Source of the DNA: Promethearchaeota archaeon
Lineage (GTDB): Archaea > Asgardarchaeota > Lokiarchaeia > Sigyniarchaeales > SOKP01
Direction of reading: 5' to 3'
Assembly: GCA_048941015.1 (NCBI GenBank)
Contig: JBHLNZ010000011.1
Location: forward strand, 1 to 64,000
Length of the DNA stretch: 64,000 nucleotides
The translations under genes were made by a program, and so were the position numbers. Positions 1 through 64,000 of the stretch are shown here, piece by piece; positions within the stretch are counted from its first letter, which is position 1; the number at the start of each line of letters is the position of its first letter. The notes below the pieces were generated by a model. It made no database searches, was not told where the DNA came from, and saw only the letters and a list, made by a program, of their open reading frames with translations.

Positions 1-1553
1 GGTGGACCGGCTTTTAAAATACTCCCTCTATAGAAGTTTAACATTTTGGCATGTTTTGGATATGTATCTTCTGTTCCTGTTATTCCAATTAAAATAATAG
101 GAACTTGTTTTTCTATTGCTAATCGCATTGCCCCAGTATGACCTTCTAGAAGTACTCCGCCTCCAGGATTAGTTGTACCCTCTGGATATACAACCACTAA
201 ATGTCCCTTATCAATAAGATCTTTGGCGAAATTATATGAATCTTCATCATGTAAGCCCCTCTTCAATGGAAAAGCGTGATGATTTCTTACCCAAGCGTTT
301 ACAACCGGAATCTTGAAGAGCGATTGTTTTGACATTTGATATACAATTCTCCTTGGTTCATTATAGATGATACTCGTAGCTAATAAGATTACATCCCATT
401 CAGAATTATGATTTGTACACACAACAGCAGGACCTTCTTTTGGAATATACTTTTCAAAATCAATTATCTTGTAAGGGATCATCGCCTGGGACCAATTATG
501 TACTAACTCTCCCGAAAAGGTATAGACGTACTTCTGAAATTGCTCTCTTAACCCAAATTCTTCTAAGCTTCTTAATAAACCATACCAAATATCGTCAATT
601 GTCCAGAGAAGTCCCTTTGTGAAATCCTTAAACATGCTTTTAATATTGAATGATGATTGCGGTTTTTCTATGTCTTGAGCAGAACCAATGGAGAGCTCAT
701 CCTCAGTTTTTCCATACGTTCCTTCTCGTAATTCGAATATAACAGTCCTTAATTCATTGGTTAATCTTCTAATGTCTTGATAAGAAACTTTATTAACATC
801 ATACTTATCATAATATATCGGATCTCCTACACGAGCTTTAACTTGAGTTGGTTTCATTACTAATTTTCCCTTGGGTAACGCATTTGCCGAACCCACAATT
901 GCCATGGGAACAATGGGTGCGCCCATCTCAATTGCTAATCTTACAGCACCAGTTTTAAATTCTCCTAATTCACCATCTTGAGAGCGAGTGCCTTCGGGAA
1001 AAATTCCAACCCATTCACCGCCTCTAATAACTTGTCTGGCTCGTTCCCAGCCCATTTCTGGATTTTCTCTGTCAAGTTTAAAAGCTCCTAAATTTGTGAA
1101 AAGAGTTCTGACAATCGGAGTTTTAAAATTGTCTAATTTGCTCATAAATCGAATTCTACGATGGCATGCAGCCCCACAGAAGAATGGATCCAAGTGGGAT
1201 TGATGATTGCTTACTACGATGCCCGGACCATACTCAGGAAACATATTTCCCTTAGGATATTCTGATTTGAAATTCCATAATATCCGACATGCTGCTTTTA
1301 CATAGAAGTAGGCTGCCCACCATTGTAATCGACCTTCAATCTTATCTAACTGTAATCTCTTGATTAGGTGGCGATAAAGATCATTGAGTGGATCGATTGG
1401 ATTATATTTTAAAATCTTATAAAGCGCACCTTGGTGACGTTTATCATACTCCAAATCTCCTTTCAACTTTTCAAGTTCCGTTTCAGATAACATATCTTCA
1501 TCGAACCTATCAAGATCTAAAGGTTGCTTTTTTTGTAATTCCATATTTTTCAT
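1..1553 (-). CDS. plsC: Tandem (two-domain) lysophospholipid/1-acyl-sn-glycerol-3-phosphate acyltransferase, PlsC family; 3' end runs off the window edge
   Basis: Not in ORF track; manual minus-strand translation from ATG 1553 (MKNMELQKKQ...) is open to position 1. Domain 1: NHQSHLD, RFMSK, FPEGTRS, FKTG, PIVP. Domain 2: NHNSEWD, QMSK, YPEGTT, GHTG, VPII. Confidence 0.9.
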   Translation of the reverse strand, partial: MKNMELQKKQPLDLDRFDEDMLSETELEKLKGDLEYDKRHQGALYKILKYNPIDPLNDLYRHLIKRLQLDKIEGRLQWWAAYFYVKAACRILWNFKSEYPKGNMFPEYGPGIVVSNHQSHLDPFFCGAACHRRIRFMSKLDNFKTPIVRTLFTNLGAFKLDRENPEMGWERARQVIRGGEWVGIFPEGTRSQDGELGEFKTGAVRLAIEMGAPIVPMAIVGSANALPKGKLVMKPTQVKARVGDPIYYDKYDVNKVSYQDIRRLTNELRTVIFELREGTYGKTEDELSIGSAQDIEKPQSSFNIKSMFKDFTKGLLWTIDDIWYGLLRSLEEFGLREQFQKYVYTFSGELVHNWSQAMIPYKIIDFEKYIPKEGPAVVCTNHNSEWDVILLATSIIYNEPRRIVYQMSKQSLFKIPVVNAWVRNHHAFPLKRGLHDEDSYNFAKDLIDKGHLVVVYPEGTTNPGGGVLLEGHTGAMRLAIEKQVPIILIGITGTEDTYPKHAKMLNFYRGSILKAGP

Positions 1554-1557
1554 CTCT

Positions 1558-2346
1558 TTATGGGTTAATTTTTAATTTTTTTTGAACATTAGGTTCTGAT
1601 ACTGATTTTTTTTCAATAATGTTTATAAATTCATCTAATGAATCAATTAATAAATCGGGTTTAAATTCAGCCAAAGTTTCTCTACTACTTACTCCACTAG
1701 CTATTCCTATAGTCCATACTCCTGCTTCTTTACCTGCTTCTATATCAGAAGGCATATCACCAATCATAATAAATTGATTTAATTTACATGATTTATAACT
1801 TTCGAATACAGGACTTAAAGCTCCTGGATCTGGTTTTAATATGGGTAGTTTATCAGCACCATAAACTTCTTTAAATATCCCTAAAATATTTTCATTTTCG
1901 AGGTGTTCTAGGACATTTCTCGTCTGATTATGCGAAACTATAAATAAGTCATATGATTTCTTAAGCTTTTTTAGTATTTCTATTGCTTTAGGGTAAAAAG
2001 GAGCTTCTTTAGCATAGTTTAAATATTTAGTAAATATTTTTGTAGCAATTTGCAATTTCTTTAAAAATGAAATTGATTGAAGTGAAGTAATATATTTAAA
2101 CATTTCATGAGACCCAAGAAGAATCTTTGGTAACGGTAAACTTTGAATCGTTTCCATTAATGCGCCAATTTCTTGAATTGTAACATCAATATCCGCCTTA
2201 ATACCTTTATCTTCATACACTTCTTCAATAGATTTTTTTAAGGGCTCTCTAATATCAAGTAATGTACCATCAAAATCAAAGATGATTCCTCGAATTGACC
2301 CCGAATGTAGTTGTTTTATTAATTGATTCTCCGTAGTCATGACCAT
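1558..2346 (-). CDS. HAD-superfamily hydrolase (phosphoglycolate phosphatase-like)
   Basis: Motif I FDFDGTL, motif II VSH, motif III KPDP, motif IV IGDxxxD; ends 4 nt before the plsC start. Confidence 0.88.
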   Translation of the reverse strand: MVMTTENQLIKQLHSGSIRGIIFDFDGTLLDIREPLKKSIEEVYEDKGIKADIDVTIQEIGALMETIQSLPLPKILLGSHEMFKYITSLQSISFLKKLQIATKIFTKYLNYAKEAPFYPKAIEILKKLKKSYDLFIVSHNQTRNVLEHLENENILGIFKEVYGADKLPILKPDPGALSPVFESYKSCKLNQFIMIGDMPSDIEAGKEAGVWTIGIASGVSSRETLAEFKPDLLIDSLDEFINIIEKKSVSEPNVQKKLKINP

Positions 2347-2560
2347 CTAATCTTTCTTTTTACTTTATTAAAAAAGCGTTACGTTTTTAATAACTATTAA
2401 TTAATAGTAGATGAATTATCTTTACTAAAATACCTTTTTATATAAAAATATATTGGTCATTATAATACTTTAGAAAGTATGAAAGAAGAATTCTTTAAAT
2501 TTCTCTAAATAAAAAATAAGGATGTTGGAAAATAATAAAATAATAAAAAAAATTTTCTTT

Positions 2561-3295
2561 TTACGCGATTTCTGAACCACATAATGCACAAAATCTACCT
2601 TCACCACTTAGTCTGGCACCACATGCAGGGCAAAATTTAGGTTTTTCGCTAGAAATTGGGATTTGTTCTTGATAAACTTCCTGTGGTAAAGATTCTTGAG
2701 GTTTTGGCTTTGAAGTATATGAAAGATCTAACATGTTTAACTTAGATAATTTAAAGTAGCCTACAACTTGTAAGATAAAACCAATAAATAATGTAATTAC
2801 AAGAAATCCTAAAAGATACATTAGAGCTCCCATTCTTAGTTTCTCTGCACCACTATATGCTTCATCTCTTAATCTTTCTGGGAACATCTCTCCGCTTTCT
2901 GCAAAGAATAGCTTTAAACCCTCCCAAGCATGCATATTAATTATACCGCTTACAATGAAAAATGCAGCACCAATTCCCACAATAGCACCACCTGAGCTTA
3001 TAATCATCCAATCAAAAGGGAGGATATAACTTGTGGCACTAAAAACAATTAATAGTATACCAATTATCAAAATTGGAACTCCAAGTAATCCAATAATAAA
3101 ACTGTTTATGATCTTAGAACGATATGCTTTTAAGTAATTATTATTTAATTGAAAATTCGCCCTTTTAATGTTTCCTAATGCTATAAACATGAAAATTAAT
3201 GCTATGGGTCCAATTCCAAGTATCGTACAAATAGCTACGATCTGCATGTTCTTTCCAAATTCTTTGAATTCATACATTATGCCTTCATTTGACAA
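2561..3295 (-). CDS. Membrane protein (DUF973-like) with C-terminal zinc ribbon
   Basis: Four hydrophobic helices, then CPACG...CALCG; TTG start preceded by GAAGGTGA SD-like site. Confidence 0.7.
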   Translation of the reverse strand: MSNEGIMYEFKEFGKNMQIVAICTILGIGPIALIFMFIALGNIKRANFQLNNNYLKAYRSKIINSFIIGLLGVPILIIGILLIVFSATSYILPFDWMIISSGGAIVGIGAAFFIVSGIINMHAWEGLKLFFAESGEMFPERLRDEAYSGAEKLRMGALMYLLGFLVITLFIGFILQVVGYFKLSKLNMLDLSYTSKPKPQESLPQEVYQEQIPISSEKPKFCPACGARLSGEGRFCALCGSEIA

Positions 3296-3589
3296 TTAAT
3301 TATCACCTTCAAATTTCTTAATTAAATAATTTAATTAATTTTTTAAGATTTAATTTAACTTATTTGAAACTAATAAACGTCAATTAATATTAGTTTTATA
3401 GTCCGATTTTTGATCTTATATATCATATAAAACTCTTTTCCTTACAATCCTAATTTATAATCTTATTGTAATAATTTATAGTTAAAACCTCAGTTCTCAA
3501 AAAATATTAACAAATTTTCTATTTAATAAGATTTAATTTGTTGAACTCACTTTCATTTATATCTTTATTAAACTCATTGAGTTTTCATT

Positions 3590-4783
3590 TTGGAAAAAAG
3601 AAAATATCGTTTTTATCCCATCTTAGGTGTAGCATTTTTCCGCGTAGCTTTAGGTGTTGCGATAGGTTTAGCCATACCGCTTTATTACCTAGAAATAAAT
3701 ATCGATCCAGGCTTAATAGGCATTATTACTTCGGGGACAGCAATGGCATATTTATTTTCACCACTTATTTTTAGAAATGTTCATAAAAAAATTGGTATCA
3801 AATATACAATATTAGTATCTTTTACTGGATTTTTAGTAATTCAAATTATTTTTCAGATTTCCTTAAATCCATTTTTAGTTTATATACTGCTAATTTCAGA
3901 TGGAATAGTTTTAGGTATGTTTTGGCCTGTTTTAATGACTACGGTTTCAAGTATTTCAAATTCGAATGAATTTAATGAAAAAGAAAATAAGAAAAATAAT
4001 ATAATGAAGCATTATAGCCTTTCTTGGAACTTTGGGGGGATATTTAGCTTTCTTTTTGGTACTTTAATCTTATTTTTTATTGAAGACCATTTAATTATGT
4101 TTAGGTTCGCTTTTCTCTTTGCTTCAATTGGATTTTTATTTGCTCTTATCTTTCAAGAGCCAAATAGCATATTAGATAAAGATGTAATCGTACCTTATGA
4201 TGAACGAGTTAAAGATATACCAGATAAAGAAAATATTTCATTTCCTCTGATTTTGCCATTATTTATAATAGCAATATATGGTTTCTTGATATCAGGATTA
4301 GGCTTAGCTTTTCCAATTAAATCTGAAATATTAAATTTTGCTTTATTTACTAATTATCTTTTTTATTTCTTTCGAATGACAACTCAAACAATTTCAATTT
4401 ACAAGTCTATGGACTCTTCAATCAAATTCCTTAAAAAAATTATTCCATATTCAATCTTCATTATCATTATTATTTTTTTTATAATGGCCTTGAATCAAAA
4501 TATAATTATATTTGGGATATGTTTTTGCATTTTTGGAGTGTTTTTATCATATAGTTACACAATATCATTCAAATTAATAGTCTTTCGAAACATAGCAAAA
4601 AATACTTCTAAGTTTAGCGCATATTTTGAGACAATGATCGGAATAGGGTTCTTTTTCGGACCTATCATTATAGGATTTATATCAAGATTTAATGAAAATA
4701 TCTCATTTTATTTTTTATCAGTTTTATCGCTTACTAATTTAATAATTTTTATTTTACTGAGAAAAAAGATTAAAATTAAATAA
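3590..4783 (+). CDS. MFS transporter
   Basis: 397 aa, about 12 hydrophobic segments, degenerate motif A (RNVHKKIGIK), GxxxGPxxxG near the C-terminus. Confidence 0.8.
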   Translation: MEKRKYRFYPILGVAFFRVALGVAIGLAIPLYYLEINIDPGLIGIITSGTAMAYLFSPLIFRNVHKKIGIKYTILVSFTGFLVIQIIFQISLNPFLVYILLISDGIVLGMFWPVLMTTVSSISNSNEFNEKENKKNNIMKHYSLSWNFGGIFSFLFGTLILFFIEDHLIMFRFAFLFASIGFLFALIFQEPNSILDKDVIVPYDERVKDIPDKENISFPLILPLFIIAIYGFLISGLGLAFPIKSEILNFALFTNYLFYFFRMTTQTISIYKSMDSSIKFLKKIIPYSIFIIIIIFFIMALNQNIIIFGICFCIFGVFLSYSYTISFKLIVFRNIAKNTSKFSAYFETMIGIGFFFGPIIIGFISRFNENISFYFLSVLSLTNLIIFILLRKKIKIK

Positions 4784-4795
4784 AAAATCAGAAAT

Positions 4796-5236
4796 TTAAT
4801 GTCCTTTTTTAATCATCATCATTAAACTGCCAAAAAAAGCGATGCAATTTAAAAAGATGGTAATCCCTAAATAACTTAAGAAATATGTAGATGCATCTGT
4901 ATAATAATAATCTGTTACCGACTGAATTTTCACAATAGCAATAATAGCGATAATATTTAAGGAAAATGTAAGCGAAATCAACTCTCCGGCTCTAATAGAA
5001 CTAAAACCTCTCTCAAACTGTATCACTGTTATTGAAATTCCTAAACCAGCTATAATGAATATAATTAAGATAAAAAAGTTGACGAGGTTAAGTATTTCAC
5101 TAGGAAATTCGGATATAGGATAAATTAAACCTCCAAATAATGCTTTAAAATTCATGACCAAGTAAATTATTGAACAAATTAATATTAATATAAATCCTAT
5201 CATAGATATTATATTATATTTCTCTTGTACTTTCAT
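4796..5236 (-). CDS. Hypothetical 4-TM membrane protein
   Basis: 146 aa, four hydrophobic helices, AGGTGG SD-like site upstream of ATG. Confidence 0.65.
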   Translation of the reverse strand: MKVQEKYNIISMIGFILILICSIIYLVMNFKALFGGLIYPISEFPSEILNLVNFFILIIFIIAGLGISITVIQFERGFSSIRAGELISLTFSLNIIAIIAIVKIQSVTDYYYTDASTYFLSYLGITIFLNCIAFFGSLMMMIKKGH

Positions 5237-5455
5237 AATTTTAGTCCACCTAGTTATTTAGTGTTTATTTATTCAAATAATATCGATTTCAATAAAAAGA
5301 ATTGTGATTTACAAAAGAATTATTTTATTTATTAGTATTCTATAAATTAGCATTTTTGAGAGTTCAAATCTTCAATTAATATTATTTCATTAGATTAAAA
5401 TGCGAAACCACATTTTAAAAATCATATTAGGAATATTAGTTATTGAAGCTTATTC

Positions 5456-6859
5456 ATGTTTAAAAGCAAATCAGAAAAGATTCATAGTTTCCATCGTACC
5501 TTATGGCCTATCTATTTCTTAAATGGCTTTCAAAGTATAGCTTGGGGAGGAATAATTTTTCTAATAGTTCCTTTGTCTCGACTAATGTGGCCCAATGAAC
5601 CTACTCATGCTTTAGAGATGGGAATTTTAATTACAACACTTTCATGGGCTGCTTCAATTTCTGGTTTGCTCTTTGGTCATTATGTGGATAAACATTCACG
5701 TAAAAAAATCATAACTATTATTTCAATATTTAGGGGTTTTGCTATTTTGATGTTAGGATTTGCAATTGAAGGAGGCGGTTTTACAACGTGGGCATATTTT
5801 TTGTTTTTTGTTGCTATTTTTGGAGTGTTTGCTGGTTTAAGTTGGCCTTCTGTAATTTCTTTATCAAATGATTTAGTTCATAAAGAAAAACGCTCCCGGT
5901 TCTTTGGAGTTTATGAAATTGTTCGATCTTTAACAATGACTTTAGGTTTTTTAATAGGAGCATTTCTAGTCCAAAATGGTTTATGGCGCCAATATTTTTG
6001 GAGTACAGGTATAGGAATTTTGTTCTTTGGATTAATCTTTGCAATATTTAGTGAAGAACCTAAACGAGGTGCGCAACAAGAAGAACTTATTGATATCCTT
6101 AAAATCGATAAGGTTAGTTATGATTTTAAAATAAACCGAGAAATGATGCGAAAGACAATGCTAAGTAAAACCAATATTGTTGCATTGATTGAAGGAATTT
6201 TTACGTGGATTTTGATGGGTTCAATAAATTTTTTGATTTTAAACTTAATACAAAATGAACCACATAATATTTCAGAGTTTTCAACAAGTATTTTCATGAT
6301 CACTTTTGGTCTAACTGGTGGATTGGCGGGCCAATTAGGATTAGCACGTTTAAGTGACAAACTAGCTAAGAAAAATATGATTACAAGAGTGTATATGATT
6401 ATTATTTCGATTGTTGGAGGGATAATAACATTTGCTGCATTCTTTTTTATTCCATGGCCACATTTAACTGTAGAACAAGGAAAGGATATTCCTTTTTTAA
6501 TGTCGTTACCTATTATTTGGTTAATGGGAACTATGTTCTTTTTTTCAAGATCTATCTTTTCAATGTATATAGTGAATCAAAGTCCAGTACTTCAAGAAAT
6601 AAACTTACCTGAAGCTCAAGGACAAATAATATCTTGGAATCAGTTTTTAGAAAATTTAGGTCGTGGAATAGGACCTTCATTAAGTGGATTGATATTAGTA
6701 GCAACAAGCAATAATTATCAGCTAACTATTTTATTTATTACTTTATGCATTTTACCGGGAGTAATCTTATGGAGTATGGCAATAAGGTGGTTTCCACAAG
6801 ATTCCTCGAATATAAGGAATATTCTACAAGATAGAGCCAACATATTAAGAAATAACTAG
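5456..6859 (+). CDS. MFS transporter
   Basis: Motif A GHYVDKHSRK and ARLSDKL in the two halves; about 12 TM. Confidence 0.88.
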   Translation: MFKSKSEKIHSFHRTLWPIYFLNGFQSIAWGGIIFLIVPLSRLMWPNEPTHALEMGILITTLSWAASISGLLFGHYVDKHSRKKIITIISIFRGFAILMLGFAIEGGGFTTWAYFLFFVAIFGVFAGLSWPSVISLSNDLVHKEKRSRFFGVYEIVRSLTMTLGFLIGAFLVQNGLWRQYFWSTGIGILFFGLIFAIFSEEPKRGAQQEELIDILKIDKVSYDFKINREMMRKTMLSKTNIVALIEGIFTWILMGSINFLILNLIQNEPHNISEFSTSIFMITFGLTGGLAGQLGLARLSDKLAKKNMITRVYMIIISIVGGIITFAAFFFIPWPHLTVEQGKDIPFLMSLPIIWLMGTMFFFSRSIFSMYIVNQSPVLQEINLPEAQGQIISWNQFLENLGRGIGPSLSGLILVATSNNYQLTILFITLCILPGVILWSMAIRWFPQDSSNIRNILQDRANILRNN

Positions 6860-7031
6860 GAATTTTTAAAAAGTTCTTTATCGCTACTTTTTTCTAACTT
6901 GATAGACTCAATTTGATGTTTGCAATTAGGGGATTAAATTTCTAATTAAAACCTTAATTATTAATGAAGATTTAAATTATAATTCTTTCATTATTTTTCT
7001 AAAATTGATTCATGAAATAACCATTTTAAAA

Positions 7032-7559
7032 ATGGATTATAAAGAATTTAAAGTCTGCATTTTCGGAGATGGGGGAGTGGGAAAGACTACATTAACTCAT
7101 AGGTATTTGACCGGAGTATTTGAAGACAGCTACAAAACAACTATTGGCATGGATTTTTATATAAAAAAATTAGAAATTAATGGAAACAAACTTTCGATGC
7201 AGATATGGGATTTTGCAGGGGAAGAAAAGTTTAGATTTCTATTAAAGAGTGCAGTTATTGGTGCTCATGGAACTATTTTTATGTATGATATTACCAGATA
7301 TTTAACTTTTAAGAATTTAAATGACTGGATAAACGTGTTTAAAGAGACGAATGAAATAGAAAAACAAAAGATTTCAACAGTTTTAGTTGGTGCTAAGTTA
7401 GATTTACAAGAAGCAAGAGCGGTAACTGAAGAAAATGCGATTGAATTCTCTAAAAATAAAGGTTTTAATAGCTTTTTTGAATGCTCCTCAAAAACAGGAG
7501 AACAAGTTAATAAGATTTTTGAAACTATTGCAGAAGCAATGATTAAAAATTCAAAATAA
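7032..7559 (+). CDS. Ras-superfamily small GTPase (Rab-like)
   Basis: G1 GDGGVGKT, G2 YKTTIG, G3 WDFAGE, G4 AKLD, G5 CSSK; ATG 7032 preferred over TTG 7005. Confidence 0.92.
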   Translation: MDYKEFKVCIFGDGGVGKTTLTHRYLTGVFEDSYKTTIGMDFYIKKLEINGNKLSMQIWDFAGEEKFRFLLKSAVIGAHGTIFMYDITRYLTFKNLNDWINVFKETNEIEKQKISTVLVGAKLDLQEARAVTEENAIEFSKNKGFNSFFECSSKTGEQVNKIFETIAEAMIKNSK

Positions 7560-7574
7560 TCTATTCTTTTAAGT

Positions 7575-9935
7575 TTAAATTGCTATATGCTCTGTTCTTC
7601 TAATGATCTCATCTTGTAAATCCCTTCCTAAATTAATATAATAATCACTATATCCTGCGACTCTTACAATTAAATCGCGATGCTTTTGTGGTTCCTTTTG
7701 AGCTTTTCTTAAAGTATTTGCTGAAACAACATTAAATTGAATATGATGACCGCCCAATTTAAAATATGTTCTTATTAGATCCATAATCTTAGTTATTCCA
7801 TCATCAGTTTGAAGTAATTGTGGATTAAATTTTTGATTCAATAAGGTCCCTCCTGTTCTCGAATGATCGATTTTTGATGCTGATTTAAGTACAGCAGTTG
7901 GACCATTTGTATCCATACCTTGTACTGGTGAAATTCCCTCAGATAATGGTGTAAAAGCTCTACGACCATCAGGCATAGCACCCGTTACTTTCCCGAAGTA
8001 AACATGAACAGTTGTAGGGAGTAAATTTATTCTATGTACCCCGCCTCTTGTATTTGGTCGCCCATTAATGGCATTATATACTATTTCAAATACTATTCTA
8101 GTTAAATTATCAGCATAATCAGCATCATTACCATATTTTGGTGTTTTGTAGATAAATCTCTGCAGAATATCATTATATCCCTCAAAATCTTTATCTAAAA
8201 CATCTAAAAGCGTTTCCATTGATATAAACTTTTTATCAAACACATTATACTTTAAAGAAGCTAAGATGTCTGTTATACTTCCAAGCCCTACTATTTGAAT
8301 ATAAGACGTATTGTATTTTGCACCACCTTTATTATAATCCTTACCTTTTTTAATACAATCTTCAATGATTATAGAAAGAAATACCGCAGGAAGTTGGGAC
8401 CATAATTGTTCAATTATTATATTTCCTTTTATTTTAATATCTACAAAGTGTTTGATTTGATCCCTAAAAGCATTAATTAATTGTTCAAAGCTTTTAAAGA
8501 TCTTTGGATCTCCAGTTTTTAACCCAATCTGCTTACCCGTTAAAGGATCGATCCCATTATGTAGAGTAATTTCAAGTATCTTTACTAAATTGAAATAACC
8601 AGTAAGAATGTATGCTTCTTTTCCAAAAGCACCAGATTCTACACAACCACTTGCACCACCATTTAATGCATCTTTTAATTCTTTACCTTGTTTAATTAAT
8701 TCTTTTACTATCATATCTGTATTAAAAACAGACGGTTGACCGAAACCAGTTTTAATAATTTTCAAAGCACGCTTTAAAAACTCATCTGGAGTTTTTTCAC
8801 TAATTTGAACATTGCTACTTGGTTGAAGTATTCGCATTTCTTCAATTATATCCAAAAGGATATATGAGAGTTCATTAACACCGTTAGAGCCATCTTCTTT
8901 TAATCCTCCAAGATTAATATTACAAAAGTCAGTGTAAGTATTGCTTTCTTCAGCAGTGATACCAACTTTTGGAGGTGCTGGTTGATTATTAAACTTTATC
9001 CAAAATGCTTGAAGTAATTCTATTGCTTCTTCTTTAGTTAATCTTCCTTCAGAAATATCTTTCCTATAGAAAGGCAGTAAATGCTGATCTAGCCGTCCTG
9101 GATTAAATGAATCCCAAGTATTAAATTCAGTTATCACTCCAAGATGAATGAACCAGTAATGTTGTAACGCTTCCCAAAAAGTTCTAGGAGCATGCGCAGG
9201 CACATTAAAACAGATTTCAGAAATTTTCATCAATTCTTTTTTTCTTATAGCATTTGATTCTTTATCTGCTAAAATTTTAGCCTCTTGTGAATACCTCTCT
9301 GCGAATTTTATAATTGCATTTGTAGCAATATCCATTGCTCTTAATTGTTCTCTTTTATCAAATGCTTCGAGATCATTAAAAAAGTCTAAATTATCTAAAG
9401 AATCTTTTATTTCTTGTTTGAAATCTAAAAATCCTTTTTGCCATATATTTTTACCTCCAACAGTATGACCTGGTGCTCTCTGTTCCATAAATTCGGTAAA
9501 AACTCCAGCTTCATATGCGTCTATCCATGCTTTGTCTACTTGAGAAAAAATTTTATCTCGAATTGATCTATCTTTCCAAAAAGGTCTAATTGTATGCTTG
9601 TGTTTTTGATAGGTATCATCAGAAACTTTAAAAGAAATTTTTTCCCTACTATTTAATATCTTCATATCTTCTTCACTGTGACAACACACTTCGGGGTAAG
9701 TAGGAGTTGCTTTTGGCTCAGGGCCACGTTCACCAACAATTAATTCACCTTCATTGATACAAATTCGTTTATTCTCTAAAATGTATTGAAAAGCTTTAGC
9801 TCTGGCAATAGGATTAGAGTATTTATGAGATGCTCCATTCTTATAAAATTCTGTTATCAATAAAGCACGCTCTAATGAAATATAAGGAGTAGCTTTAAGA
9901 CTTTGTGTTTTTAAATTTTTTATACGCTCATTCAT
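7575..9935 (-). CDS. hypD: Glycyl radical enzyme, trans-4-hydroxy-L-proline dehydratase (HypD) type
   Basis: Gly loop RVAGYS, single-Cys loop SGCVE, and HypD-typical blocks as I recall them from the C. difficile enzyme: TEFMEQRAPGHTV, WDSFxPGRLDQ, FNNQPAPPKVGIT, ESxTYTDF, LPTTxH; ATG 9935 preferred. Confidence 0.85.
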   Translation of the reverse strand: MNERIKNLKTQSLKATPYISLERALLITEFYKNGASHKYSNPIARAKAFQYILENKRICINEGELIVGERGPEPKATPTYPEVCCHSEEDMKILNSREKISFKVSDDTYQKHKHTIRPFWKDRSIRDKIFSQVDKAWIDAYEAGVFTEFMEQRAPGHTVGGKNIWQKGFLDFKQEIKDSLDNLDFFNDLEAFDKREQLRAMDIATNAIIKFAERYSQEAKILADKESNAIRKKELMKISEICFNVPAHAPRTFWEALQHYWFIHLGVITEFNTWDSFNPGRLDQHLLPFYRKDISEGRLTKEEAIELLQAFWIKFNNQPAPPKVGITAEESNTYTDFCNINLGGLKEDGSNGVNELSYILLDIIEEMRILQPSSNVQISEKTPDEFLKRALKIIKTGFGQPSVFNTDMIVKELIKQGKELKDALNGGASGCVESGAFGKEAYILTGYFNLVKILEITLHNGIDPLTGKQIGLKTGDPKIFKSFEQLINAFRDQIKHFVDIKIKGNIIIEQLWSQLPAVFLSIIIEDCIKKGKDYNKGGAKYNTSYIQIVGLGSITDILASLKYNVFDKKFISMETLLDVLDKDFEGYNDILQRFIYKTPKYGNDADYADNLTRIVFEIVYNAINGRPNTRGGVHRINLLPTTVHVYFGKVTGAMPDGRRAFTPLSEGISPVQGMDTNGPTAVLKSASKIDHSRTGGTLLNQKFNPQLLQTDDGITKIMDLIRTYFKLGGHHIQFNVVSANTLRKAQKEPQKHRDLIVRVAGYSDYYINLGRDLQDEIIRRTEHIAI

Positions 9936-10210
9936 AGCTTGAATTATCAGGACCAATTAAGAAATATTTGTTTAGAATCAATATTAAATCTAACGATTAT
10001 ATATAACAATGAAAAAGAAAATGGAATTTTTTAATTTTTTTTAGAAATTAGTGTGTTTTTATTTGTTTATAAAATTATTTTTAGGAAGTTTTTACATATA
10101 TATGGGGTAAATTTTAATATTTTCTCTTAATTAATAAGAAATATTGATTATGTTATTCTTTTTTCAAAAATGAAAACTTTTTCTTGATAAATATACATTT
10201 GGTTAAAAGT

Positions 10211-11824
10211 ATGAAAACAATGTACGAACTGGGGGTCCAAGTCCCAGTAAAAAAAGCCTTGGTGGTTAGGAATATCAAAGAGGTATCAAAAGAGCAAAGA
10301 GAAATTGCTTTAAAAGAAACTGAGTATAGTATGTTTTCATTTCCGGCGGATATGCTTGTTTTAGATTTTCTTTCTGATAGTGGTACATCTACAATGACAG
10401 ATTTACAATGGTCGGCGCTTTTTCATGGAGATGAGGCATATGGAAGAAACAAGGGATATTATATCCTCCTTGATGCTATACGGGATACATTTGAAAGGGG
10501 TGATAATCCAAGAAAAATTATAAGTTTAATTCTTTCTGGGGAAACAAGCGCTAAAAGATTAATGGATGAGATTTATCTTAAATCATTTAAAGGTGGATTT
10601 GTAAACGGAGGAATATACCAATTAAAAAGACCTAATGCCTTTTTAGTTCCTCAAGGTAGATGTGCTGAACATTTGCTATTTTCCACAATTGCACCTATTT
10701 TAAAAGAGAAAGACTCAAAGTCGGAATTTTTTATCCCTAATAACGGTCATTTTGATACTACTGAGGCAAACATCACTGCTAATGGGCTTCATCCTATTAA
10801 TATATTTTCTACTAAGTTGTTTGAAGATTTTCCAATAGATCAAATGGAAGTTAGAAACCCATTTAAAGGTAACATGGAAATTAAAGATCTAGAATCAATT
10901 ATAAATGAGAAAGGTTCTGAGAAGATTCCTTTAATATATTTGACTATAACCAATAATACAGCGGCGGGTCAGCCTGTTTCCATGCATAATATCCAAGATG
11001 TGAGTAAAATTGCGGAGAGATATGAAATTCCTCTCTTCTTTGATGCATGCAGATTTGCTGAGAACGCTATTTTCATTAAAAAATTTGAAGAGAAGTATAA
11101 AAATAATTCAATCCCAAGAATTGTACAAGAAATGTTTTCATATGCAGATGGTTTTACTATTAGCTTCAAAAAAGATGGATTAGCTAATATAGGAGGAGGT
11201 TTGTTTTTTAAGGATGAAAGTATTTTTCATCAAAAGTTCTCTATTCACCAAGATATTGGAATTAAATTAAAAGAAAAACAGATACTAACTTTTGGAAATG
11301 ACTCCTATGGAGGATTAAGTGGAAGAGATATTATGGCTTTAGCAGTTGGTTTATATGAAATTGTAAAAGAGCCATATCTAACTAATCGAATTAGCCAAGC
11401 ACAAGAGTTCGCAAGAAAGCTTGTAAAAAATGGAGTCCCTGTGGTCCTTCCAGCAGGTGGACATGCGGTTTATATAAATATGGATAAATTTTTTAAGGAT
11501 ACAGATATGAAGATAGAAGATTTTGGGGGGGTTGGTTTAACGATAGAACTTGTTAGGCATTATGGTATAAGAGCAGCGGAGTTAGGACCTTTTGCTTTTG
11601 AATGGGATAATAAAAATCCTGAACAACGTGAAGGTATTTTGAACTTAGTACGATTTGCTATCCCTAGAAATGTTTATGATTCTTCTCATATCGATTATGC
11701 TGTTGCTGCTATTAGTGAATTATATAAAAATAGAGCGCAAATACCAAAAGTAAAAGTCTCACGGGGAGCTAAATTAAAATTAAGACATTTCCAATCAGGA
11801 CTCCAACCAATATATTCAAAATAA
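10211..11824 (+). CDS. tnaA: Tryptophanase-like PLP-dependent beta-eliminating lyase
   Basis: DFLSDSGT, GDEAY, QGR, HFDTT, DACRFAEN, SFKKDG (PLP Lys), GGHAV; C-terminal LRHF (tryptophanase-type His, not TPL LRFF). Confidence 0.8.
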   Translation: MKTMYELGVQVPVKKALVVRNIKEVSKEQREIALKETEYSMFSFPADMLVLDFLSDSGTSTMTDLQWSALFHGDEAYGRNKGYYILLDAIRDTFERGDNPRKIISLILSGETSAKRLMDEIYLKSFKGGFVNGGIYQLKRPNAFLVPQGRCAEHLLFSTIAPILKEKDSKSEFFIPNNGHFDTTEANITANGLHPINIFSTKLFEDFPIDQMEVRNPFKGNMEIKDLESIINEKGSEKIPLIYLTITNNTAAGQPVSMHNIQDVSKIAERYEIPLFFDACRFAENAIFIKKFEEKYKNNSIPRIVQEMFSYADGFTISFKKDGLANIGGGLFFKDESIFHQKFSIHQDIGIKLKEKQILTFGNDSYGGLSGRDIMALAVGLYEIVKEPYLTNRISQAQEFARKLVKNGVPVVLPAGGHAVYINMDKFFKDTDMKIEDFGGVGLTIELVRHYGIRAAELGPFAFEWDNKNPEQREGILNLVRFAIPRNVYDSSHIDYAVAAISELYKNRAQIPKVKVSRGAKLKLRHFQSGLQPIYSK

Positions 11825-11973
11825 TGCATCTTATCTTACTTTATTTCTCTAATAATCTGATTCTTTTAAAATTTACACATTTTTGTATAAAAAAATAGTT
11901 TTATAAAATTTTTATAATCGACTAATCTATAAATATAGCTATGTTTTAAATAAATGAAAGCTGATAATATATT

Positions 11974-12648
11974 ATGGATACCCCAGAACATTCTTTTATG
12001 GTATGGATTATTTCAATTACATTAGTTATATTAGCAATTTTTACTATCAGTACTCTCATCAACTATTTCAGACAGAAAAAAAAAGCAGCTCTCTATCTAT
12101 CTCTAAATTATATATCTTTCGCAATAGCCATGTTTCTTCTTCTAATTGGCCACTATGATGCTGTTATTAAAGATGTTACCACTAGTTTTTATAATGATAT
12201 TAGTATGCTCGGAAAATCATTTATCGTTCTTGGAATTCTTTTCAATTTGCTATTTCATGCACAATTTACAGAAGTCAATAGAGGTTGGTATTATTTAAGA
12301 ATAATATTTGGAATAATTTTAGTGGTTTGGATTTTATTGCCTTCTAATTACACCTATGGTGGACGTACAACAGTAATAATGACATATATGCTCATGGCTC
12401 TCTATGGATTATTAATTAATCTTTTTTTAGCAATTAGCTTCTTCAAATTGGGTTCAAAAACAAAAACAAGAAAGAAGGAACTCTACTCTCTTGGTGCAGG
12501 TGCTCTAACATTTTTAGTGTATTATTTCTTAATGACAGTTTATGGTATGACTCAATCATTTTTCATAATGATAATAACTCAAATCGATTTATTTATTGCA
12601 TTACTGTTTTACTTCGTCGGAATATATTTACCTAAGTTATCAGAATAA
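11974..12648 (+). CDS. Hypothetical polytopic (6-7 TM) membrane protein
   Basis: 224 aa, regular hydrophobic helices. Confidence 0.7.
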   Translation: MDTPEHSFMVWIISITLVILAIFTISTLINYFRQKKKAALYLSLNYISFAIAMFLLLIGHYDAVIKDVTTSFYNDISMLGKSFIVLGILFNLLFHAQFTEVNRGWYYLRIIFGIILVVWILLPSNYTYGGRTTVIMTYMLMALYGLLINLFLAISFFKLGSKTKTRKKELYSLGAGALTFLVYYFLMTVYGMTQSFFIMIITQIDLFIALLFYFVGIYLPKLSE

Positions 12649-12754
12649 AAAAACAAGTGTCTTATTTAAATCTCTATCAAAAATATTTTTTTTAATTTAA
12701 GATATTAATAATATCCTTTACATTATTAATTTAAATTTGAAAAAAGAAAAAAAT

Positions 12755-13498
12755 CTATTTATTTAACATATTTTTATAATGATAAAAAAATGCAACTAAA
12801 TATGCGATAGTTTTTGGTATCATAAATAATCCCGTTAAGGGTATTATAGCTACTAGAAATAGAGTAAAACTATAGCTTATATAAGAAATAACAAACCAGA
12901 TGGAGGCCATAAAATTTCCTCTATTACGATCGATATTAATCCCTGTAAATTCATTCCTTTCCGATCTTGAATCCCTAAAGAGTAAATAAACTGAAATGAT
13001 GCCAATTACATATATTGGAATCGCTGTTATTATTCTAAAGTCAAAACCAAAATCAACAGTAGCATCACCTTCAAACCAATGATTAAATGGTAAAAATATC
13101 AATATTATCCTTATTAAAAAAGCACTATATAGGATAATTGTAAAATTCTTTATTTTAGAAGGTGTTGAGTATTTTTCTCCATATATAAATACCCATGAAT
13201 GAAAAATAGCTATGTAGAAGTAGGTCATAGTTAAACCTGAAATTATATATCCAGATCCTATAGCTAAATCCGTAAATGGATCATCTGGAGCTAAGCCTGC
13301 AAAAAATACGTAAATTCGAAATCCTAAATGAAAGAGATCACCAAATCCTAAAAGAAAATATGCCATAAATGTCCATTTCCAAGCTTTATCTTTATTCTTA
13401 AATTTTCTTTGAATCAATAGTTTGAGTAAAAAAATCCAAATTATTATCAAATAAGCTAAAATGAATACTATAGAACCCATATTATCTTGCATTTGCAT
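12755..13498 (-). CDS. Hypothetical 7-TM membrane protein
   Basis: 247 aa, seven hydrophobic helices, polar motifs GDLFH and MIPKT; AGGGGA SD-like site upstream. Confidence 0.72.
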   Translation of the reverse strand: MQMQDNMGSIVFILAYLIIIWIFLLKLLIQRKFKNKDKAWKWTFMAYFLLGFGDLFHLGFRIYVFFAGLAPDDPFTDLAIGSGYIISGLTMTYFYIAIFHSWVFIYGEKYSTPSKIKNFTIILYSAFLIRIILIFLPFNHWFEGDATVDFGFDFRIITAIPIYVIGIISVYLLFRDSRSERNEFTGINIDRNRGNFMASIWFVISYISYSFTLFLVAIIPLTGLFMIPKTIAYLVAFFYHYKNMLNK

Positions 13499-13673
13499 AA
13501 AAAGTGTCCCCTAAATTCTAGGTTGCTAATATATCAATCTAAAATATTATGATATTTTTCAAAATAAACAATTAATATTAAAATTACCTATTTTAGTTTC
13601 CTTACTAAAATTTTTAAATATATAAGAAGGTTCAAAATGTTTAAAATAAGAGAAAAAATCATTAAATAAATCT

Positions 13674-13994
13674 TTAAAATTCTAAAGTTCTTAATTTTTT
13701 AGATATATTTTTTCTTCTTAATATTTTCATAAAATCGTCTTCACTTTGCTTTAATCTACTTAAAAAGTTGTCAAGCTTATCAAAATTATTAAACCAATGT
13801 TCATGTCCATTTACGACGATTTTTACGCCTTTATGTTCGTTACTGTTAATTATTGCATAGATCCCTCCAACTTCAGAATCATGTTTAATAAAAATTTTTT
13901 CTCCATTAGAATCGTTACCCTTTTCATTCCCTTTTTTTGCCCAAAACTGATTTTTTAAAAGATAACTCCTATACATACTCATCTCTTTACACAC
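13674..13994 (-). CDS. Hypothetical protein
   Basis: 106 aa ORF with protein-like composition; start uncertain (GTG 13994 or a downstream ATG). Confidence 0.5.
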   Translation of the reverse strand: MCKEMSMYRSYLLKNQFWAKKGNEKGNDSNGEKIFIKHDSEVGGIYAIINSNEHKGVKIVVNGHEHWFNNFDKLDNFLSRLKQSEDDFMKILRRKNISKKLRTLEF

Positions 13995-14359
13995 ACAACC
14001 TTTTATTATGTATTATTTTTGAGTCATCTTGATATAGCAATTAATGACCCATGGTATAGTATCTAAGTATTATAAGATAAAATTCCATTATAGAATGCTG
14101 TGTTATCGAGAATATACCACGATATTACGTTAATTTTATTTATCAAGAAACTCGAATACATTATATTCAAAAAAACATAAAATTCATATTTAAATAACCA
14201 AGTAAACTAGATTTTAGCAAAAAGTACAATTTTTTTACTTTAGGTTATATAAAAAAAATTTCGAGTGGAAGTATGTGGTATCGCAACGACAAAACTATAA
14301 AAAAAATTCTATTAAAAATGTAAATGAATTTATTATTTTGATGATGTAGATTAAGGAAG

Positions 14360-14665
14360 GTGTTTATCGATTTGATTAACGAATATGATTTTTATATGAA
14401 TTTGTATGATGATTTTATTGAAACTCGCAATCAGGAAAAAAGAAAATTTCTGTGGAAGATGAATTCGATTATTAGGCTCATGAAACTTACAAAGGGTAAT
14501 GAAGAAGGGGAATTTTGTGAAAATGCCCTAAGAATGATAATGATTTTGTTTAATAATTATATTTTTAGTCCATATGAGCTCAGCAGCCACGACTTTAATA
14601 TAACATCAAATCAAGAAAAAGAAGAAATTAATCCAATTCTGAAGCAAGAGTTTGATATTTTTTGA
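14360..14665 (+). CDS. Hypothetical protein
   Basis: 101 aa, GTG start after AAGGAAG, helical composition. Confidence 0.55.
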   Translation: MFIDLINEYDFYMNLYDDFIETRNQEKRKFLWKMNSIIRLMKLTKGNEEGEFCENALRMIMILFNNYIFSPYELSSHDFNITSNQEKEEINPILKQEFDIF

Positions 14666-14679
14666 ATAATAACCTTCTA

Positions 14680-15195
14680 TTACCTAAATTCTTTTTCAAA
14701 CTTCCATACAGAATCTTGGATAGTATGTAAATTTTTTACTACTTTACCCTCCTTCATATCTTCCATTTTTTTAGCATTAAACATAGCTTTTCCAACTGCG
14801 ATAGCACGATCATGAGTTTCGTCAATTATTTGTACTATATCATCCTTTTTAATAGAAGGATCTATTCTTGTAATTCCCGGTCTCATCACATCTGCACCAT
14901 TCGCAACATATCTAATAGCACCCATATCAACTACAATAGATTTAATTTTTACCTTGTTATTTAAAAGAAACGTTAAAACAGGTATAAAGCCGTCATCATC
15001 GGTTTTCCACATCTTTAATTCTTTATTAATTGCGTATAGCGTGTCTCCTTCCTCTGTTTGAATTATTTCAATTTTGCTTTTCTTAGGAAATACTTGGTTT
15101 AAGAATTCTTCATCGTATTGTTTCATAACAGCTTCTTTTAACGCTTTTATTTCAGATTTCTGAATATAATGCCTTTGTTTAATGTTCATAATCAT
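14680..15195 (-). CDS. PUA-domain RNA-binding protein (DUF1947+PUA, MCT-1/Tma20-like)
   Basis: VVDMGAIRYVANGADVMRPGI, AIAVG, GKVVKNLHTIQDSVW. Confidence 0.88.
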   Translation of the reverse strand: MIMNIKQRHYIQKSEIKALKEAVMKQYDEEFLNQVFPKKSKIEIIQTEEGDTLYAINKELKMWKTDDDGFIPVLTFLLNNKVKIKSIVVDMGAIRYVANGADVMRPGITRIDPSIKKDDIVQIIDETHDRAIAVGKAMFNAKKMEDMKEGKVVKNLHTIQDSVWKFEKEFR

Positions 15196-15264
15196 TAACT
15201 AAATAACAATTATTACATAAAAACCTTTTATTCTGATTCTATAGGATAGATAAAAAATTGAGTG

Positions 15265-15286
15265 TTTGTTCAAAAGTTTGAACAAA
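15265..15286. promoter_or_regulatory. Perfect inverted repeat, candidate transcription-factor operator
   Basis: TTTGTTCAAA-AG-TTTGAACAAA in a divergent promoter region, next to a TATA-like TTTTATAT at about 15293. Confidence 0.45.
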
Positions 15287-15363
15287 AAATATTTTTATAT
15301 TGAATTATCTTCTTATTTTTCAGAAACCAATCAAATTCTATATACGAAACAACTTTTAATAAT

Positions 15364-15942
15364 ATGAGAGTTCAAAATATAAGAAAGACTCTTGAAAATT
15401 TAAGTTGGAGTATACCTCTCATAAGTGGCTTAATCTTAATAATATCTCTTATTACTCCTGCGGGATATCTTAAGACTTTATATTATTATTTCTCTCCGAT
15501 AGATATAAAATCTATAAGATTTTGGATGTGGGGATTATGGAATTATACGGATCCTTATCATGATTATAATCGTTCCTATAGTACGTGGTTACCCCCTCTC
15601 TATCTGTTCATTGGAATAATGTTTACAATTCTAATTTTTGTAATTACTATCCTTAATCTAATTATCGCTAATAAAATCATAATGAAGAGGAGCACTTTCA
15701 ATGAAATGAATAAACTCTTATATAATTGTGGATTACTCTTATTAATCATTTGTGTTAGTTGGGTAATCTTAGTATCCTTTATACCATATTATGACATTCT
15801 TGCGACTTTAATTGAAAATATACCCGATCCTGAGGATATTAATGCCTTATTTTGGGCTTATTTCAAACCTGACTTTGGAATTATTGGACCATTTATTGTA
15901 AGTGGCCTTTTAATAACTATGGGCAGATTCGCAAAAAGATAA
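15364..15942 (+). CDS. Hypothetical 4-TM membrane protein
   Basis: Four hydrophobic helices, WMWGLW in the first loop. Confidence 0.65.
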   Translation: MRVQNIRKTLENLSWSIPLISGLILIISLITPAGYLKTLYYYFSPIDIKSIRFWMWGLWNYTDPYHDYNRSYSTWLPPLYLFIGIMFTILIFVITILNLIIANKIIMKRSTFNEMNKLLYNCGLLLLIICVSWVILVSFIPYYDILATLIENIPDPEDINALFWAYFKPDFGIIGPFIVSGLLITMGRFAKR

Positions 15943-15968
15943 AACTTTTGAAATTCTAAATAGATATA

Positions 15969-16520
15969 ATGGTCAAAGTTTTTACTTCAGCAGTCGTTAT
16001 TATTCCACCTCAAGAGATATGGCCTCCAATTCAAGAAATTAGGAAAAAGTACGATCGTCAAATAGATAGATGGATGCCCCATATTACTTTATTATATCCA
16101 TTTAGACCTGATTCAGAATTTGATGATTTAAAAAATAAGTTTTCAGAGGTATGCAGACTTTTTAAAAATTTTGAAATTAAATTAGAGAAATTTAATTACT
16201 TTAGCCATAAAGAGTCAAATTATACAATCTGGCTATTCCCTGAACCAAGAGAAAAAATTATAGAATTACAATCCGCACTTCTTGAAATTGTTCCTGACTG
16301 TAATGATGTAAACTTAAATGAAAATGGATTCACTCCCCATTTGAGTGTTGGTCAATTTAGGGGGAATAAAAAAGTCCTTTTAGAGATTATTTATCTTCTT
16401 CAACAAGAATGGAATCCATTAATCTTTCATCTCGATAGCATTAATTTTATATCCAGAGAAAATTCTAGATTTTCAAGATTTCAAAATCAAAAACAAATTC
16501 TCTTTAATTTTCAAAAATGA
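15969..16520 (+). CDS. 2H phosphoesterase / 2'-5' RNA ligase family protein
   Basis: Two HxT/S motifs: PHITL and PHLSV. Confidence 0.85.
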   Translation: MVKVFTSAVVIIPPQEIWPPIQEIRKKYDRQIDRWMPHITLLYPFRPDSEFDDLKNKFSEVCRLFKNFEIKLEKFNYFSHKESNYTIWLFPEPREKIIELQSALLEIVPDCNDVNLNENGFTPHLSVGQFRGNKKVLLEIIYLLQQEWNPLIFHLDSINFISRENSRFSRFQNQKQILFNFQK

Positions 16521-16599
16521 AACGCTAAAAATTTTAAATAGGCAGTTAATATTTAATATAATTAAAATAAAAAATAAACAAAAAAAGGATATTTCAACC

Positions 16600-17178
16600 A
16601 TGAGTAATATGGAAAAATCTGAAGACAAACTTATTTTTACAGATCGAACTGAAGCTATTTATAAAGTAATTGTGATAGGAGATCCTGCAGTGGGTAAAAC
16701 GAGCCTCCTAACTAAGTTCGTAAAGAATCAGTTTGAGCCAAGATATTTGCCCACAGTTGGTGTTAACATTGTTAAAGAACCGATTGAACTTTCAGACTAT
16801 AACGCTAAAGTTAATTTAATGTTTTGGGATGTAGCAGGACAACCCCAATTCTATATGCTCCATCGCCCTTATTTCAATGGTGCTGATGGAATGATTTTAG
16901 TGTTTGATGTAACTCGATCCAGCACATTTTCCAATGTAAATAATTGGTATAATTCGGCAGTGAAATATGGACTTAGTGGTATACCTAGAATCTTGATTGG
17001 TAATAAAATTGACTTAAAGGATGAACGAAAGATAATATTACCGATGGCTGAACATTTGAGTGAGAAACTAAATGCTCCATATTTTGAAACATCAGCATTA
17101 ACAGGAGAAAATGTAAAGATAGTATTCCAAAAAATAGCAGAATTAGTTTATAAATCAAAAGAGAATTTTAAAAAGTAG
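16600..17178 (+). CDS. Ras-superfamily small GTPase (Rab-like)
   Basis: GDPAVGKT, YLPTVG, WDVAGQ, GNKID, ETSAL; no C-terminal Cys. Confidence 0.93.
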   Translation: MSNMEKSEDKLIFTDRTEAIYKVIVIGDPAVGKTSLLTKFVKNQFEPRYLPTVGVNIVKEPIELSDYNAKVNLMFWDVAGQPQFYMLHRPYFNGADGMILVFDVTRSSTFSNVNNWYNSAVKYGLSGIPRILIGNKIDLKDERKIILPMAEHLSEKLNAPYFETSALTGENVKIVFQKIAELVYKSKENFKK

Positions 17179-17209
17179 TTTTGTTAAAACTCTATTTATT
17201 TCAATATTA

Positions 17210-17863
17210 TCATTTAACTTTTTTGTCTTTTATCATTAACTTATTCTTCCAAAAGGTTATTTTATCGGTGAGTTGGGTTTCTATAGTACCTAAAGATGTT
17301 TTTGTTTTGTCAAATGGTTCTGAAAGAGACTTTGCATTCTCCAATCTATTTATTATTTGTGAGATTTCATAAAGGATTCGATGTCCACCAGTGAATTCAA
17401 ATATTTGTTCTTTAATATATTCTAATTCTGTTTTAATTGATTCGGGGTCATCAATGGTTTTTAAATCACTTTTCAGTGTATCTAGCTGATCAAATATTAA
17501 ATCTTTCTTGTTAGTTACTTCTTTATCTCTTTCTATACTTTCATTCTCACTGATTTTCTTCGGGGCAGAAATACTTATATTTGCAATTAAAGATTTTAAT
17601 AGATCCAATTCTTTTTCCATACCTTTTTGATTTTCAATCACATTACTTAGTTGGGGCGCTAGACTTTTAATATCTAATGTAGCTTTATGTAGGTCATTTA
17701 TTTTATCAGTTAACATATTTATCTTTAAGTTCGTCTGTCCCATCTTTGTTATGATATCCAATCCAAACTTTTCAAGAATTGAAGAGAATTTTCCTATTTT
17801 CTCATTCAAGTCATTGACTAATTTACTAATCTCTTCCTCATTAAAATTTTCAATTTCTGGCAC
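17210..17863 (-). CDS. Hypothetical coiled-coil protein with C-terminal helical domain
   Basis: Heptad-rich N-half; C-terminal domain ending KITFWKNKL. Confidence 0.72.
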   Translation of the reverse strand: MPEIENFNEEEISKLVNDLNEKIGKFSSILEKFGLDIITKMGQTNLKINMLTDKINDLHKATLDIKSLAPQLSNVIENQKGMEKELDLLKSLIANISISAPKKISENESIERDKEVTNKKDLIFDQLDTLKSDLKTIDDPESIKTELEYIKEQIFEFTGGHRILYEISQIINRLENAKSLSEPFDKTKTSLGTIETQLTDKITFWKNKLMIKDKKVK

Positions 17864-18032
17864 GATAATCTTTTTTTTATTTAGTTTTTAAAATCTTAGA
17901 AAAATTATTGAATAATTAATGAGAATCTTACTAAAAGATCAATTTTTTATTCCTTTTATTTATTAATTAATATAGTATTAAAATATAAATTCAAGTATTT
18001 TATTGGTTCAATTTTTTATTTGCTACTCTTAA

Positions 18033-18929
18033 GTGGTAAAAATAATACAATATATCAATATATTAACTCGCGACGGAAAATCGTTATTATTTCGGAATTA
18101 TGGAAGTTCGGATGTAGATAGAGATCTTTTAGCTGGATTTTTAAGTGCTTTTTCTGGCTTTATGAAGGAAATTAGCCAGAGTGATATACGCTCTACAGCA
18201 ACAGACGAGTTTAAATATTATTATACCATTATTGAAGAGATAATAATTGTCGTTTGTACAGATTTAGAAGATGATGACGCTACAATCAATTCAAAAATTA
18301 CAACTATAAAAACTCGATTTATAGAGACTTATGGAGAAGTTATCGCAACGGGGAGTTGGTCTGGCAATCGAGCAATTTTTCGAGATTTTGAACGAATAAT
18401 TGATGATACAATCCTTGGGGCATTTAAGGTTTCTATTATCGGAACTGGTGGAGTAGGAAAAACCACATTATTACACCTTATTTGTGGAGAAGATATTGAT
18501 TTAGAATATGTACCAACCATTAATGTAGACATTACTTCATATGATGGATTTGATGAGATCCCCCGCTCTATAGTATTTTGGGATTTCGCTGGACAAGCGA
18601 ATTTTCGTTCATTATGGAAAAGTCTTCTTGATAGTACTGATATAGCTCTATTAGTCTTAGATTCTACCTTTGAAAATGTAAGTCAAAGTAAAGATATAAT
18701 AAAAGATGTTCTAGATAAATATTATAAAGATACACTAGTTATAGGAATTGCTAATAAACAAGATCTATCTAATAGGCTTACTCCTGAATTCTGCGAGAAA
18801 ATCATTGCAAAAGCAGACAGATATCCACCGATCAAAGTCCATGGTATGGTAGCAATAAACCAAGTATATAGAGAGAAAATCCATGCGATTTTAAGAGAAG
18901 CGATTAAAAAAGTTTATCCAAATAAATGA
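18033..18929 (+). CDS. Longin/roadblock-like domain fused to an Arf-like small GTPase
   Basis: N-term ILTRDGKSLL...LLAGFLSAFSGF (longin-like); C-term GTGGVGKT, YVPTI, WDFAGQ, ANKQD. Confidence 0.85.
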   Translation: MVKIIQYINILTRDGKSLLFRNYGSSDVDRDLLAGFLSAFSGFMKEISQSDIRSTATDEFKYYYTIIEEIIIVVCTDLEDDDATINSKITTIKTRFIETYGEVIATGSWSGNRAIFRDFERIIDDTILGAFKVSIIGTGGVGKTTLLHLICGEDIDLEYVPTINVDITSYDGFDEIPRSIVFWDFAGQANFRSLWKSLLDSTDIALLVLDSTFENVSQSKDIIKDVLDKYYKDTLVIGIANKQDLSNRLTPEFCEKIIAKADRYPPIKVHGMVAINQVYREKIHAILREAIKKVYPNK

Positions 18930-19055
18930 GGAAAATAGTAGACTTAGTATTTTCTAATTAAATATTTGTATACTTTTGCCTAAATATAGAAATTAATTAG
19001 AAATCAAAAAAGATTTAAAATTTTTTTAATTATTTGATAATATTCCTTTTCCTAA

Positions 19056-20816
19056 ATGGTGCTCTATATGATAGATTTTGAAACTGAAGATTTAGAACTT
19101 GAAGATGCTAAAGATTACAAAATACTAAATTTGCCGGAATTAACTAATGAAGAAATAAATATTGTTGATCCAATCGTAGCTCCAACTTCAGGTTTAAGGA
19201 TTCAGATTTTTGATATCCAAAACAAAAACGGTAAAGATTTTTATTATTTAACCAATCGCAAACTATTCCTCTTTCTAAGAGTTTTCAAGGCTATTAGCCT
19301 AAAATACAAAGAACTTAACTATAATAAGAATTTAAAAGTTCTTATTGTTACTGATAACCGCCCTAGTAGGCATATATTATTGAAATATTGTTCTCAAATT
19401 TTTGCTTTTGATGGATTTGATATTTATTATCAAAAAGATATTCTTGGAGAATCACTACTTTCTTCACCTTACGGAGCTGCTTCAGTTGCTCTTCTCAAAA
19501 ATATTAGTCTAATAATTGTTTTAACTGCATCTCATAATGATTTATCATGGAATGGTATTAAATTTTATATTAATTACCCAATTCCTATATCAGGTGATTT
19601 ATTCAAAGAAGTATCACAAAAAGCAATTTCTATTAATAAAATAAATTTCAAAACAGAATTTAAACCCAAATTAATTGATGCTGAGAAAATAAATAATGAT
19701 TATGTTAGAAAATTATTGTCTCATGTTATCGAAATAAAAAATCTTAAAGGTAAAAATATTATTATTTGGCCTTATCTCGGAAAAGCAAGAGGAATTGTTA
19801 ACTTATTTAAAAATTATGGGGCAAAAGTAATTTTAATAGAAGAAGAAATAAATCCACCGAATCCCATAAAAGAAATCCGTGAGGATAAATTGCAATCAGT
19901 AATGGAACAAAACCAATCTGATCTCGCATTATTACTTGATGCTGACAGAGATAGAATAGCACTTTATGCAAAACAAAATGGAAATTATTATCTTTACATT
20001 CCTAATGAAATATATTCAGCTATGCATAATATTCTTGCTAAGGATTTTAATAAGAAGATCATTAACGTTAGAACTATCCCAAGTGATTTAAGGGGAGATA
20101 ATAAAAGTTTTATTAACATTTTGACGGGAGTAGGTTATAAACATCTTGGAGTGATCTTATACTTTTTACTTGGAATTGATGTTGATCAATCAAAAATAGA
20201 TACAGCAATTCTTTATGTTGAAGGTAGAAATAAAGAATTAATTAAAATAAAAGATCCAACACCATTAAAAGAAAAAATCATTGATTTAATGAAAGAACAT
20301 GAAATAAATAGTGAAGAATTTTTAATAGTAATGTGGGAAGAATCTGGAGGACATACTATTAATCTATTGAATGTGGAAAAGAATAAAAAAACAGAGTTAT
20401 TTAAATTTACAACAGATTTACCTGTTATAGCTGATAAATATCCTGTCTCAGCTTTAGTAATCGCAGCAGAACTAATCTCTAGAGGATATGTTATTTCAGA
20501 ATCTATTGACTGGTCTATAGTAGGTATAAATCGGACTATTCCTGCTATTGATGAAATAAAAGTCAAAATCATGAACAATTTTGAAGTTAACAACGAAAAA
20601 ACATTGAAAATAAAAGATAAAGGATATAAAGTAAATGCCTTATCTGATAATAATAATGACATTGATATATATCAACTAAAGTCTAATGATTCTACAATTT
20701 ATTTTAGACCAAGTGGGACAGGACCAGAAATAAGATTTTATATTTTTGGAAAACGAGAAACCTATTTAGATGAGATTAAAAGCGTTGAAAATTTTATAAA
20801 AGAGAATTATTCTTAA
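19056..20816 (+). CDS. Alpha-D-phosphohexomutase (PGM/PMM) family protein
   Basis: TSGLR, TASHN phosphoserine loop, DADRDR metal loop, WEESGG, RPSGTGP. Confidence 0.85.
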   Translation: MVLYMIDFETEDLELEDAKDYKILNLPELTNEEINIVDPIVAPTSGLRIQIFDIQNKNGKDFYYLTNRKLFLFLRVFKAISLKYKELNYNKNLKVLIVTDNRPSRHILLKYCSQIFAFDGFDIYYQKDILGESLLSSPYGAASVALLKNISLIIVLTASHNDLSWNGIKFYINYPIPISGDLFKEVSQKAISINKINFKTEFKPKLIDAEKINNDYVRKLLSHVIEIKNLKGKNIIIWPYLGKARGIVNLFKNYGAKVILIEEEINPPNPIKEIREDKLQSVMEQNQSDLALLLDADRDRIALYAKQNGNYYLYIPNEIYSAMHNILAKDFNKKIINVRTIPSDLRGDNKSFINILTGVGYKHLGVILYFLLGIDVDQSKIDTAILYVEGRNKELIKIKDPTPLKEKIIDLMKEHEINSEEFLIVMWEESGGHTINLLNVEKNKKTELFKFTTDLPVIADKYPVSALVIAAELISRGYVISESIDWSIVGINRTIPAIDEIKVKIMNNFEVNNEKTLKIKDKGYKVNALSDNNNDIDIYQLKSNDSTIYFRPSGTGPEIRFYIFGKRETYLDEIKSVENFIKENYS

Positions 20817-22470
20817 TTTTCTGTATAATTCCTGGAATAATAATTTTATTTGATTCAATTCTTAAAATTCCCTTTTCCTGAAGTTTTTTCATAGTTTTTA
20901 ATGTTCTTCCTTCTCCCCACTTTAATCCTTTCATTAAATCCTCTTTTTCCATTGGAACTTTTTTAACAATGTATCTAATAAATTTCCTCTCATTTGGATT
21001 TAATGCAATATCTTTAAATAAATAGAAAGTAAATATACCAATTTTTGTAGAAGAATAAATTAATTTAAGATCAGTAAGTTGTTTTAAAACTTCTTTCAAT
21101 AAATCTTCTGAAATATTTTCTAAATCTTGTTCGATATATTCTTTAATTTTTTCATATTGAACAAATCCACCATTTAATAATGAGAAATTCTCATGAAAAC
21201 TTAAAATTTTTTGTGAGAATAATTCTTTTATTTCATTTCCTTCGGTTTCCCTAAGTTCTAAATCTAAATTGTTGATGTCTTCCTTCTCAACTTTTGATTT
21301 TTCTTTACTAAGAGGTAAACTTTTCACTTTGGGTTTACTTTCAAACTTAATTTTAGGAACTTCATTATCTAATCCTTCTAGTTCTTTTAAATCTTCTTCT
21401 TTTATTGGCTTCTCTTTTGATACTACTAATTTCTGCTCCTTTCCTTCTTTAATTTTTTCTTTCAGTTTTTCTTTCAGTGCTAATCTTTTCTGTAACTTTT
21501 CTTGTTCTTTCAGTTTTTCTCTTTCAATATGTTCATTAATTTTTGCATTCCATTTCTTTCGTTCTTCAGGATATCCAAATCCTTGAACTAGAATATTATC
21601 GTCTAAAATTGATAAAATTTCTTTATCTTGCATCTCATTCAAGATTTTATCAGCATAAGTATAATCCCATTCTGTAAGCTCTAATAACTTTGGTATATTA
21701 AGCTTTTCTTCTTCATATGCTAATATTAAAACTACTTTCTCTGGATTTGAATAAGTAAATTCTTCTTCTTCAAAGGATAAAATATAGAACGTAGGATTTA
21801 GTTCAATAATATCGCTTAACAGATTGGTTTCTTTCATTAAATTTAAAATAGGTAAAAAATCATCATTTTTAATATTTTTAATCTCTTCAAACGCATGAAA
21901 CTTCAATCTTTGAAGAGGTATGATTCTATATTCATTTAAGTGATAGATATTAATAATTTCTTGGAATTTGCGCGACATTTTCTCATAAAATATTCCCGCG
22001 CCCACATCCTTCTTTTTTAACTCTGAGATTTTAGAATAATCTTCTAATTCTTCTAATTTTTCCATAACATCTTTAAGGTTTTCTATGTCTTTTAATAGTT
22101 CTTCTTTTGTTTTTGGAAAAGCAGATCTCAGTCCTGCCATAAAAGTTCTATATTCTCTGCCCCCTTTCTCAATTGTTTCGCTTTCTTCTGTTTTAGATTC
22201 TAAGTGTTGTTGAGCTATTTTTATTTTCTCTTTAACTACTTTATCAATATGATTCTCAGTTTCAGAAATAATTATTGAAATTTTTTCTAATTTTTCACTC
22301 ATTAAATCTTTATTCATTTCTGGAATGAATTTTTCAATACGTTTTATTTTCTCCTCATTTCTCTTTTTTTCATAGCCTTTTTCAAGATAATTTTTATATC
22401 TTAAAGTTAGAAGAAGGTAAAAAATTAAAAGAATTACCGATAAGGTTAATGAAATGATAAGAATCGACAT
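20794..22470 (-). CDS. Membrane-anchored protein with two EAP30/Vps22-Vps36-like (ESCRT-II) winged-helix units
   Basis: N-terminal TM, coiled coil; unit 1 GxFY...IxxDD...VLxLA...LxW..A..L..M; unit 2 NGG...ISED...LKW..R..K.L.EKG. Confidence 0.65.
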   Translation of the reverse strand: MSILIISLTLSVILLIFYLLLTLRYKNYLEKGYEKKRNEEKIKRIEKFIPEMNKDLMSEKLEKISIIISETENHIDKVVKEKIKIAQQHLESKTEESETIEKGGREYRTFMAGLRSAFPKTKEELLKDIENLKDVMEKLEELEDYSKISELKKKDVGAGIFYEKMSRKFQEIINIYHLNEYRIIPLQRLKFHAFEEIKNIKNDDFLPILNLMKETNLLSDIIELNPTFYILSFEEEEFTYSNPEKVVLILAYEEEKLNIPKLLELTEWDYTYADKILNEMQDKEILSILDDNILVQGFGYPEERKKWNAKINEHIEREKLKEQEKLQKRLALKEKLKEKIKEGKEQKLVVSKEKPIKEEDLKELEGLDNEVPKIKFESKPKVKSLPLSKEKSKVEKEDINNLDLELRETEGNEIKELFSQKILSFHENFSLLNGGFVQYEKIKEYIEQDLENISEDLLKEVLKQLTDLKLIYSSTKIGIFTFYLFKDIALNPNERKFIRYIVKKVPMEKEDLMKGLKWGEGRTLKTMKKLQEKGILRIESNKIIIPGIIQKIKNNSLL

Positions 22471-22643
22471 CTTAATTAAATTCTCACTATCTTATTAACT
22501 TTTAATTAATTTTATAATGAATATTTTTATTAATATAATTTTATTATTTTTGCTTTCCAATTCGATATCAAAACTTTAATTGTAATCAAATATTTTGTCT
22601 AATTAATTTAAAACCTTTCATATTCTATAAAATTTAAACGTAG

Positions 22644-23924
22644 TTGGCTAAAATGAAAATGCAAGAGAAAATTATTGATGATAAAATTCTTGAAAAAATG
22701 ACTTTGGAAAACGTATTTAAAATATTTAATGATAATGTATTTCCGATGCTAAACGATGAAGAAAAAGAATATTGCAATGAATTACAAGATTTTTGTTTAG
22801 AGTTACATCCAAAAATAGATAAGTCTCAAGATGTATATGTCTTATTTCCAGAACTGGGAAAACATGGTTATCTGCAACGTATTAATAAATGGAAAGATTT
22901 CAAACCATACGGAATGAAAAAGGAAATTTTACTTGGTACTCATCTTTCTTTACTGGATCCTCAACTCGAACTTGCAAGATTAGCAAGCGGAATTTTATGT
23001 GGTAATCCTACCTTTCATTATTATCAACATGGAGGCACAGGAGATGCAATACAAAAGGTTCAAGATGAATTGATGTCAGGACAAAAAATTGGATGTATTG
23101 GAATTACTGAACCCGCAAGAGGCTCTGATGCGGTAAATCTGACAACAACTTGTACTAAAACAGACGATGGGGTCATTTATAATGGTGAAAAAGTTTATAC
23201 TACAAATGGACCTAAAGCAGATTATTTTTGTGCCTATGCAGTTTATGACGAATCTAATCCAAGAGATACTATGGTTCAGGCAATGATTAAACGTGAATTT
23301 GGAGTGAAAACTGAACGATTGAAAATTAATTCAGTTCCTCGTGTACATATAGCTCACACTATATTAGATAATGTGAAAATACCTAACGAATATATATTAG
23401 CAGATGATGGACTAGGTTATGTACGATTATTTGAAGGTTTGGTTCCAGAGCGACTTTCAATAATGGGAAGTGGAGTAGGGATATGTTGGTCAGGTTTAAT
23501 ATATGGTATTATCTATACTAATCTTAGAAAGCAATTTGGTAAACCTGTCATAAGATATCAAGGAGTTGGATATGGATTAGCAGATTTATTAACAAAAGCT
23601 AATGCTGCTACCGCTTTAGCTCTTCAAGCTGCATCAGTATATGATGAAAGAATTTTATTCGCGGATAAATCTTCCGAGGGAAAGTCAGCTGCCGAAAAAT
23701 GGGTTGCTTCTATTTCTTCTCAGGGAAAGTATTATTTAGCAAAACTAACCCATGAAATCTGCTATGAGATTCAGCAACATATGGGCGGCGTTAGCGTTAC
23801 TGATAATACTCCAATAGATGAGTTAATGGATGTCAGTAAAATTGAAGAAGTTATTGGAGGAGCAAGAAATATTCAATTACTTTTGATTCAATCTCAGATT
23901 CAAAGATTAATGAGATTAATTTAA
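22644..23924 (+). CDS. Acyl-CoA dehydrogenase
   Basis: GITEPARGSD, NGEKVYTTNG, ERL, RKQFGKP, QQHMGG. Confidence 0.9.
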   Translation: MAKMKMQEKIIDDKILEKMTLENVFKIFNDNVFPMLNDEEKEYCNELQDFCLELHPKIDKSQDVYVLFPELGKHGYLQRINKWKDFKPYGMKKEILLGTHLSLLDPQLELARLASGILCGNPTFHYYQHGGTGDAIQKVQDELMSGQKIGCIGITEPARGSDAVNLTTTCTKTDDGVIYNGEKVYTTNGPKADYFCAYAVYDESNPRDTMVQAMIKREFGVKTERLKINSVPRVHIAHTILDNVKIPNEYILADDGLGYVRLFEGLVPERLSIMGSGVGICWSGLIYGIIYTNLRKQFGKPVIRYQGVGYGLADLLTKANAATALALQAASVYDERILFADKSSEGKSAAEKWVASISSQGKYYLAKLTHEICYEIQQHMGGVSVTDNTPIDELMDVSKIEEVIGGARNIQLLLIQSQIQRLMRLI

Positions 23925-24078
23925 TTTTTTTTATTCTTTTTTATTACTTTTTACTGAAGATATATATAATGAATTAACACAAAAGTTTTCCCCCCAAAAT
24001 TGGCAAATATAAAAGATAGAGAATTAGGATCGTTATTTTGTGAATCTGAAAGATGTGAAATTCATACTAAAAGGATTT

Positions 24079-24798
24079 ATGAAAATGAATGAGAAAATAG
24101 TAATAATAGCACACCGAGGAGCAAATAACCTTGCTCCTGAAAATACGATAAAAGCATTTGAATTGGCCATTGAGCTGGGAGCTGATTTTATTGAATTTGA
24201 TGTCAGAATATCTAAAGATAAGAAGATAATAATTCTACACGATCCAGGAGTATTTCGAACAACTCATAAGTTAGGTTCTTTAAAAAGATTAACTATAGAG
24301 AAAATCAAATCATTGGATGCGGGTGACGGACAAAAAATTCCTACCCTAGAAGAACTATTGGAATTTACCAAAGGTAAAATTAATTATATGTGCGAAATTA
24401 AAGTGAAAGATATAGTTGAAGATGTTCTTAACATTTTAAATAATAATAATGTTATCGATTCAACAATCTTAATATCATTTAAGCATAGAGAACTTATCAA
24501 ATCTCGATCCAAGTTTCTTCAACTTAGATTAGGAGCCATTGTTCCAAGAGGGATAGGATGGATTATAAATTGGTTTTTTAAAAAGAAACTCATTCTCTCA
24601 ATTAGTAAACAAAATTTCTATTCGATTAATCCTTTTTATATGCTCGTTAACAAAAAATTCGTTGATTATGCTCATCATTTAGGGTTAAAGGTATTTCCAT
24701 GGACCGTTAACTCCAGAAAAAAGATAGAGAAACTAATAAATATGGGTGTCGATGGTATTTTAACAAATAATATTTTAGTTATGAAACAGATGTTTTAA
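24079..24798 (+). CDS. Glycerophosphodiester phosphodiesterase
   Basis: IAHRGA, PENT, EFDV, HD, IPTLEE, WTVN, GVDGILTN. Confidence 0.92.
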   Translation: MKMNEKIVIIAHRGANNLAPENTIKAFELAIELGADFIEFDVRISKDKKIIILHDPGVFRTTHKLGSLKRLTIEKIKSLDAGDGQKIPTLEELLEFTKGKINYMCEIKVKDIVEDVLNILNNNNVIDSTILISFKHRELIKSRSKFLQLRLGAIVPRGIGWIINWFFKKKLILSISKQNFYSINPFYMLVNKKFVDYAHHLGLKVFPWTVNSRKKIEKLINMGVDGILTNNILVMKQMF

Positions 24799-24926
24799 AT
24801 AATAAACATCAATTTTAAAGATAGATACACAGATATATCTGTGAAGAGCTAACTAAAAATCATTAATATATTATAAAACCAAATTCAATTAGTCTTTTCA
24901 TTACGTAAAAATGATCAATTTTAAAA

Positions 24927-25700
24927 CTATTGGTAATATAAAGAAACCAAGCTCAAACTTGAGATCATAATCGTTCGTACACTTATTATTAGAAGAAAAC
25001 AGAATATGATAATCTGAAATGTTTTTACAGGAATTTTAGGTGTAATTTTATGACCAAATTTTGTTCCTAGGAAAATTATAGGAAAAGCAAGCAAAAAGAT
25101 TAAAAGAAGGTCCATAGGGAATACATCAGCAATGATATAAAATGGAATTCTTGAAAGGGATAGTATAGTTCCAATGGCAGCAAAATTTTCAATAAAGTTT
25201 TCTCTATAATGCCCAGTTCTTTCTAATAATGCTACATTTATTGGGCCTGCTGCGCTAATTAAGCCAGTAAGTAAGCCATAAGTAAAACCACCAAAAAAAA
25301 TAATAGGTGAAGTTGTATTAATTTCATTATCTAAAATAACAATATCACGATGTTTAAAATACTGAATTAACTTAATAGTTGAGTAAGATAAAATAAAAAT
25401 GCCAAGGATTAAATCTATCCATTCCAACCTAATATTAATTATTAAATATGTACCTAAAATGGTAGCTGGAATAGCAAGCGACAGAAATCGAATAAAATAG
25501 CCCTTGTCCAAAAATTTCCGATATTTTATGAAATTTAATAAAGCTGGAAAAGTACCCCAAATGTTTACTAAAATTATAGCATTTTTAACTCCTATTATCG
25601 GGGCTATAATAGGGATTAATACTAAAGCATCTCCAAACCCAATAATCCCATAAACCATACTTGAGAAGAATATGGCGATTAATGATAAATATTCAATCAA
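24927..25700 (-). CDS. Sulfite exporter TauE/SafE family membrane protein
   Basis: GIIGFG N-terminal motif, GLISAAGP second repeat, about 8 TM. Confidence 0.8.
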   Translation of the reverse strand: MIEYLSLIAIFFSSMVYGIIGFGDALVLIPIIAPIIGVKNAIILVNIWGTFPALLNFIKYRKFLDKGYFIRFLSLAIPATILGTYLIINIRLEWIDLILGIFILSYSTIKLIQYFKHRDIVILDNEINTTSPIIFFGGFTYGLLTGLISAAGPINVALLERTGHYRENFIENFAAIGTILSLSRIPFYIIADVFPMDLLLIFLLAFPIIFLGTKFGHKITPKIPVKTFQIIIFCFLLIISVRTIMISSLSLVSLYYQ

Positions 25701-25854
25701 ATCCCAAAATTTCCTTAATTTGTTAAATAATATTGGTTATATTAGCAAAATCGTGTGTTATAGAATTTAAGATTAAAATTAAAACTTTCCAAGTATCTCA
25801 TTCTTAATTCCTAATGTTTTCAGGGCAAAATAATAAAGAAATAAAGATTATAAT

Positions 25855-26604
25855 TTATGTCTCATCGATTTTTTTTTGCCTACCCTTTAGATATTTACCA
25901 TAAATAAGTTTTTTATTTTTTTTAACAAATTTCCAGCCAATACCTTGGACTTTCTCTAATGGTCCTCTTATTCCCTTAGGGTTACCAGTTCTGGTATATG
26001 TAATCTCTGTATGTTTGATTGCTTTAATTACTTTATGTGGCGTTTTAAACTCTTCAATAAGAATTCTAGCTTTTTTTGGGCCGATATCAATTAATCCCTC
26101 TAGTATAAAGGAACGTCGTTCTTCGATATTCATACCTTTTGGTGCTTTTCTTGATAATAAAGGAATTCCATCCTTTATCTGCTCTCGATAAGCAAGTCTC
26201 TCGATTACAATCACTGTGTCTTCTAGATTCCTAGTAGGTATTACAGAAATACCCAATTTATATGAAACATAAACAAGCGCACCATAAATCGAGGAGATTT
26301 GTACTCCTACATTTTCAAATACTTCATCATTTAAACCTTCTAAGATTAAAATGGGAGAAGTATAGGTTTCTTTTAAACGCAATAATTGCTCAAAAAGACG
26401 ATTATCAGTTAAAGATGTAATAAAATCAAAACCTGTTTTTCTTTCAATAGCAACATTTTCAGAAATGACAATGTCGGCGATATCTAATTGTTGAGCTTCA
26501 TAAGTAATTGTTTCTTTTTTCTTATCTAATAAAAATTTTAAGTTTTGTTCTCTATTGTCGATTATAATATGAGGTATTTGATTTTGAGTCATTACGTAAA
26601 TCAA
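25855..26604 (-). CDS. xpf: Short XPF/ERCC4-domain structure-specific endonuclease
   Basis: IIDNRE, ADI, IERKTxxD, RLFEQ, ILEG, tandem HhH (IGPKKA, GIG). Confidence 0.85.
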   Translation of the reverse strand: MIYVMTQNQIPHIIIDNREQNLKFLLDKKKETITYEAQQLDIADIVISENVAIERKTGFDFITSLTDNRLFEQLLRLKETYTSPILILEGLNDEVFENVGVQISSIYGALVYVSYKLGISVIPTRNLEDTVIVIERLAYREQIKDGIPLLSRKAPKGMNIEERRSFILEGLIDIGPKKARILIEEFKTPHKVIKAIKHTEITYTRTGNPKGIRGPLEKVQGIGWKFVKKNKKLIYGKYLKGRQKKIDET

Positions 26605-26685
26605 AACTTTACTTTTGAATCAATTAATTTCTTATTTATCTTAAAATTATTTTAAATTATAAAAATAAAAAAAAATTCAGTTCTT

Positions 26686-27204
26686 TTAATCCTTGCTTAA
26701 AATAACTTCTTTATTATTTTTCTTGATTATGTAATTAACAATTTCTTTCAGATTATATAATTTGTTGTTAATCAAAATAAATAACAAAATTATAATTCCA
26801 ATAATTTCTGTTGTAAATACTATTGGATTTTTAAAGAAATTTGTTAGCCAATACCAAAATGGGTCATCTAAAATTTCATAATCGTATTGAATAAAAGGAT
26901 AAAAAAAAGGTACTTCTGGTAAATCCAATAATAAATGAGAGACAACACCGATTAAAAATGATATTGAAATTACTTTATTTCCTCTTGAAACAATATATAA
27001 CCCTAAAAAGCTTAATATTGTAAATAAAATACTATGTGAAATACTTCGACCTGAACCGAATCCTAAAAATAATAAAACTTTATCAATTAAATCGGAAATT
27101 AAAGCCCCTATTATTAATGACAAGCGATTGAATTCAAAATTTTTTTTAATAAAAGGTATTTCAAAGAGAATAAGTGGAATGGCGATATGAAATAGTGGAT
27201 AAAT
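26686..27204 (-). CDS. Membrane-bound metal-dependent hydrolase (YdjM/DUF457-like)
   Basis: N-terminal H, GAxxxDLIDK, RSISHS, SHLLLD, FYPF; frame stays open above the ORF-track start (27123) to an ATT at 27204/27207 after GAGGGA. Confidence 0.75.
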   Translation of the reverse strand: MYPLFHIAIPLILFEIPFIKKNFEFNRLSLIIGALISDLIDKVLLFLGFGSGRSISHSILFTILSFLGLYIVSRGNKVISISFLIGVVSHLLLDLPEVPFFYPFIQYDYEILDDPFWYWLTNFFKNPIVFTTEIIGIIILLFILINNKLYNLKEIVNYIIKKNNKEVILSKD

Positions 27205-27383
27205 AATAGTTCCCTCTTTTAGAATCCATACAATAATCTGATAAGATTAAATATATCAGGCAAAAAATACAAAATAATTAATATTATCACTAATTCTATT
27301 GAAACTTTTAGAGCTCTTTTAATTAAATGGTTATAATTAACTAACTTTTGCTGTTTCATAATACCAATAAATAGATATTTTAA

Positions 27384-28181
27384 TTAAAATTTATACTCCT
27401 TAATGACTTCATCAACAGTATAATTTTTATGAACAATTCTGGAAATTGCACTTACCAATTTAGAGGGGTCTTCAAATTGAAATACATTTCGTCCAAATGC
27501 TACTCCCGCACCACCAGCTTGTATTGAATCGTACACTAATTGTAATAAATCTTGAATCGTATCCATTTTTGGACCTCCAGCAATAATAACAGGAATATGC
27601 ACACTTTTTACAATATATTTAAAAGAGTCAATATCACCAGTATAATTAGTTTTTACAATATCTGCACCCAGTTCAGCACCAGCTCTTACTGCAATATTAA
27701 CAACATCGGGATCATTTTCATCTTTTATTTTTCTCCCTCTCGGATACATCATGGCTAATAAAGGAATCCCCCATTCCCGTGCAGCCTCTATAGTTAAATG
27801 TGCATCCTGAAGCATCTCAGGTTCTTCATCTGCACCAATATTAATATGTATTGAAATCGCATCGGCTCCTATTTTTAATGCCCTTTCAACAGTGCATACC
27901 AAAACCTTTCTATCTGGGTCAGGAGCTAAACTTGTTGCTCCAGAAAGATGTATTATTAAACCAATATCTTTTCCATATTTTCTATGTCCTGCACCAACCA
28001 TACCCGAATGCATTAACACAGCATTAGCACCTCCAAATGATACTTTATCTATCATTTCAGGAAGATCTTCTAAACCTTTAATAGTCCCTACAGTTAAACC
28101 ATGATCCATAGGTATTATAATAGTTCTTTTGCTTTCTCGGTCAATTATTCTTTCAATTCTAATACTTTTTCCTAAATTCAT
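27384..28181 (-). CDS. Class I (DhnA-type) aldolase, likely 2-amino-3,7-dideoxy-D-threo-hept-6-ulosonate synthase (AroA')
   Basis: GKxIRx[27 protein letters not shown] (Schiff-base Lys), AGGPK, GRNVFQ. Confidence 0.85.
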
Positions 28182-28266
28182 ATTCTATTTACAACTTTCT
28201 GGGATGATTTAATTAATCAAATATAATGTCATTAAACATATAAAATTATAGTAAAAAGTAAGAAAA

Positions 28267-29838
28267 TTACCAAGGTCTTCTGAGGGTTGTGGGTCTAATC
28301 ATCTCAGATTTATCTGGATAATCAATATTATAATGAATACCACGACTTTCTTTCCGAGAGATAGCACTTACAATAATCAATTTTGCGACGGTAGCTAAAT
28401 TTCTTAATTCAACCAGATTCTTTTCTATTCTAAAATCCCAATAATATTGATTGATTTCATCAAGTAAAAGATTTATTCTCTTTTTTGCTCTTTGAAGCCG
28501 TAAATCTGTTCTAACAATTCCAACATAATTCCACATAAATCTTCTGATTTCATCCCAGTTTTGTGATATAACAACTGCCTCCGTAGACGGTACAGCATTG
28601 CCAGGTTCCCATTCTTTAAATTCATATACTTTTAAATCTTCAATTTTAGTTGAAAGAGTTTTTGCGCACGCATGAGCACAAACTAAACCCTCTAACAATG
28701 AATTACTTGCTAATCGATTTGCACCATGTAATCCAGTACATGCGGATTCTCCAATAACATATAAGTTCTTCACTTTTGTTGAACCATCTATTTTTGTTAA
28801 TACTCCTCCACAGCAATAATGTGCTGCAGGAACAACAGGAATTGGTTCTTTTGTAATATCGATATTAAATGATTTACCAACATCATAAACTCCTGGAAAA
28901 TGATTAAGAATAAAATCACGACTTTTATATGATGCAATATCAAGATATACATAATCATCTCCCGTTCTTTTGAGTTCTGCATCAATCGCTCTAGATACAA
29001 CATCACGAGGAGCTAAATCTTTAGAGGGATGATAATTTTGCATAAATTCATAACCATTAATATCTTTAAGCACAGCACCTTCACCACGCATTGCCTCAGT
29101 AATTAAGATGGATTTCGCAAAAGGATGATATAAACATGTTGGATGAAATTGATAAAATTCCATGTTTGCGATTATAGCTCCTGCCCTGTAAGCCATAGCA
29201 ATTCCATCTCCTGATGCTACATCTGGATTTGTAGTATAAAGATAGATCTTTCCTGCTCCACCTGTCGCTAAAACAGTTGATTTTGCTGCTATATTATGAA
29301 TTTCACCTTTTTTCTGATCAAGAACATATGCTCCATCACATCTGAAATTATTTGAGAATAAATTAATCGCGCACCAAAATTCTTTAATTTCAACATTATG
29401 GTATTTTTTCACTTCTTCAATAAGTTTTTTCTCTATACTTTGACCTGTTAAATCATTTACATGAAGTATCCTTCTTTCAGAATGCCCTCCTTCCTTTCCA
29501 AGATCATAATCTCCGCTTTCATCACGATTGAATTTAACACCTAGCTCTATTAAATCATTTATTCTTTCAGGTGCTTCAGTAATAACTTTTCTTACAATTT
29601 TTTCATCGCATAATCCATCTCCTGCTATTAATGTATCTTGAATATGTTTCTCAAAATTATCATTGCGGTTCCAAACACATGCTATTCCTCCTTGAGCATA
29701 ATAAGTATTACATTCATTCAGATTCTCTTTAGTAATTAACAGAATTTGTGAGTTTGGATCTAAGTTTCCTAACTTTATTGCTAAAGTTAGTCCAGAAACA
29801 CCTCCACCAATTATTAAAATATCAGTTTTAAGCTTCAA
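28267..29838 (-). CDS. nadB: L-aspartate oxidase
   Basis: GGGxSG, YAQGGIA, EGGHSxRRILH, QFHPT, TEAMRGEG, AAHYxCGG, GLHGANRLASNSLLE, ESRGxH. Confidence 0.95.
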   Translation of the reverse strand: MKLKTDILIIGGGVSGLTLAIKLGNLDPNSQILLITKENLNECNTYYAQGGIACVWNRNDNFEKHIQDTLIAGDGLCDEKIVRKVITEAPERINDLIELGVKFNRDESGDYDLGKEGGHSERRILHVNDLTGQSIEKKLIEEVKKYHNVEIKEFWCAINLFSNNFRCDGAYVLDQKKGEIHNIAAKSTVLATGGAGKIYLYTTNPDVASGDGIAMAYRAGAIIANMEFYQFHPTCLYHPFAKSILITEAMRGEGAVLKDINGYEFMQNYHPSKDLAPRDVVSRAIDAELKRTGDDYVYLDIASYKSRDFILNHFPGVYDVGKSFNIDITKEPIPVVPAAHYCCGGVLTKIDGSTKVKNLYVIGESACTGLHGANRLASNSLLEGLVCAHACAKTLSTKIEDLKVYEFKEWEPGNAVPSTEAVVISQNWDEIRRFMWNYVGIVRTDLRLQRAKKRINLLLDEINQYYWDFRIEKNLVELRNLATVAKLIIVSAISRKESRGIHYNIDYPDKSEMIRPTTLRRPW

Positions 29839-29972
29839 TAAAATCTTTCAATAAGTCCTTAACGCTATTTATAAATAATATTAAAATACCAAAATGAAAT
29901 TAAAATTTTATATCTTTTTAGTTATTTATTTCATAATTTTTTTTTTAATCTAAACATTTTCTTGAATAAGCT

Positions 29973-30476
29973 ATGGGAAAAATTAAAAATGTCTTATTTT
30001 TATGTAGCGGGAATACATCAAGAAGCCCCGCAGCAGAATACCTCGCAAAATGGTTAAAAAAGACAAAATTCAGAGAAGAATTAAAAGATGTAAATTTTGA
30101 TTCTGCTGGTCTTTATAGTTATTATAAAACACCACAAGAAGGTACAGCAAGCTATCTTAAATCGAAAGATATTGATTTCAGTGATTTTAAAGGAAAGCAG
30201 ATTACAGAAGAGTTATTAAAACAGCAGGATTTAATCTTGGGGTTTGAGGAAAAATGGCATATTAAAAAACTAAAGAGAAGATTTAAAGATATAAATGATT
30301 TAGATAACAAGACATTCCTACTGTTAGAGTTTGCAGGTGAAAAAGGAGATTTAGAAATCCCAGATCCTATTAATTTTGAAGCTAATGATTACAAGCAAAT
30401 TGTCGAAAAAATTGAAAACGCTGTTATTAAGGTTTTATATAAAATAATCGATATCAATAAATCTGATTCAAAATGA
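29973..30476 (+). CDS. Low-molecular-weight protein phosphatase (LMW-PTP/YwlE/ArsC fold)
   Basis: P-loop CSGNTSRS, DSAG, IPDP. Confidence 0.88.
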   Translation: MGKIKNVLFLCSGNTSRSPAAEYLAKWLKKTKFREELKDVNFDSAGLYSYYKTPQEGTASYLKSKDIDFSDFKGKQITEELLKQQDLILGFEEKWHIKKLKRRFKDINDLDNKTFLLLEFAGEKGDLEIPDPINFEANDYKQIVEKIENAVIKVLYKIIDINKSDSK

Positions 30477-30979
30477 AAACAATTCAAAATATTCTTTTCA
30501 TATGTTTAGGAAATACAGCTAGGAGTCCTGCAGCAGAATACTTAGCAAAATACTATGCCAAAAAATATAATATTGAGCTTAATATCAAAAGCGCAGGTTT
30601 TATCAATGCGTTTTCTTATATGCAGCCGGAATCACAGGAGTATCTAAATTCTAAGGGTATTGATCATTCAAATTTTAGGCCACAATTGATTAATCGTAAA
30701 TTACTTGAAAATCAGGACTTAATAATTACAATGGAGCGATCTCACGTTGAAGAAATCAGAAGGAATTATGGCGAAATTGAAAATATCAGAGATAAAATAT
30801 TCACATTGAAAGAGTTTAATGGAGAAAATAATGATTTAGATATAATTGATCCATATTATACAAGTACAACGACTTACAAAAAAGTTGTTAAAATTATCGA
30901 TGTAAACGTTGAAAAAATGATAAAGAAAGTAAAAGAAATCAATATAACTTCTAATTTTAATTCAAAATCTGATTGTTAA
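30473..30979 (+). CDS. Low-molecular-weight protein phosphatase (LMW-PTP/YwlE/ArsC fold), tandem paralog
   Basis: P-loop CLGNTARS, KSAG, IIDPYY; ATGA overlap with the upstream paralog. Confidence 0.9.
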   Translation: MKTIQNILFICLGNTARSPAAEYLAKYYAKKYNIELNIKSAGFINAFSYMQPESQEYLNSKGIDHSNFRPQLINRKLLENQDLIITMERSHVEEIRRNYGEIENIRDKIFTLKEFNGENNDLDIIDPYYTSTTTYKKVVKIIDVNVEKMIKKVKEINITSNFNSKSDC

Positions 30980-31092
30980 AATAATTCTTTTTATATGGCT
31001 CATATTAAAACTTCGATATGTTTGTTAAAGATTTAAAAATTAGCAATGAATTAGTAATTATAAATCACTTTATAATAGAAAGGTCTTGATAT

Positions 31093-32061
31093 ATGTTAAA
31101 ACACGATCCAATTATAATAGATACACACGATTTATGTAAAAATTATAACGGAGTGCAAGCTCTTAAAAATCTCAATTTACAAGTAAGGAAAAACTCTATA
31201 TATGGTTTTTTAGGACCGAATGGAGCGGGAAAAACAACGACTATAAAACTTTTACTAGGTTTAATCAAACCAACAAGCGGGAGTGGAACTGTTTTAAATT
31301 ACAATGTAACAAGAGAGAATATGAAAATACGTGCTCGAACAGGATATCTCCCTCAAGAACCACGTTTTTATGAGTATATGACAGCTAGAGAGGTTCTTAG
31401 ATTTACTGCTCGTTTTTTCTTCTATGGACCGAAAATAGAAATTGAAAATAGAGTCTCTGAGATGTTAGCTTTAGTAGGGATTGAAAAAAAGGCAGATCGC
31501 CCTATAAAAGGATTCTCTGGAGGAGAAAGGCAACGTTTAGGGATTGCTCAGGCTATGATACATTATCCTGATTTACTTATATTAGATGAACCAACGGCTT
31601 CGTTAGATCCCGTAGGGCGCCATATGATACTTGAACTAATGGAAAAATTAAGAGAATTCTCAACAATTTTTTATTCAACTCACATATTAGATGATGTTCA
31701 ACGAGTTAGCGATACTGTTGGTATTTTAAATCGTGGAACTTTAGTTGCTAAAGGTAATATTGAGAAGTTATTAGCAGGAAGCGAGGGGACTATTTATTTG
31801 GTAACATTAAAAGGTGATACAGAAGGTGCTTATAAGAGTGTCTCTAATCAACCTTGGGTTTCAAATATTAATGTTGAAAAAAAGGACAATAAAGTAAAGT
31901 GGCAAATTAAAGTCACTGATGATGATCTGGCTGAAGAAAACCTTCTGCGTTTAATTCTCGAAGATAACAAAATAAAAGTTACTGATTATAGATTAAAACA
32001 ATATGAATTAGAAGAGATATTTTTACAAGTATTGGAGGAGGATGAAAATGTCGTTAAATGA
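31093..32061 (+). CDS. ABC transporter ATP-binding protein (ABC-2/drug exporter type)
   Basis: GPNGAGKTT, FSGGERQR, ILDEP, STH. Confidence 0.95.
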   Translation: MLKHDPIIIDTHDLCKNYNGVQALKNLNLQVRKNSIYGFLGPNGAGKTTTIKLLLGLIKPTSGSGTVLNYNVTRENMKIRARTGYLPQEPRFYEYMTAREVLRFTARFFFYGPKIEIENRVSEMLALVGIEKKADRPIKGFSGGERQRLGIAQAMIHYPDLLILDEPTASLDPVGRHMILELMEKLREFSTIFYSTHILDDVQRVSDTVGILNRGTLVAKGNIEKLLAGSEGTIYLVTLKGDTEGAYKSVSNQPWVSNINVEKKDNKVKWQIKVTDDDLAEENLLRLILEDNKIKVTDYRLKQYELEEIFLQVLEEDENVVK

Positions 32062-32830
32062 GAACCTTGAATTAGTAATTGAAAAAAATTGGAAAAGAAG
32101 CTTTCAAAACTTACTAAGTGTAGAATTAGGAGGATGGTGGAAAAGTAAAAGTTGGATTTGGATGACTCTATTATGGGTTGGAATAGTTAATGGCGTACCA
32201 GCATTAACTTTTCTAGGAGCAGAAGATCTTGATCCTGCAGCATTATTATTTTTTTACGGACTTATGAATGGACTATTCCCTCCAATTGCTGTCATTTTAA
32301 TACTACAAGATTCAATCGTTGGAGAAAAAAGATCAGGTACAGCATCATGGGTTCTTTCTAAGCCAGTATCGCGTAAAGCATTTATATTTGCAAAATGGGT
32401 TGGTAATTCTTTTAATATATTTGTTACAATGGCGTTCTTCCCAGGAGTTATTGCATTCTTTGAGTTCTCATTATTATCTGGTATACAATTTTCATTTCTT
32501 TCATTTCTTGCAGCGAGTTTCTTACTTGGATTGAACTTAATATTCTTTATCTCCTTTACGTTAATGCTTGGAACATTTAAAAGTAGTCCTGGAGCTGTTG
32601 CAGCAGTACCAATGATTTTTAATTTTAGCCAACAATTTTTACTGAGTATCCCTTTTGTAGGATATTTCCTTCCTATGTCAATTTATCTTAGCCAACCAGG
32701 AAATCCCATAATTGTATCAATAATTCTTAATGAGCAAATTACTTCAATTCTCCCAGTAATCTTTACTGGGATTTTAACAATCTTATTCCTTGTTATTGCT
32801 TTTTGGCGCTTTGAAAAAGAAGAGTTTTGA
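32048..32830 (+). CDS. ABC-2 type transporter permease
   Basis: IVGEKRSGT...LSKPVSR...AKW motif, 6 TM, overlaps the ATPase stop. Confidence 0.9.
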   Translation: MSLNENLELVIEKNWKRSFQNLLSVELGGWWKSKSWIWMTLLWVGIVNGVPALTFLGAEDLDPAALLFFYGLMNGLFPPIAVILILQDSIVGEKRSGTASWVLSKPVSRKAFIFAKWVGNSFNIFVTMAFFPGVIAFFEFSLLSGIQFSFLSFLAASFLLGLNLIFFISFTLMLGTFKSSPGAVAAVPMIFNFSQQFLLSIPFVGYFLPMSIYLSQPGNPIIVSIILNEQITSILPVIFTGILTILFLVIAFWRFEKEEF

Positions 32831-33008
32831 TTTTCTTTTTTCTCTTAACATTATTATTACTTTTTTTTTTTAAAAATTTATTAGGTAATAATGCAAAAAA
32901 AATTGAAATTAAATTTCTATGTAATGAAGAAGAAAAGGATGTCTGTGTTGAAGAACTTAATTTTTATCTTAGTTAAAAATACCTTAAAAGAAATTAAAAC
33001 TATCTTTA

Positions 33009-33617
33009 TTATTTTTTTGGTTTAAGAAAATCTTTCTCTACTAACTTCCTTAACTCTGCTATTAACCAACATACTTCCTCATATGTAGATGATGATTTGT
33101 AGATTTCTTCCGACTTTTTCTTGATCTCTTTATCATTCAACTTGCTGGTACCTTTTGAAATTTTTAATTGAAGCCTAGCCAATTCTGTGCACAGTTCTTC
33201 ATAGTTTTTATTTTCTTTGGCTAAATTGTATGCATCCAAATTTATTTCTGCAATTAAGTCAGGTTCTAATCCTGCTTCAATTAGTTCCATAGTATCTTCA
33301 ATTTCTAATTCTAATTCTGGACGCTCGCTTGATAAAGATTCTGGTTCTATTCCCTTTCTTATATCATCCATCATAGCGAGAAAAGTACCAAATTCCTCAT
33401 TTTGTCTCATCATCTGCACTTTTGCTGAGTTATTCCTTTTCATGTTAAGATTTTTTGCCCTTCTTAAAGCAAAACCTTCTTTTTTTTTTGATGCTTTTGA
33501 GCCAAGCCAAATATAAATGGTTTTACTTCCGTCAAGTATATATACATTGTTTTGAGTAAAATTAGCTTTTTTTACCTTTCGAGTAACTCCATTTTCATAA
33601 ACGCTATACAAAAGCAT
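33009..33617 (-). CDS. One-domain gelsolin fused to Asgard domain X (1DGelX-like)
   Basis: Gelsolin core VYILD...IYIWLGSKAS...QNEE..F; C-terminal duplicated YEELC/YEEVCWLIAE helices. Confidence 0.8.
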   Translation of the reverse strand: MLLYSVYENGVTRKVKKANFTQNNVYILDGSKTIYIWLGSKASKKKEGFALRRAKNLNMKRNNSAKVQMMRQNEEFGTFLAMMDDIRKGIEPESLSSERPELELEIEDTMELIEAGLEPDLIAEINLDAYNLAKENKNYEELCTELARLQLKISKGTSKLNDKEIKKKSEEIYKSSSTYEEVCWLIAELRKLVEKDFLKPKK

Positions 33618-33972
33618 AAAAAAAAATCCAAATTTTTCTGATAATATTATAGTAGAACAAACTAAATTTATACTTTAATTATTTTCAAGATTTTAAATTC
33701 AATAAATAATAAATAACGTAAATTGCTTCTTATTTTTAATCTAAATGAAATATGAACTCTAATTTCTAAATCTAAACTTTTTTTGAAAATCACCTTTTAA
33801 CTATAAATCTCTTTCTTTTGGATTTTAAAGAAAATTTTAAAAAATTTTAAGATTTAGATCATCTAAATTTTTACTTTTAATAACGAAATGTCTAAGATTA
33901 AAAAATAATCTTATATTCTATGACTTGTCATAATTAAATAAAAATTATTTAAATGTGGGTTGAAAAATAAAA

Positions 33973-35163
33973 ATGGTTGATGTTAAAAACATGGTTGTCA
34001 TAGGTGCTGGTTTAATGGGTCATAACGTTGCTCAAATCGCACTTATGGCAGGTTATAATGTTACATTGGTTGACATCAAAGATGAATTTGTTGATAATGG
34101 AGCTGTTAAAATCGAAGAAGGATTAAAAAAGCTAGAAGCAAAAGGCACTTTAGGAGAGGGTGTTTCTGCTTCTGATCTAATGTCAAGATTAAAAAAGACA
34201 ATAGATCTTGCAAGCGCAGTAAAAGATGCAGATTTTGTCTTAGAAGCAGTTATAGAAAAAATGGATGTTAAAAAAGAAGTTTTTAAAACATGTGATGAGA
34301 ACGCTCCAGCTCACTGCATTCTAGCAACAAACACTTCTACTATGAGCATTACCGAAATTGCCACTGCAACCAATCGAGAAGATAATGTTATCGGTATGCA
34401 TTTTTTTAATCCTCCTATTTTAATGAGATTAATTGAAATTATCGCGGGAAAAAAAAGTTCTGATGAAGCTATGGAGATTGGAGTTCAAGTAGGTGAATCA
34501 CTACCATGTCTAAGAGGCAAAAGATTCGTCCCTAAAGTATTAAAAGACAGACCCGGATTTATTGTAAATCGAATGAATGCTCCAGTTCAACTTTATCTTA
34601 GCTGGGTTTTTGATCAAGCCGCTGAGAAAGGAATTCCTTGGAATCAAATAGATGCTGATGCTGCAGGATTAATGCCTATGGGACCAGCAGAATTAGCAGA
34701 TTATGTGGGTATTGATACTATGTACCATGTTGGTAATTATTATGCTGAAACTCTCTCCCCCGATTTTAAACCAGGAAAAGTTATAACTAAAATGGTTGAG
34801 GAAAACAAGCTAGGCAGGAAAACTGGACAGGGTTTTTATAATTGGAAAGAAAATTTAAATCCAAAAGGCTATCCAAAAATTGATAAATCAACTAAGGCAG
34901 GCCTATTCTCTCCGGAGTATTCAATGGCAATAATGCTGAATGAAGGGTGTCGTTTATTGGAAGAGGGAGTGGTATCAGGGTATAAAATTATTGACGATTC
35001 CAATATGGCTGGAATGAATACCCCTGGTCCATTTGGTGCTGGTAAAAATCAGTATGAAAAGTGGGCTAAGATGTTAGAAGAATTAGCAGATAAAACAGGT
35101 AAAGAATATCTTAAGCCTTGTGAATTGATGAAATCTGGCGATTTTGTAAAAATGCGAAAATAA
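33973..35163 (+). CDS. 3-hydroxyacyl-CoA dehydrogenase
   Basis: GAGLMG, EAVIE, TNTS, GMHFFNP, PGFIVNR, PMGP, LGRKTGQGFY; duplicated C-terminal domain. Confidence 0.93.
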   Translation: MVDVKNMVVIGAGLMGHNVAQIALMAGYNVTLVDIKDEFVDNGAVKIEEGLKKLEAKGTLGEGVSASDLMSRLKKTIDLASAVKDADFVLEAVIEKMDVKKEVFKTCDENAPAHCILATNTSTMSITEIATATNREDNVIGMHFFNPPILMRLIEIIAGKKSSDEAMEIGVQVGESLPCLRGKRFVPKVLKDRPGFIVNRMNAPVQLYLSWVFDQAAEKGIPWNQIDADAAGLMPMGPAELADYVGIDTMYHVGNYYAETLSPDFKPGKVITKMVEENKLGRKTGQGFYNWKENLNPKGYPKIDKSTKAGLFSPEYSMAIMLNEGCRLLEEGVVSGYKIIDDSNMAGMNTPGPFGAGKNQYEKWAKMLEELADKTGKEYLKPCELMKSGDFVKMRK

Positions 35164-35363
35164 AATTAATATTAAAATTTCTCTTCTTTTTTTTATTATA
35201 TCTTCATTTTCTATAATAAGATGTCAAGTTTGAAAATAGTATCAAAATTCAAATTTGAAACTTTTTAATTTTAAAAAAACTATTACTAATTAATCAAATT
35301 TCATATTGAAAAAATACAATAAAATTATTGAAATAGAAAAAAATTTTAAAAAAGGTAATTAAA

Positions 35364-36317
35364 ATGACTGAAGAAGTTAAATTTGAACATATAAAAATTG
35401 AATGGCCTACAAAAGTAGATGACCAAGGTAATGTGATTCGAGAAGGAACTATTGATGGAAATTATGCTGTTATCTCAATTGATAGACCAGACAGATTGAA
35501 CGCATTAACAGTTCAAACAGTCTCGGAAATCGCTCAAGCATTGAAGCTTATGGATACAGATGGAAGTGTTCGGGCTGTAGTTTTACGAGGTACAAAGAAT
35601 ATAACAAAAAAACCCTCTTTTTCAGTTGGAGCAGATTTAGGTGCAAGTTTTGGTAAAGGGTTAAATCCGAGTATTCCTATGCATATGGCTATGGCGATGA
35701 GATTACGTCATCGTGATTATGATGAAATTGAGCAATTTCATAAACCTTTAATTGCTGCAGTCGATGGTTTTGCTCTTGGAGGAGGTTGTGAATTAGTACT
35801 CGTATGTGATGTTGTTATTGCATCCGATAGATCCCAATTTGGATTCCCTGAAATAAATCGGGGGATCTTTCCAGCAAATGGAGGGATCACTCGAATGGCA
35901 TCGAGGATAGGTATAAATAGGGCAATTCGCATGGCGTATTTTGGCGAACACCATGATGCTAAAATTATGCATGATTGGGGCTTCGTTACTTGGATCGCAC
36001 CATCAGGAGATGAATTCGAAAAACTTGTTCATGAAAAAGCTAAATGGTTAAGTGAGGCTCCAACCACAGCGTTATTTGTTATAAAGAAGTGTATTAAATT
36101 TGGAACCAGATATCAAGAATTAGGATTAATGATGGAACAGTTAGGCTTTGGAGTGAATAATGCTAGTTTTGATGCGAAAGAAGGTATTGCTGCTTTTAAT
36201 CGCAAAATTAAATGCCCTGTTTGTGATGGTAAAGGCAAAATGGAAGATGGCAGCACATGCCAAAAATGTGGTGGACGTCGTAAGATTAAAGATTCACCCC
36301 ATTTTAAAGGCATTTAA
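35364..36317 (+). CDS. Enoyl-CoA hydratase/isomerase with C-terminal CxxCxGxG zinc-finger insert
   Basis: RPDRLNAL, FSVGADL, AVDGFALGGGCE, FPEINRG; CPVCDGKG...CQKCGG. Confidence 0.9.
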   Translation: MTEEVKFEHIKIEWPTKVDDQGNVIREGTIDGNYAVISIDRPDRLNALTVQTVSEIAQALKLMDTDGSVRAVVLRGTKNITKKPSFSVGADLGASFGKGLNPSIPMHMAMAMRLRHRDYDEIEQFHKPLIAAVDGFALGGGCELVLVCDVVIASDRSQFGFPEINRGIFPANGGITRMASRIGINRAIRMAYFGEHHDAKIMHDWGFVTWIAPSGDEFEKLVHEKAKWLSEAPTTALFVIKKCIKFGTRYQELGLMMEQLGFGVNNASFDAKEGIAAFNRKIKCPVCDGKGKMEDGSTCQKCGGRRKIKDSPHFKGI

Positions 36318-36404
36318 TTCAATTTTATTTTTTTTATTTTTATCAATTAACTTTTTTTAACATATATTTTTAAAATAAATAATTAACTCTCATTTTCAAT
36401 TAAA

Positions 36405-36959
36405 ATGTTCTATGATATTGATATTATAGAGGAAATTAGTGATAATAATCTTTATTTAAGGAAATTAAGTAAAGAAGACATACACTTTTTTTATGAAAGC
36501 CTTCAAGATGAAAATATGACTAGCTACTTATCACTTGGTCCTTTAAGGTCTTTAGAACATTCAAAAAGATTAATTAAGAATTATTTAAAGTCATGGGAAA
36601 AATACTTACAATTCAATTATTTAATAGAAATTAGAGATTCAGAGAAAATAAAAAAAATTGGCTCTGTAAGTCTGTGGAACATAAGTTGGTTGCATAGAAG
36701 AGCCGAAATAGGAATTTGGCTACTTCCAGAATACTGGGAAAAAGGATTTGGCAAAAAAACATTGAATTTGATAAAAAATATTGCTTTTTTTCATTTAAAG
36801 CTGCATAGAATTGAAGCTCATATTGCTGTTGAAAATGAACGTTCGATAAAAACTTTTAAAAATTCTGAGTTTAAAGAAGAAGGTATTTTGAAAGAATATT
36901 TAAATTTAAATGGCAAATATCATAATGCTTTGATTTTGTCTTGTTTAAAAGGGATTTAA
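36405..36959 (+). CDS. GNAT N-acetyltransferase (RimJ/RimL family)
   Basis: AEIGIW, YWEKGFG, LHRIEA, NERS, FKEEGIL. Confidence 0.9.
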   Translation: MFYDIDIIEEISDNNLYLRKLSKEDIHFFYESLQDENMTSYLSLGPLRSLEHSKRLIKNYLKSWEKYLQFNYLIEIRDSEKIKKIGSVSLWNISWLHRRAEIGIWLLPEYWEKGFGKKTLNLIKNIAFFHLKLHRIEAHIAVENERSIKTFKNSEFKEEGILKEYLNLNGKYHNALILSCLKGI

Positions 36960-37385
36960 TACTAAATTTCTTAGAATTCCTTTAGGTTTAACCATTTGTT
37001 CAATATCTTCTGAAAAAGATTTAAAAAGAGCAACATTTCCGTTGAAATTCGTTAATTCAGTCCTAAATTTATTTAAGAATTTATCGAATATCTCTTCAGC
37101 AATCTTATCAATTGATTTCTTTTTAAATTTCTTGTCATCTATTTTGCTGTCACATTTCAAGATTAAATGGAAATGGGATTGAGGATGAGTATAAAAATAA
37201 AACACACTTTTATTCATTTTTAGAGTATTTAGGCTCTCTTTAAACCCATACTTTGTAAACCGGCAGATTTGATCAAAATAACTGGCTATTAATTGATAGT
37301 TATAATCCTTATTGATATTCTCTTGAAAATTATGGCAAAATAATGGGATACCTGTATTAGATAAAATAATGATTTCTTGAATCAA
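36945..37385 (-). CDS. Stand-alone longin-like domain protein
   Basis: IIILSNTGIPLF...LIASYF...FxxKF...F.G.V..F..F pattern shared with the N-terminal domain at 18033. Confidence 0.72.
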   Translation of the reverse strand: MIQEIIILSNTGIPLFCHNFQENINKDYNYQLIASYFDQICRFTKYGFKESLNTLKMNKSVFYFYTHPQSHFHLILKCDSKIDDKKFKKKSIDKIAEEIFDKFLNKFRTELTNFNGNVALFKSFSEDIEQMVKPKGILRNLVLNPF

Positions 37386-37512
37386 AATTATTCCAAAATC
37401 TAAATTGAATTGCTAAAAAGATAACAATTTCTTTAATGATAATTATAAGGGGTTTTGAAATAAATTAAAGTGATTATTAAGGAGTAAATAAGGATGATGA
37501 TTTAATTCTAAT

Positions 37513-38691
37513 TTACAATAATAAAAAAGACTCTAAATGCTCTTTTATTTTTTTAAATTTTGTGAGAGCTTCATTAAGATCTCCTTCACTTAGAAAAGCT
37601 AAACCTTGACTATTTAGATCTTTAACATTTCTTTTAAGTTTTTCAAGAAGATTAAATTCTCGTAGTTTTTGTTTTATCTCATCATTTAATTCTGTGTACA
37701 TCTTGACATAATCATTCTTTCCAATAAATCTTGAAATCTTGATTATTTGTTCACAATTTTCTTGAGCTTTCTCAAATAGATAATTTGATAGATTGTGTTT
37801 CACTTCCTCTTCCAATGATTTTACATCGTTCAATAATTTATTATATTTTTCTTCTGCATCAAGGATAGTTTTCTTTTTTGAAGATAAATTCCTTTCATAA
37901 TATGTTAGATCTTTTTCTTTAACGAAATTTATAATTCTTTCTAACAATTTTTTAGCATCTTCAAATTGATAATTATCCGTAAGATTTGAGATTTTTTCTA
38001 TGGTATCTTCAACAGTTTTCACAACATCTGATTGTTTTTTTAATTCTGAAACCATTGATTCTAAAGTCTCCCACTTTTTCGTAATATTTGTGTCATTTAA
38101 GTCTTTTAACAAAATTTTTGCCTTTTTTACTGTTTCAGATGCCAGAATTATGTTGTTAGTGGCTAAATAGCTATTTAATTGAATTTCTAAGGGATCAAGT
38201 TTTTTTTTCAAATTATTTTGTTCATTATTATAATTCTTCCATAAATTTTGTTCTTTTTTTATTATTTCGTTAATTTCAGGGATGGAATTGAGATCGTAAA
38301 GACTATCAAATTTTTGAATGAATTTTTGAACTGTTTCATGAGCCTCATATATTTTGTTTTCGAGATTAAATTGGTTAAGCTTTTTTTTCAAGATTTTAAA
38401 ATCTTCATTAATATAGGTAGTTATATTTTCTTCTTCTAAATATTCACTTATTTCTGAAATAAATTCTTCCTGTTCTTTGATAATAAATTTTAAATCGACA
38501 GATTTTGCTAATTCTATAATTTTTTCAGCAACTCTAATTGCTTCATTATATCTTTTCATTAAATAATGGTTGTTTGCGATAACTTTTAATTGATCAATTT
38601 CAGAAATAATTCTTATCTTCTTGATACCTATTTCCTTTTTATTCGAATCAAAATTCAAGTTAATCCACCTTAGTATTTTTATCGAGTTCAT
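37513..38691 (-). CDS. Helical-repeat (TPR/MIT-like) protein, paralog of the C-terminal part of 38660..39724
   Basis: All-alpha repeats (YNEAIRVAEKIIELA; FEDAKKLLERII; FEKAQENCEQII); start uncertain. Confidence 0.72.
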   Translation of the reverse strand: MNSIKILRWINLNFDSNKKEIGIKKIRIISEIDQLKVIANNHYLMKRYNEAIRVAEKIIELAKSVDLKFIIKEQEEFISEISEYLEEENITTYINEDFKILKKKLNQFNLENKIYEAHETVQKFIQKFDSLYDLNSIPEINEIIKKEQNLWKNYNNEQNNLKKKLDPLEIQLNSYLATNNIILASETVKKAKILLKDLNDTNITKKWETLESMVSELKKQSDVVKTVEDTIEKISNLTDNYQFEDAKKLLERIINFVKEKDLTYYERNLSSKKKTILDAEEKYNKLLNDVKSLEEEVKHNLSNYLFEKAQENCEQIIKISRFIGKNDYVKMYTELNDEIKQKLREFNLLEKLKRNVKDLNSQGLAFLSEGDLNEALTKFKKIKEHLESFLLL

Positions 38692-39724
38692 AAATGATTT
38701 TTTCGAAAATTTCTAAAGTCTTTACTATTTCCCCTCTATCTAAGAAATTCAATGCATTCTTACTTAGACTTTCAATTCTGTTAATTAATGCGTCTTTTGC
38801 TTCCTTTAATTTGGAATCATAAAAATCCCATCTTTTTGAAATTTGTTCTTCAATTAATTTATTTGCTAATTCTTTTGCATCTTTTAAAATTAAATTTGCT
38901 TTTTCTAAATAATTTTGGTTCAAATTTCTATTGAAACGAATTTCTAAATCATCCAATTGATCCTTGAGCCTATTTTGTTCAGAATTTAAACTGAATAAGA
39001 GTTTTTCATCTTTTAGTATTAAGTCTCGGAAAATAGAAATTGAATATATATTAAAATAATTCTTATACTTTTTTCTTAATGCGCTTACTATTTTATGAGC
39101 ATCTTTAATTTTATTTTTATCAACTAAATTTTGAAATTCATTTAAAGCCTTCATGCACTCTTTTTCGATATCATCAAGCTTGTTTTTTGTTTGTATCCTT
39201 GTTTGTGCTTCACGAATGAAGTTTTTTTGGTCAATTTCAAGAGACTCATCGTCTATTTCTCTCGCTAATCTTAAGATTTTTTCACCTACTGTAATTACTT
39301 CTTCATAATTTTCAGAAAGGAATTTCTTATCAGCAATTTCTTTTAATTTATTTATTTCTGATACTGAAGGTAATAATTTGATTTCTAAATTTCTAATATG
39401 TTTATCCAATTCAGTTCTTGATAAACCAACTGTTTCAAGGAACTCTGAAGATTCAGAACCAGAATCTATGGTGATATTACGTAATATCTTTAATTCCGGA
39501 TATTGTTCATAAAATAATTCTCTCAATCTTGGAATATGACTTTTAAGAGTTTGCGAAGCTTTTTTACCAATCCAAATGAAGAGTCTTTTAAGAAGAGGAT
39601 TGTAAAAAGTAATTATATCAAACAGAGTAAAATATTGTAATAAATTCTCCTGATGAATCTCCTCAAAACTACCAGAATAGTTCAATTTAAAAATTTTTAT
39701 ATTTGAACTCATGTTTGAATTCAT
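38660..39724 (-). CDS. Gelsolin-like domain plus helical-repeat protein
   Basis: N-term DIITFYNP..RLFIWIGKKAS...ITIDSGSESSEF (gelsolin-like), then alpha repeats. Confidence 0.72.
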   Translation of the reverse strand: MNSNMSSNIKIFKLNYSGSFEEIHQENLLQYFTLFDIITFYNPLLKRLFIWIGKKASQTLKSHIPRLRELFYEQYPELKILRNITIDSGSESSEFLETVGLSRTELDKHIRNLEIKLLPSVSEINKLKEIADKKFLSENYEEVITVGEKILRLAREIDDESLEIDQKNFIREAQTRIQTKNKLDDIEKECMKALNEFQNLVDKNKIKDAHKIVSALRKKYKNYFNIYSISIFRDLILKDEKLLFSLNSEQNRLKDQLDDLEIRFNRNLNQNYLEKANLILKDAKELANKLIEEQISKRWDFYDSKLKEAKDALINRIESLSKNALNFLDRGEIVKTLEIFEKIIYELDKNTKVD

Positions 39725-39861
39725 CTAAGAATTAATTATATTTCAATTTTCTTTTATATTCCTTCTTAAAAATTACTCTAAATTAAAAACTCATAGTTTA
39801 ATATATAAATTGAAGAAAAAAAGCATGTTTTTTTGATATTTTGCATTGAATCTGAGATCTT

Positions 39862-42800
39862 CTATGACTTTCCTCCAAGTAATTTTTCTCGTAATATCTT
39901 TCCATCAACAGGGGTTCCTTTAATGAATTTTGAAGTCTTTTTTAATTCATTCTGATAACTATTTTGAAAAGCTGTTTCTCGACTTGTAATTGAAACATCT
40001 GGTGTTGTTGTTTTATTCAAACCTTTACGGTATTTTCTTACTTTCCTTACCGGTTTTGGATATTTGAGTACCTTTTGATAATATAATATATATGTGGTTA
40101 GACAAGCAGCACCTATAACAGCTATGGCAAATAATAATTGAAATAAGAAATTTCTCTCAGTAGGAATAAAAACGTTGTATGATACCTTCAAAATCACATT
40201 ATCGATTGAAATAGTTAAGTTATCAGTCAGATAAAATTCATCAGCTAAATACACTTGTATTGATAGATTGATTGTATCATTATTTGGAATTAATTTAATA
40301 ACATCAAATCCTCCAGGTTTAACATTTTGTAATGAAAGTTTTACATCCGCTAAATGAATTGTTTCGTTATGTTCAATATTATTAATGTAGATCCTAAATT
40401 TAGAATTTGGTGACAAACTTTCAGGCCATAACTGGTTAATCATACACTCAAAATTAAGATTTGCTTCAGTTATTTCTACTCTATAATTCCCAGCTTTAAT
40501 TTTATCTGCATTATAGGTCCAGGTCAAGCTATTAAATTGATTAATCTTCTTTTCGTAAGATATAGATAAAGTAAAATTTTTAATGATGATCATTTGCCAA
40601 TTATCACTATCACCTGGATGGCCGCTATCTTCGCACCAATAATACATCCCCAAGGTAATAGCAAAATTTTTGTAGTCATATTGTAAAGCATGTTCAAGAT
40701 AAAAGATCAAAGTTTCTTCATTTATCGGCATGATAGCGGTATCATTTAGCTGATTAATAGCAGGAGGTCCATCTTTTCCTAGATCATCCGTCTGGTATTG
40801 AGTAGCAATAAATTCTCGATTTCGGTTTAAATCGGAAATTAGCATAAAGTATCTTACAAAATCTCCTGTTGCTATTTGTACTGTGGTCCCTCCACTTGTA
40901 GTATCACCAGGCCGATCTATACCTCCTCCATTAACAGGACTCGCTTGAACACTCCCGTTAATCCAAGCTATAAGTGATGCTGAAGTAATATAATAGTCAG
41001 ACATGTTAATATCCATTGTAAAGTTCTTTCTCCATTGTACTTTTACCGATTGAGGTGCATTATCTGGCCATATAAAATATGAATACCAACCTCTCTCGTC
41101 CATTCCATAATCTCCTATAGTAAAGTTATCAGGTAATACTAATCCATCATCATTATCAATTCGAGTCCAATTACTACTTGTACCATTTTCATAAAATATT
41201 TGCTCCCCACTTTTACCTAAAATATCATAATTTGCGACTCCATTATTAATATTACTACCCATATCTGAGAGATCTCCTTCAATAGTTGAAGTCCAATTCA
41301 TTGTAGTATCAAAATTTGGGTTTTTTATCAATTGATCTTCGCGTGGTTCTATTTTGAATAATTCCGAGGGATTTTCTTGAGACAACTTTATGAAATCTGT
41401 ATTTTTTTGAACTTCAAACTTATAATTACCACTCAGAATAATTTGAGAAAAGATCAGCAATCCGAAGATAATAAAAAATATAATAATTAATTCTTTTGAT
41501 AATTTTGGCTTATTTTGTAGCAAAGTGGGTCTTTGTTTAACTGTTTTAGAGTATTCTATAGATCTTAATCCCAAAGATCCCGAAGTTTTTTTAATTTGCT
41601 TATTATATTTAGATTCAAAAGAATTTTTACGACTTTTTATTAAAATACTTGGAGAAGAGGGTTTATTTAGTGTCTTTCTATACTTTCTTACTTTCCTTAC
41701 TGGTTTAGGAAATCTCAAAACCCTTCGGTAATAAATTAGATATGTAGCTAATAATCCAGAAGTTATCAACGCCGCAATCAATAATATCTGAAACAGAATA
41801 TCACGCTGCGTTGGGAAAAAAATGTTATATGAGATATATAAAAGAACATTATCTAAACTCAATGTATAATTTTGATCTAAATCAAATCCATCAGCAATGT
41901 AAAGTTGCAAAGAGATATTGATCTCTTCATACTCGGGAATCAAAGTTGTAATCTTAAATCCATCACTTTTAGCTGGTTTAGAAGTTGTTTCTGCATCAAT
42001 TAATCTTATAGTTTCTGTATGCTCTCTTTCATTAATTTTTATTCTGATTTCTGAGTTTGGAGATAAATCTAAGGGCCAATCTTGATTAATTCTATAATTA
42101 AAGAACAGATTGGCATCTGTAACTTCTACAATTCCGCCTTTATTATTAATTTTATTTCCAAGATATTTCCAAGAGACAGAAGTGAATTGATTAATTTTTT
42201 TTGTATAGCTTATTGTAAAATTACAGGATTTGATATAAACTTCCGAAAATTCATCAAGATCTGTCCAAAAGTTATCTTCACAATTAAATTCGATTCCAAG
42301 TGCTATTATAAAGTTTTGATAGTCTCCATTTTCTAAAACTTGGTTTAAATAAAATATTAAGTCATTTATATTACTAGCTTCAATTAGAGTATCATATAAA
42401 TAATCATAGCTATCTGGAGTTTGATCCCCATCCTGTCCTAATGTTGTAGTTTGATTTTCAATAACTTTATAGTTAACACTTTTATCTAAATTCGCTAATT
42501 TTACATAAAATTTAATATAATCTCCTTCTATAAACCCTACTGCAGGCTCATATGAATCACCACTAACTTCTACTCCTTCCCAACTCCAGATATCCTGATT
42601 ATTTCCTCCTTCATAAGCTTTTGCTGTAGCGTTAATTAATATATCAAGAGATGCAGAAGTAATATTATAATCTGACATATTATAAGGAGTTGTAATTATT
42701 TTTTCCCATTGAATACTAGTTTTTTGATAAGCATTTGTAGTCGCTCCATCATATTCTGCCCATAAGTGAGACGCATAACATCCATGTTCATCTATTCCAT

Positions 42801-43209
42801 GACCTTGAGTGGGATATACGGGGATTTCAGGATTTGTTGTATTATACCAATTTAAAGAAGTTGATGAATTTGGTGTTCCAGAAATTAATGTTGTTGTAAA
42901 ATTTTCTCCAATAACGTTAAGATTAGCTTCTCCATTATTAATATTTGCTGATACATCTCTTGAATCTCCTTCGATAACTGAAACCCATCCTGTTGCATCT
43001 TCAAAATTAGAGTTTTGAATCCATTGTTGATCTTTAAATGTTTCTGTAAACCATCTATTTCCGCTTTCTTGTTGATTAAGGAGGAATACTTTTTCTACCT
43101 CATTGTTAATAGGAAAAATAGTAAATAAGAATGATGATATTAATAATACGGCTAAAAATGTAGTAAAAACGATAAAAATTGTATTGTTTTTATTTAACTT
43201 AATTTTCAT
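39862..43209 (-). CDS. Cell-surface membrane protein, double-unit member of the paralog array
   Basis: Two complete units (TM, ectodomain, TM, basic tail) in one 1115 aa ORF. Confidence 0.85.
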   Translation of the reverse strand: MKIKLNKNNTIFIVFTTFLAVLLISSFLFTIFPINNEVEKVFLLNQQESGNRWFTETFKDQQWIQNSNFEDATGWVSVIEGDSRDVSANINNGEANLNVIGENFTTTLISGTPNSSTSLNWYNTTNPEIPVYPTQGHGIDEHGCYASHLWAEYDGATTNAYQKTSIQWEKIITTPYNMSDYNITSASLDILINATAKAYEGGNNQDIWSWEGVEVSGDSYEPAVGFIEGDYIKFYVKLANLDKSVNYKVIENQTTTLGQDGDQTPDSYDYLYDTLIEASNINDLIFYLNQVLENGDYQNFIIALGIEFNCEDNFWTDLDEFSEVYIKSCNFTISYTKKINQFTSVSWKYLGNKINNKGGIVEVTDANLFFNYRINQDWPLDLSPNSEIRIKINEREHTETIRLIDAETTSKPAKSDGFKITTLIPEYEEINISLQLYIADGFDLDQNYTLSLDNVLLYISYNIFFPTQRDILFQILLIAALITSGLLATYLIYYRRVLRFPKPVRKVRKYRKTLNKPSSPSILIKSRKNSFESKYNKQIKKTSGSLGLRSIEYSKTVKQRPTLLQNKPKLSKELIIIFFIIFGLLIFSQIILSGNYKFEVQKNTDFIKLSQENPSELFKIEPREDQLIKNPNFDTTMNWTSTIEGDLSDMGSNINNGVANYDILGKSGEQIFYENGTSSNWTRIDNDDGLVLPDNFTIGDYGMDERGWYSYFIWPDNAPQSVKVQWRKNFTMDINMSDYYITSASLIAWINGSVQASPVNGGGIDRPGDTTSGGTTVQIATGDFVRYFMLISDLNRNREFIATQYQTDDLGKDGPPAINQLNDTAIMPINEETLIFYLEHALQYDYKNFAITLGMYYWCEDSGHPGDSDNWQMIIIKNFTLSISYEKKINQFNSLTWTYNADKIKAGNYRVEITEANLNFECMINQLWPESLSPNSKFRIYINNIEHNETIHLADVKLSLQNVKPGGFDVIKLIPNNDTINLSIQVYLADEFYLTDNLTISIDNVILKVSYNVFIPTERNFLFQLLFAIAVIGAACLTTYILYYQKVLKYPKPVRKVRKYRKGLNKTTTPDVSITSRETAFQNSYQNELKKTSKFIKGTPVDGKILREKLLGGKS

Positions 43210-43516
43210 GAATTATTAACTCCTATTTTTATGTAATTTTCTCCTCTTAAAATAAACCTTTATTAGATAATATAAAGATCGATAATTAAGTTTCTAATAA
43301 AAAAGGTTGATATAAATAATTTATAGTTTAGAATTTATATTTTACTCAATAAGCAAATATTTTTCTTATTATGAAGAATTTCTACTAATTTCTTTAATTA
43401 TTTTTGAATCAAACATTTTTCAATCAATAAGATTTAAGTTACTTCTCCAAAATTTATTTTTTAAAATAAATAAGAAAAGATAAAAATAATATTTAAGATA
43501 TTATTTCTTTTTATAC

Positions 43517-45208
43517 CTATTTTTCTAACATTTTGTCTCTAAGAATTTTACCATCTACAGGTATACCTTTCAGAAATTTACTCGATTTATCAACTTCTTT
43601 TTGAAATTTTCGATTAAAGGCTCTATCACGACTGATGATGTTTACACTCGGATCTCTTTCTCTCGGTAAAGTTTTCCTATATTTTCTCACTTTTCTTACG
43701 GGAACAGGATACTTTAAATATGTTTGATAAGCTATAAGATATGATGCCGCAGTAATTGCTGCTATTAGTGCTATTATGAATAAACCGAGAAAAAGTAAAT
43801 TTTGGGGAATAACATCTGGGAGCGTTTCAGTGTAAGAAATATATAGATATACATCTGTTATAGAAATAGTGATATTATCTTCCAAACCGAAATCTTCAGC
43901 TATATACACTTGGATTGATAAGTTGAATTCTTCATAAGGGAGAATTTTTGATAAAATATCGTATCCACCTGCTTTTGCCTCTTGAAAGTTTGGTGAGTTA
44001 GAATATTCTATTAAATCTAATGAAGGGTCTTCAAATTTTCTATCATTGATAAAAATTCTAAATTTCGAATTTTGAGAAGCAGTGGTCCAATTCTGATCAA
44101 TTTTGAACTTAAATCTAAGATTCGCTCCTGTTACTTGCACGCTTGTACCATTAATTTCATCTAATTCTTGATTCCAAGAAATACTTGTTGATTGATCGAT
44201 CCTTTTTACATAATTGAAGGTTAAATTCAAGTTTTTAATACGCAGCTCTGTCCAATCGTCTAAATCATATCCAGATTGATTATCTTCACAGTACATATAA
44301 ATTCCTAATACAACTGTAAAATTATTATGACCGGGATCAATTGCTAAAACATTAGTTAAAGCATCAATTATTGCTTGATCTCCATACGTTCCAATTAATC
44401 CTTCAATATCATATAACGAAAGTCCTTCATTACCTAACCAACGTGTTTGATTAAAAGCAATCCTATAAGTACTTAACTCATCAACATCTAAAGTAGAAAT
44501 CTCAACGTAAAATCGGGCAAAATCATACTTATCTGTGTGTTGATCTAATGTGTATCCTGCTCTGGCATCCGGATCGCCAGGTGTGTCAATATACATATCA
44601 ACACTTGCATTAATTATTGCTTCAAAATCTACTGAAGTAATAATATAATCAGACATATCAACATCTAAACTCACATTAGTCTTCCAATGTATTTCAGGAG
44701 TATTTTTAGGTTGACCACCAGTATCTTGTTCCCGCCACCGATGCGTACACCAAACGCCATCACTATCAACTCCATAGTATGGACCAGGAACATCTGTTCT
44801 TTGAGGCAAAATAACAGACTCAGATTTATTAAACGGTTCCCAGTTTGAATAAGATGTACTGTTAAGTATAACTTGTTGTTCATATGCTTCTCCAATAATT
44901 TCAAAATTTGCCTGGTTTGAACCAGTTGTTGCTAATACATCAGATACATCTCCTTCATAGGTTTGAAACCATGTAGGTTCTATAGGGGCATTAAATGTTG
45001 GATTATCCACCCATAATATATTATTATGCTCTTTTACAGCAGAAGGTTTAATTATTGCATTATTTTGAGCAATTCCTGTTCCAAATCTGAGACGTAATAA
45101 AGCTGAAGTTAACACTATACTTATAAAGATAAATAGAACTAAGAAACCAAGTCTCCTTTTTTTATTTTTCCTAAAAAAATTTATAAAATTCAACATCAAG
45201 ATCAACAT
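43517..45208 (-). CDS. Cell-surface membrane protein, paralog array member
   Basis: N-terminal TM, NPTF..PIEPTW, MSDYIITS, CEDN, C-terminal TM, YPVPVRKVRKYRK tail. Confidence 0.85.
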   Translation of the reverse strand: MLILMLNFINFFRKNKKRRLGFLVLFIFISIVLTSALLRLRFGTGIAQNNAIIKPSAVKEHNNILWVDNPTFNAPIEPTWFQTYEGDVSDVLATTGSNQANFEIIGEAYEQQVILNSTSYSNWEPFNKSESVILPQRTDVPGPYYGVDSDGVWCTHRWREQDTGGQPKNTPEIHWKTNVSLDVDMSDYIITSVDFEAIINASVDMYIDTPGDPDARAGYTLDQHTDKYDFARFYVEISTLDVDELSTYRIAFNQTRWLGNEGLSLYDIEGLIGTYGDQAIIDALTNVLAIDPGHNNFTVVLGIYMYCEDNQSGYDLDDWTELRIKNLNLTFNYVKRIDQSTSISWNQELDEINGTSVQVTGANLRFKFKIDQNWTTASQNSKFRIFINDRKFEDPSLDLIEYSNSPNFQEAKAGGYDILSKILPYEEFNLSIQVYIAEDFGLEDNITISITDVYLYISYTETLPDVIPQNLLFLGLFIIALIAAITAASYLIAYQTYLKYPVPVRKVRKYRKTLPRERDPSVNIISRDRAFNRKFQKEVDKSSKFLKGIPVDGKILRDKMLEK

Positions 45209-45354
45209 AAGAATTTCTTATTAAATTAATTTATTCGTAATATTTTATAATATTAATTTATAAGTTAAATTGGATGGCATTTAGTTTACTAACATATATT
45301 AAAAAAATACTTAAAAATATTTAGAAGATTTTAGTGAAATAAGCATTTTCTGAA

Positions 45355-47034
45355 TCATTTTTGGAGAATATTGTTTTCTTGATTACTTAATAATTTTTCC
45401 CTTAAAATTTTTCCATCTATTGGTGTACCTTTGAGATATCTATTGGTTTTATGCATCTCTTTTCGAAAAGATTGGTTAAAAGCTTTATCACGGCTAATAA
45501 TTTTTACATCAGGTTCCTTTTCTTTATGTAAAGTCTTACTAAACTTTCTTACCTTCCGAACAGGGATAGGATATTTTAAATACAACTGATAAGCAATTAA
45601 ATATCCTGTTAAAATAGTCGCTGCAAATAAAGCAATTATGAATAATCCTGTAGCTATCCAAGGCTCGATTCTTGGAGGTATAATCTCTTCAGTATAGGAA
45701 ATAATAAGTTGAACATCATCTATCGAGACTGTAAGATTTTGAGCAAGTCTAAACTCATCAGCGAGAAAAACTTGAATAGATAAAGTTATATTTACATTTA
45801 TTAATATTAAAGAAGTAACATCGAAGCCTTCTATGTTTGCTTCTTGAAAAGAGCTTGATGCTGTACTAAGTTTAATTGTTTCTGAATGTTGGTTATCATT
45901 AATAATTATTCTGATTTCAGAGTTAGGAGATAATGATGTTGGCCAAGAGTTTGAAATGTTATATTTGAACTTCAAATTTCCATCCGTTATTTGAACGTTA
46001 GATCCTGAAATTTTATTCCCTACCTGATTCCAAGAAACCGAAGTTGATCGATCCATCTTTTTCTCGTATGTAAATGATAAATCGCAAGATTTTATCAATA
46101 AGGAATACCATACGTCTAATTCGTATCCGGGATAATTATCTTCAGAATCTACTTCTATCCCAAGTGTAATTGTAAAGTTATAATTATCATGCTTTAATAC
46201 TTGCGTTAATGAGAAAATCAAAACATCCTCATCAACTTTAGTCATATTAGTATCAGACATATAATTTCTTGTTGAAAAATCATAATCTCTTCTGTCAGCA
46301 TAGCCTTCACCTAGATTTAATGTTTTGTTATAAGCAATTTCATAGGATTCCAAATTATTTAAATCAGAGATTTCGACATAAAAGCGAGTATAATCAAATA
46401 ACGACGCGTAACCTCCTTCGGCAAAAGGTGGATGGTCATTAGGTGTTTCAATATCAGTGTCCGCACTACCATTCACAACAGCATTTATTGAAGCGGAAGT
46501 TATTATGTAATCAGACATATCAACTGGCATGGTAACATTTCTTTTCCATAGAACGCCAGCTAAATTGGCAGTTTGATCACCAGAATTTGGAAATGGACCA
46601 CTTGAATCCTCATCATATACATGTGAAACATTGCAGCCATATTGATTAATCTCATGAGTTAATGGCAAAGGACGTACAGAATGGTTAAACTCTATCCAAT
46701 CACCAGCTTGAGGTGTTCCTGAGATCTCAGAAAAGGTCTGAGAATCACCAAGTATTTCAAAATTAGCTTGTCCTGGGCTTGTACTCGCACTCACATCAGA
46801 AAAATCACCTTGAATATTAGAAAACCAGGTTGGTTCAATTGGATCGTCAAATGTAGGGTTCTTTATCCATGAATTATTAGGATGGGCTATTATCCTGGAC
46901 GATTTTAAGGAATCTTCTTCGATAGAAATTTTTGTTGAAATTTGATTCCCTTTTAAAAACCCATAAAAAATAAACGCCATCATAAAAATTAGAATTATCA
47001 GAAAAAGATTTTTCTTTAAAGAGAGTTTTCTCAT
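45355..47034 (-). CDS. Cell-surface membrane protein, paralog array member
   Basis: Same architecture; SEDN, YPIPVRKVRKF, KGTPIDGKILREKLL. Confidence 0.85.
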   Translation of the reverse strand: MRKLSLKKNLFLIILIFMMAFIFYGFLKGNQISTKISIEEDSLKSSRIIAHPNNSWIKNPTFDDPIEPTWFSNIQGDFSDVSASTSPGQANFEILGDSQTFSEISGTPQAGDWIEFNHSVRPLPLTHEINQYGCNVSHVYDEDSSGPFPNSGDQTANLAGVLWKRNVTMPVDMSDYIITSASINAVVNGSADTDIETPNDHPPFAEGGYASLFDYTRFYVEISDLNNLESYEIAYNKTLNLGEGYADRRDYDFSTRNYMSDTNMTKVDEDVLIFSLTQVLKHDNYNFTITLGIEVDSEDNYPGYELDVWYSLLIKSCDLSFTYEKKMDRSTSVSWNQVGNKISGSNVQITDGNLKFKYNISNSWPTSLSPNSEIRIIINDNQHSETIKLSTASSSFQEANIEGFDVTSLILINVNITLSIQVFLADEFRLAQNLTVSIDDVQLIISYTEEIIPPRIEPWIATGLFIIALFAATILTGYLIAYQLYLKYPIPVRKVRKFSKTLHKEKEPDVKIISRDKAFNQSFRKEMHKTNRYLKGTPIDGKILREKLLSNQENNILQK

Positions 47035-47038
47035 TTTT

Positions 47039-48646
47039 TTAGCTACCTCCCTTCAGTAATTTAGAACTTCTACTTATTTCTTTCTCATAAGCCATTGAAA
47101 AAGAGCTTTCACGACTTTTAATTTCAGTGGAGGGTGTTTGTTCTTGGTTTAAGGTTTTTCGATATTTTCTTAATTTTCGAATTGGCTTTGGATATTTTAA
47201 CACCTTTTGATAAGCGATAATATAAGATCCTATTGTAAGAGCTGCAATAGTCGTAATTATAAGCAATATCCTGAAAATTAAAGGCTCTGGTTCTGGTGAA
47301 GGATCAGGTACTGTTTCAGTGTATGTTATAGATAAAAATACATCATCAATAGAAAGAACTATTACTTTATTTAGTTCAAACTCATCTGCAAGTAATACCT
47401 GAATAGAAAATGTTATATTTTCATATGGCAATAAGATATTTGATAAATCAAATCCATCTATTTTTGCATATTCAAATGTACTTATAGCGGTGCTCAACTT
47501 TATTGTTTCTGAATGCTTTCTATTATTAATATAAATTTCAATTTCTGAATTTGGAGACAATAGGGTAGACCAAATCTCACTAATCTTATACTTAAAATTT
47601 AAATTAGCACGCTTAATCTCAACATTATTTCCAGAAACAGCTGGTGCTTCTTGATTCCAAGATACCGCAGTTAATTGATTAACTTTTCTTTCATAGGTAA
47701 TTGTTAAATTACAAGATTTAATAAGGAGTGAATAAAACGTGTCTCTATCAGCTTGATCATAATTATCCTCGCAGTAAATATCGATTCCAAGCGTAATACC
47801 AAAATGATATGGATCTTTTTCTAAGGCTTTTGTTAAATAAAATATTAATTTGGTATCATTTATTTGAGACATTAATGTGTCAGTTAAATAATCTATAACT
47901 CCAGTTCCTTGACGAGTTTGATCTCCTTGCCCTAGATTGACCGTTTGATAATAAGCTATTTCATATAAATTTTCATAATCTAAATTTGAAACTTTTACAT
48001 AAAATCTAGCATAATCATAATATGTTGCAAAATATCCTGCACCATCAAAACTCAAATCATCAATAGGAGTCTCAACATTGGTATCTGCGCTTCCATTGAC
48101 TATTGCTGTTATTGAAGCAGAAGTAATTATATAATCTGACATATTGTCCATCATAGTAACATTTTTTCTCCAATGGACGCTTGGTCTATTCCTAGATTGA
48201 TCTGTATTTTCTTGAAATTCATGAGAGGCTTCGCATCCATTTGAATTAATTTCATGGGTACCATCCGGTAAAATAAAATAAGTATTGTTGAATTCAATCC
48301 AGTCTACCGCTTGTGGAGTACCTGAAACATTTTGAAATGTTCGATTTTCGCCTAATATCTCAAAGTTAACTTGTCCATAACTAACTGTTCCATTAACATC
48401 TGAAATATCCCCTCGATAATTTGTAAACCATGTTGGTTCTATAGGGGAATTAAAGCTAGGATTTTGGAGCCAAGAATTATTAGTTCTTGTAACGACTTTT
48501 GCTGTTTTAGGATTCTCGAAGCTTTCGGATTGTGTTAAAATATGATTTGAATTCAGTAAAATAGTAAAAGTCATAAAAGTGGATAAAATTAAAATGAAAA
48601 ATTTGAATTGAATTTTCTTTTTATGAAAACTTTTTAATTTTCTCAT
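47039..48646 (-). CDS. Cell-surface membrane protein, paralog array member (first gene of the array)
   Basis: Same architecture; ATG 48646 (MRKLK) after AGGGG parallels the MRKLS start of the next gene; tail YPKPIRKLRKYRK. Confidence 0.85.
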   Translation of the reverse strand: MRKLKSFHKKKIQFKFFILILSTFMTFTILLNSNHILTQSESFENPKTAKVVTRTNNSWLQNPSFNSPIEPTWFTNYRGDISDVNGTVSYGQVNFEILGENRTFQNVSGTPQAVDWIEFNNTYFILPDGTHEINSNGCEASHEFQENTDQSRNRPSVHWRKNVTMMDNMSDYIITSASITAIVNGSADTNVETPIDDLSFDGAGYFATYYDYARFYVKVSNLDYENLYEIAYYQTVNLGQGDQTRQGTGVIDYLTDTLMSQINDTKLIFYLTKALEKDPYHFGITLGIDIYCEDNYDQADRDTFYSLLIKSCNLTITYERKVNQLTAVSWNQEAPAVSGNNVEIKRANLNFKYKISEIWSTLLSPNSEIEIYINNRKHSETIKLSTAISTFEYAKIDGFDLSNILLPYENITFSIQVLLADEFELNKVIVLSIDDVFLSITYTETVPDPSPEPEPLIFRILLIITTIAALTIGSYIIAYQKVLKYPKPIRKLRKYRKTLNQEQTPSTEIKSRESSFSMAYEKEISRSSKLLKGGS

Positions 48647-48791
48647 AATAAATTTTCCCCTAAAATCCAAAATTATTGATGAATTTTAAATAATTTAATT
48701 GGTTAAATTTAATTTAATAAGTTACTTAAGAAATAATTATATATAATTTAATTTAGAAAATATATTTATAATATTATAGAGGCAAACCAAA

Positions 48792-50048
48792 TTGATTCAA
48801 GGAATTTTGACATTTCAGTTTAAGTTGAATCAAAACGAAACTACTGGTGAAATCAATCCAGAGTTTAGCCCAATTCAATTAGTATTTAAAAATGAGCAAT
48901 ACACTGAACAAAATTATAATGAACTAATAATTGAAAACGATATCTTTGCAACATTCTATCAACATACGACTGGAGTTACTGGTGTGAAATATGGTTTTAG
49001 CAACTTTTATGAAGGAAAATTAAAAGAAACTCCATATCAAGTATTATCTTATTTCAAACAACTTCCTGATGGAACACAGTATTTAGTAATGTCCTTATTT
49101 GAACTAGACGATGAGATAGAATTATTTGAAGATATCATGAAGGATATGGCAAAAAGATTAGATACGATTCTTGAAAAGTTGACCAAAGCTGTTAATACAA
49201 AACAAATGGATTTGATTTCTAACGTTAATATTAGATTAATGAATGAATTAAAGTACACTATCTTCCAGGTTGAACGCTTAAGTCAATTAGACAGATTACA
49301 AAAAGTTGCCCTTATTTATAATAGCCCTGAAAGACTAAAAATCTTAGAAACTGTGAGAGAAAGACCAATTTCAAAAGATGAGATGAAAAAAGTTATCGAA
49401 AAAATGAAACCAACTGCAAATATTGATATTCTTCTTAGACCATTTTTAGAGCTGAATTTAGTTCGCCGTGATTGGATTCGTGGTGAGAAAGACAAAAAGA
49501 CGGGTATTGTTAAAAATCAAGGAGAATACTTATTCTTAGTAAAAGATATTATATTCACTCGAGTACCCAATGAAAATTTGTTGAAGCATTTTAAAGAAAC
49601 TAATAATGAGCTCTTAGATGCTTACAAACAAAGAGCGGTTGATTTCTTTTCAGCTTACGATCCTTTAACAGAAAAGATCGAAGAAACCCAAAAACTAGCA
49701 GCTATTTTATTAAATCCAGATGTCTATGATTTCTTTGTACTAATGCGTTCAAACCATTACCCTTTGGATAAAATACCTAAAATTTTCTCTGAATTTGCCG
49801 TAACGGAAATACTACTTGATAATCTGAAAAAATTGAACATTATTACTGAAGTAAAGGATGAAGCGAAACGAAGTTGGATTTTATTACTAACAGATATCAA
49901 ACCTCTTACTATTTTTCCAGAATATCTCCTTCCAAAAATTAGAGAGGCTTATAGAAATGAAGATGTTGATGGGAAAATTACTCATGAGATTGCTAAAAAA
50001 GCATTAAATCTTCTTGAGGTCACTTATCCTGAAAGAATACTATTTTAA
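48792..50048 (+). CDS. Longin/uDENN-like domain plus two winged-helix domains (NPRL2-like architecture)
   Basis: N-terminal alpha/beta region, then ERLKILETVRERPISKDE...LELNLVRRDW and VYDFFVLMRS...LKKLNII wHTH-like units. Confidence 0.55.
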   Translation: MIQGILTFQFKLNQNETTGEINPEFSPIQLVFKNEQYTEQNYNELIIENDIFATFYQHTTGVTGVKYGFSNFYEGKLKETPYQVLSYFKQLPDGTQYLVMSLFELDDEIELFEDIMKDMAKRLDTILEKLTKAVNTKQMDLISNVNIRLMNELKYTIFQVERLSQLDRLQKVALIYNSPERLKILETVRERPISKDEMKKVIEKMKPTANIDILLRPFLELNLVRRDWIRGEKDKKTGIVKNQGEYLFLVKDIIFTRVPNENLLKHFKETNNELLDAYKQRAVDFFSAYDPLTEKIEETQKLAAILLNPDVYDFFVLMRSNHYPLDKIPKIFSEFAVTEILLDNLKKLNIITEVKDEAKRSWILLLTDIKPLTIFPEYLLPKIREAYRNEDVDGKITHEIAKKALNLLEVTYPERILF

Positions 50049-50074
50049 TAATTGAAATGAGATGATGTAAAAAG

Positions 50075-52288
50075 ATGTATTTATTTAAAGATAAAGAAGA
50101 AGTGGAGATACCTTATGGCTGTAAAGTATGCTTAAAGGAAATAAAGTTTAGAGTATCAGCAAAAGAGTATAAAGATGTCACCAAATTTCCTATTAAAAAA
50201 GAATCAGTACATGGAGACCCTCCTCATAAACTTGTTGTGTATCTAAATCAATATTTAGAAGTCGAAAATTTTGAGATAAAAGAAATTTTGAAACGGGAAG
50301 AGGTTTCCTATTCAGAAGAGTTAATGAAACAAGTATTAAGTGAGATTGAATTAACTCCTGAAGAAATTGAATTATATTTTAGAACAACAGGTAGAGAAGC
50401 AGTCTCAGTAGGAGAAATGGCGATATTAGTTAACAAACCTAAGACAGAATGTGAAAAGATTGCTAAAAAATTTGTAGAAAAAGGATTATTTAAAGAAGTT
50501 GTTGGAGCAAAACCACATTATAGTGCTTTACCTCCATATGCTGCTTTAGTAAGCCAATTACAAAAATTTCATCAATATATTACAGATATAAAAAAGAGTA
50601 TTCCAGTTCAATTAGATCAATCATTCGCAAAATTAGAATCAAAAACGGGAAAAGTTGAAAAAGCACCTGCTCCTTCTACTGAATTAATGAAAGAACTGAA
50701 AGATAATATGTTAACACAGATACGTTCTCAAAAAAAGGAATTTGATGAAACGCTAGCTGTTATGGACCAGATTAGAGGTATTACAGAAGATATTAGTAGT
50801 TTAGAAGGTTATACTGACAAAATAGCAGATACCCAATTTGGGGATTTCACTAAACAATTTGATGATATTAATAAGAAAACTTCTCAAATCATTAAAGGCC
50901 AAATTGATAACTTAAAGAATGAATTTAATAATGTCAAGTCGACAGTATCTGATAATTTACAAAAATTAAGACTTGGGGTAATCCAACAATCTGTAGACCA
51001 AGTACTTGAGAAAGTTATAGAATCACGATTAAAAGAAATTACAGATAGTATAAATGTTCAGCTAAGTGTGAGTCAAGTAGCTTTTGCTGATGAATTAAAA
51101 AAAGCTACCACTGGAGTTAATACAGATTTACTTTCAAAAATTAAAGATTCCATACAGAGCACGATTAAAAATTTAGACGGATTAGCTGCTAAAACTGATT
51201 TAGATAAGGATCAAATTTTCGCGAATATAAGTGAAAATTTCAATAAAGCTGTCCAAGCAGCAGAAGAAAAAATCGAAAGTTTATCAGGAACCACTTTTGA
51301 ATCTTTAGGAGACCTAAGAGATGTTTTTTCAACCCAAATTGTGTCAACACTCGATAATACTTTGAGTGATATTTTAAAAAGATTAGAAATTTCTGAAAAG
51401 GTTACAAATGACTTCTGGGATCAAGCTAAAAAAGGCACAGGATTCACGATGAAAGATATCTGGTTTATAAGATCTCCAGAAAGCGCGAAAGCTCATATTA
51501 ATGACGAAATCGGAAAAGCAAAAATGAGAATTCTAATAGTGGCTCCGCAGATTAGTGATGTTGACATAAACGCGATTAAAGAACGCCCAAAGCATATAAA
51601 TTTTAGAATTGCGGCAAGTATTGATCTCTCAAATCCTCAACATACAGCAATTATTCAGGAATTAGATCAAATGGATAATGTTGATTATAGACATCGCACT
51701 CTACAAAACCTTTGGGGGATCAATAAAGATTATGAAGAAGTAATTGTATGTGTACTTTCAAAAACAGAAATACGAGGAGATATAGTTACTGAAATTGCTG
51801 GGATAGGAAGTATTATAGAAGAACATATTAAAATTTTCGTTCCCATTCTTGAGGATGCATGGATGGGCGCAAGAAAGGAAGTGATGCATGCTATTAAAAC
51901 CTCTGTAGCTAAAGAAGCACCCGTGGAAGAGAAACCAAAATTAGAGCCGGTTGTTGTTAAACCAAAGGTTATGATTCCTCCTGAAAAAGAAGTTCCTACT
52001 CCAAAAGAGGAAGAGAAAGTAGAGCCTAAAGCTCCAGCGACATCATTGTTAGGAAAACAATTTGATTTAATAGAGGAAAGTCTTAATAAGCTGACAGGAT
52101 TAGAAATTTCCTCTGCATTAGAGAAATTTCAGAATGAATATATCAAGAAGGAAGGTTATAATAGTGTATTAAAAAATGTACATAATACTAGCACTAATCT
52201 TCGAAGTAAAACTTATATTTTAAGCCAGCCAGAAAAAGACGACTTAAAAATGAAAATGAACTTTTGGCGCCAAAAACTAAATCTCTAA
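50075..52288 (+). CDS. Multidomain protein: Zn-binding module, TrmB-type wHTH, long helical/coiled-coil region, TrmB effector/PLD-like domain, C-terminal helical domain
   Basis: CKVC...HG..PH; LTPEEIELY...FVEKGL...YSALPP; about 290 aa of amphipathic helices; IWFIRS...AKMRILIVAP. Confidence 0.7.
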   Translation: MYLFKDKEEVEIPYGCKVCLKEIKFRVSAKEYKDVTKFPIKKESVHGDPPHKLVVYLNQYLEVENFEIKEILKREEVSYSEELMKQVLSEIELTPEEIELYFRTTGREAVSVGEMAILVNKPKTECEKIAKKFVEKGLFKEVVGAKPHYSALPPYAALVSQLQKFHQYITDIKKSIPVQLDQSFAKLESKTGKVEKAPAPSTELMKELKDNMLTQIRSQKKEFDETLAVMDQIRGITEDISSLEGYTDKIADTQFGDFTKQFDDINKKTSQIIKGQIDNLKNEFNNVKSTVSDNLQKLRLGVIQQSVDQVLEKVIESRLKEITDSINVQLSVSQVAFADELKKATTGVNTDLLSKIKDSIQSTIKNLDGLAAKTDLDKDQIFANISENFNKAVQAAEEKIESLSGTTFESLGDLRDVFSTQIVSTLDNTLSDILKRLEISEKVTNDFWDQAKKGTGFTMKDIWFIRSPESAKAHINDEIGKAKMRILIVAPQISDVDINAIKERPKHINFRIAASIDLSNPQHTAIIQELDQMDNVDYRHRTLQNLWGINKDYEEVIVCVLSKTEIRGDIVTEIAGIGSIIEEHIKIFVPILEDAWMGARKEVMHAIKTSVAKEAPVEEKPKLEPVVVKPKVMIPPEKEVPTPKEEEKVEPKAPATSLLGKQFDLIEESLNKLTGLEISSALEKFQNEYIKKEGYNSVLKNVHNTSTNLRSKTYILSQPEKDDLKMKMNFWRQKLNL

Positions 52289-52385
52289 ATTTATATTTTT
52301 TTACACTTCTACATTTTAGTAAATTCCTTTTCCTATTTTATTTTAAAATGAGAAATCTAATATTGATTTCAAAATTATATAATCA

Positions 52386-53381
52386 ATGGCAGAAGACGCA
52401 ATTATAATAGAATCTGGTAAAATTAATACTTATCTTCATCACATTGACTTAAAGGCATATGGTAAACCCCGTATGTTATCCATTTATTTAGCAGAATTTG
52501 ATAATTGTTCAATATTATTTGATTGCGGGTCTTCATTAGATTATAAAAAAATTATTAGATATTTAAAGAAGAACAAAATTTCATTATCCTCAATAAAATA
52601 CTTAATAACATCTCATCATCATTTCGATCATAATGGAGGATTACATCTCCTCTATGCTGAATTAGAGAAATATAATCCAGAGTTAAAAATTCTCACAAAT
52701 ACAAGGACTAAAAACTTATTAAATAATTACAAAGAACATTTAGACCGTGCAAAGAGAACATATGGAAGCCTCGTTGGAAAAATGGCAGCAATTAAAGATT
52801 CAGCTTTTCAAATTATAGAACCAAGTAGTAATTTTGATAGCAATCCTAATAGGATAGACATTTGTGATACTTTTACGATAAATGGAGATGAGATAAAATT
52901 AAGTATTTTGAAAACACCAGGTCATACTCCAGATCACCAATCGCCAGTCCTTATAAGTAATGATAAAGTTGATTTTATATTTCTTGGGGAAGCAGTTGGA
53001 ACATTATATCATGCTACAAAATTAGTGACTATGCCAACTTCAATGCCAATTTATTATAATCACTCAGATTATATGAAAACTTTAGAAAACCTAAAAAAAC
53101 TTCATCCAATAAAAGCGGGTTTTGGTCATTTTGGTGTTATTAATGGAACTCATAATATGAAGGATATATTATTAGAACATGAAACCTTTCTAAAAGAATT
53201 TAGATCAAAGATAATAGAATATTATGAAGAAAAACCTGAAACTAAATATGTGCTAGAAAAAATAATGCCTCTTTTACTTCCAAGAACTGATTTACCTTTG
53301 GAAGATAATTCTATTTTCAATGGAATCGCATTAGGTATTGTATATGGAATGATGGTTGACTTAGGTTATCGTAAATCTTAA
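52386..53381 (+). CDS. Metallo-beta-lactamase fold hydrolase
   Basis: SHHHFDHNGG, TPGHT, GHFG. Confidence 0.9.
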   Translation: MAEDAIIIESGKINTYLHHIDLKAYGKPRMLSIYLAEFDNCSILFDCGSSLDYKKIIRYLKKNKISLSSIKYLITSHHHFDHNGGLHLLYAELEKYNPELKILTNTRTKNLLNNYKEHLDRAKRTYGSLVGKMAAIKDSAFQIIEPSSNFDSNPNRIDICDTFTINGDEIKLSILKTPGHTPDHQSPVLISNDKVDFIFLGEAVGTLYHATKLVTMPTSMPIYYNHSDYMKTLENLKKLHPIKAGFGHFGVINGTHNMKDILLEHETFLKEFRSKIIEYYEEKPETKYVLEKIMPLLLPRTDLPLEDNSIFNGIALGIVYGMMVDLGYRKS

Positions 53382-53459
53382 TATTTTTTATTTTGAAGCA
53401 ATTTTAAAAAACACTTATTTTCAAAAACTTCTAATTAGTAAATAACATTAATTCTAATA

Positions 53460-54668
53460 ATGGATAATAAAATTGAGAGCTTTGATATCTGTATAGTTGG
53501 AGCAAGTCTTGCTGGAAATTACTTAGCATATTTATTATCTGAAACAAATTTAAAAATAGCAATAATCGAAGAACATAAAGAAATAGGATTACCTTTCCAA
53601 TGTGCTGGAATAGTTTCTCAAAAAATAACGAATTTAATTCATTTACCTGAAAATCTTATTTTAAATCGAGCCAAAGTTGCAAAAATCATATCCCCCTCAG
53701 GTAAATATTTAAAATTATCTGGAGATGAAAATCCTTACATTATTGATAGAATTGCTTTAGATCGCTATTTTTATAGTAAAGTAAAGGATAAAAAAAAAAT
53801 TCACTATTATTTAGACGAAAAATTTAAAAATTTTAAGTATTGTAAAATCGATCACCATAAACGCCTCTTAGTCCAGACTTCCCAAAGGAAATTAAAGGTG
53901 AACTTGCTAATCGGATGTGATGGCCCTTTATCTATGATTGGAAAGAGCTTAAATGAAAGAAATAAGATCCTTTATGCCAGACAAATAAGGATTAATGGCT
54001 CATTTAGTCAAAACGAGGCTGTTCTATATTTTAACAAAAGATGGAAAGAATTATTTGGATGGATAGTACCAGAAGGTAATAATATTTATAGAATTGGTTT
54101 GGCATCTTCCCAAAATATTGGAACAAAATTTAAAGATTTTTTAAGACGATTAAATATTAGCATAATTGATAAAATTGATCAGCAAGGAGGGATTATTCCT
54201 TATGGATATATGAATAAAGTTGCATTTGATAATATTTTATTGTTAGGCGACTCAGCAGGACAGGTTAAAGCAACAACAGGGGGAGGGATTATAATGTTAT
54301 TAACTGCTGCTCATTATGCTTCATTTTGTATAAGAAAATGTTTTAATAAGGATAATTTTTCTAAAAGAGTGATCAAAAAATATTATGAAAAACCATGTTT
54401 TCTTAAAATAGGTAATGAACTAAAAATTCATTACGTTATCCGAATGTTTTTAGCAAAGTTAAGTGAAGTAGATTTTGAAAGATTTATGCAAATTGGAAAA
54501 ATGAACAAAGTTCGAAATGTCATCTCATTTTATGGCGATATGGATTTTCCTAAATCACTGGTTGTTAAACTTTTGATTAATCCTTTTATTTTAAAATTTT
54601 TATTGCTATTCTTAATAAAGAATCCATTTTTTCTTATTCGAGTTTTAAAAATTCTAATTTTTATATGA
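53460..54668 (+). CDS. Geranylgeranyl reductase family FAD oxidoreductase
   Basis: IVGAxxAG, PFQCAG, IDRxxLD, IGCDG, FGWIVP, GDSAGQVKATTGGGI. Confidence 0.88.
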   Translation: MDNKIESFDICIVGASLAGNYLAYLLSETNLKIAIIEEHKEIGLPFQCAGIVSQKITNLIHLPENLILNRAKVAKIISPSGKYLKLSGDENPYIIDRIALDRYFYSKVKDKKKIHYYLDEKFKNFKYCKIDHHKRLLVQTSQRKLKVNLLIGCDGPLSMIGKSLNERNKILYARQIRINGSFSQNEAVLYFNKRWKELFGWIVPEGNNIYRIGLASSQNIGTKFKDFLRRLNISIIDKIDQQGGIIPYGYMNKVAFDNILLLGDSAGQVKATTGGGIIMLLTAAHYASFCIRKCFNKDNFSKRVIKKYYEKPCFLKIGNELKIHYVIRMFLAKLSEVDFERFMQIGKMNKVRNVISFYGDMDFPKSLVVKLLINPFILKFLLLFLIKNPFFLIRVLKILIFI

Positions 54669-54762
54669 GAACATATAAAGATTTAAAATCATTTAAGTGG
54701 AGTATATATTAAACCACTTTTTGATTATTTCTAATAATATAATTACATTTTTGTGAAAAAGG

Positions 54763-55938
54763 ATGGATTGTAGAGAAAGGGTTCTTACAACATTAAATTT
54801 AGAGGAACCGGATCGGGTTCCTTGTCATACTATTTTAATCGATGCTAATAATGTTGATATAATTCTTGGAAAACCACAGATAACTGATTTTGATACATTA
54901 GAGCAAATTAAACGAGATAATCCAGATAATTGGGCAGAGGAAATAAGCAATTTAGTCGAAAGTGTGGAAACCTCGATTTTTTCGCGGTGTGTTGAAGCTG
55001 CGGTGGCTATTGGTCTGGATTGTATGCAAGTTGGGATTGTTCCCGTAGAATTTATAGATGATCCTAATGATGAACGAGATCTTATGAGAGATATCTTTGG
55101 AAGGATTTGGGAAGCGAGAGATAATGAGGGAAATTTTAATCCTTACTATTTATATGGAACAATGAATTCTCCTGAAAAATGGAGAGAAACTAAAGAAAAC
55201 ATTGAAGGACCAATGACAGAAAAATATACAAAAATGGTCAAAAAATTTTATAGGCGTATCAATAAAAAACATAAAGATAAGATTTTCGTTGCAGTTACTA
55301 ATGATTTAGCTGGTGTTTTTGAAAGTGCCTCCCAAGGAATGGGTATGACATATTATTCAAGAATGCTCCATAAAGATCCACGTTTTATCAAAGAGGTTCA
55401 TGAAGTTATAGCTGAATTCACTGCTGCATGCTATAGAAGTTATATGGAAGCGGGTGCAGAACTCTTTATTGAATCGGGAGATCTAGCTTATCATAGGGGT
55501 CCAATGATGAGCCCAAAAAAATTTTATGAACTTCTCTTACCTGCTTATCAAATAATTACAAACGCAGTTCATGAAGGTGGAGGAAAAATTGTGCTTCATA
55601 CCGATGGACAGGTCACTCCTTTATTAGATTTTGTTGTTGATTGTCATTTTGATGGATTACATAGCCTAGAACCGACAGCAGGAGTAGATATTGCTTTAGT
55701 TAAAAAGAAGGTTGGGGATAAGTTATGTCTAATGGGAAATATTGATGTTGCACATGTTCTTACCTACGGAACAAAAGAAGAAGTATTTGATGCTGTGAAA
55801 TATGCTATCAAAGTTGCTGGTCCAGGCGGGGGATTTATCGTAAGTGCTGCTAATATGCATCCCCATGTTAAAGTTCCTAATTTACGATGGATGGTGGAAG
55901 CGACACGAAAATTTGGTTCTTACCCTATTAGTCTTTGA
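54763..55938 (+). CDS. Uroporphyrinogen decarboxylase / MtaA-CmuA methyltransferase family protein
   Basis: RERV...EPDRVP, GDLA, PMMSP, LHTDG, LMGNID, GGGFIV. Confidence 0.88.
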   Translation: MDCRERVLTTLNLEEPDRVPCHTILIDANNVDIILGKPQITDFDTLEQIKRDNPDNWAEEISNLVESVETSIFSRCVEAAVAIGLDCMQVGIVPVEFIDDPNDERDLMRDIFGRIWEARDNEGNFNPYYLYGTMNSPEKWRETKENIEGPMTEKYTKMVKKFYRRINKKHKDKIFVAVTNDLAGVFESASQGMGMTYYSRMLHKDPRFIKEVHEVIAEFTAACYRSYMEAGAELFIESGDLAYHRGPMMSPKKFYELLLPAYQIITNAVHEGGGKIVLHTDGQVTPLLDFVVDCHFDGLHSLEPTAGVDIALVKKKVGDKLCLMGNIDVAHVLTYGTKEEVFDAVKYAIKVAGPGGGFIVSAANMHPHVKVPNLRWMVEATRKFGSYPISL

Positions 55939-55952
55939 AATAAATATTCTTT

Positions 55953-56324
55953 TTAAATCACTGGTCGAGTCATAGAAAAGAAAGCAATTTCATTAAATAG
56001 AACAGACCAAATTATCATAAAGACAATAACAACTATACTAGAAATAAGAGCATAATACTTTATTCCTTTTGGAATGCCAAGGTCTTCACTTTTTCTTTGA
56101 ATAATTGCCCTAATCATAGCAACAACATATATTACAAAAATTATTAAAGCAATAATCCAAAGGAATAAAATAAATAAAGGGATGGTATAAACCGGTCTTC
56201 CATCTAATTCAAAGGAATTTAACCATGGCCAATATACAACTATCACGTACGTAGGAATTGAGCTATAAATCGCAGCTGTGAGAAAGAAGACAATACTCCA
56301 TAAATATCCTTTAACAGAAGACAT
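55953..56324 (-). CDS. Hypothetical 3-TM membrane protein
   Basis: 123 aa, three hydrophobic helices. Confidence 0.65.
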   Translation of the reverse strand: MSSVKGYLWSIVFFLTAAIYSSIPTYVIVVYWPWLNSFELDGRPVYTIPLFILFLWIIALIIFVIYVVAMIRAIIQRKSEDLGIPKGIKYYALISSIVVIVFMIIWSVLFNEIAFFSMTRPVI

Positions 56325-56492
56325 AATAATCGATATGAATTTTTAAATATCTATTTTATTATTTTTGAAATCTTATTAATTATATTTACTATAGTTTATA
56401 AGATTTTTATCTTAAACTTTCAATTAAAATGTCGTTTTTATGAATAATTTATGCGATTTACTCTTTATTTTAACCCAAAGTTGAATCAATCT

Positions 56493-57902
56493 TTAAAGAG
56501 CTTTTTTTAAAAGAAAACGTTTCTTAAGCATATTTGTTAATTGATCTTCTATATGAGTTAAATTTAGGAGTTCAGCCATGCTAGCTTTTGATCCTTTTAT
56601 CATTTCCCACTTACTTTCTTGATTAGCCAATTCAATTAGCTCCTTACTAATTCTCTCTGCTAATTGGGTTAGACCATACATTTTAGTAATATCACGAGCG
56701 CGGGATAATAAATCTTTTGCTTCTTCAAATTCAGAAGTTATTAATTTCAGTTTAGCATGAAAGGAATAAGCTTCAGCAAGCAACCAGGATGACTGTTGAG
56801 TTTTAGCAATTTCCTTTAATTGAATAAGATAAGGTTGAATCCCGTCTATTATTTTTAAATCATTTGTTTCACTCAATTCTTTTAAATATAGATCACAGAG
56901 ATATATAAGAGCCTCATATTGAGTCTCAATAAATGTACCCTCTTCATTAACAATTCGCTTTAATAAATCTATTGCTTTTAGGTGGTATACTTTTTGAGAT
57001 TGCTTCTGAAAAAAAATAGCTTTCAAAACACGATAACCATCATCCAGCCATTTATTATATTCTTGATTTATGATTTTTTTTATACGATCTAAATATAATT
57101 TAGCTTTTTCGAGAGAATTCATTTTTAGATATAAATCAACAAGAGAAGTTAGGACTACCCCTGTTTTAAAACTATTAATTTCTTCACATATTGATAGACT
57201 CTGCTTCAAACACTCTAATGCTTGATTAAAGTCTCCCTTTTCAGTGTAAACCATCCCAATACCGTTAAGAGCCCCAATAATTTCTTGTTTATCATTTAAC
57301 TTCTTTGCAAGTGTTAAAAATATTTTTAGGTATTCAAAAGAAAGATTGAAATCACCTTTACAGTAATAAACAAAATCAAGTAATTTTGATGCGCGTAATA
57401 TCAGCTTATCATTTTCAATTTCTTTTGCTATCATAAAAGCCTCATCAATACATTTTAGAGCTTGATTTAAATCACCTATATTAAAGTATATTCCGCCTTT
57501 ACTTAACAATAAAGACGTCTTTTTCTCTTTAAATTCTTTTAATGATATTTGATCGATTGTTTGGAGTAATTCTTCGGCTTTAATAATGGTTTTTAATGCT
57601 TCTTTGTTCTTATTCGTATGACTGAGAATAGTAGACTTAGAAAGAAGAACATCAAAAATTTGAGGATTAATTTTAAGTTGTTGACTTTCTTTGTACGCTA
57701 ATTCAACATATTTCAAAGCTTCATTCATTCGTCCAAGCTCATTAAGTAGAACACTCTTAAAATAATGGATTTCGAATTGACCTTGAAGTGTAAGCTCTTT
57801 CTTATCTTCAAGTTCATTTAGAATTTTTAACGCTTCTATAAATTTACATTCATTCTTAAGTTGTTCTACATAAGGTAATTCCTTAAGTTCTGAGTTGTGC
57901 AT
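56493..57902 (-). CDS. Tetratricopeptide repeat protein
   Basis: Multiple TPRs (GGIYFNIGDLNQALKCIDEA; GIGMVYTEKGDFNQALECLKQSL). Confidence 0.88.
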   Translation of the reverse strand: MHNSELKELPYVEQLKNECKFIEALKILNELEDKKELTLQGQFEIHYFKSVLLNELGRMNEALKYVELAYKESQQLKINPQIFDVLLSKSTILSHTNKNKEALKTIIKAEELLQTIDQISLKEFKEKKTSLLLSKGGIYFNIGDLNQALKCIDEAFMIAKEIENDKLILRASKLLDFVYYCKGDFNLSFEYLKIFLTLAKKLNDKQEIIGALNGIGMVYTEKGDFNQALECLKQSLSICEEINSFKTGVVLTSLVDLYLKMNSLEKAKLYLDRIKKIINQEYNKWLDDGYRVLKAIFFQKQSQKVYHLKAIDLLKRIVNEEGTFIETQYEALIYLCDLYLKELSETNDLKIIDGIQPYLIQLKEIAKTQQSSWLLAEAYSFHAKLKLITSEFEEAKDLLSRARDITKMYGLTQLAERISKELIELANQESKWEMIKGSKASMAELLNLTHIEDQLTNMLKKRFLLKKAL

Positions 57903-57991
57903 GGACTTGAAACCCTGATGAAATACAAAATCTCATCACTTTTTTAATTTATATAAAAGATTAGTACATTTTTATATAATAATTCTTCTGC

Positions 57992-58033
57992 TATTACTAG
58001 TAGAAAAATCTACTACTAGTTGTACTAGTAATA
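57992..58033. promoter_or_regulatory. Nested inverted repeats (terminator or operator)
   Basis: TATTACTAGTA-N20-TACTAGTAATA overlapping TAGTAGA-AAAA-TCTACTA; three ACTAGT palindromes. Confidence 0.45.
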
Positions 58034-58045
58034 CTAAAAAAAATT

Positions 58046-58816
58046 TTAACTTTTTTTTGTTTTAAAAAATTTATTTTTTTTCAGTTCAAATATAGCTTTT
58101 AAAGGTAATGATGCGTCTAAATATACAAACGCATTTTCAGGATTAAGTTCTTGCTCTCTCGCAAGTTTTTCTAATTTTAATAAATATTCTAACCGGATGT
58201 CCAAAAATTTTTCATAACGTTCATGATCAAAATATAGTAGATTAAACCATGGTTCATTTTTCCCAGAAAGATATGCTTTATAAATTTTCTTGGCTTTATT
58301 TATATCCTCTAATTGGTCTTCAAAAGTTTTTAACAATGGATTCATAAAATCAAGTAATTTATGTATATTATAAATAGCATTTCTATAATTAGCGATCTCT
58401 GAAATGAAGAATTCACGAAGTTTTTGAGGATTCGTAGGGATCTCCAGATCATTTATTTCAGTTTCAAGTTTTTCTCTCAATTTTCCATTTATACGATAAT
58501 ATTTAGGGGGTATTTTCTCTCCTTCTCCTTCTTTGGTTACCCCTCTCCTTGATATAATCATTCCATCTTTTTCCATCCTTATTAATACTCTAGAGACGGT
58601 AGATTTGCTCTGTTTTACTAAATGCGAAATTTCTGTAACATTTAATTCGTTATATAATTTGAGAATTGCCCAAATTTCATAACGTAGTTCATGTTTATCA
58701 ATTAAATCTAACCAATCCTCTTCTAGAATTATGTCTCTATAGAGTTTCTGCTTAGTAGTCACATTTTTCCGATTTATATTATTTTTGTCGTCAATCTCTT
58801 TATTCATTTTAATCAA
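58046..58816 (-). CDS. Winged-helix transcriptional regulator (ArsR/MarR-like)
   Basis: LRYEIWAIL...LNVTEISHLVKQSKSTVSRVLIRMEKDGMI...KYYRI. Confidence 0.82.
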   Translation of the reverse strand: MIKMNKEIDDKNNINRKNVTTKQKLYRDIILEEDWLDLIDKHELRYEIWAILKLYNELNVTEISHLVKQSKSTVSRVLIRMEKDGMIISRRGVTKEGEGEKIPPKYYRINGKLREKLETEINDLEIPTNPQKLREFFISEIANYRNAIYNIHKLLDFMNPLLKTFEDQLEDINKAKKIYKAYLSGKNEPWFNLLYFDHERYEKFLDIRLEYLLKLEKLAREQELNPENAFVYLDASLPLKAIFELKKNKFFKTKKS

Positions 58817-58967
58817 ATTTCCTCTTTAGCTATCATTTACTAATATAGAATAATTATTTTTTAAAATTAATAGGTAAAACGATGTTTTCATTCATATGAT
58901 GCGATCTTTACCTTTTTTCATTATATTAGTAACCACAATATTTAAATATAAATCTTTCCCATATAAT

Positions 58968-59021
58968 ATTAATAATGAGCCGTCCCAATATTGCCGTCTT
59001 AATGGGACTGCCATTACTAAT
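58968..59021 (+). promoter_or_regulatory. GC-rich stem-loop in the putative 5' UTR of the NosD gene
   Basis: TAATG-A-GC-C-GTCCCA pairs with TGGGAC-T-GC-CATTA; TATA-like TTTAAATA about 25 nt upstream. Confidence 0.4.
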
Positions 59022-59047
59022 AATTTTTATCGAAAAACATTGGAGTG

Positions 59048-60286
59048 ATGGAAAAAATGAAACTAAAAATAAAATTAGAAGTATTTATGATTTTAGGAAT
59101 TCTTTTCACTCTCTCAATCATAATTAACAATAATATCAATTTCAAAGCAAGAATAAGTGAAGTTAATTCGGAATTTAGTGAAGAATTTGATAAAACTGAT
59201 GGACTATTGAAAATCTCCGCTCTAAACGAAAAAATTCATATTAATAATAACTGGTCAATTACAGAGAGTACCTATACTTGGTGTACAGGTTCAGGAACAT
59301 ACTCAGAGCCTTATATCATAAAGGATTTGATAATAGATGGAGGAGGTTCAGGACATTGTATTTTGATTGAAAATTCTAATGTATACTTTAAAATTGAAAA
59401 TTGCACAACATTTAATGCTGGAGATTATCATGGAATAACCTTGTTAAATGTTAATAATTCTCTGCTCTTTAAAAATAACTGTTCTTATAATAATAGAGGG
59501 ATATCATTAACATCATGCAATAATAATACTATAATGGAGAACATCGCAAATAACAATGATAATGATGGAATTTATCTAACACACTGTTCTAATAATACAA
59601 TTTCGGGAAATACCGCTAAATCTAATAAGATGATTGTTCCCTTTATCGTAGATGGAAATGGTATATATATTAATATTGGCAGTAATAACAAGATCATAGG
59701 AAATAGTTTAGATGAGAATGGACAGGCAATATATTTAATTATTAGTGATCACGACACTATTTCAGGAAATACAGCAAAAAATAATAGGTACCATGGAGTA
59801 TTCTGTCAAACTGGTAATAATCTTAGCATTTCAAGTAATACTTTTACTTACAATGCCTATGGAATATTGATACAACAAGTTTTACAGAGTTCTATTTCAG
59901 GAAACACTTTAAATTATAATGAAGAGGGGATTGGTTTATTATATAGTGATCAGAATACTATATCAGAAAATGAAGCTAATAACAATGAATATTATGGAAT
60001 TTACATTCATCTTAGTGACAGCAATATTATTTCAAGTAATACTGCAAATAAAAATGGTAAGGGTGTCTATTTAGTCGATGCTAATAATAACCAAATCTTG
60101 GACAATAATTTAATTGGCAATGAGGTTTGTTATGAAGAATTAAATTGTGAAAATAATGTATTTGAGAATAACAAATGTAACTTAACATTTCCAGGATTCA
60201 GTGTATTCATAATTATTGGAACTGTAGCAGCTATATGTTTAATCTTAGCAGTCTATGTACTCAAAGTCAGAAAAAGAAGTTCATAA
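59048..60286 (+). CDS. Cell-surface right-handed beta-helix (NosD/CASH) protein with C-terminal PGF-type sorting/TM tail
   Basis: Signal peptide, GSGTYSEPYII, repeated NNxxGIYL..S.NNTIS.N, terminal FPGF-TM-KVRKR. Confidence 0.88.
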   Translation: MEKMKLKIKLEVFMILGILFTLSIIINNNINFKARISEVNSEFSEEFDKTDGLLKISALNEKIHINNNWSITESTYTWCTGSGTYSEPYIIKDLIIDGGGSGHCILIENSNVYFKIENCTTFNAGDYHGITLLNVNNSLLFKNNCSYNNRGISLTSCNNNTIMENIANNNDNDGIYLTHCSNNTISGNTAKSNKMIVPFIVDGNGIYINIGSNNKIIGNSLDENGQAIYLIISDHDTISGNTAKNNRYHGVFCQTGNNLSISSNTFTYNAYGILIQQVLQSSISGNTLNYNEEGIGLLYSDQNTISENEANNNEYYGIYIHLSDSNIISSNTANKNGKGVYLVDANNNQILDNNLIGNEVCYEELNCENNVFENNKCNLTFPGFSVFIIIGTVAAICLILAVYVLKVRKRSS

Positions 60287-60370
60287 TTGAGTCATCTAAC
60301 AAGTCAAGAGAGAGAAGGTAGGTATAAATGTGTATAAAGTTAAAATCGCTTAAAATTTTTGGATTTAAAT

Positions 60371-60460
60371 AAAAAGTATAGAAAAAGGAGGAGAAAGGTT
60401 AAAAATACGGTTTCATGAATAGTATTTCCTAACCTCTAATCCTCTTCATCTATACATTTT
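60371..60460 (-). other. Long intergenic hairpin (candidate ncRNA or terminator)
   Basis: About 30 bp imperfect stem that pairs better on the minus strand (G-U pairs), followed by a U-run. Confidence 0.35.
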
Positions 60461-60629
60461 TTAAATGATAAATCTTAATTTTTATTGTTTAGTTAATTAT
60501 ATAAACTCTTAGGGTTGAATAACTCACTTTGTTTATGTATTACTTTAATAATGTAAAAATTTATATATATCTAAGCATTCAAGCTAGAAACACTTAATAA
60601 TTAACAAATTGCAAGAATAGTGATTTAAT

Positions 60630-61193
60630 ATGAACAATGAATTGGCTAATCCAGCACCTCTCGGTCTTATGGGTTTTGGAATGACAACAGTTTTATTAAA
60701 TCTTCATAATGCTGGATTATATACCCTTGGATCGATGATTTTAAGTATGGGTATATTCTATGGAGGACTTGCTCAAATCATTGCTGGAATTATGGAATAT
60801 AAAAAAGGAAATAGTTTTGGTACTACTGCTTTCACATCTTATGGGTTGTTTTGGCTAACCTTTGTCTTTATTAATCTCTTGCCGAATACAGATTTTTGGT
60901 CTGAAGCATCTGGACCAATAGCATTAGGATTCTATCTTCTAATGTGGGGGATTTTTACTTTATTCATGTTTTTTGGTACATTAAAAGTCAATAGAGCATT
61001 ACAGGTTGTTTTCTCAACTTTAGCTATTTTATTCTTTCTTTTAGCAATAGGAGAGTTTACCGGTATCTCATTAATTAGAACTATTGCAGGATTTGAAGGA
61101 ATTTTTTGTGGTGCGAGTGCAATTTATTTGGCAATGGCAGAAATAATAAATGAAAAGTATGGGAGACCAGTTCTACCTATCGGAAGTAAGTAA
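60630..61193 (+). CDS. satP: Acetate/succinate transporter, GPR1/FUN34/YaaH family
   Basis: [36 protein letters not shown]. Confidence 0.92.
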
Positions 61194-61442
61194 AATCTTA
61201 TTTTTTTTCTTATTATTTATTGGATTTCGAATAAAAGCATCTAATAACTTTAAAATAATTTAAATATCTTCTAATTTAAGTAAAGAAGTTGGGAATTGAA
61301 TTGTCTTTTAAGGCTGCTAAAGCAAAATATTCAAAGGATGATGAATTCTATCAAGGTTTAATAGGTAGGTAATGTATTAAATCATAAATCTTGTTAGAAG
61401 TTTATCATTTGGTGGACTCCTTTCCTTCTCCCTGTTTTGCAG

Positions 61443-61832
61443 TCACACAGTTATTTCAATTCGATTTTTTTCAGGATCTAATATCGTACTTTCGAAATAA
61501 CCGTCCCCCGTATATCTTGGACCGTCTAAAACTTCATAACCATCATTAGCTAACCGAGTAGTCAAAGCAATTACCTTTTCCTTTGATCCTACAGATATGG
61601 CTAAATGAATAAAACCTGTAAACTGTTTATATGGGTTATTTGAAGATTCTGGAATTGATGGCATTTGCATTAGTTCCAACCTAGTTCCATCATCAAAAGT
61701 TAAGAAATTTGACGAGAACTCATGTCTACTATTGAAGTATACATCATTTGATTTTGCACCAAAATAAGTTTCATAAAAAATTCTAATCTTTTCCAAGTCC
61801 TTAACCCAGATTGCAATATGGTCGATTTTCAA
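61443..61832 (-). CDS. VOC / glyoxalase family protein
   Basis: IDHIAIW, RLELM, HLAIS, TGDGYFES, DPExNxIE. Confidence 0.9.
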   Translation of the reverse strand: MKIDHIAIWVKDLEKIRIFYETYFGAKSNDVYFNSRHEFSSNFLTFDDGTRLELMQMPSIPESSNNPYKQFTGFIHLAISVGSKEKVIALTTRLANDGYEVLDGPRYTGDGYFESTILDPEKNRIEITV

Positions 61833-61890
61833 TGGAATTTCTCCTTAAATAGTTTTAACTAATTTAGCCTAATCTCATCATCCAAAAAAT

Positions 61891-62955
61891 TTAGGAATTC
61901 ACAGCATTTTTAATAAATGCTTTTAATAACCGGATTGTGTAAAATATATCTTCAAGATTTAGCAATGAAGTTGGGGAATGAATATATCTACATGGAACAG
62001 AAACCACCGTACTTGGGACACCTTCTTTTGATTCTTGAATCCTTCCCGCATCTGTTAAGCCATAGATCGGTCGCTTAAATTGAAATTTTATGTCTTCCTT
62101 TTTGGCATTTTCAATGAGTCTTCTATTGACATATTTACTGCTGATTACTGATTTATCTGCGATAGTAATTGCAGGACCTTTGCCTAATATGGCTGGATTC
62201 TCAGCCTCTTTTATGCCGGGAACATCTGCCGCTGTTGTATTTTCTACAGCAATTGCCATAGTAGGATTTAAACTATATGCTCCAGGAACAGTCCCAGTAC
62301 GCCCCGTTTCTTCTTGTACTGCGAAATTCATTACTATGGTATCATCATAGTCTAAATCCTTAGCTTCCATAAGTACATGTAACAAAACATTACATCCTGT
62401 TCTGTCATCAAATGCTTTTCCCCGGACGAAATTATCAGGAAGCTCTTGAAATGGAGTAAAAGGTGTCCCGATTGAACCAATATTAATACCTGCATTTTCT
62501 ACTTTTTCTTTTGAACTCAATCCTATATCAATATACATATCTGGGATATCTACTACTTTTTTTCGTTCGTTTACTGATGTAAGATGAGGTGGTTTTGAAC
62601 CAATTAACCCATGATATAATTTACCGGAATCAGATTTGATAATTATGGCTTGCCCCAACAACACTCGTGTATCCCAACCACCAACAGGAACAAATCGTAG
62701 AAAACCTTTCTTATCAATGTGCGATATCATAAATCCAATCTCATCAGTATGCGCATCAAATAATATTCGCTCCTTGCCAATTTTTCCTTCTTTTTCGACT
62801 AAGATATTTCCAAGCTTATCCTTCCAAACCCTGTCTGCTAGCTCCTTATCTTTAATCATGTTCAAAATAAAATCACTTACTTCATCTTCAAACCCAGATA
62901 CACCTAAAAGACTCGATAATTCTTTCTGTAAGTTTTTAATTGTTTGTAAATTCAT
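61891..62955 (-). CDS. M42 family aminopeptidase (TET-like)
   Basis: GVSGFE, AHTDEIG, GKAFDDRTG, QEE, TDAG, RYIHS. Confidence 0.92.
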   Translation of the reverse strand: MNLQTIKNLQKELSSLLGVSGFEDEVSDFILNMIKDKELADRVWKDKLGNILVEKEGKIGKERILFDAHTDEIGFMISHIDKKGFLRFVPVGGWDTRVLLGQAIIIKSDSGKLYHGLIGSKPPHLTSVNERKKVVDIPDMYIDIGLSSKEKVENAGINIGSIGTPFTPFQELPDNFVRGKAFDDRTGCNVLLHVLMEAKDLDYDDTIVMNFAVQEETGRTGTVPGAYSLNPTMAIAVENTTAADVPGIKEAENPAILGKGPAITIADKSVISSKYVNRRLIENAKKEDIKFQFKRPIYGLTDAGRIQESKEGVPSTVVSVPCRYIHSPTSLLNLEDIFYTIRLLKAFIKNAVNS

Positions 62956-63110
62956 GATTACCCTTCCAATGTTTATGAATCAAAGAATTAAATACATTAA
63001 TCGAATATAATTAATATCTTGAGATATGCTAAATAAAATTAATTAAATTGCATTTAAATCTAAAAGAAATAGAATAAGAAGATTTTTAAGATTAAATTTT
63101 AAATAAAAAA

Positions 63111-64000
63111 TTATGTAGATCTTTTTTTTAATTCATTTATAGCTTTTTCAGCTAATATAATCGCGTCAGTATATTTTGATTTATACTTTTGCAAGTCTGC
63201 TTCAAGTTCAATGATATTATTTTGTTGATCAATGATTTTTTCACTACTTTCATCATCAGTTTGAGGAAATACTTCAGGATTATCTATAGATTCTTTAAGA
63301 TAATTATACTTTTCTTGCCATACCTTGAGTTGTGTTTGTAGTTCTTCAATTCTCTCGTCTATATTTTCTGGGGTTAATAGTATCTCTTCTCCTTCAACCG
63401 ATTCTAAATCAACAATTCTATCCTTTAACATTTCGATTTCTTCTTCAAGTTCTTTTATTTGAATTTTTAATAAGGCAATTTCATCTAAATATTCTGCTGA
63501 AGTTTTTGGAGCAGTAATTTCCTCAAAAATCGCTTTTCCTGTCTCTAATTCATTGGCACTCTTTCCCCCAAGAATTCTCTGTCTCCTCGTTTGGAGTTCC
63601 TCTATGGTTTGTTTGGGCAGGAAATCCAAAGGATTGAAGCCTATACCACCATGTTCAGTACGTCGTTTCCTTATTTTTACATATAATGGGATTCCTTTAA
63701 CAGCTTCGCCACAGATTATTGCCTCTCCTTTATCTAAACCGGATATATCTTTCCTATTATCTTTACTTAAGTCTTCGGCACTTGAAATAGTAACATCAAT
63801 ATCTCGAACATCTGTAAGATTATGAACGATCCAGCTTCCAGCCTGTGCACGGATAGTAGTATCTAACAATTGAGGTCGTTGTGTACCAATTACTAAATTA
63901 GCACCAAACTTTCTCCCCTCCTGAGAAAATAATTTAACTGTTTCGCACGTTTCTGTTCTTTTCTTTCCCGCAAAAAGATGAGCTTCATCTAAGAATAAAT
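63111..64000 (-). CDS. HerA/FtsK-superfamily ATPase (DUF87-type), C-terminal part, with long coiled-coil extension; 5' end outside the window
   Basis: Frame open from 63998: LFLDEAHLF (Walker B), EGRKFG (Arg finger), GTQRP, GEA, RxTxHGG, then heptad repeats. Confidence 0.85.
   Translation of the reverse strand, partial: LFLDEAHLFAGKKRTETCETVKLFSQEGRKFGANLVIGTQRPQLLDTTIRAQAGSWIVHNLTDVRDIDVTISSAEDLSKDNRKDISGLDKGEAIICGEAVKGIPLYVKIRKRRTEHGGIGFNPLDFLPKQTIEELQTRRQRILGGKSANELETGKAIFEEITAPKTSAEYLDEIALLKIQIKELEEEIEMLKDRIVDLESVEGEEILLTPENIDERIEELQTQLKVWQEKYNYLKESIDNPEVFPQTDDESSEKIIDQQNNIIELEADLQKYKSKYTDAIILAEKAINELKKRST

Follow-up and report, generated by a model that had tools for sequence, protein, structure and literature searches.

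A fast-diverging array of Lokiarchaeial surface proteins is linked to a tandem winged-helix protein, the candidate partner of their basic cytoplasmic tail

Two modules in one region

The region from 36945 to 52288 of the window (the whole 64,000-nucleotide stretch that was analysed) probably consists of two modules that are conserved separately and lie side by side in this genus, and in the first of these the cytoplasmic tail common to an array of surface proteins would be read by a tandem winged-helix protein, 48792 (ORFs are named here by their lower coordinate). Module A (39862–52288) comprises the array, 48792 and the coiled-coil protein 50075, and module B (36945–39724) a gelsolin-domain protein, its helical paralog and a longin-fold protein. 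All nine ORFs had been called in a preliminary description of this DNA, which joined them into a single system, and all were found again at the same positions. The features are as follows.

36945–37385, minus strand: longin-fold protein, 146 aa (module B; AF2 and Foldseek)
37513–38691, minus strand: alpha-helical protein, gelsolin-less paralog of 38660, 392 aa (module B)
38660–39724, minus strand: one gelsolin domain (about 39425–39703) followed by a helical region, 354 aa (module B; 1DGelX-type layout)
39862–43209, minus strand: two-unit surface-protein fusion, 1115 aa, four TMs, tails at 41509–41727 and 39865–40077
43517–45208, minus strand: single-pass surface-protein unit, 563 aa, TMs at residues 18–43 and 464–495, tail at 43520–43723
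45355–47034, minus strand: surface-protein unit, 559 aa, tail at 45358–45582 (TM and topology prediction)
47039–48670, minus strand: surface-protein unit, 543 aa, tail at 47042–47209; TTG start, alternative ATG at 48649
48722–48743, plus strand: conserved promoter-like element, TTACTTAAGAAATAATTATATA, located about 50 nt 5' of 48792
48792–50048, plus strand: tandem winged-helix protein (wHTH2), 418 aa, proposed tail partner (module A; AF2 and VIA)
50075–52288, plus strand: TrmB-like wHTH, long coiled coil and C-terminal domain, 737 aa (module A)

Current ideas on the origin of eukaryotes give a central place to contact between cells. The current study names a large, quickly diverging family of Lokiarchaeial surface proteins, together with a conserved candidate for its cytoplasmic partner, which occurs in several Asgard classes and is recognised by no domain library. 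It also corrects the view of gelsolin and longin proteins as cargo-type adaptors of the tail, which is attractive but weakly supported. Cultured Lokiarchaeia are known to lack an ordered S-layer and to carry 'complex surface proteins' on cell bodies and protrusions (PMC9834061).

The surface-protein array

Four paralogous minus-strand membrane ORFs with a conserved cytosolic tail had been described previously; they were confirmed, and were found to hold five paralogous units, one ORF (39862–43209) being a head-to-tail fusion of two units with a self-consistent predicted topology of four TMs. This ORF is 76–79% identical to its ortholog in the nearest genome (G139). The possibility of an assembly artefact was considered for the two-unit ORF and rejected, because the fusion is conserved: double-unit ORFs of 1099–1192 aa were found in 17 or more genomes from genera g1 and g12.

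The five units share 35–51% pairwise identity, with means of 41% for the ectodomains, 51% for the tails and 76% for the first 16 tail residues. These values support the proposed combination of variable ectodomains with a conserved tail, and they also mean that the tail is better conserved than the ectodomain without being invariant, as it had been called. Turnover is rapid: in comparison with G139, flanking proteins are 87–93% identical and single surface-protein units 38–51%, the closest counterpart of the 45355 unit reaching only 50.5%. The 43517 unit carries 21 N-x-S/T sequons per 1000 aa and had no match in Pfam, NCBIfam or PDB. A PDB profile search with the array ectodomain gave no meaningful match, and an Atlas structure search with it found, outside its own family, no neighbour with a TM value above 0.36. 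The family was present in 146 of the 161 genomes of the class.

All five units carry a basic juxtamembrane tail, YPxPVRKVRKYRK, with a predicted pI of 10.6; the corresponding values are 4.6 for the N-terminal part plus hairpin of 48792 and 9.7 for its first winged helix. Within this genome the strict pattern PxP[VIL][RK][RK][VIL][RK][RK] occurs at these five tails only, and a looser pattern is found in four further proteins encoded elsewhere. An archaeosortase-type C-terminal signal was also considered, and was rejected because of the length of the tail, about 65 residues, and its conservation from end to end.

Linkage of the array to 48792 and 50075

The synteny comparison across Lokiarchaeia that had been proposed as a check on the single system showed the array, 48792 and 50075 to be linked in all genera examined, in three gene orders, and the gelsolin/helical/longin trio to be separable from them. 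An array gene lies beside an ortholog or paralog of 48792 in genera g1, g12, g11, g2 and g6 and in family f3 (genomes G010, G013, G016 and G021), in divergent, upstream co-directional or downstream co-directional orientation. Adjacency of 48792 and the tail genes also fits a regulator that acts locally and makes no contact with the tail.

The metabolic flanks of the region (3HCDH, enoyl-CoA hydratase and GNAT on one side; MBL, FAD and URO-D on the other) are equally syntenic across g1 and g12, as would be seen if the neighbourhood had no joint function and its gene order were simply inherited in a slowly rearranging part of the chromosome. This explanation is highly improbable, for tail and wHTH2 are found paired again at loci unrelated to this one, in further families and classes, and also in the form of fusions.

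The tandem winged-helix protein and its upstream element

The AF2 model of 48792 contains two wHTH units (residues 168–260 and 288–381), both with a pLDDT of about 90. Previously this ORF was read as a longin plus wHTH protein; the wHTH part of that reading held, as two units, and residues 1–101, where the longin would lie, were modelled with a pLDDT of about 30 only. For residues 288–381, VIA gave Z scores of 6.7–7.2 to SrnR, ArsR, CzrA, Rv0081 and BigR, a range that can reflect a common arrangement, and Foldseek matches of the winged helices had E values of 0.04 or higher. The Pfam family HVO_A0261_N matched eight of 14 orthologs (best E 0.0014). By hhalign, the wHTH2 family showed no relation to the 36945 longin family or to the longin-like plus wHTH module of the C135 type, and the PDB profile search with the family gave no meaningful match. 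An Atlas search with 48792 likewise returned nothing informative. Members of the family were found in 200 of the 301 sampled genomes of the phylum. Winged-helix folds, besides binding DNA, also mediate protein contacts.

The divergent arrangement of 48792 and the array was confirmed, the gap, given earlier as 145 bp, measuring 121 bp from the TTG start of 47039 or about 142 bp from the next ATG. It contains the element TTACTTAAGAAATAATTATATA, which 14 of 16 orthologous loci in genera g1 and g12 share and which may represent a BRE/TATA. No further copy was detected at the array genes or at the other cassettes of this genome.

The coiled-coil protein 50075

ORF 50075 had been described as a long coiled-coil, TrmB-like protein. 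The coiled coil was found; the TrmB HTH was below the cut-off in 50075 itself (Pfam TrmB, E 0.035, 14.4 bits; gathering cut-off 25.6) and was detected in seven of its 12 orthologs (best E 1.4e-6). In common with TrmB-family regulators of archaea, these seven orthologs have an N-terminal TrmB-type wHTH; unlike them, 50075 has about 290 residues of coiled coil inserted, shows no detected TrmB C-terminal sugar-binding domain and is always paired with a wHTH2 protein. Its gene lies 3' of 48792 or a paralog in G000 C12, G025, G067, G081, G088, G013, G016 and G021. When the window proteins were searched against Pfam, NCBIfam and PADLOC, nothing exceeded the cut-offs except that the coiled coil of 50075 gave a weak ZorA-tail row, which is probably compositional, and the PDB profile search with 50075 gave no meaningful match.

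Tail and wHTH2 are paired beyond the locus

Paralogs of 48792 usually lie 3–5 nt downstream of genes for single-pass proteins of 1200–2400 aa with the tail [R/K]IPx[F/I][V/I]K[K/Q]. Of 27 matches to the wHTH2 family in five complete genomes, about 19 were located beside, or fused to, a single-pass protein, and about eight had no adjacent membrane gene; G016 is among the complete genomes that carry such cassettes, with one operon at about 1.064–1.069 Mb besides others. The tails of the giant proteins matched the array-tail profile through the short motif only, none of them at E<1e-3. Outside the class, the pairing was also detected in the Asgard families f8 and f26; next to the wHTH2 gene of G343, a genome sampled from another class, there was no large ORF. 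No description of the pairing was found in a limited literature search.

In some proteins the two parts are joined covalently. A G067 protein of 2087 aa consists of a TM, the tail and then a wHTH2 domain (profile positions 80–414, i-E 3.7e-33), G066 encodes a second TM-tail-wHTH2 fusion, and about 100 public clusters at 90% identity, with LamG/DUF2341 ectodomains, cover at least 97% of the G067 TM-tail-wHTH2 stretch.

These fusions bear on whether 48792 and 50075 could be ordinary local transcription regulators of the surface-protein genes that make no contact with the tail. Both proteins have winged-helix folds of the DNA-binding type, the first winged helix of 48792 is basic, and a divergent layout in which 48792 is preceded by a conserved promoter-like element is typical of a regulator and its target. 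However, that element was not found at the array genes or other cassettes, and in about 100 natural proteins the wHTH2 domain stands covalently behind TM and tail, where one would not expect a free regulator of the surface-protein gene. In addition, adjacency to wHTH2 goes with the tail motif and not with membrane proteins at large: in this genome seven of the eight motif-bearing single-pass proteins are clustered with a wHTH2 gene (a contig end truncates the eighth), compared with none of 18 other large single-pass proteins. The local-regulator explanation is considered unlikely.

The comparative data strongly suggest that the tail has a shared cytosolic partner, as had been proposed in the form of a shared adaptor. 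The trio of module B, to which that part had been given, was not supported as the partner; synteny and fusions instead indicate 48792. Linkage within module A, the pairing of paralogs and the TM-tail-wHTH2 fusions together make 48792 the best candidate.

Module B: a gelsolin protein, its helical paralog and a longin

The longin assignment of 36945 was borne out by its predicted fold: the AF2 model (pLDDT 76) has the order beta-beta-alpha-beta-beta-beta-alpha by DSSP, and all 13 Foldseek matches at E<=1e-3 (TM 0.45–0.62) were longin or roadblock-type, among them TRAPP Bet5 (2j3t_C, E 5.5e-5), AP2/AP3 sigma, zeta-COP and Sec22b. There was no Pfam or PDB sequence match. The protein has the same fold and size as AP sigma, zeta-COP, TRAPP Bet5/Tca17 and the Sec22 N-domain; it differs from the AP, COPI and TRAPP small subunits in having no sequence-level membership and many paralogs per genome (the family is multi-copy in all 161 genomes of the class), and, unlike AP/COPI, no large adaptin, mu or coatomer partner was detected near it.

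The gelsolin domain of 38660 was also confirmed, in a profile of the first ~110 residues built from 12 orthologs, which matched the 94-aa gelsolin-like chain 7c2f_B over 68 columns (E 4.8e-5); Loki 2DGel, adseverin, villin-1 and Heimdall 2DGel appeared as weak rows, all with E above 0.05, and the single sequence had no Pfam Gelsolin match. The following region of about 250 residues aligns with the all-helical 37513, which is indeed its paralog (31.6% identity over 244 aa, E 3e-19). As for the label 'helical-repeat', BLAST self-comparison gave no clear internal repeat in these two proteins, and TPR rows stayed below threshold (for 37513, Pfam TPR_2 with E 8.4e-6, below cut-off). PDB profile searches with the helical proteins returned designed helical bundles only, nothing meaningful, and Pfam gave no Adaptin_N, adaptin-like solenoid or coatomer match. 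In the 1DGelX class, a single gelsolin/cofilin domain is followed by a helical or coiled-coil X, and similar layouts occur in Lokiarchaeota (Akil et al. 2020, PMC7444086). The protein 38660 shares this one-gelsolin-then-helical layout; unlike the described 1DGelX gelsolins, its gene is paired with genes for a gelsolin-less paralog and a longin.

The preliminary description took the trio for adaptors that, much like cargo adaptors, are recruited by the tail and lead to lokiactin or membrane remodelling. The trio does lie beside the array throughout g1, and also in part of g11 (G050, G052 and G053), where its internal order differs, so that the adjacency has survived a rearrangement. The predicted fold of 36945 resembles sigma-adaptin and zeta-COP, and longin-type domains are found repeatedly on the cytoplasmic side of related membrane proteins: longins of the 36945 family were found in a single-pass G067 protein of 767 aa (E 7e-7) and, by hhalign, in the C135-type module (E 0.003). 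Longin genes also lie directly 3' of wHTH2 in two G021 cassettes (E 1e-9 to 1e-11), and in family f3 and other genera gelsolin-helical genes adjoin those for proteins of about 690 aa with a 36945-like longin, the G013 neighbour reading longin-TPR-longin.

However, g1 and this part of g11 are the only places where module B adjoins the array. It had been expected that adaptor-like genes would stay linked to the array in related genomes, and for the trio this failed in part. At 10 loci of genus g12 the array and its flanks are kept and the trio is missing, the GNAT gene being the immediate neighbour of the array. In g12 the gelsolin pair occupies array-free loci, 975 kb (G067) and about 1.06 Mb (G066) from the array, with the 37513-type paralog still beside the gelsolin protein, and the longin ortholog is at a third locus; in the complete genomes these loci are 62 kb to 1 Mb apart. 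In g5, g6, g13 and family f3 the gelsolin protein is not beside array-family genes. No fusion of tail and gelsolin was seen, and 37513 and 38660 match no coat-type solenoid family. Tail-recruited adaptors of this kind are accordingly judged quite unlikely, and the tail is assigned by preference to 48792. Module B is most likely a putative actin-regulating set with a longin partner, which here may feed into module A or act apart from it; coupling to actin in this genus is possible.

Proposed mechanism

In the preferred reading, tandem single-pass surface proteins with sequon-rich, fast-diverging ectodomains would be served by one cytoplasmic protein common to the array, 48792, which would read the basic tail [Y/I]-P-x-x-V-[R/K]-K. 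In the predicted layout of this protein, an acidic N-terminal part and a helical hairpin precede two winged helices, and the basic tail may lie on the acidic part. Such a contact would link what happens at the cell surface to an output in the cytoplasm, and 48792 may often work with 50075. Our best guess for the output is DNA binding or gene control through the basic first winged helix of 48792; the alternative is a sub-membrane scaffold.

In the membrane-tethered winged-helix regulators ToxR and CadC, the wHTH precedes the TM and the periplasmic sensors are small. The similarity is that here, too, a single-pass protein with an outside domain would be tied to a cytoplasmic winged-helix module, whether by fusion or through a separate partner protein. 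In contrast to ToxR and CadC, wHTH2 is C-terminal to the TM, often split off and doubled, its DNA binding is putative, and it serves giant or arrayed adhesin-like ectodomains. The order in 48792 of an alpha/beta N-domain and two winged helices possibly resembles that of NPRL2/NPRL3 of GATOR1 (longin plus C-terminal winged-helix-like), but the N-domain has a pLDDT of about 30 and no GATOR1 chain appeared in the Foldseek or VIA rows of 48792.

Related architectures

The ectodomain of the array is also joined to other cytoplasmic modules. Paralogs in G075 and G099 carry TIR_2 (E 1.7e-15; 58 and 47 bits, Pfam cut-off 28), a domain that Pfam detected in none of the window proteins, and the C135 paralog carries a longin-like plus wHTH module, for which a PDB profile search gave no meaningful match. 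Prokaryotic TIRs are often NADases in defence; on this question PADLOC returned only weak ThsB/SAVED-TIR rows. The TIR paralogs, which lie outside the window, have the ectodomain-one TM-TIR layout of Toll-like receptors, but their ectodomain is not LRR.

A broader and doubtful reading would place all of these in a widespread Asgard transmembrane coupling, in which exchangeable ectodomains, many of them giant or arrayed, would act through the conserved juxtamembrane tail on a dedicated tandem winged-helix partner, either fused or separate, with longin-like plus wHTH and TIR modules as sister outputs and with gelsolin/longin ties to lokiactin in some genera. By domain content, the ectodomain paralogs with cytoplasmic TIR or longin-like plus wHTH modules would fit a receptor role.

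The surface-protein array

The window comes from a Lokiarchaeial MAG of 3.59 Mb with roughly 29% G+C. ORF calling reproduced the nine genes of the preliminary description in their positions, and these genes, like most of the domains assigned to them, are real. The four membrane ORFs of the array (39862–48670, minus strand) encode five paralogous units, each with an ectodomain, a transmembrane (TM) helix and a basic tail; one ORF holds two of them:

39862–43209, minus strand: two units head to tail, with 4 TM helices

The topology of this ORF is self-consistent (outside domain, TM, cytoplasmic tail, TM, outside domain, TM, tail). Pairwise identity among the units is 35–51%, with means of 41% for the ectodomains and 51% for the tails, and of 76% for the first 16 tail residues (YPxPVRKVRKYRK). 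The density of N-x-S/T sequons is about 21 per 1000 residues in the units and 0–15 in neighbouring proteins, which fits ectodomains lying outside the cell. The ectodomain had no match in Pfam, NCBIfam, PADLOC or PDB sequences, and its ESM Atlas model found no structural neighbour beyond its own family (TM-score at most 0.36). The unit family was detected in 146 of 161 Lokiarchaeia genomes.

Identity to the closest genome sampled, G139, was 87–93% for the proteins encoded on either side of the array (36945, 48792, 50075, GNAT and enoyl-CoA hydratase), 76–79% for the two-unit protein, and 70% and 68% for the gelsolin-helical protein 38660 and the helical protein 37513. The single array units reached only 38–51% at best, and the nearest relatives of unit 43517 (58–65%) were scattered among other genomes, including genus g12. 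Single units far less conserved than their flanks, and relatives of 43517 so dispersed, make up the pattern of surface-exposed proteins that diversify or are exchanged.

Synteny of the two modules

It had been proposed that the array and its neighbours form a single receptor/adaptor system, but synteny shows the juxtaposition of two modules: the array with 48792 and 50075 (module A), and the trio of 38660, 37513 and the longin protein 36945 (module B). The minus-strand genes of array and trio are separated by gaps of 4, 146, 307, 137 and 127 bp, and ORFs 38660 and 37513 share 32 nt. The whole neighbourhood, including its metabolic flanks, was kept in ten loci of genus g1. Ten g12 loci had these flanks together with the array and 48792-50075 but not the trio, and in them the GNAT gene abutted the array. 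The gelsolin-helical and helical genes of g12 stay paired at other loci, within 8–10 kb of which no array, tail, tandem winged-helix or longin gene was found. Positions in the complete genome G067 are 1.95 Mb for the longin ortholog, 2.01 Mb for this pair and 2.99 Mb for the array. The gelsolin protein was not beside array genes in g5, g6, g13 or family f3, and beyond g1 the trio adjoins the array only in g11 (order longin, gelsolin-helical, helical).

In f3 and several other genera, a protein of ~690 aa ending in a 36945-like longin adjoins the gelsolin-helical gene; in G013 this partner reads as longin-TPR-longin. Since the parts of the trio are separable from the array, and gelsolin-helical genes stand beside longin-domain proteins elsewhere, module B looks like an independent gelsolin-plus-longin unit. 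A link of gelsolin and longin proteins to the tails is a candidate specific to some genera. The G013 genes were observed as follows:

L065 8260–11001, minus strand: 914-aa gelsolin-helical protein
L065 6103–8181, minus strand: 693-aa protein with alpha/beta N-terminus, TPR repeats (TPR_12, E 3e-8) and C-terminal 36945-like longin

The arrangement was also seen in G016, at about 3.742–3.747 Mb.

Pairing of the tail with a winged-helix protein

The conserved partner of the tail appears to be 48792. Its orthologs or paralogs adjoin an array-family gene in g1, g12, g11, g2, g6 and f3. The two genes are divergently oriented in f1, and co-directional and nearly abutting in G021, G013 and G016 (order 48792, 50075, membrane protein); C12-type cassettes have the order membrane protein, 48792-like, 50075-like. 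Across five complete genomes, the tandem winged-helix family of 48792 (wHTH2) gave 27 matches, about 19 of which lay next to a single-pass protein or were fused with one. Paralogs start 3–5 nt downstream of single-pass proteins of 1200–2400 aa that have a related basic motif, [R/K]IPx[F/I][V/I]K[K/Q], after the TM. This motif is present in 8 of the 26 large single-pass proteins of this genome; a wHTH2 gene is in the same cluster for 7 of these 8, the remaining one being truncated at a contig end, and for 0 of the 18 others (per locus, 4 of 5 and 0 of about 16).

Tail and partner may also be fused. A 2087-aa protein of G067 consists of TM, tail, linker and wHTH2 domain (profile positions 80–414, i-E 3.7e-33), a second fusion occurs in G066, and about 100 public protein clusters (1200–2990 aa) span at least 97% of the G067 TM-tail-wHTH2 stretch at 47–72% identity, many with LamG-like, DUF2341 or CarboxypepD_reg ectodomains. 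The N-terminal ~80 residues of the unfused partner are missing from the fusions; this part may serve for docking and be needless once the two are covalently linked.

Outside Lokiarchaeia, two Asgard families, f8 (genomes about 1.4 Mb) and f26, also have the pairing, which thus spans several Asgard lineages; the wHTH2 family was found in 200 of 301 sampled genomes of the phylum. Gene order and fusions provide good support for a conserved pairing of juxtamembrane tail and tandem winged-helix protein, which is new, and the array in the window seems to share one partner of this kind. The partner may bind DNA, either at the membrane or from it, or may act as a scaffold.

Contig C44 of this genome (6078–18540, plus strand) holds two successive cassettes of giant single-pass (1437 and 1460 aa) and wHTH2 proteins (369 and 368 aa). 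Between them lies a conserved, oppositely oriented gene for a ~346-aa helical protein, which is likewise found between such cassettes in G066 and G067.

The winged-helix call for 48792 was borne out by two confidently modelled winged helices resembling ArsR/SmtB (Z about 7), preceded by a helical hairpin. For the N-terminal 100 residues the model gave no confident fold, so the longin domain proposed for this protein is putative. The predicted pI is 10.6 for the tail, 4.6 for the N-terminal part plus hairpin of 48792, and 9.7 for its first winged helix. One upstream element was conserved:

22 nt, about 50 nt upstream of 48792: TTACTTAAGAAATAATTATATA, kept in 14 of 16 g1 and g12 loci

It is probably the promoter of 48792, and may be read as BRE/TATA; no copy was found at the array genes.

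ORF 50075 agreed with its description as TrmB-like, with a weak TrmB HTH followed by a long helical stretch; 7 of 12 orthologs gave a clearer HTH match (best E 1.4e-6). The coiled coil of 50075 (50075–52288, plus strand; residues 156–409) gave a weak PADLOC match to the ZorA cytoplasmic tail (E 4.5e-6), a likeness that is probably compositional.

Gelsolin, helical and longin proteins

A 12-ortholog profile of 38660 matched the 94-aa gelsolin-like chain 7c2f_B (E 4.8e-5), supporting the gelsolin domain, with further weak matches to Loki 2DGel, adseverin, villin and Heimdall 2DGel. Its layout, one gelsolin domain plus helical tail, is that of the already named 1DGelX class, whose Thor representative can sever and nucleate actin in the absence of calcium (PMC7444086). 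Its gelsolin-less paralog 37513 was confirmed as such (31.6% identity across 244 aa), with TPR matches below threshold only and no clear internal repeat. The longin call for 36945 is supported by an AF2 model (pLDDT 76) with longin strand/helix order, whose top Foldseek matches were TRAPP Bet5, AP2/AP3 sigma, zeta-COP, Tca17 and Sec22b. Two further genes of the window were noted:

33009–33617, minus strand: 202 aa, second gelsolin-type gene, 3.3 kb from the trio; Pfam Gelsolin repeat above cut-off (E 1.8e-10, 41 bits)
18033–18926, plus strand: 298 aa, matched at its N-terminal domain by the 36945 longin profile (E 1.9e-6)

Ectodomain relatives and longin recurrence

The array ectodomain also shows receptor-like modularity. 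In two other Lokiarchaeia its family is joined via one TM to TIR_2, a layout shared with Toll-like receptors, and this genome has a sixth paralog with a different cytoplasmic side:

G075, L077 4637–6937, minus strand: TIR_2 fusion (E 1.7e-15)
G099, L082 6711–8786, minus strand: TIR_2 fusion (E 3.4e-12)
Contig C135 2860–4998 (L071), minus strand: sixth paralog, 713 aa

The cytoplasmic module of the C135 paralog (248 residues) has a longin-like region and a wHTH-like end; DnaD_N matches 8 of 27 members. The module occurs in 158 of 161 Lokiarchaeia genomes, often in many copies, on proteins of 700–1850 aa. In this genome at least 10 further single-pass proteins carry it. The first half of the module is collinear with the 36945 longin family, though weakly (hhalign E 0.003, probability 11%). 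The 36945 profile also matches the cytoplasmic domain of a 767-aa G067 membrane protein (E 7e-7) and, in two G021 cassettes, the genes that immediately follow wHTH2 (E 1e-9 to 1e-11). Longin domains thus recur around these surface proteins, which keeps alive a reduced form of the adaptor idea. Contig C114 of this genome encodes two single-pass proteins with TIR-like tail starts (…VFISHA…DD…).
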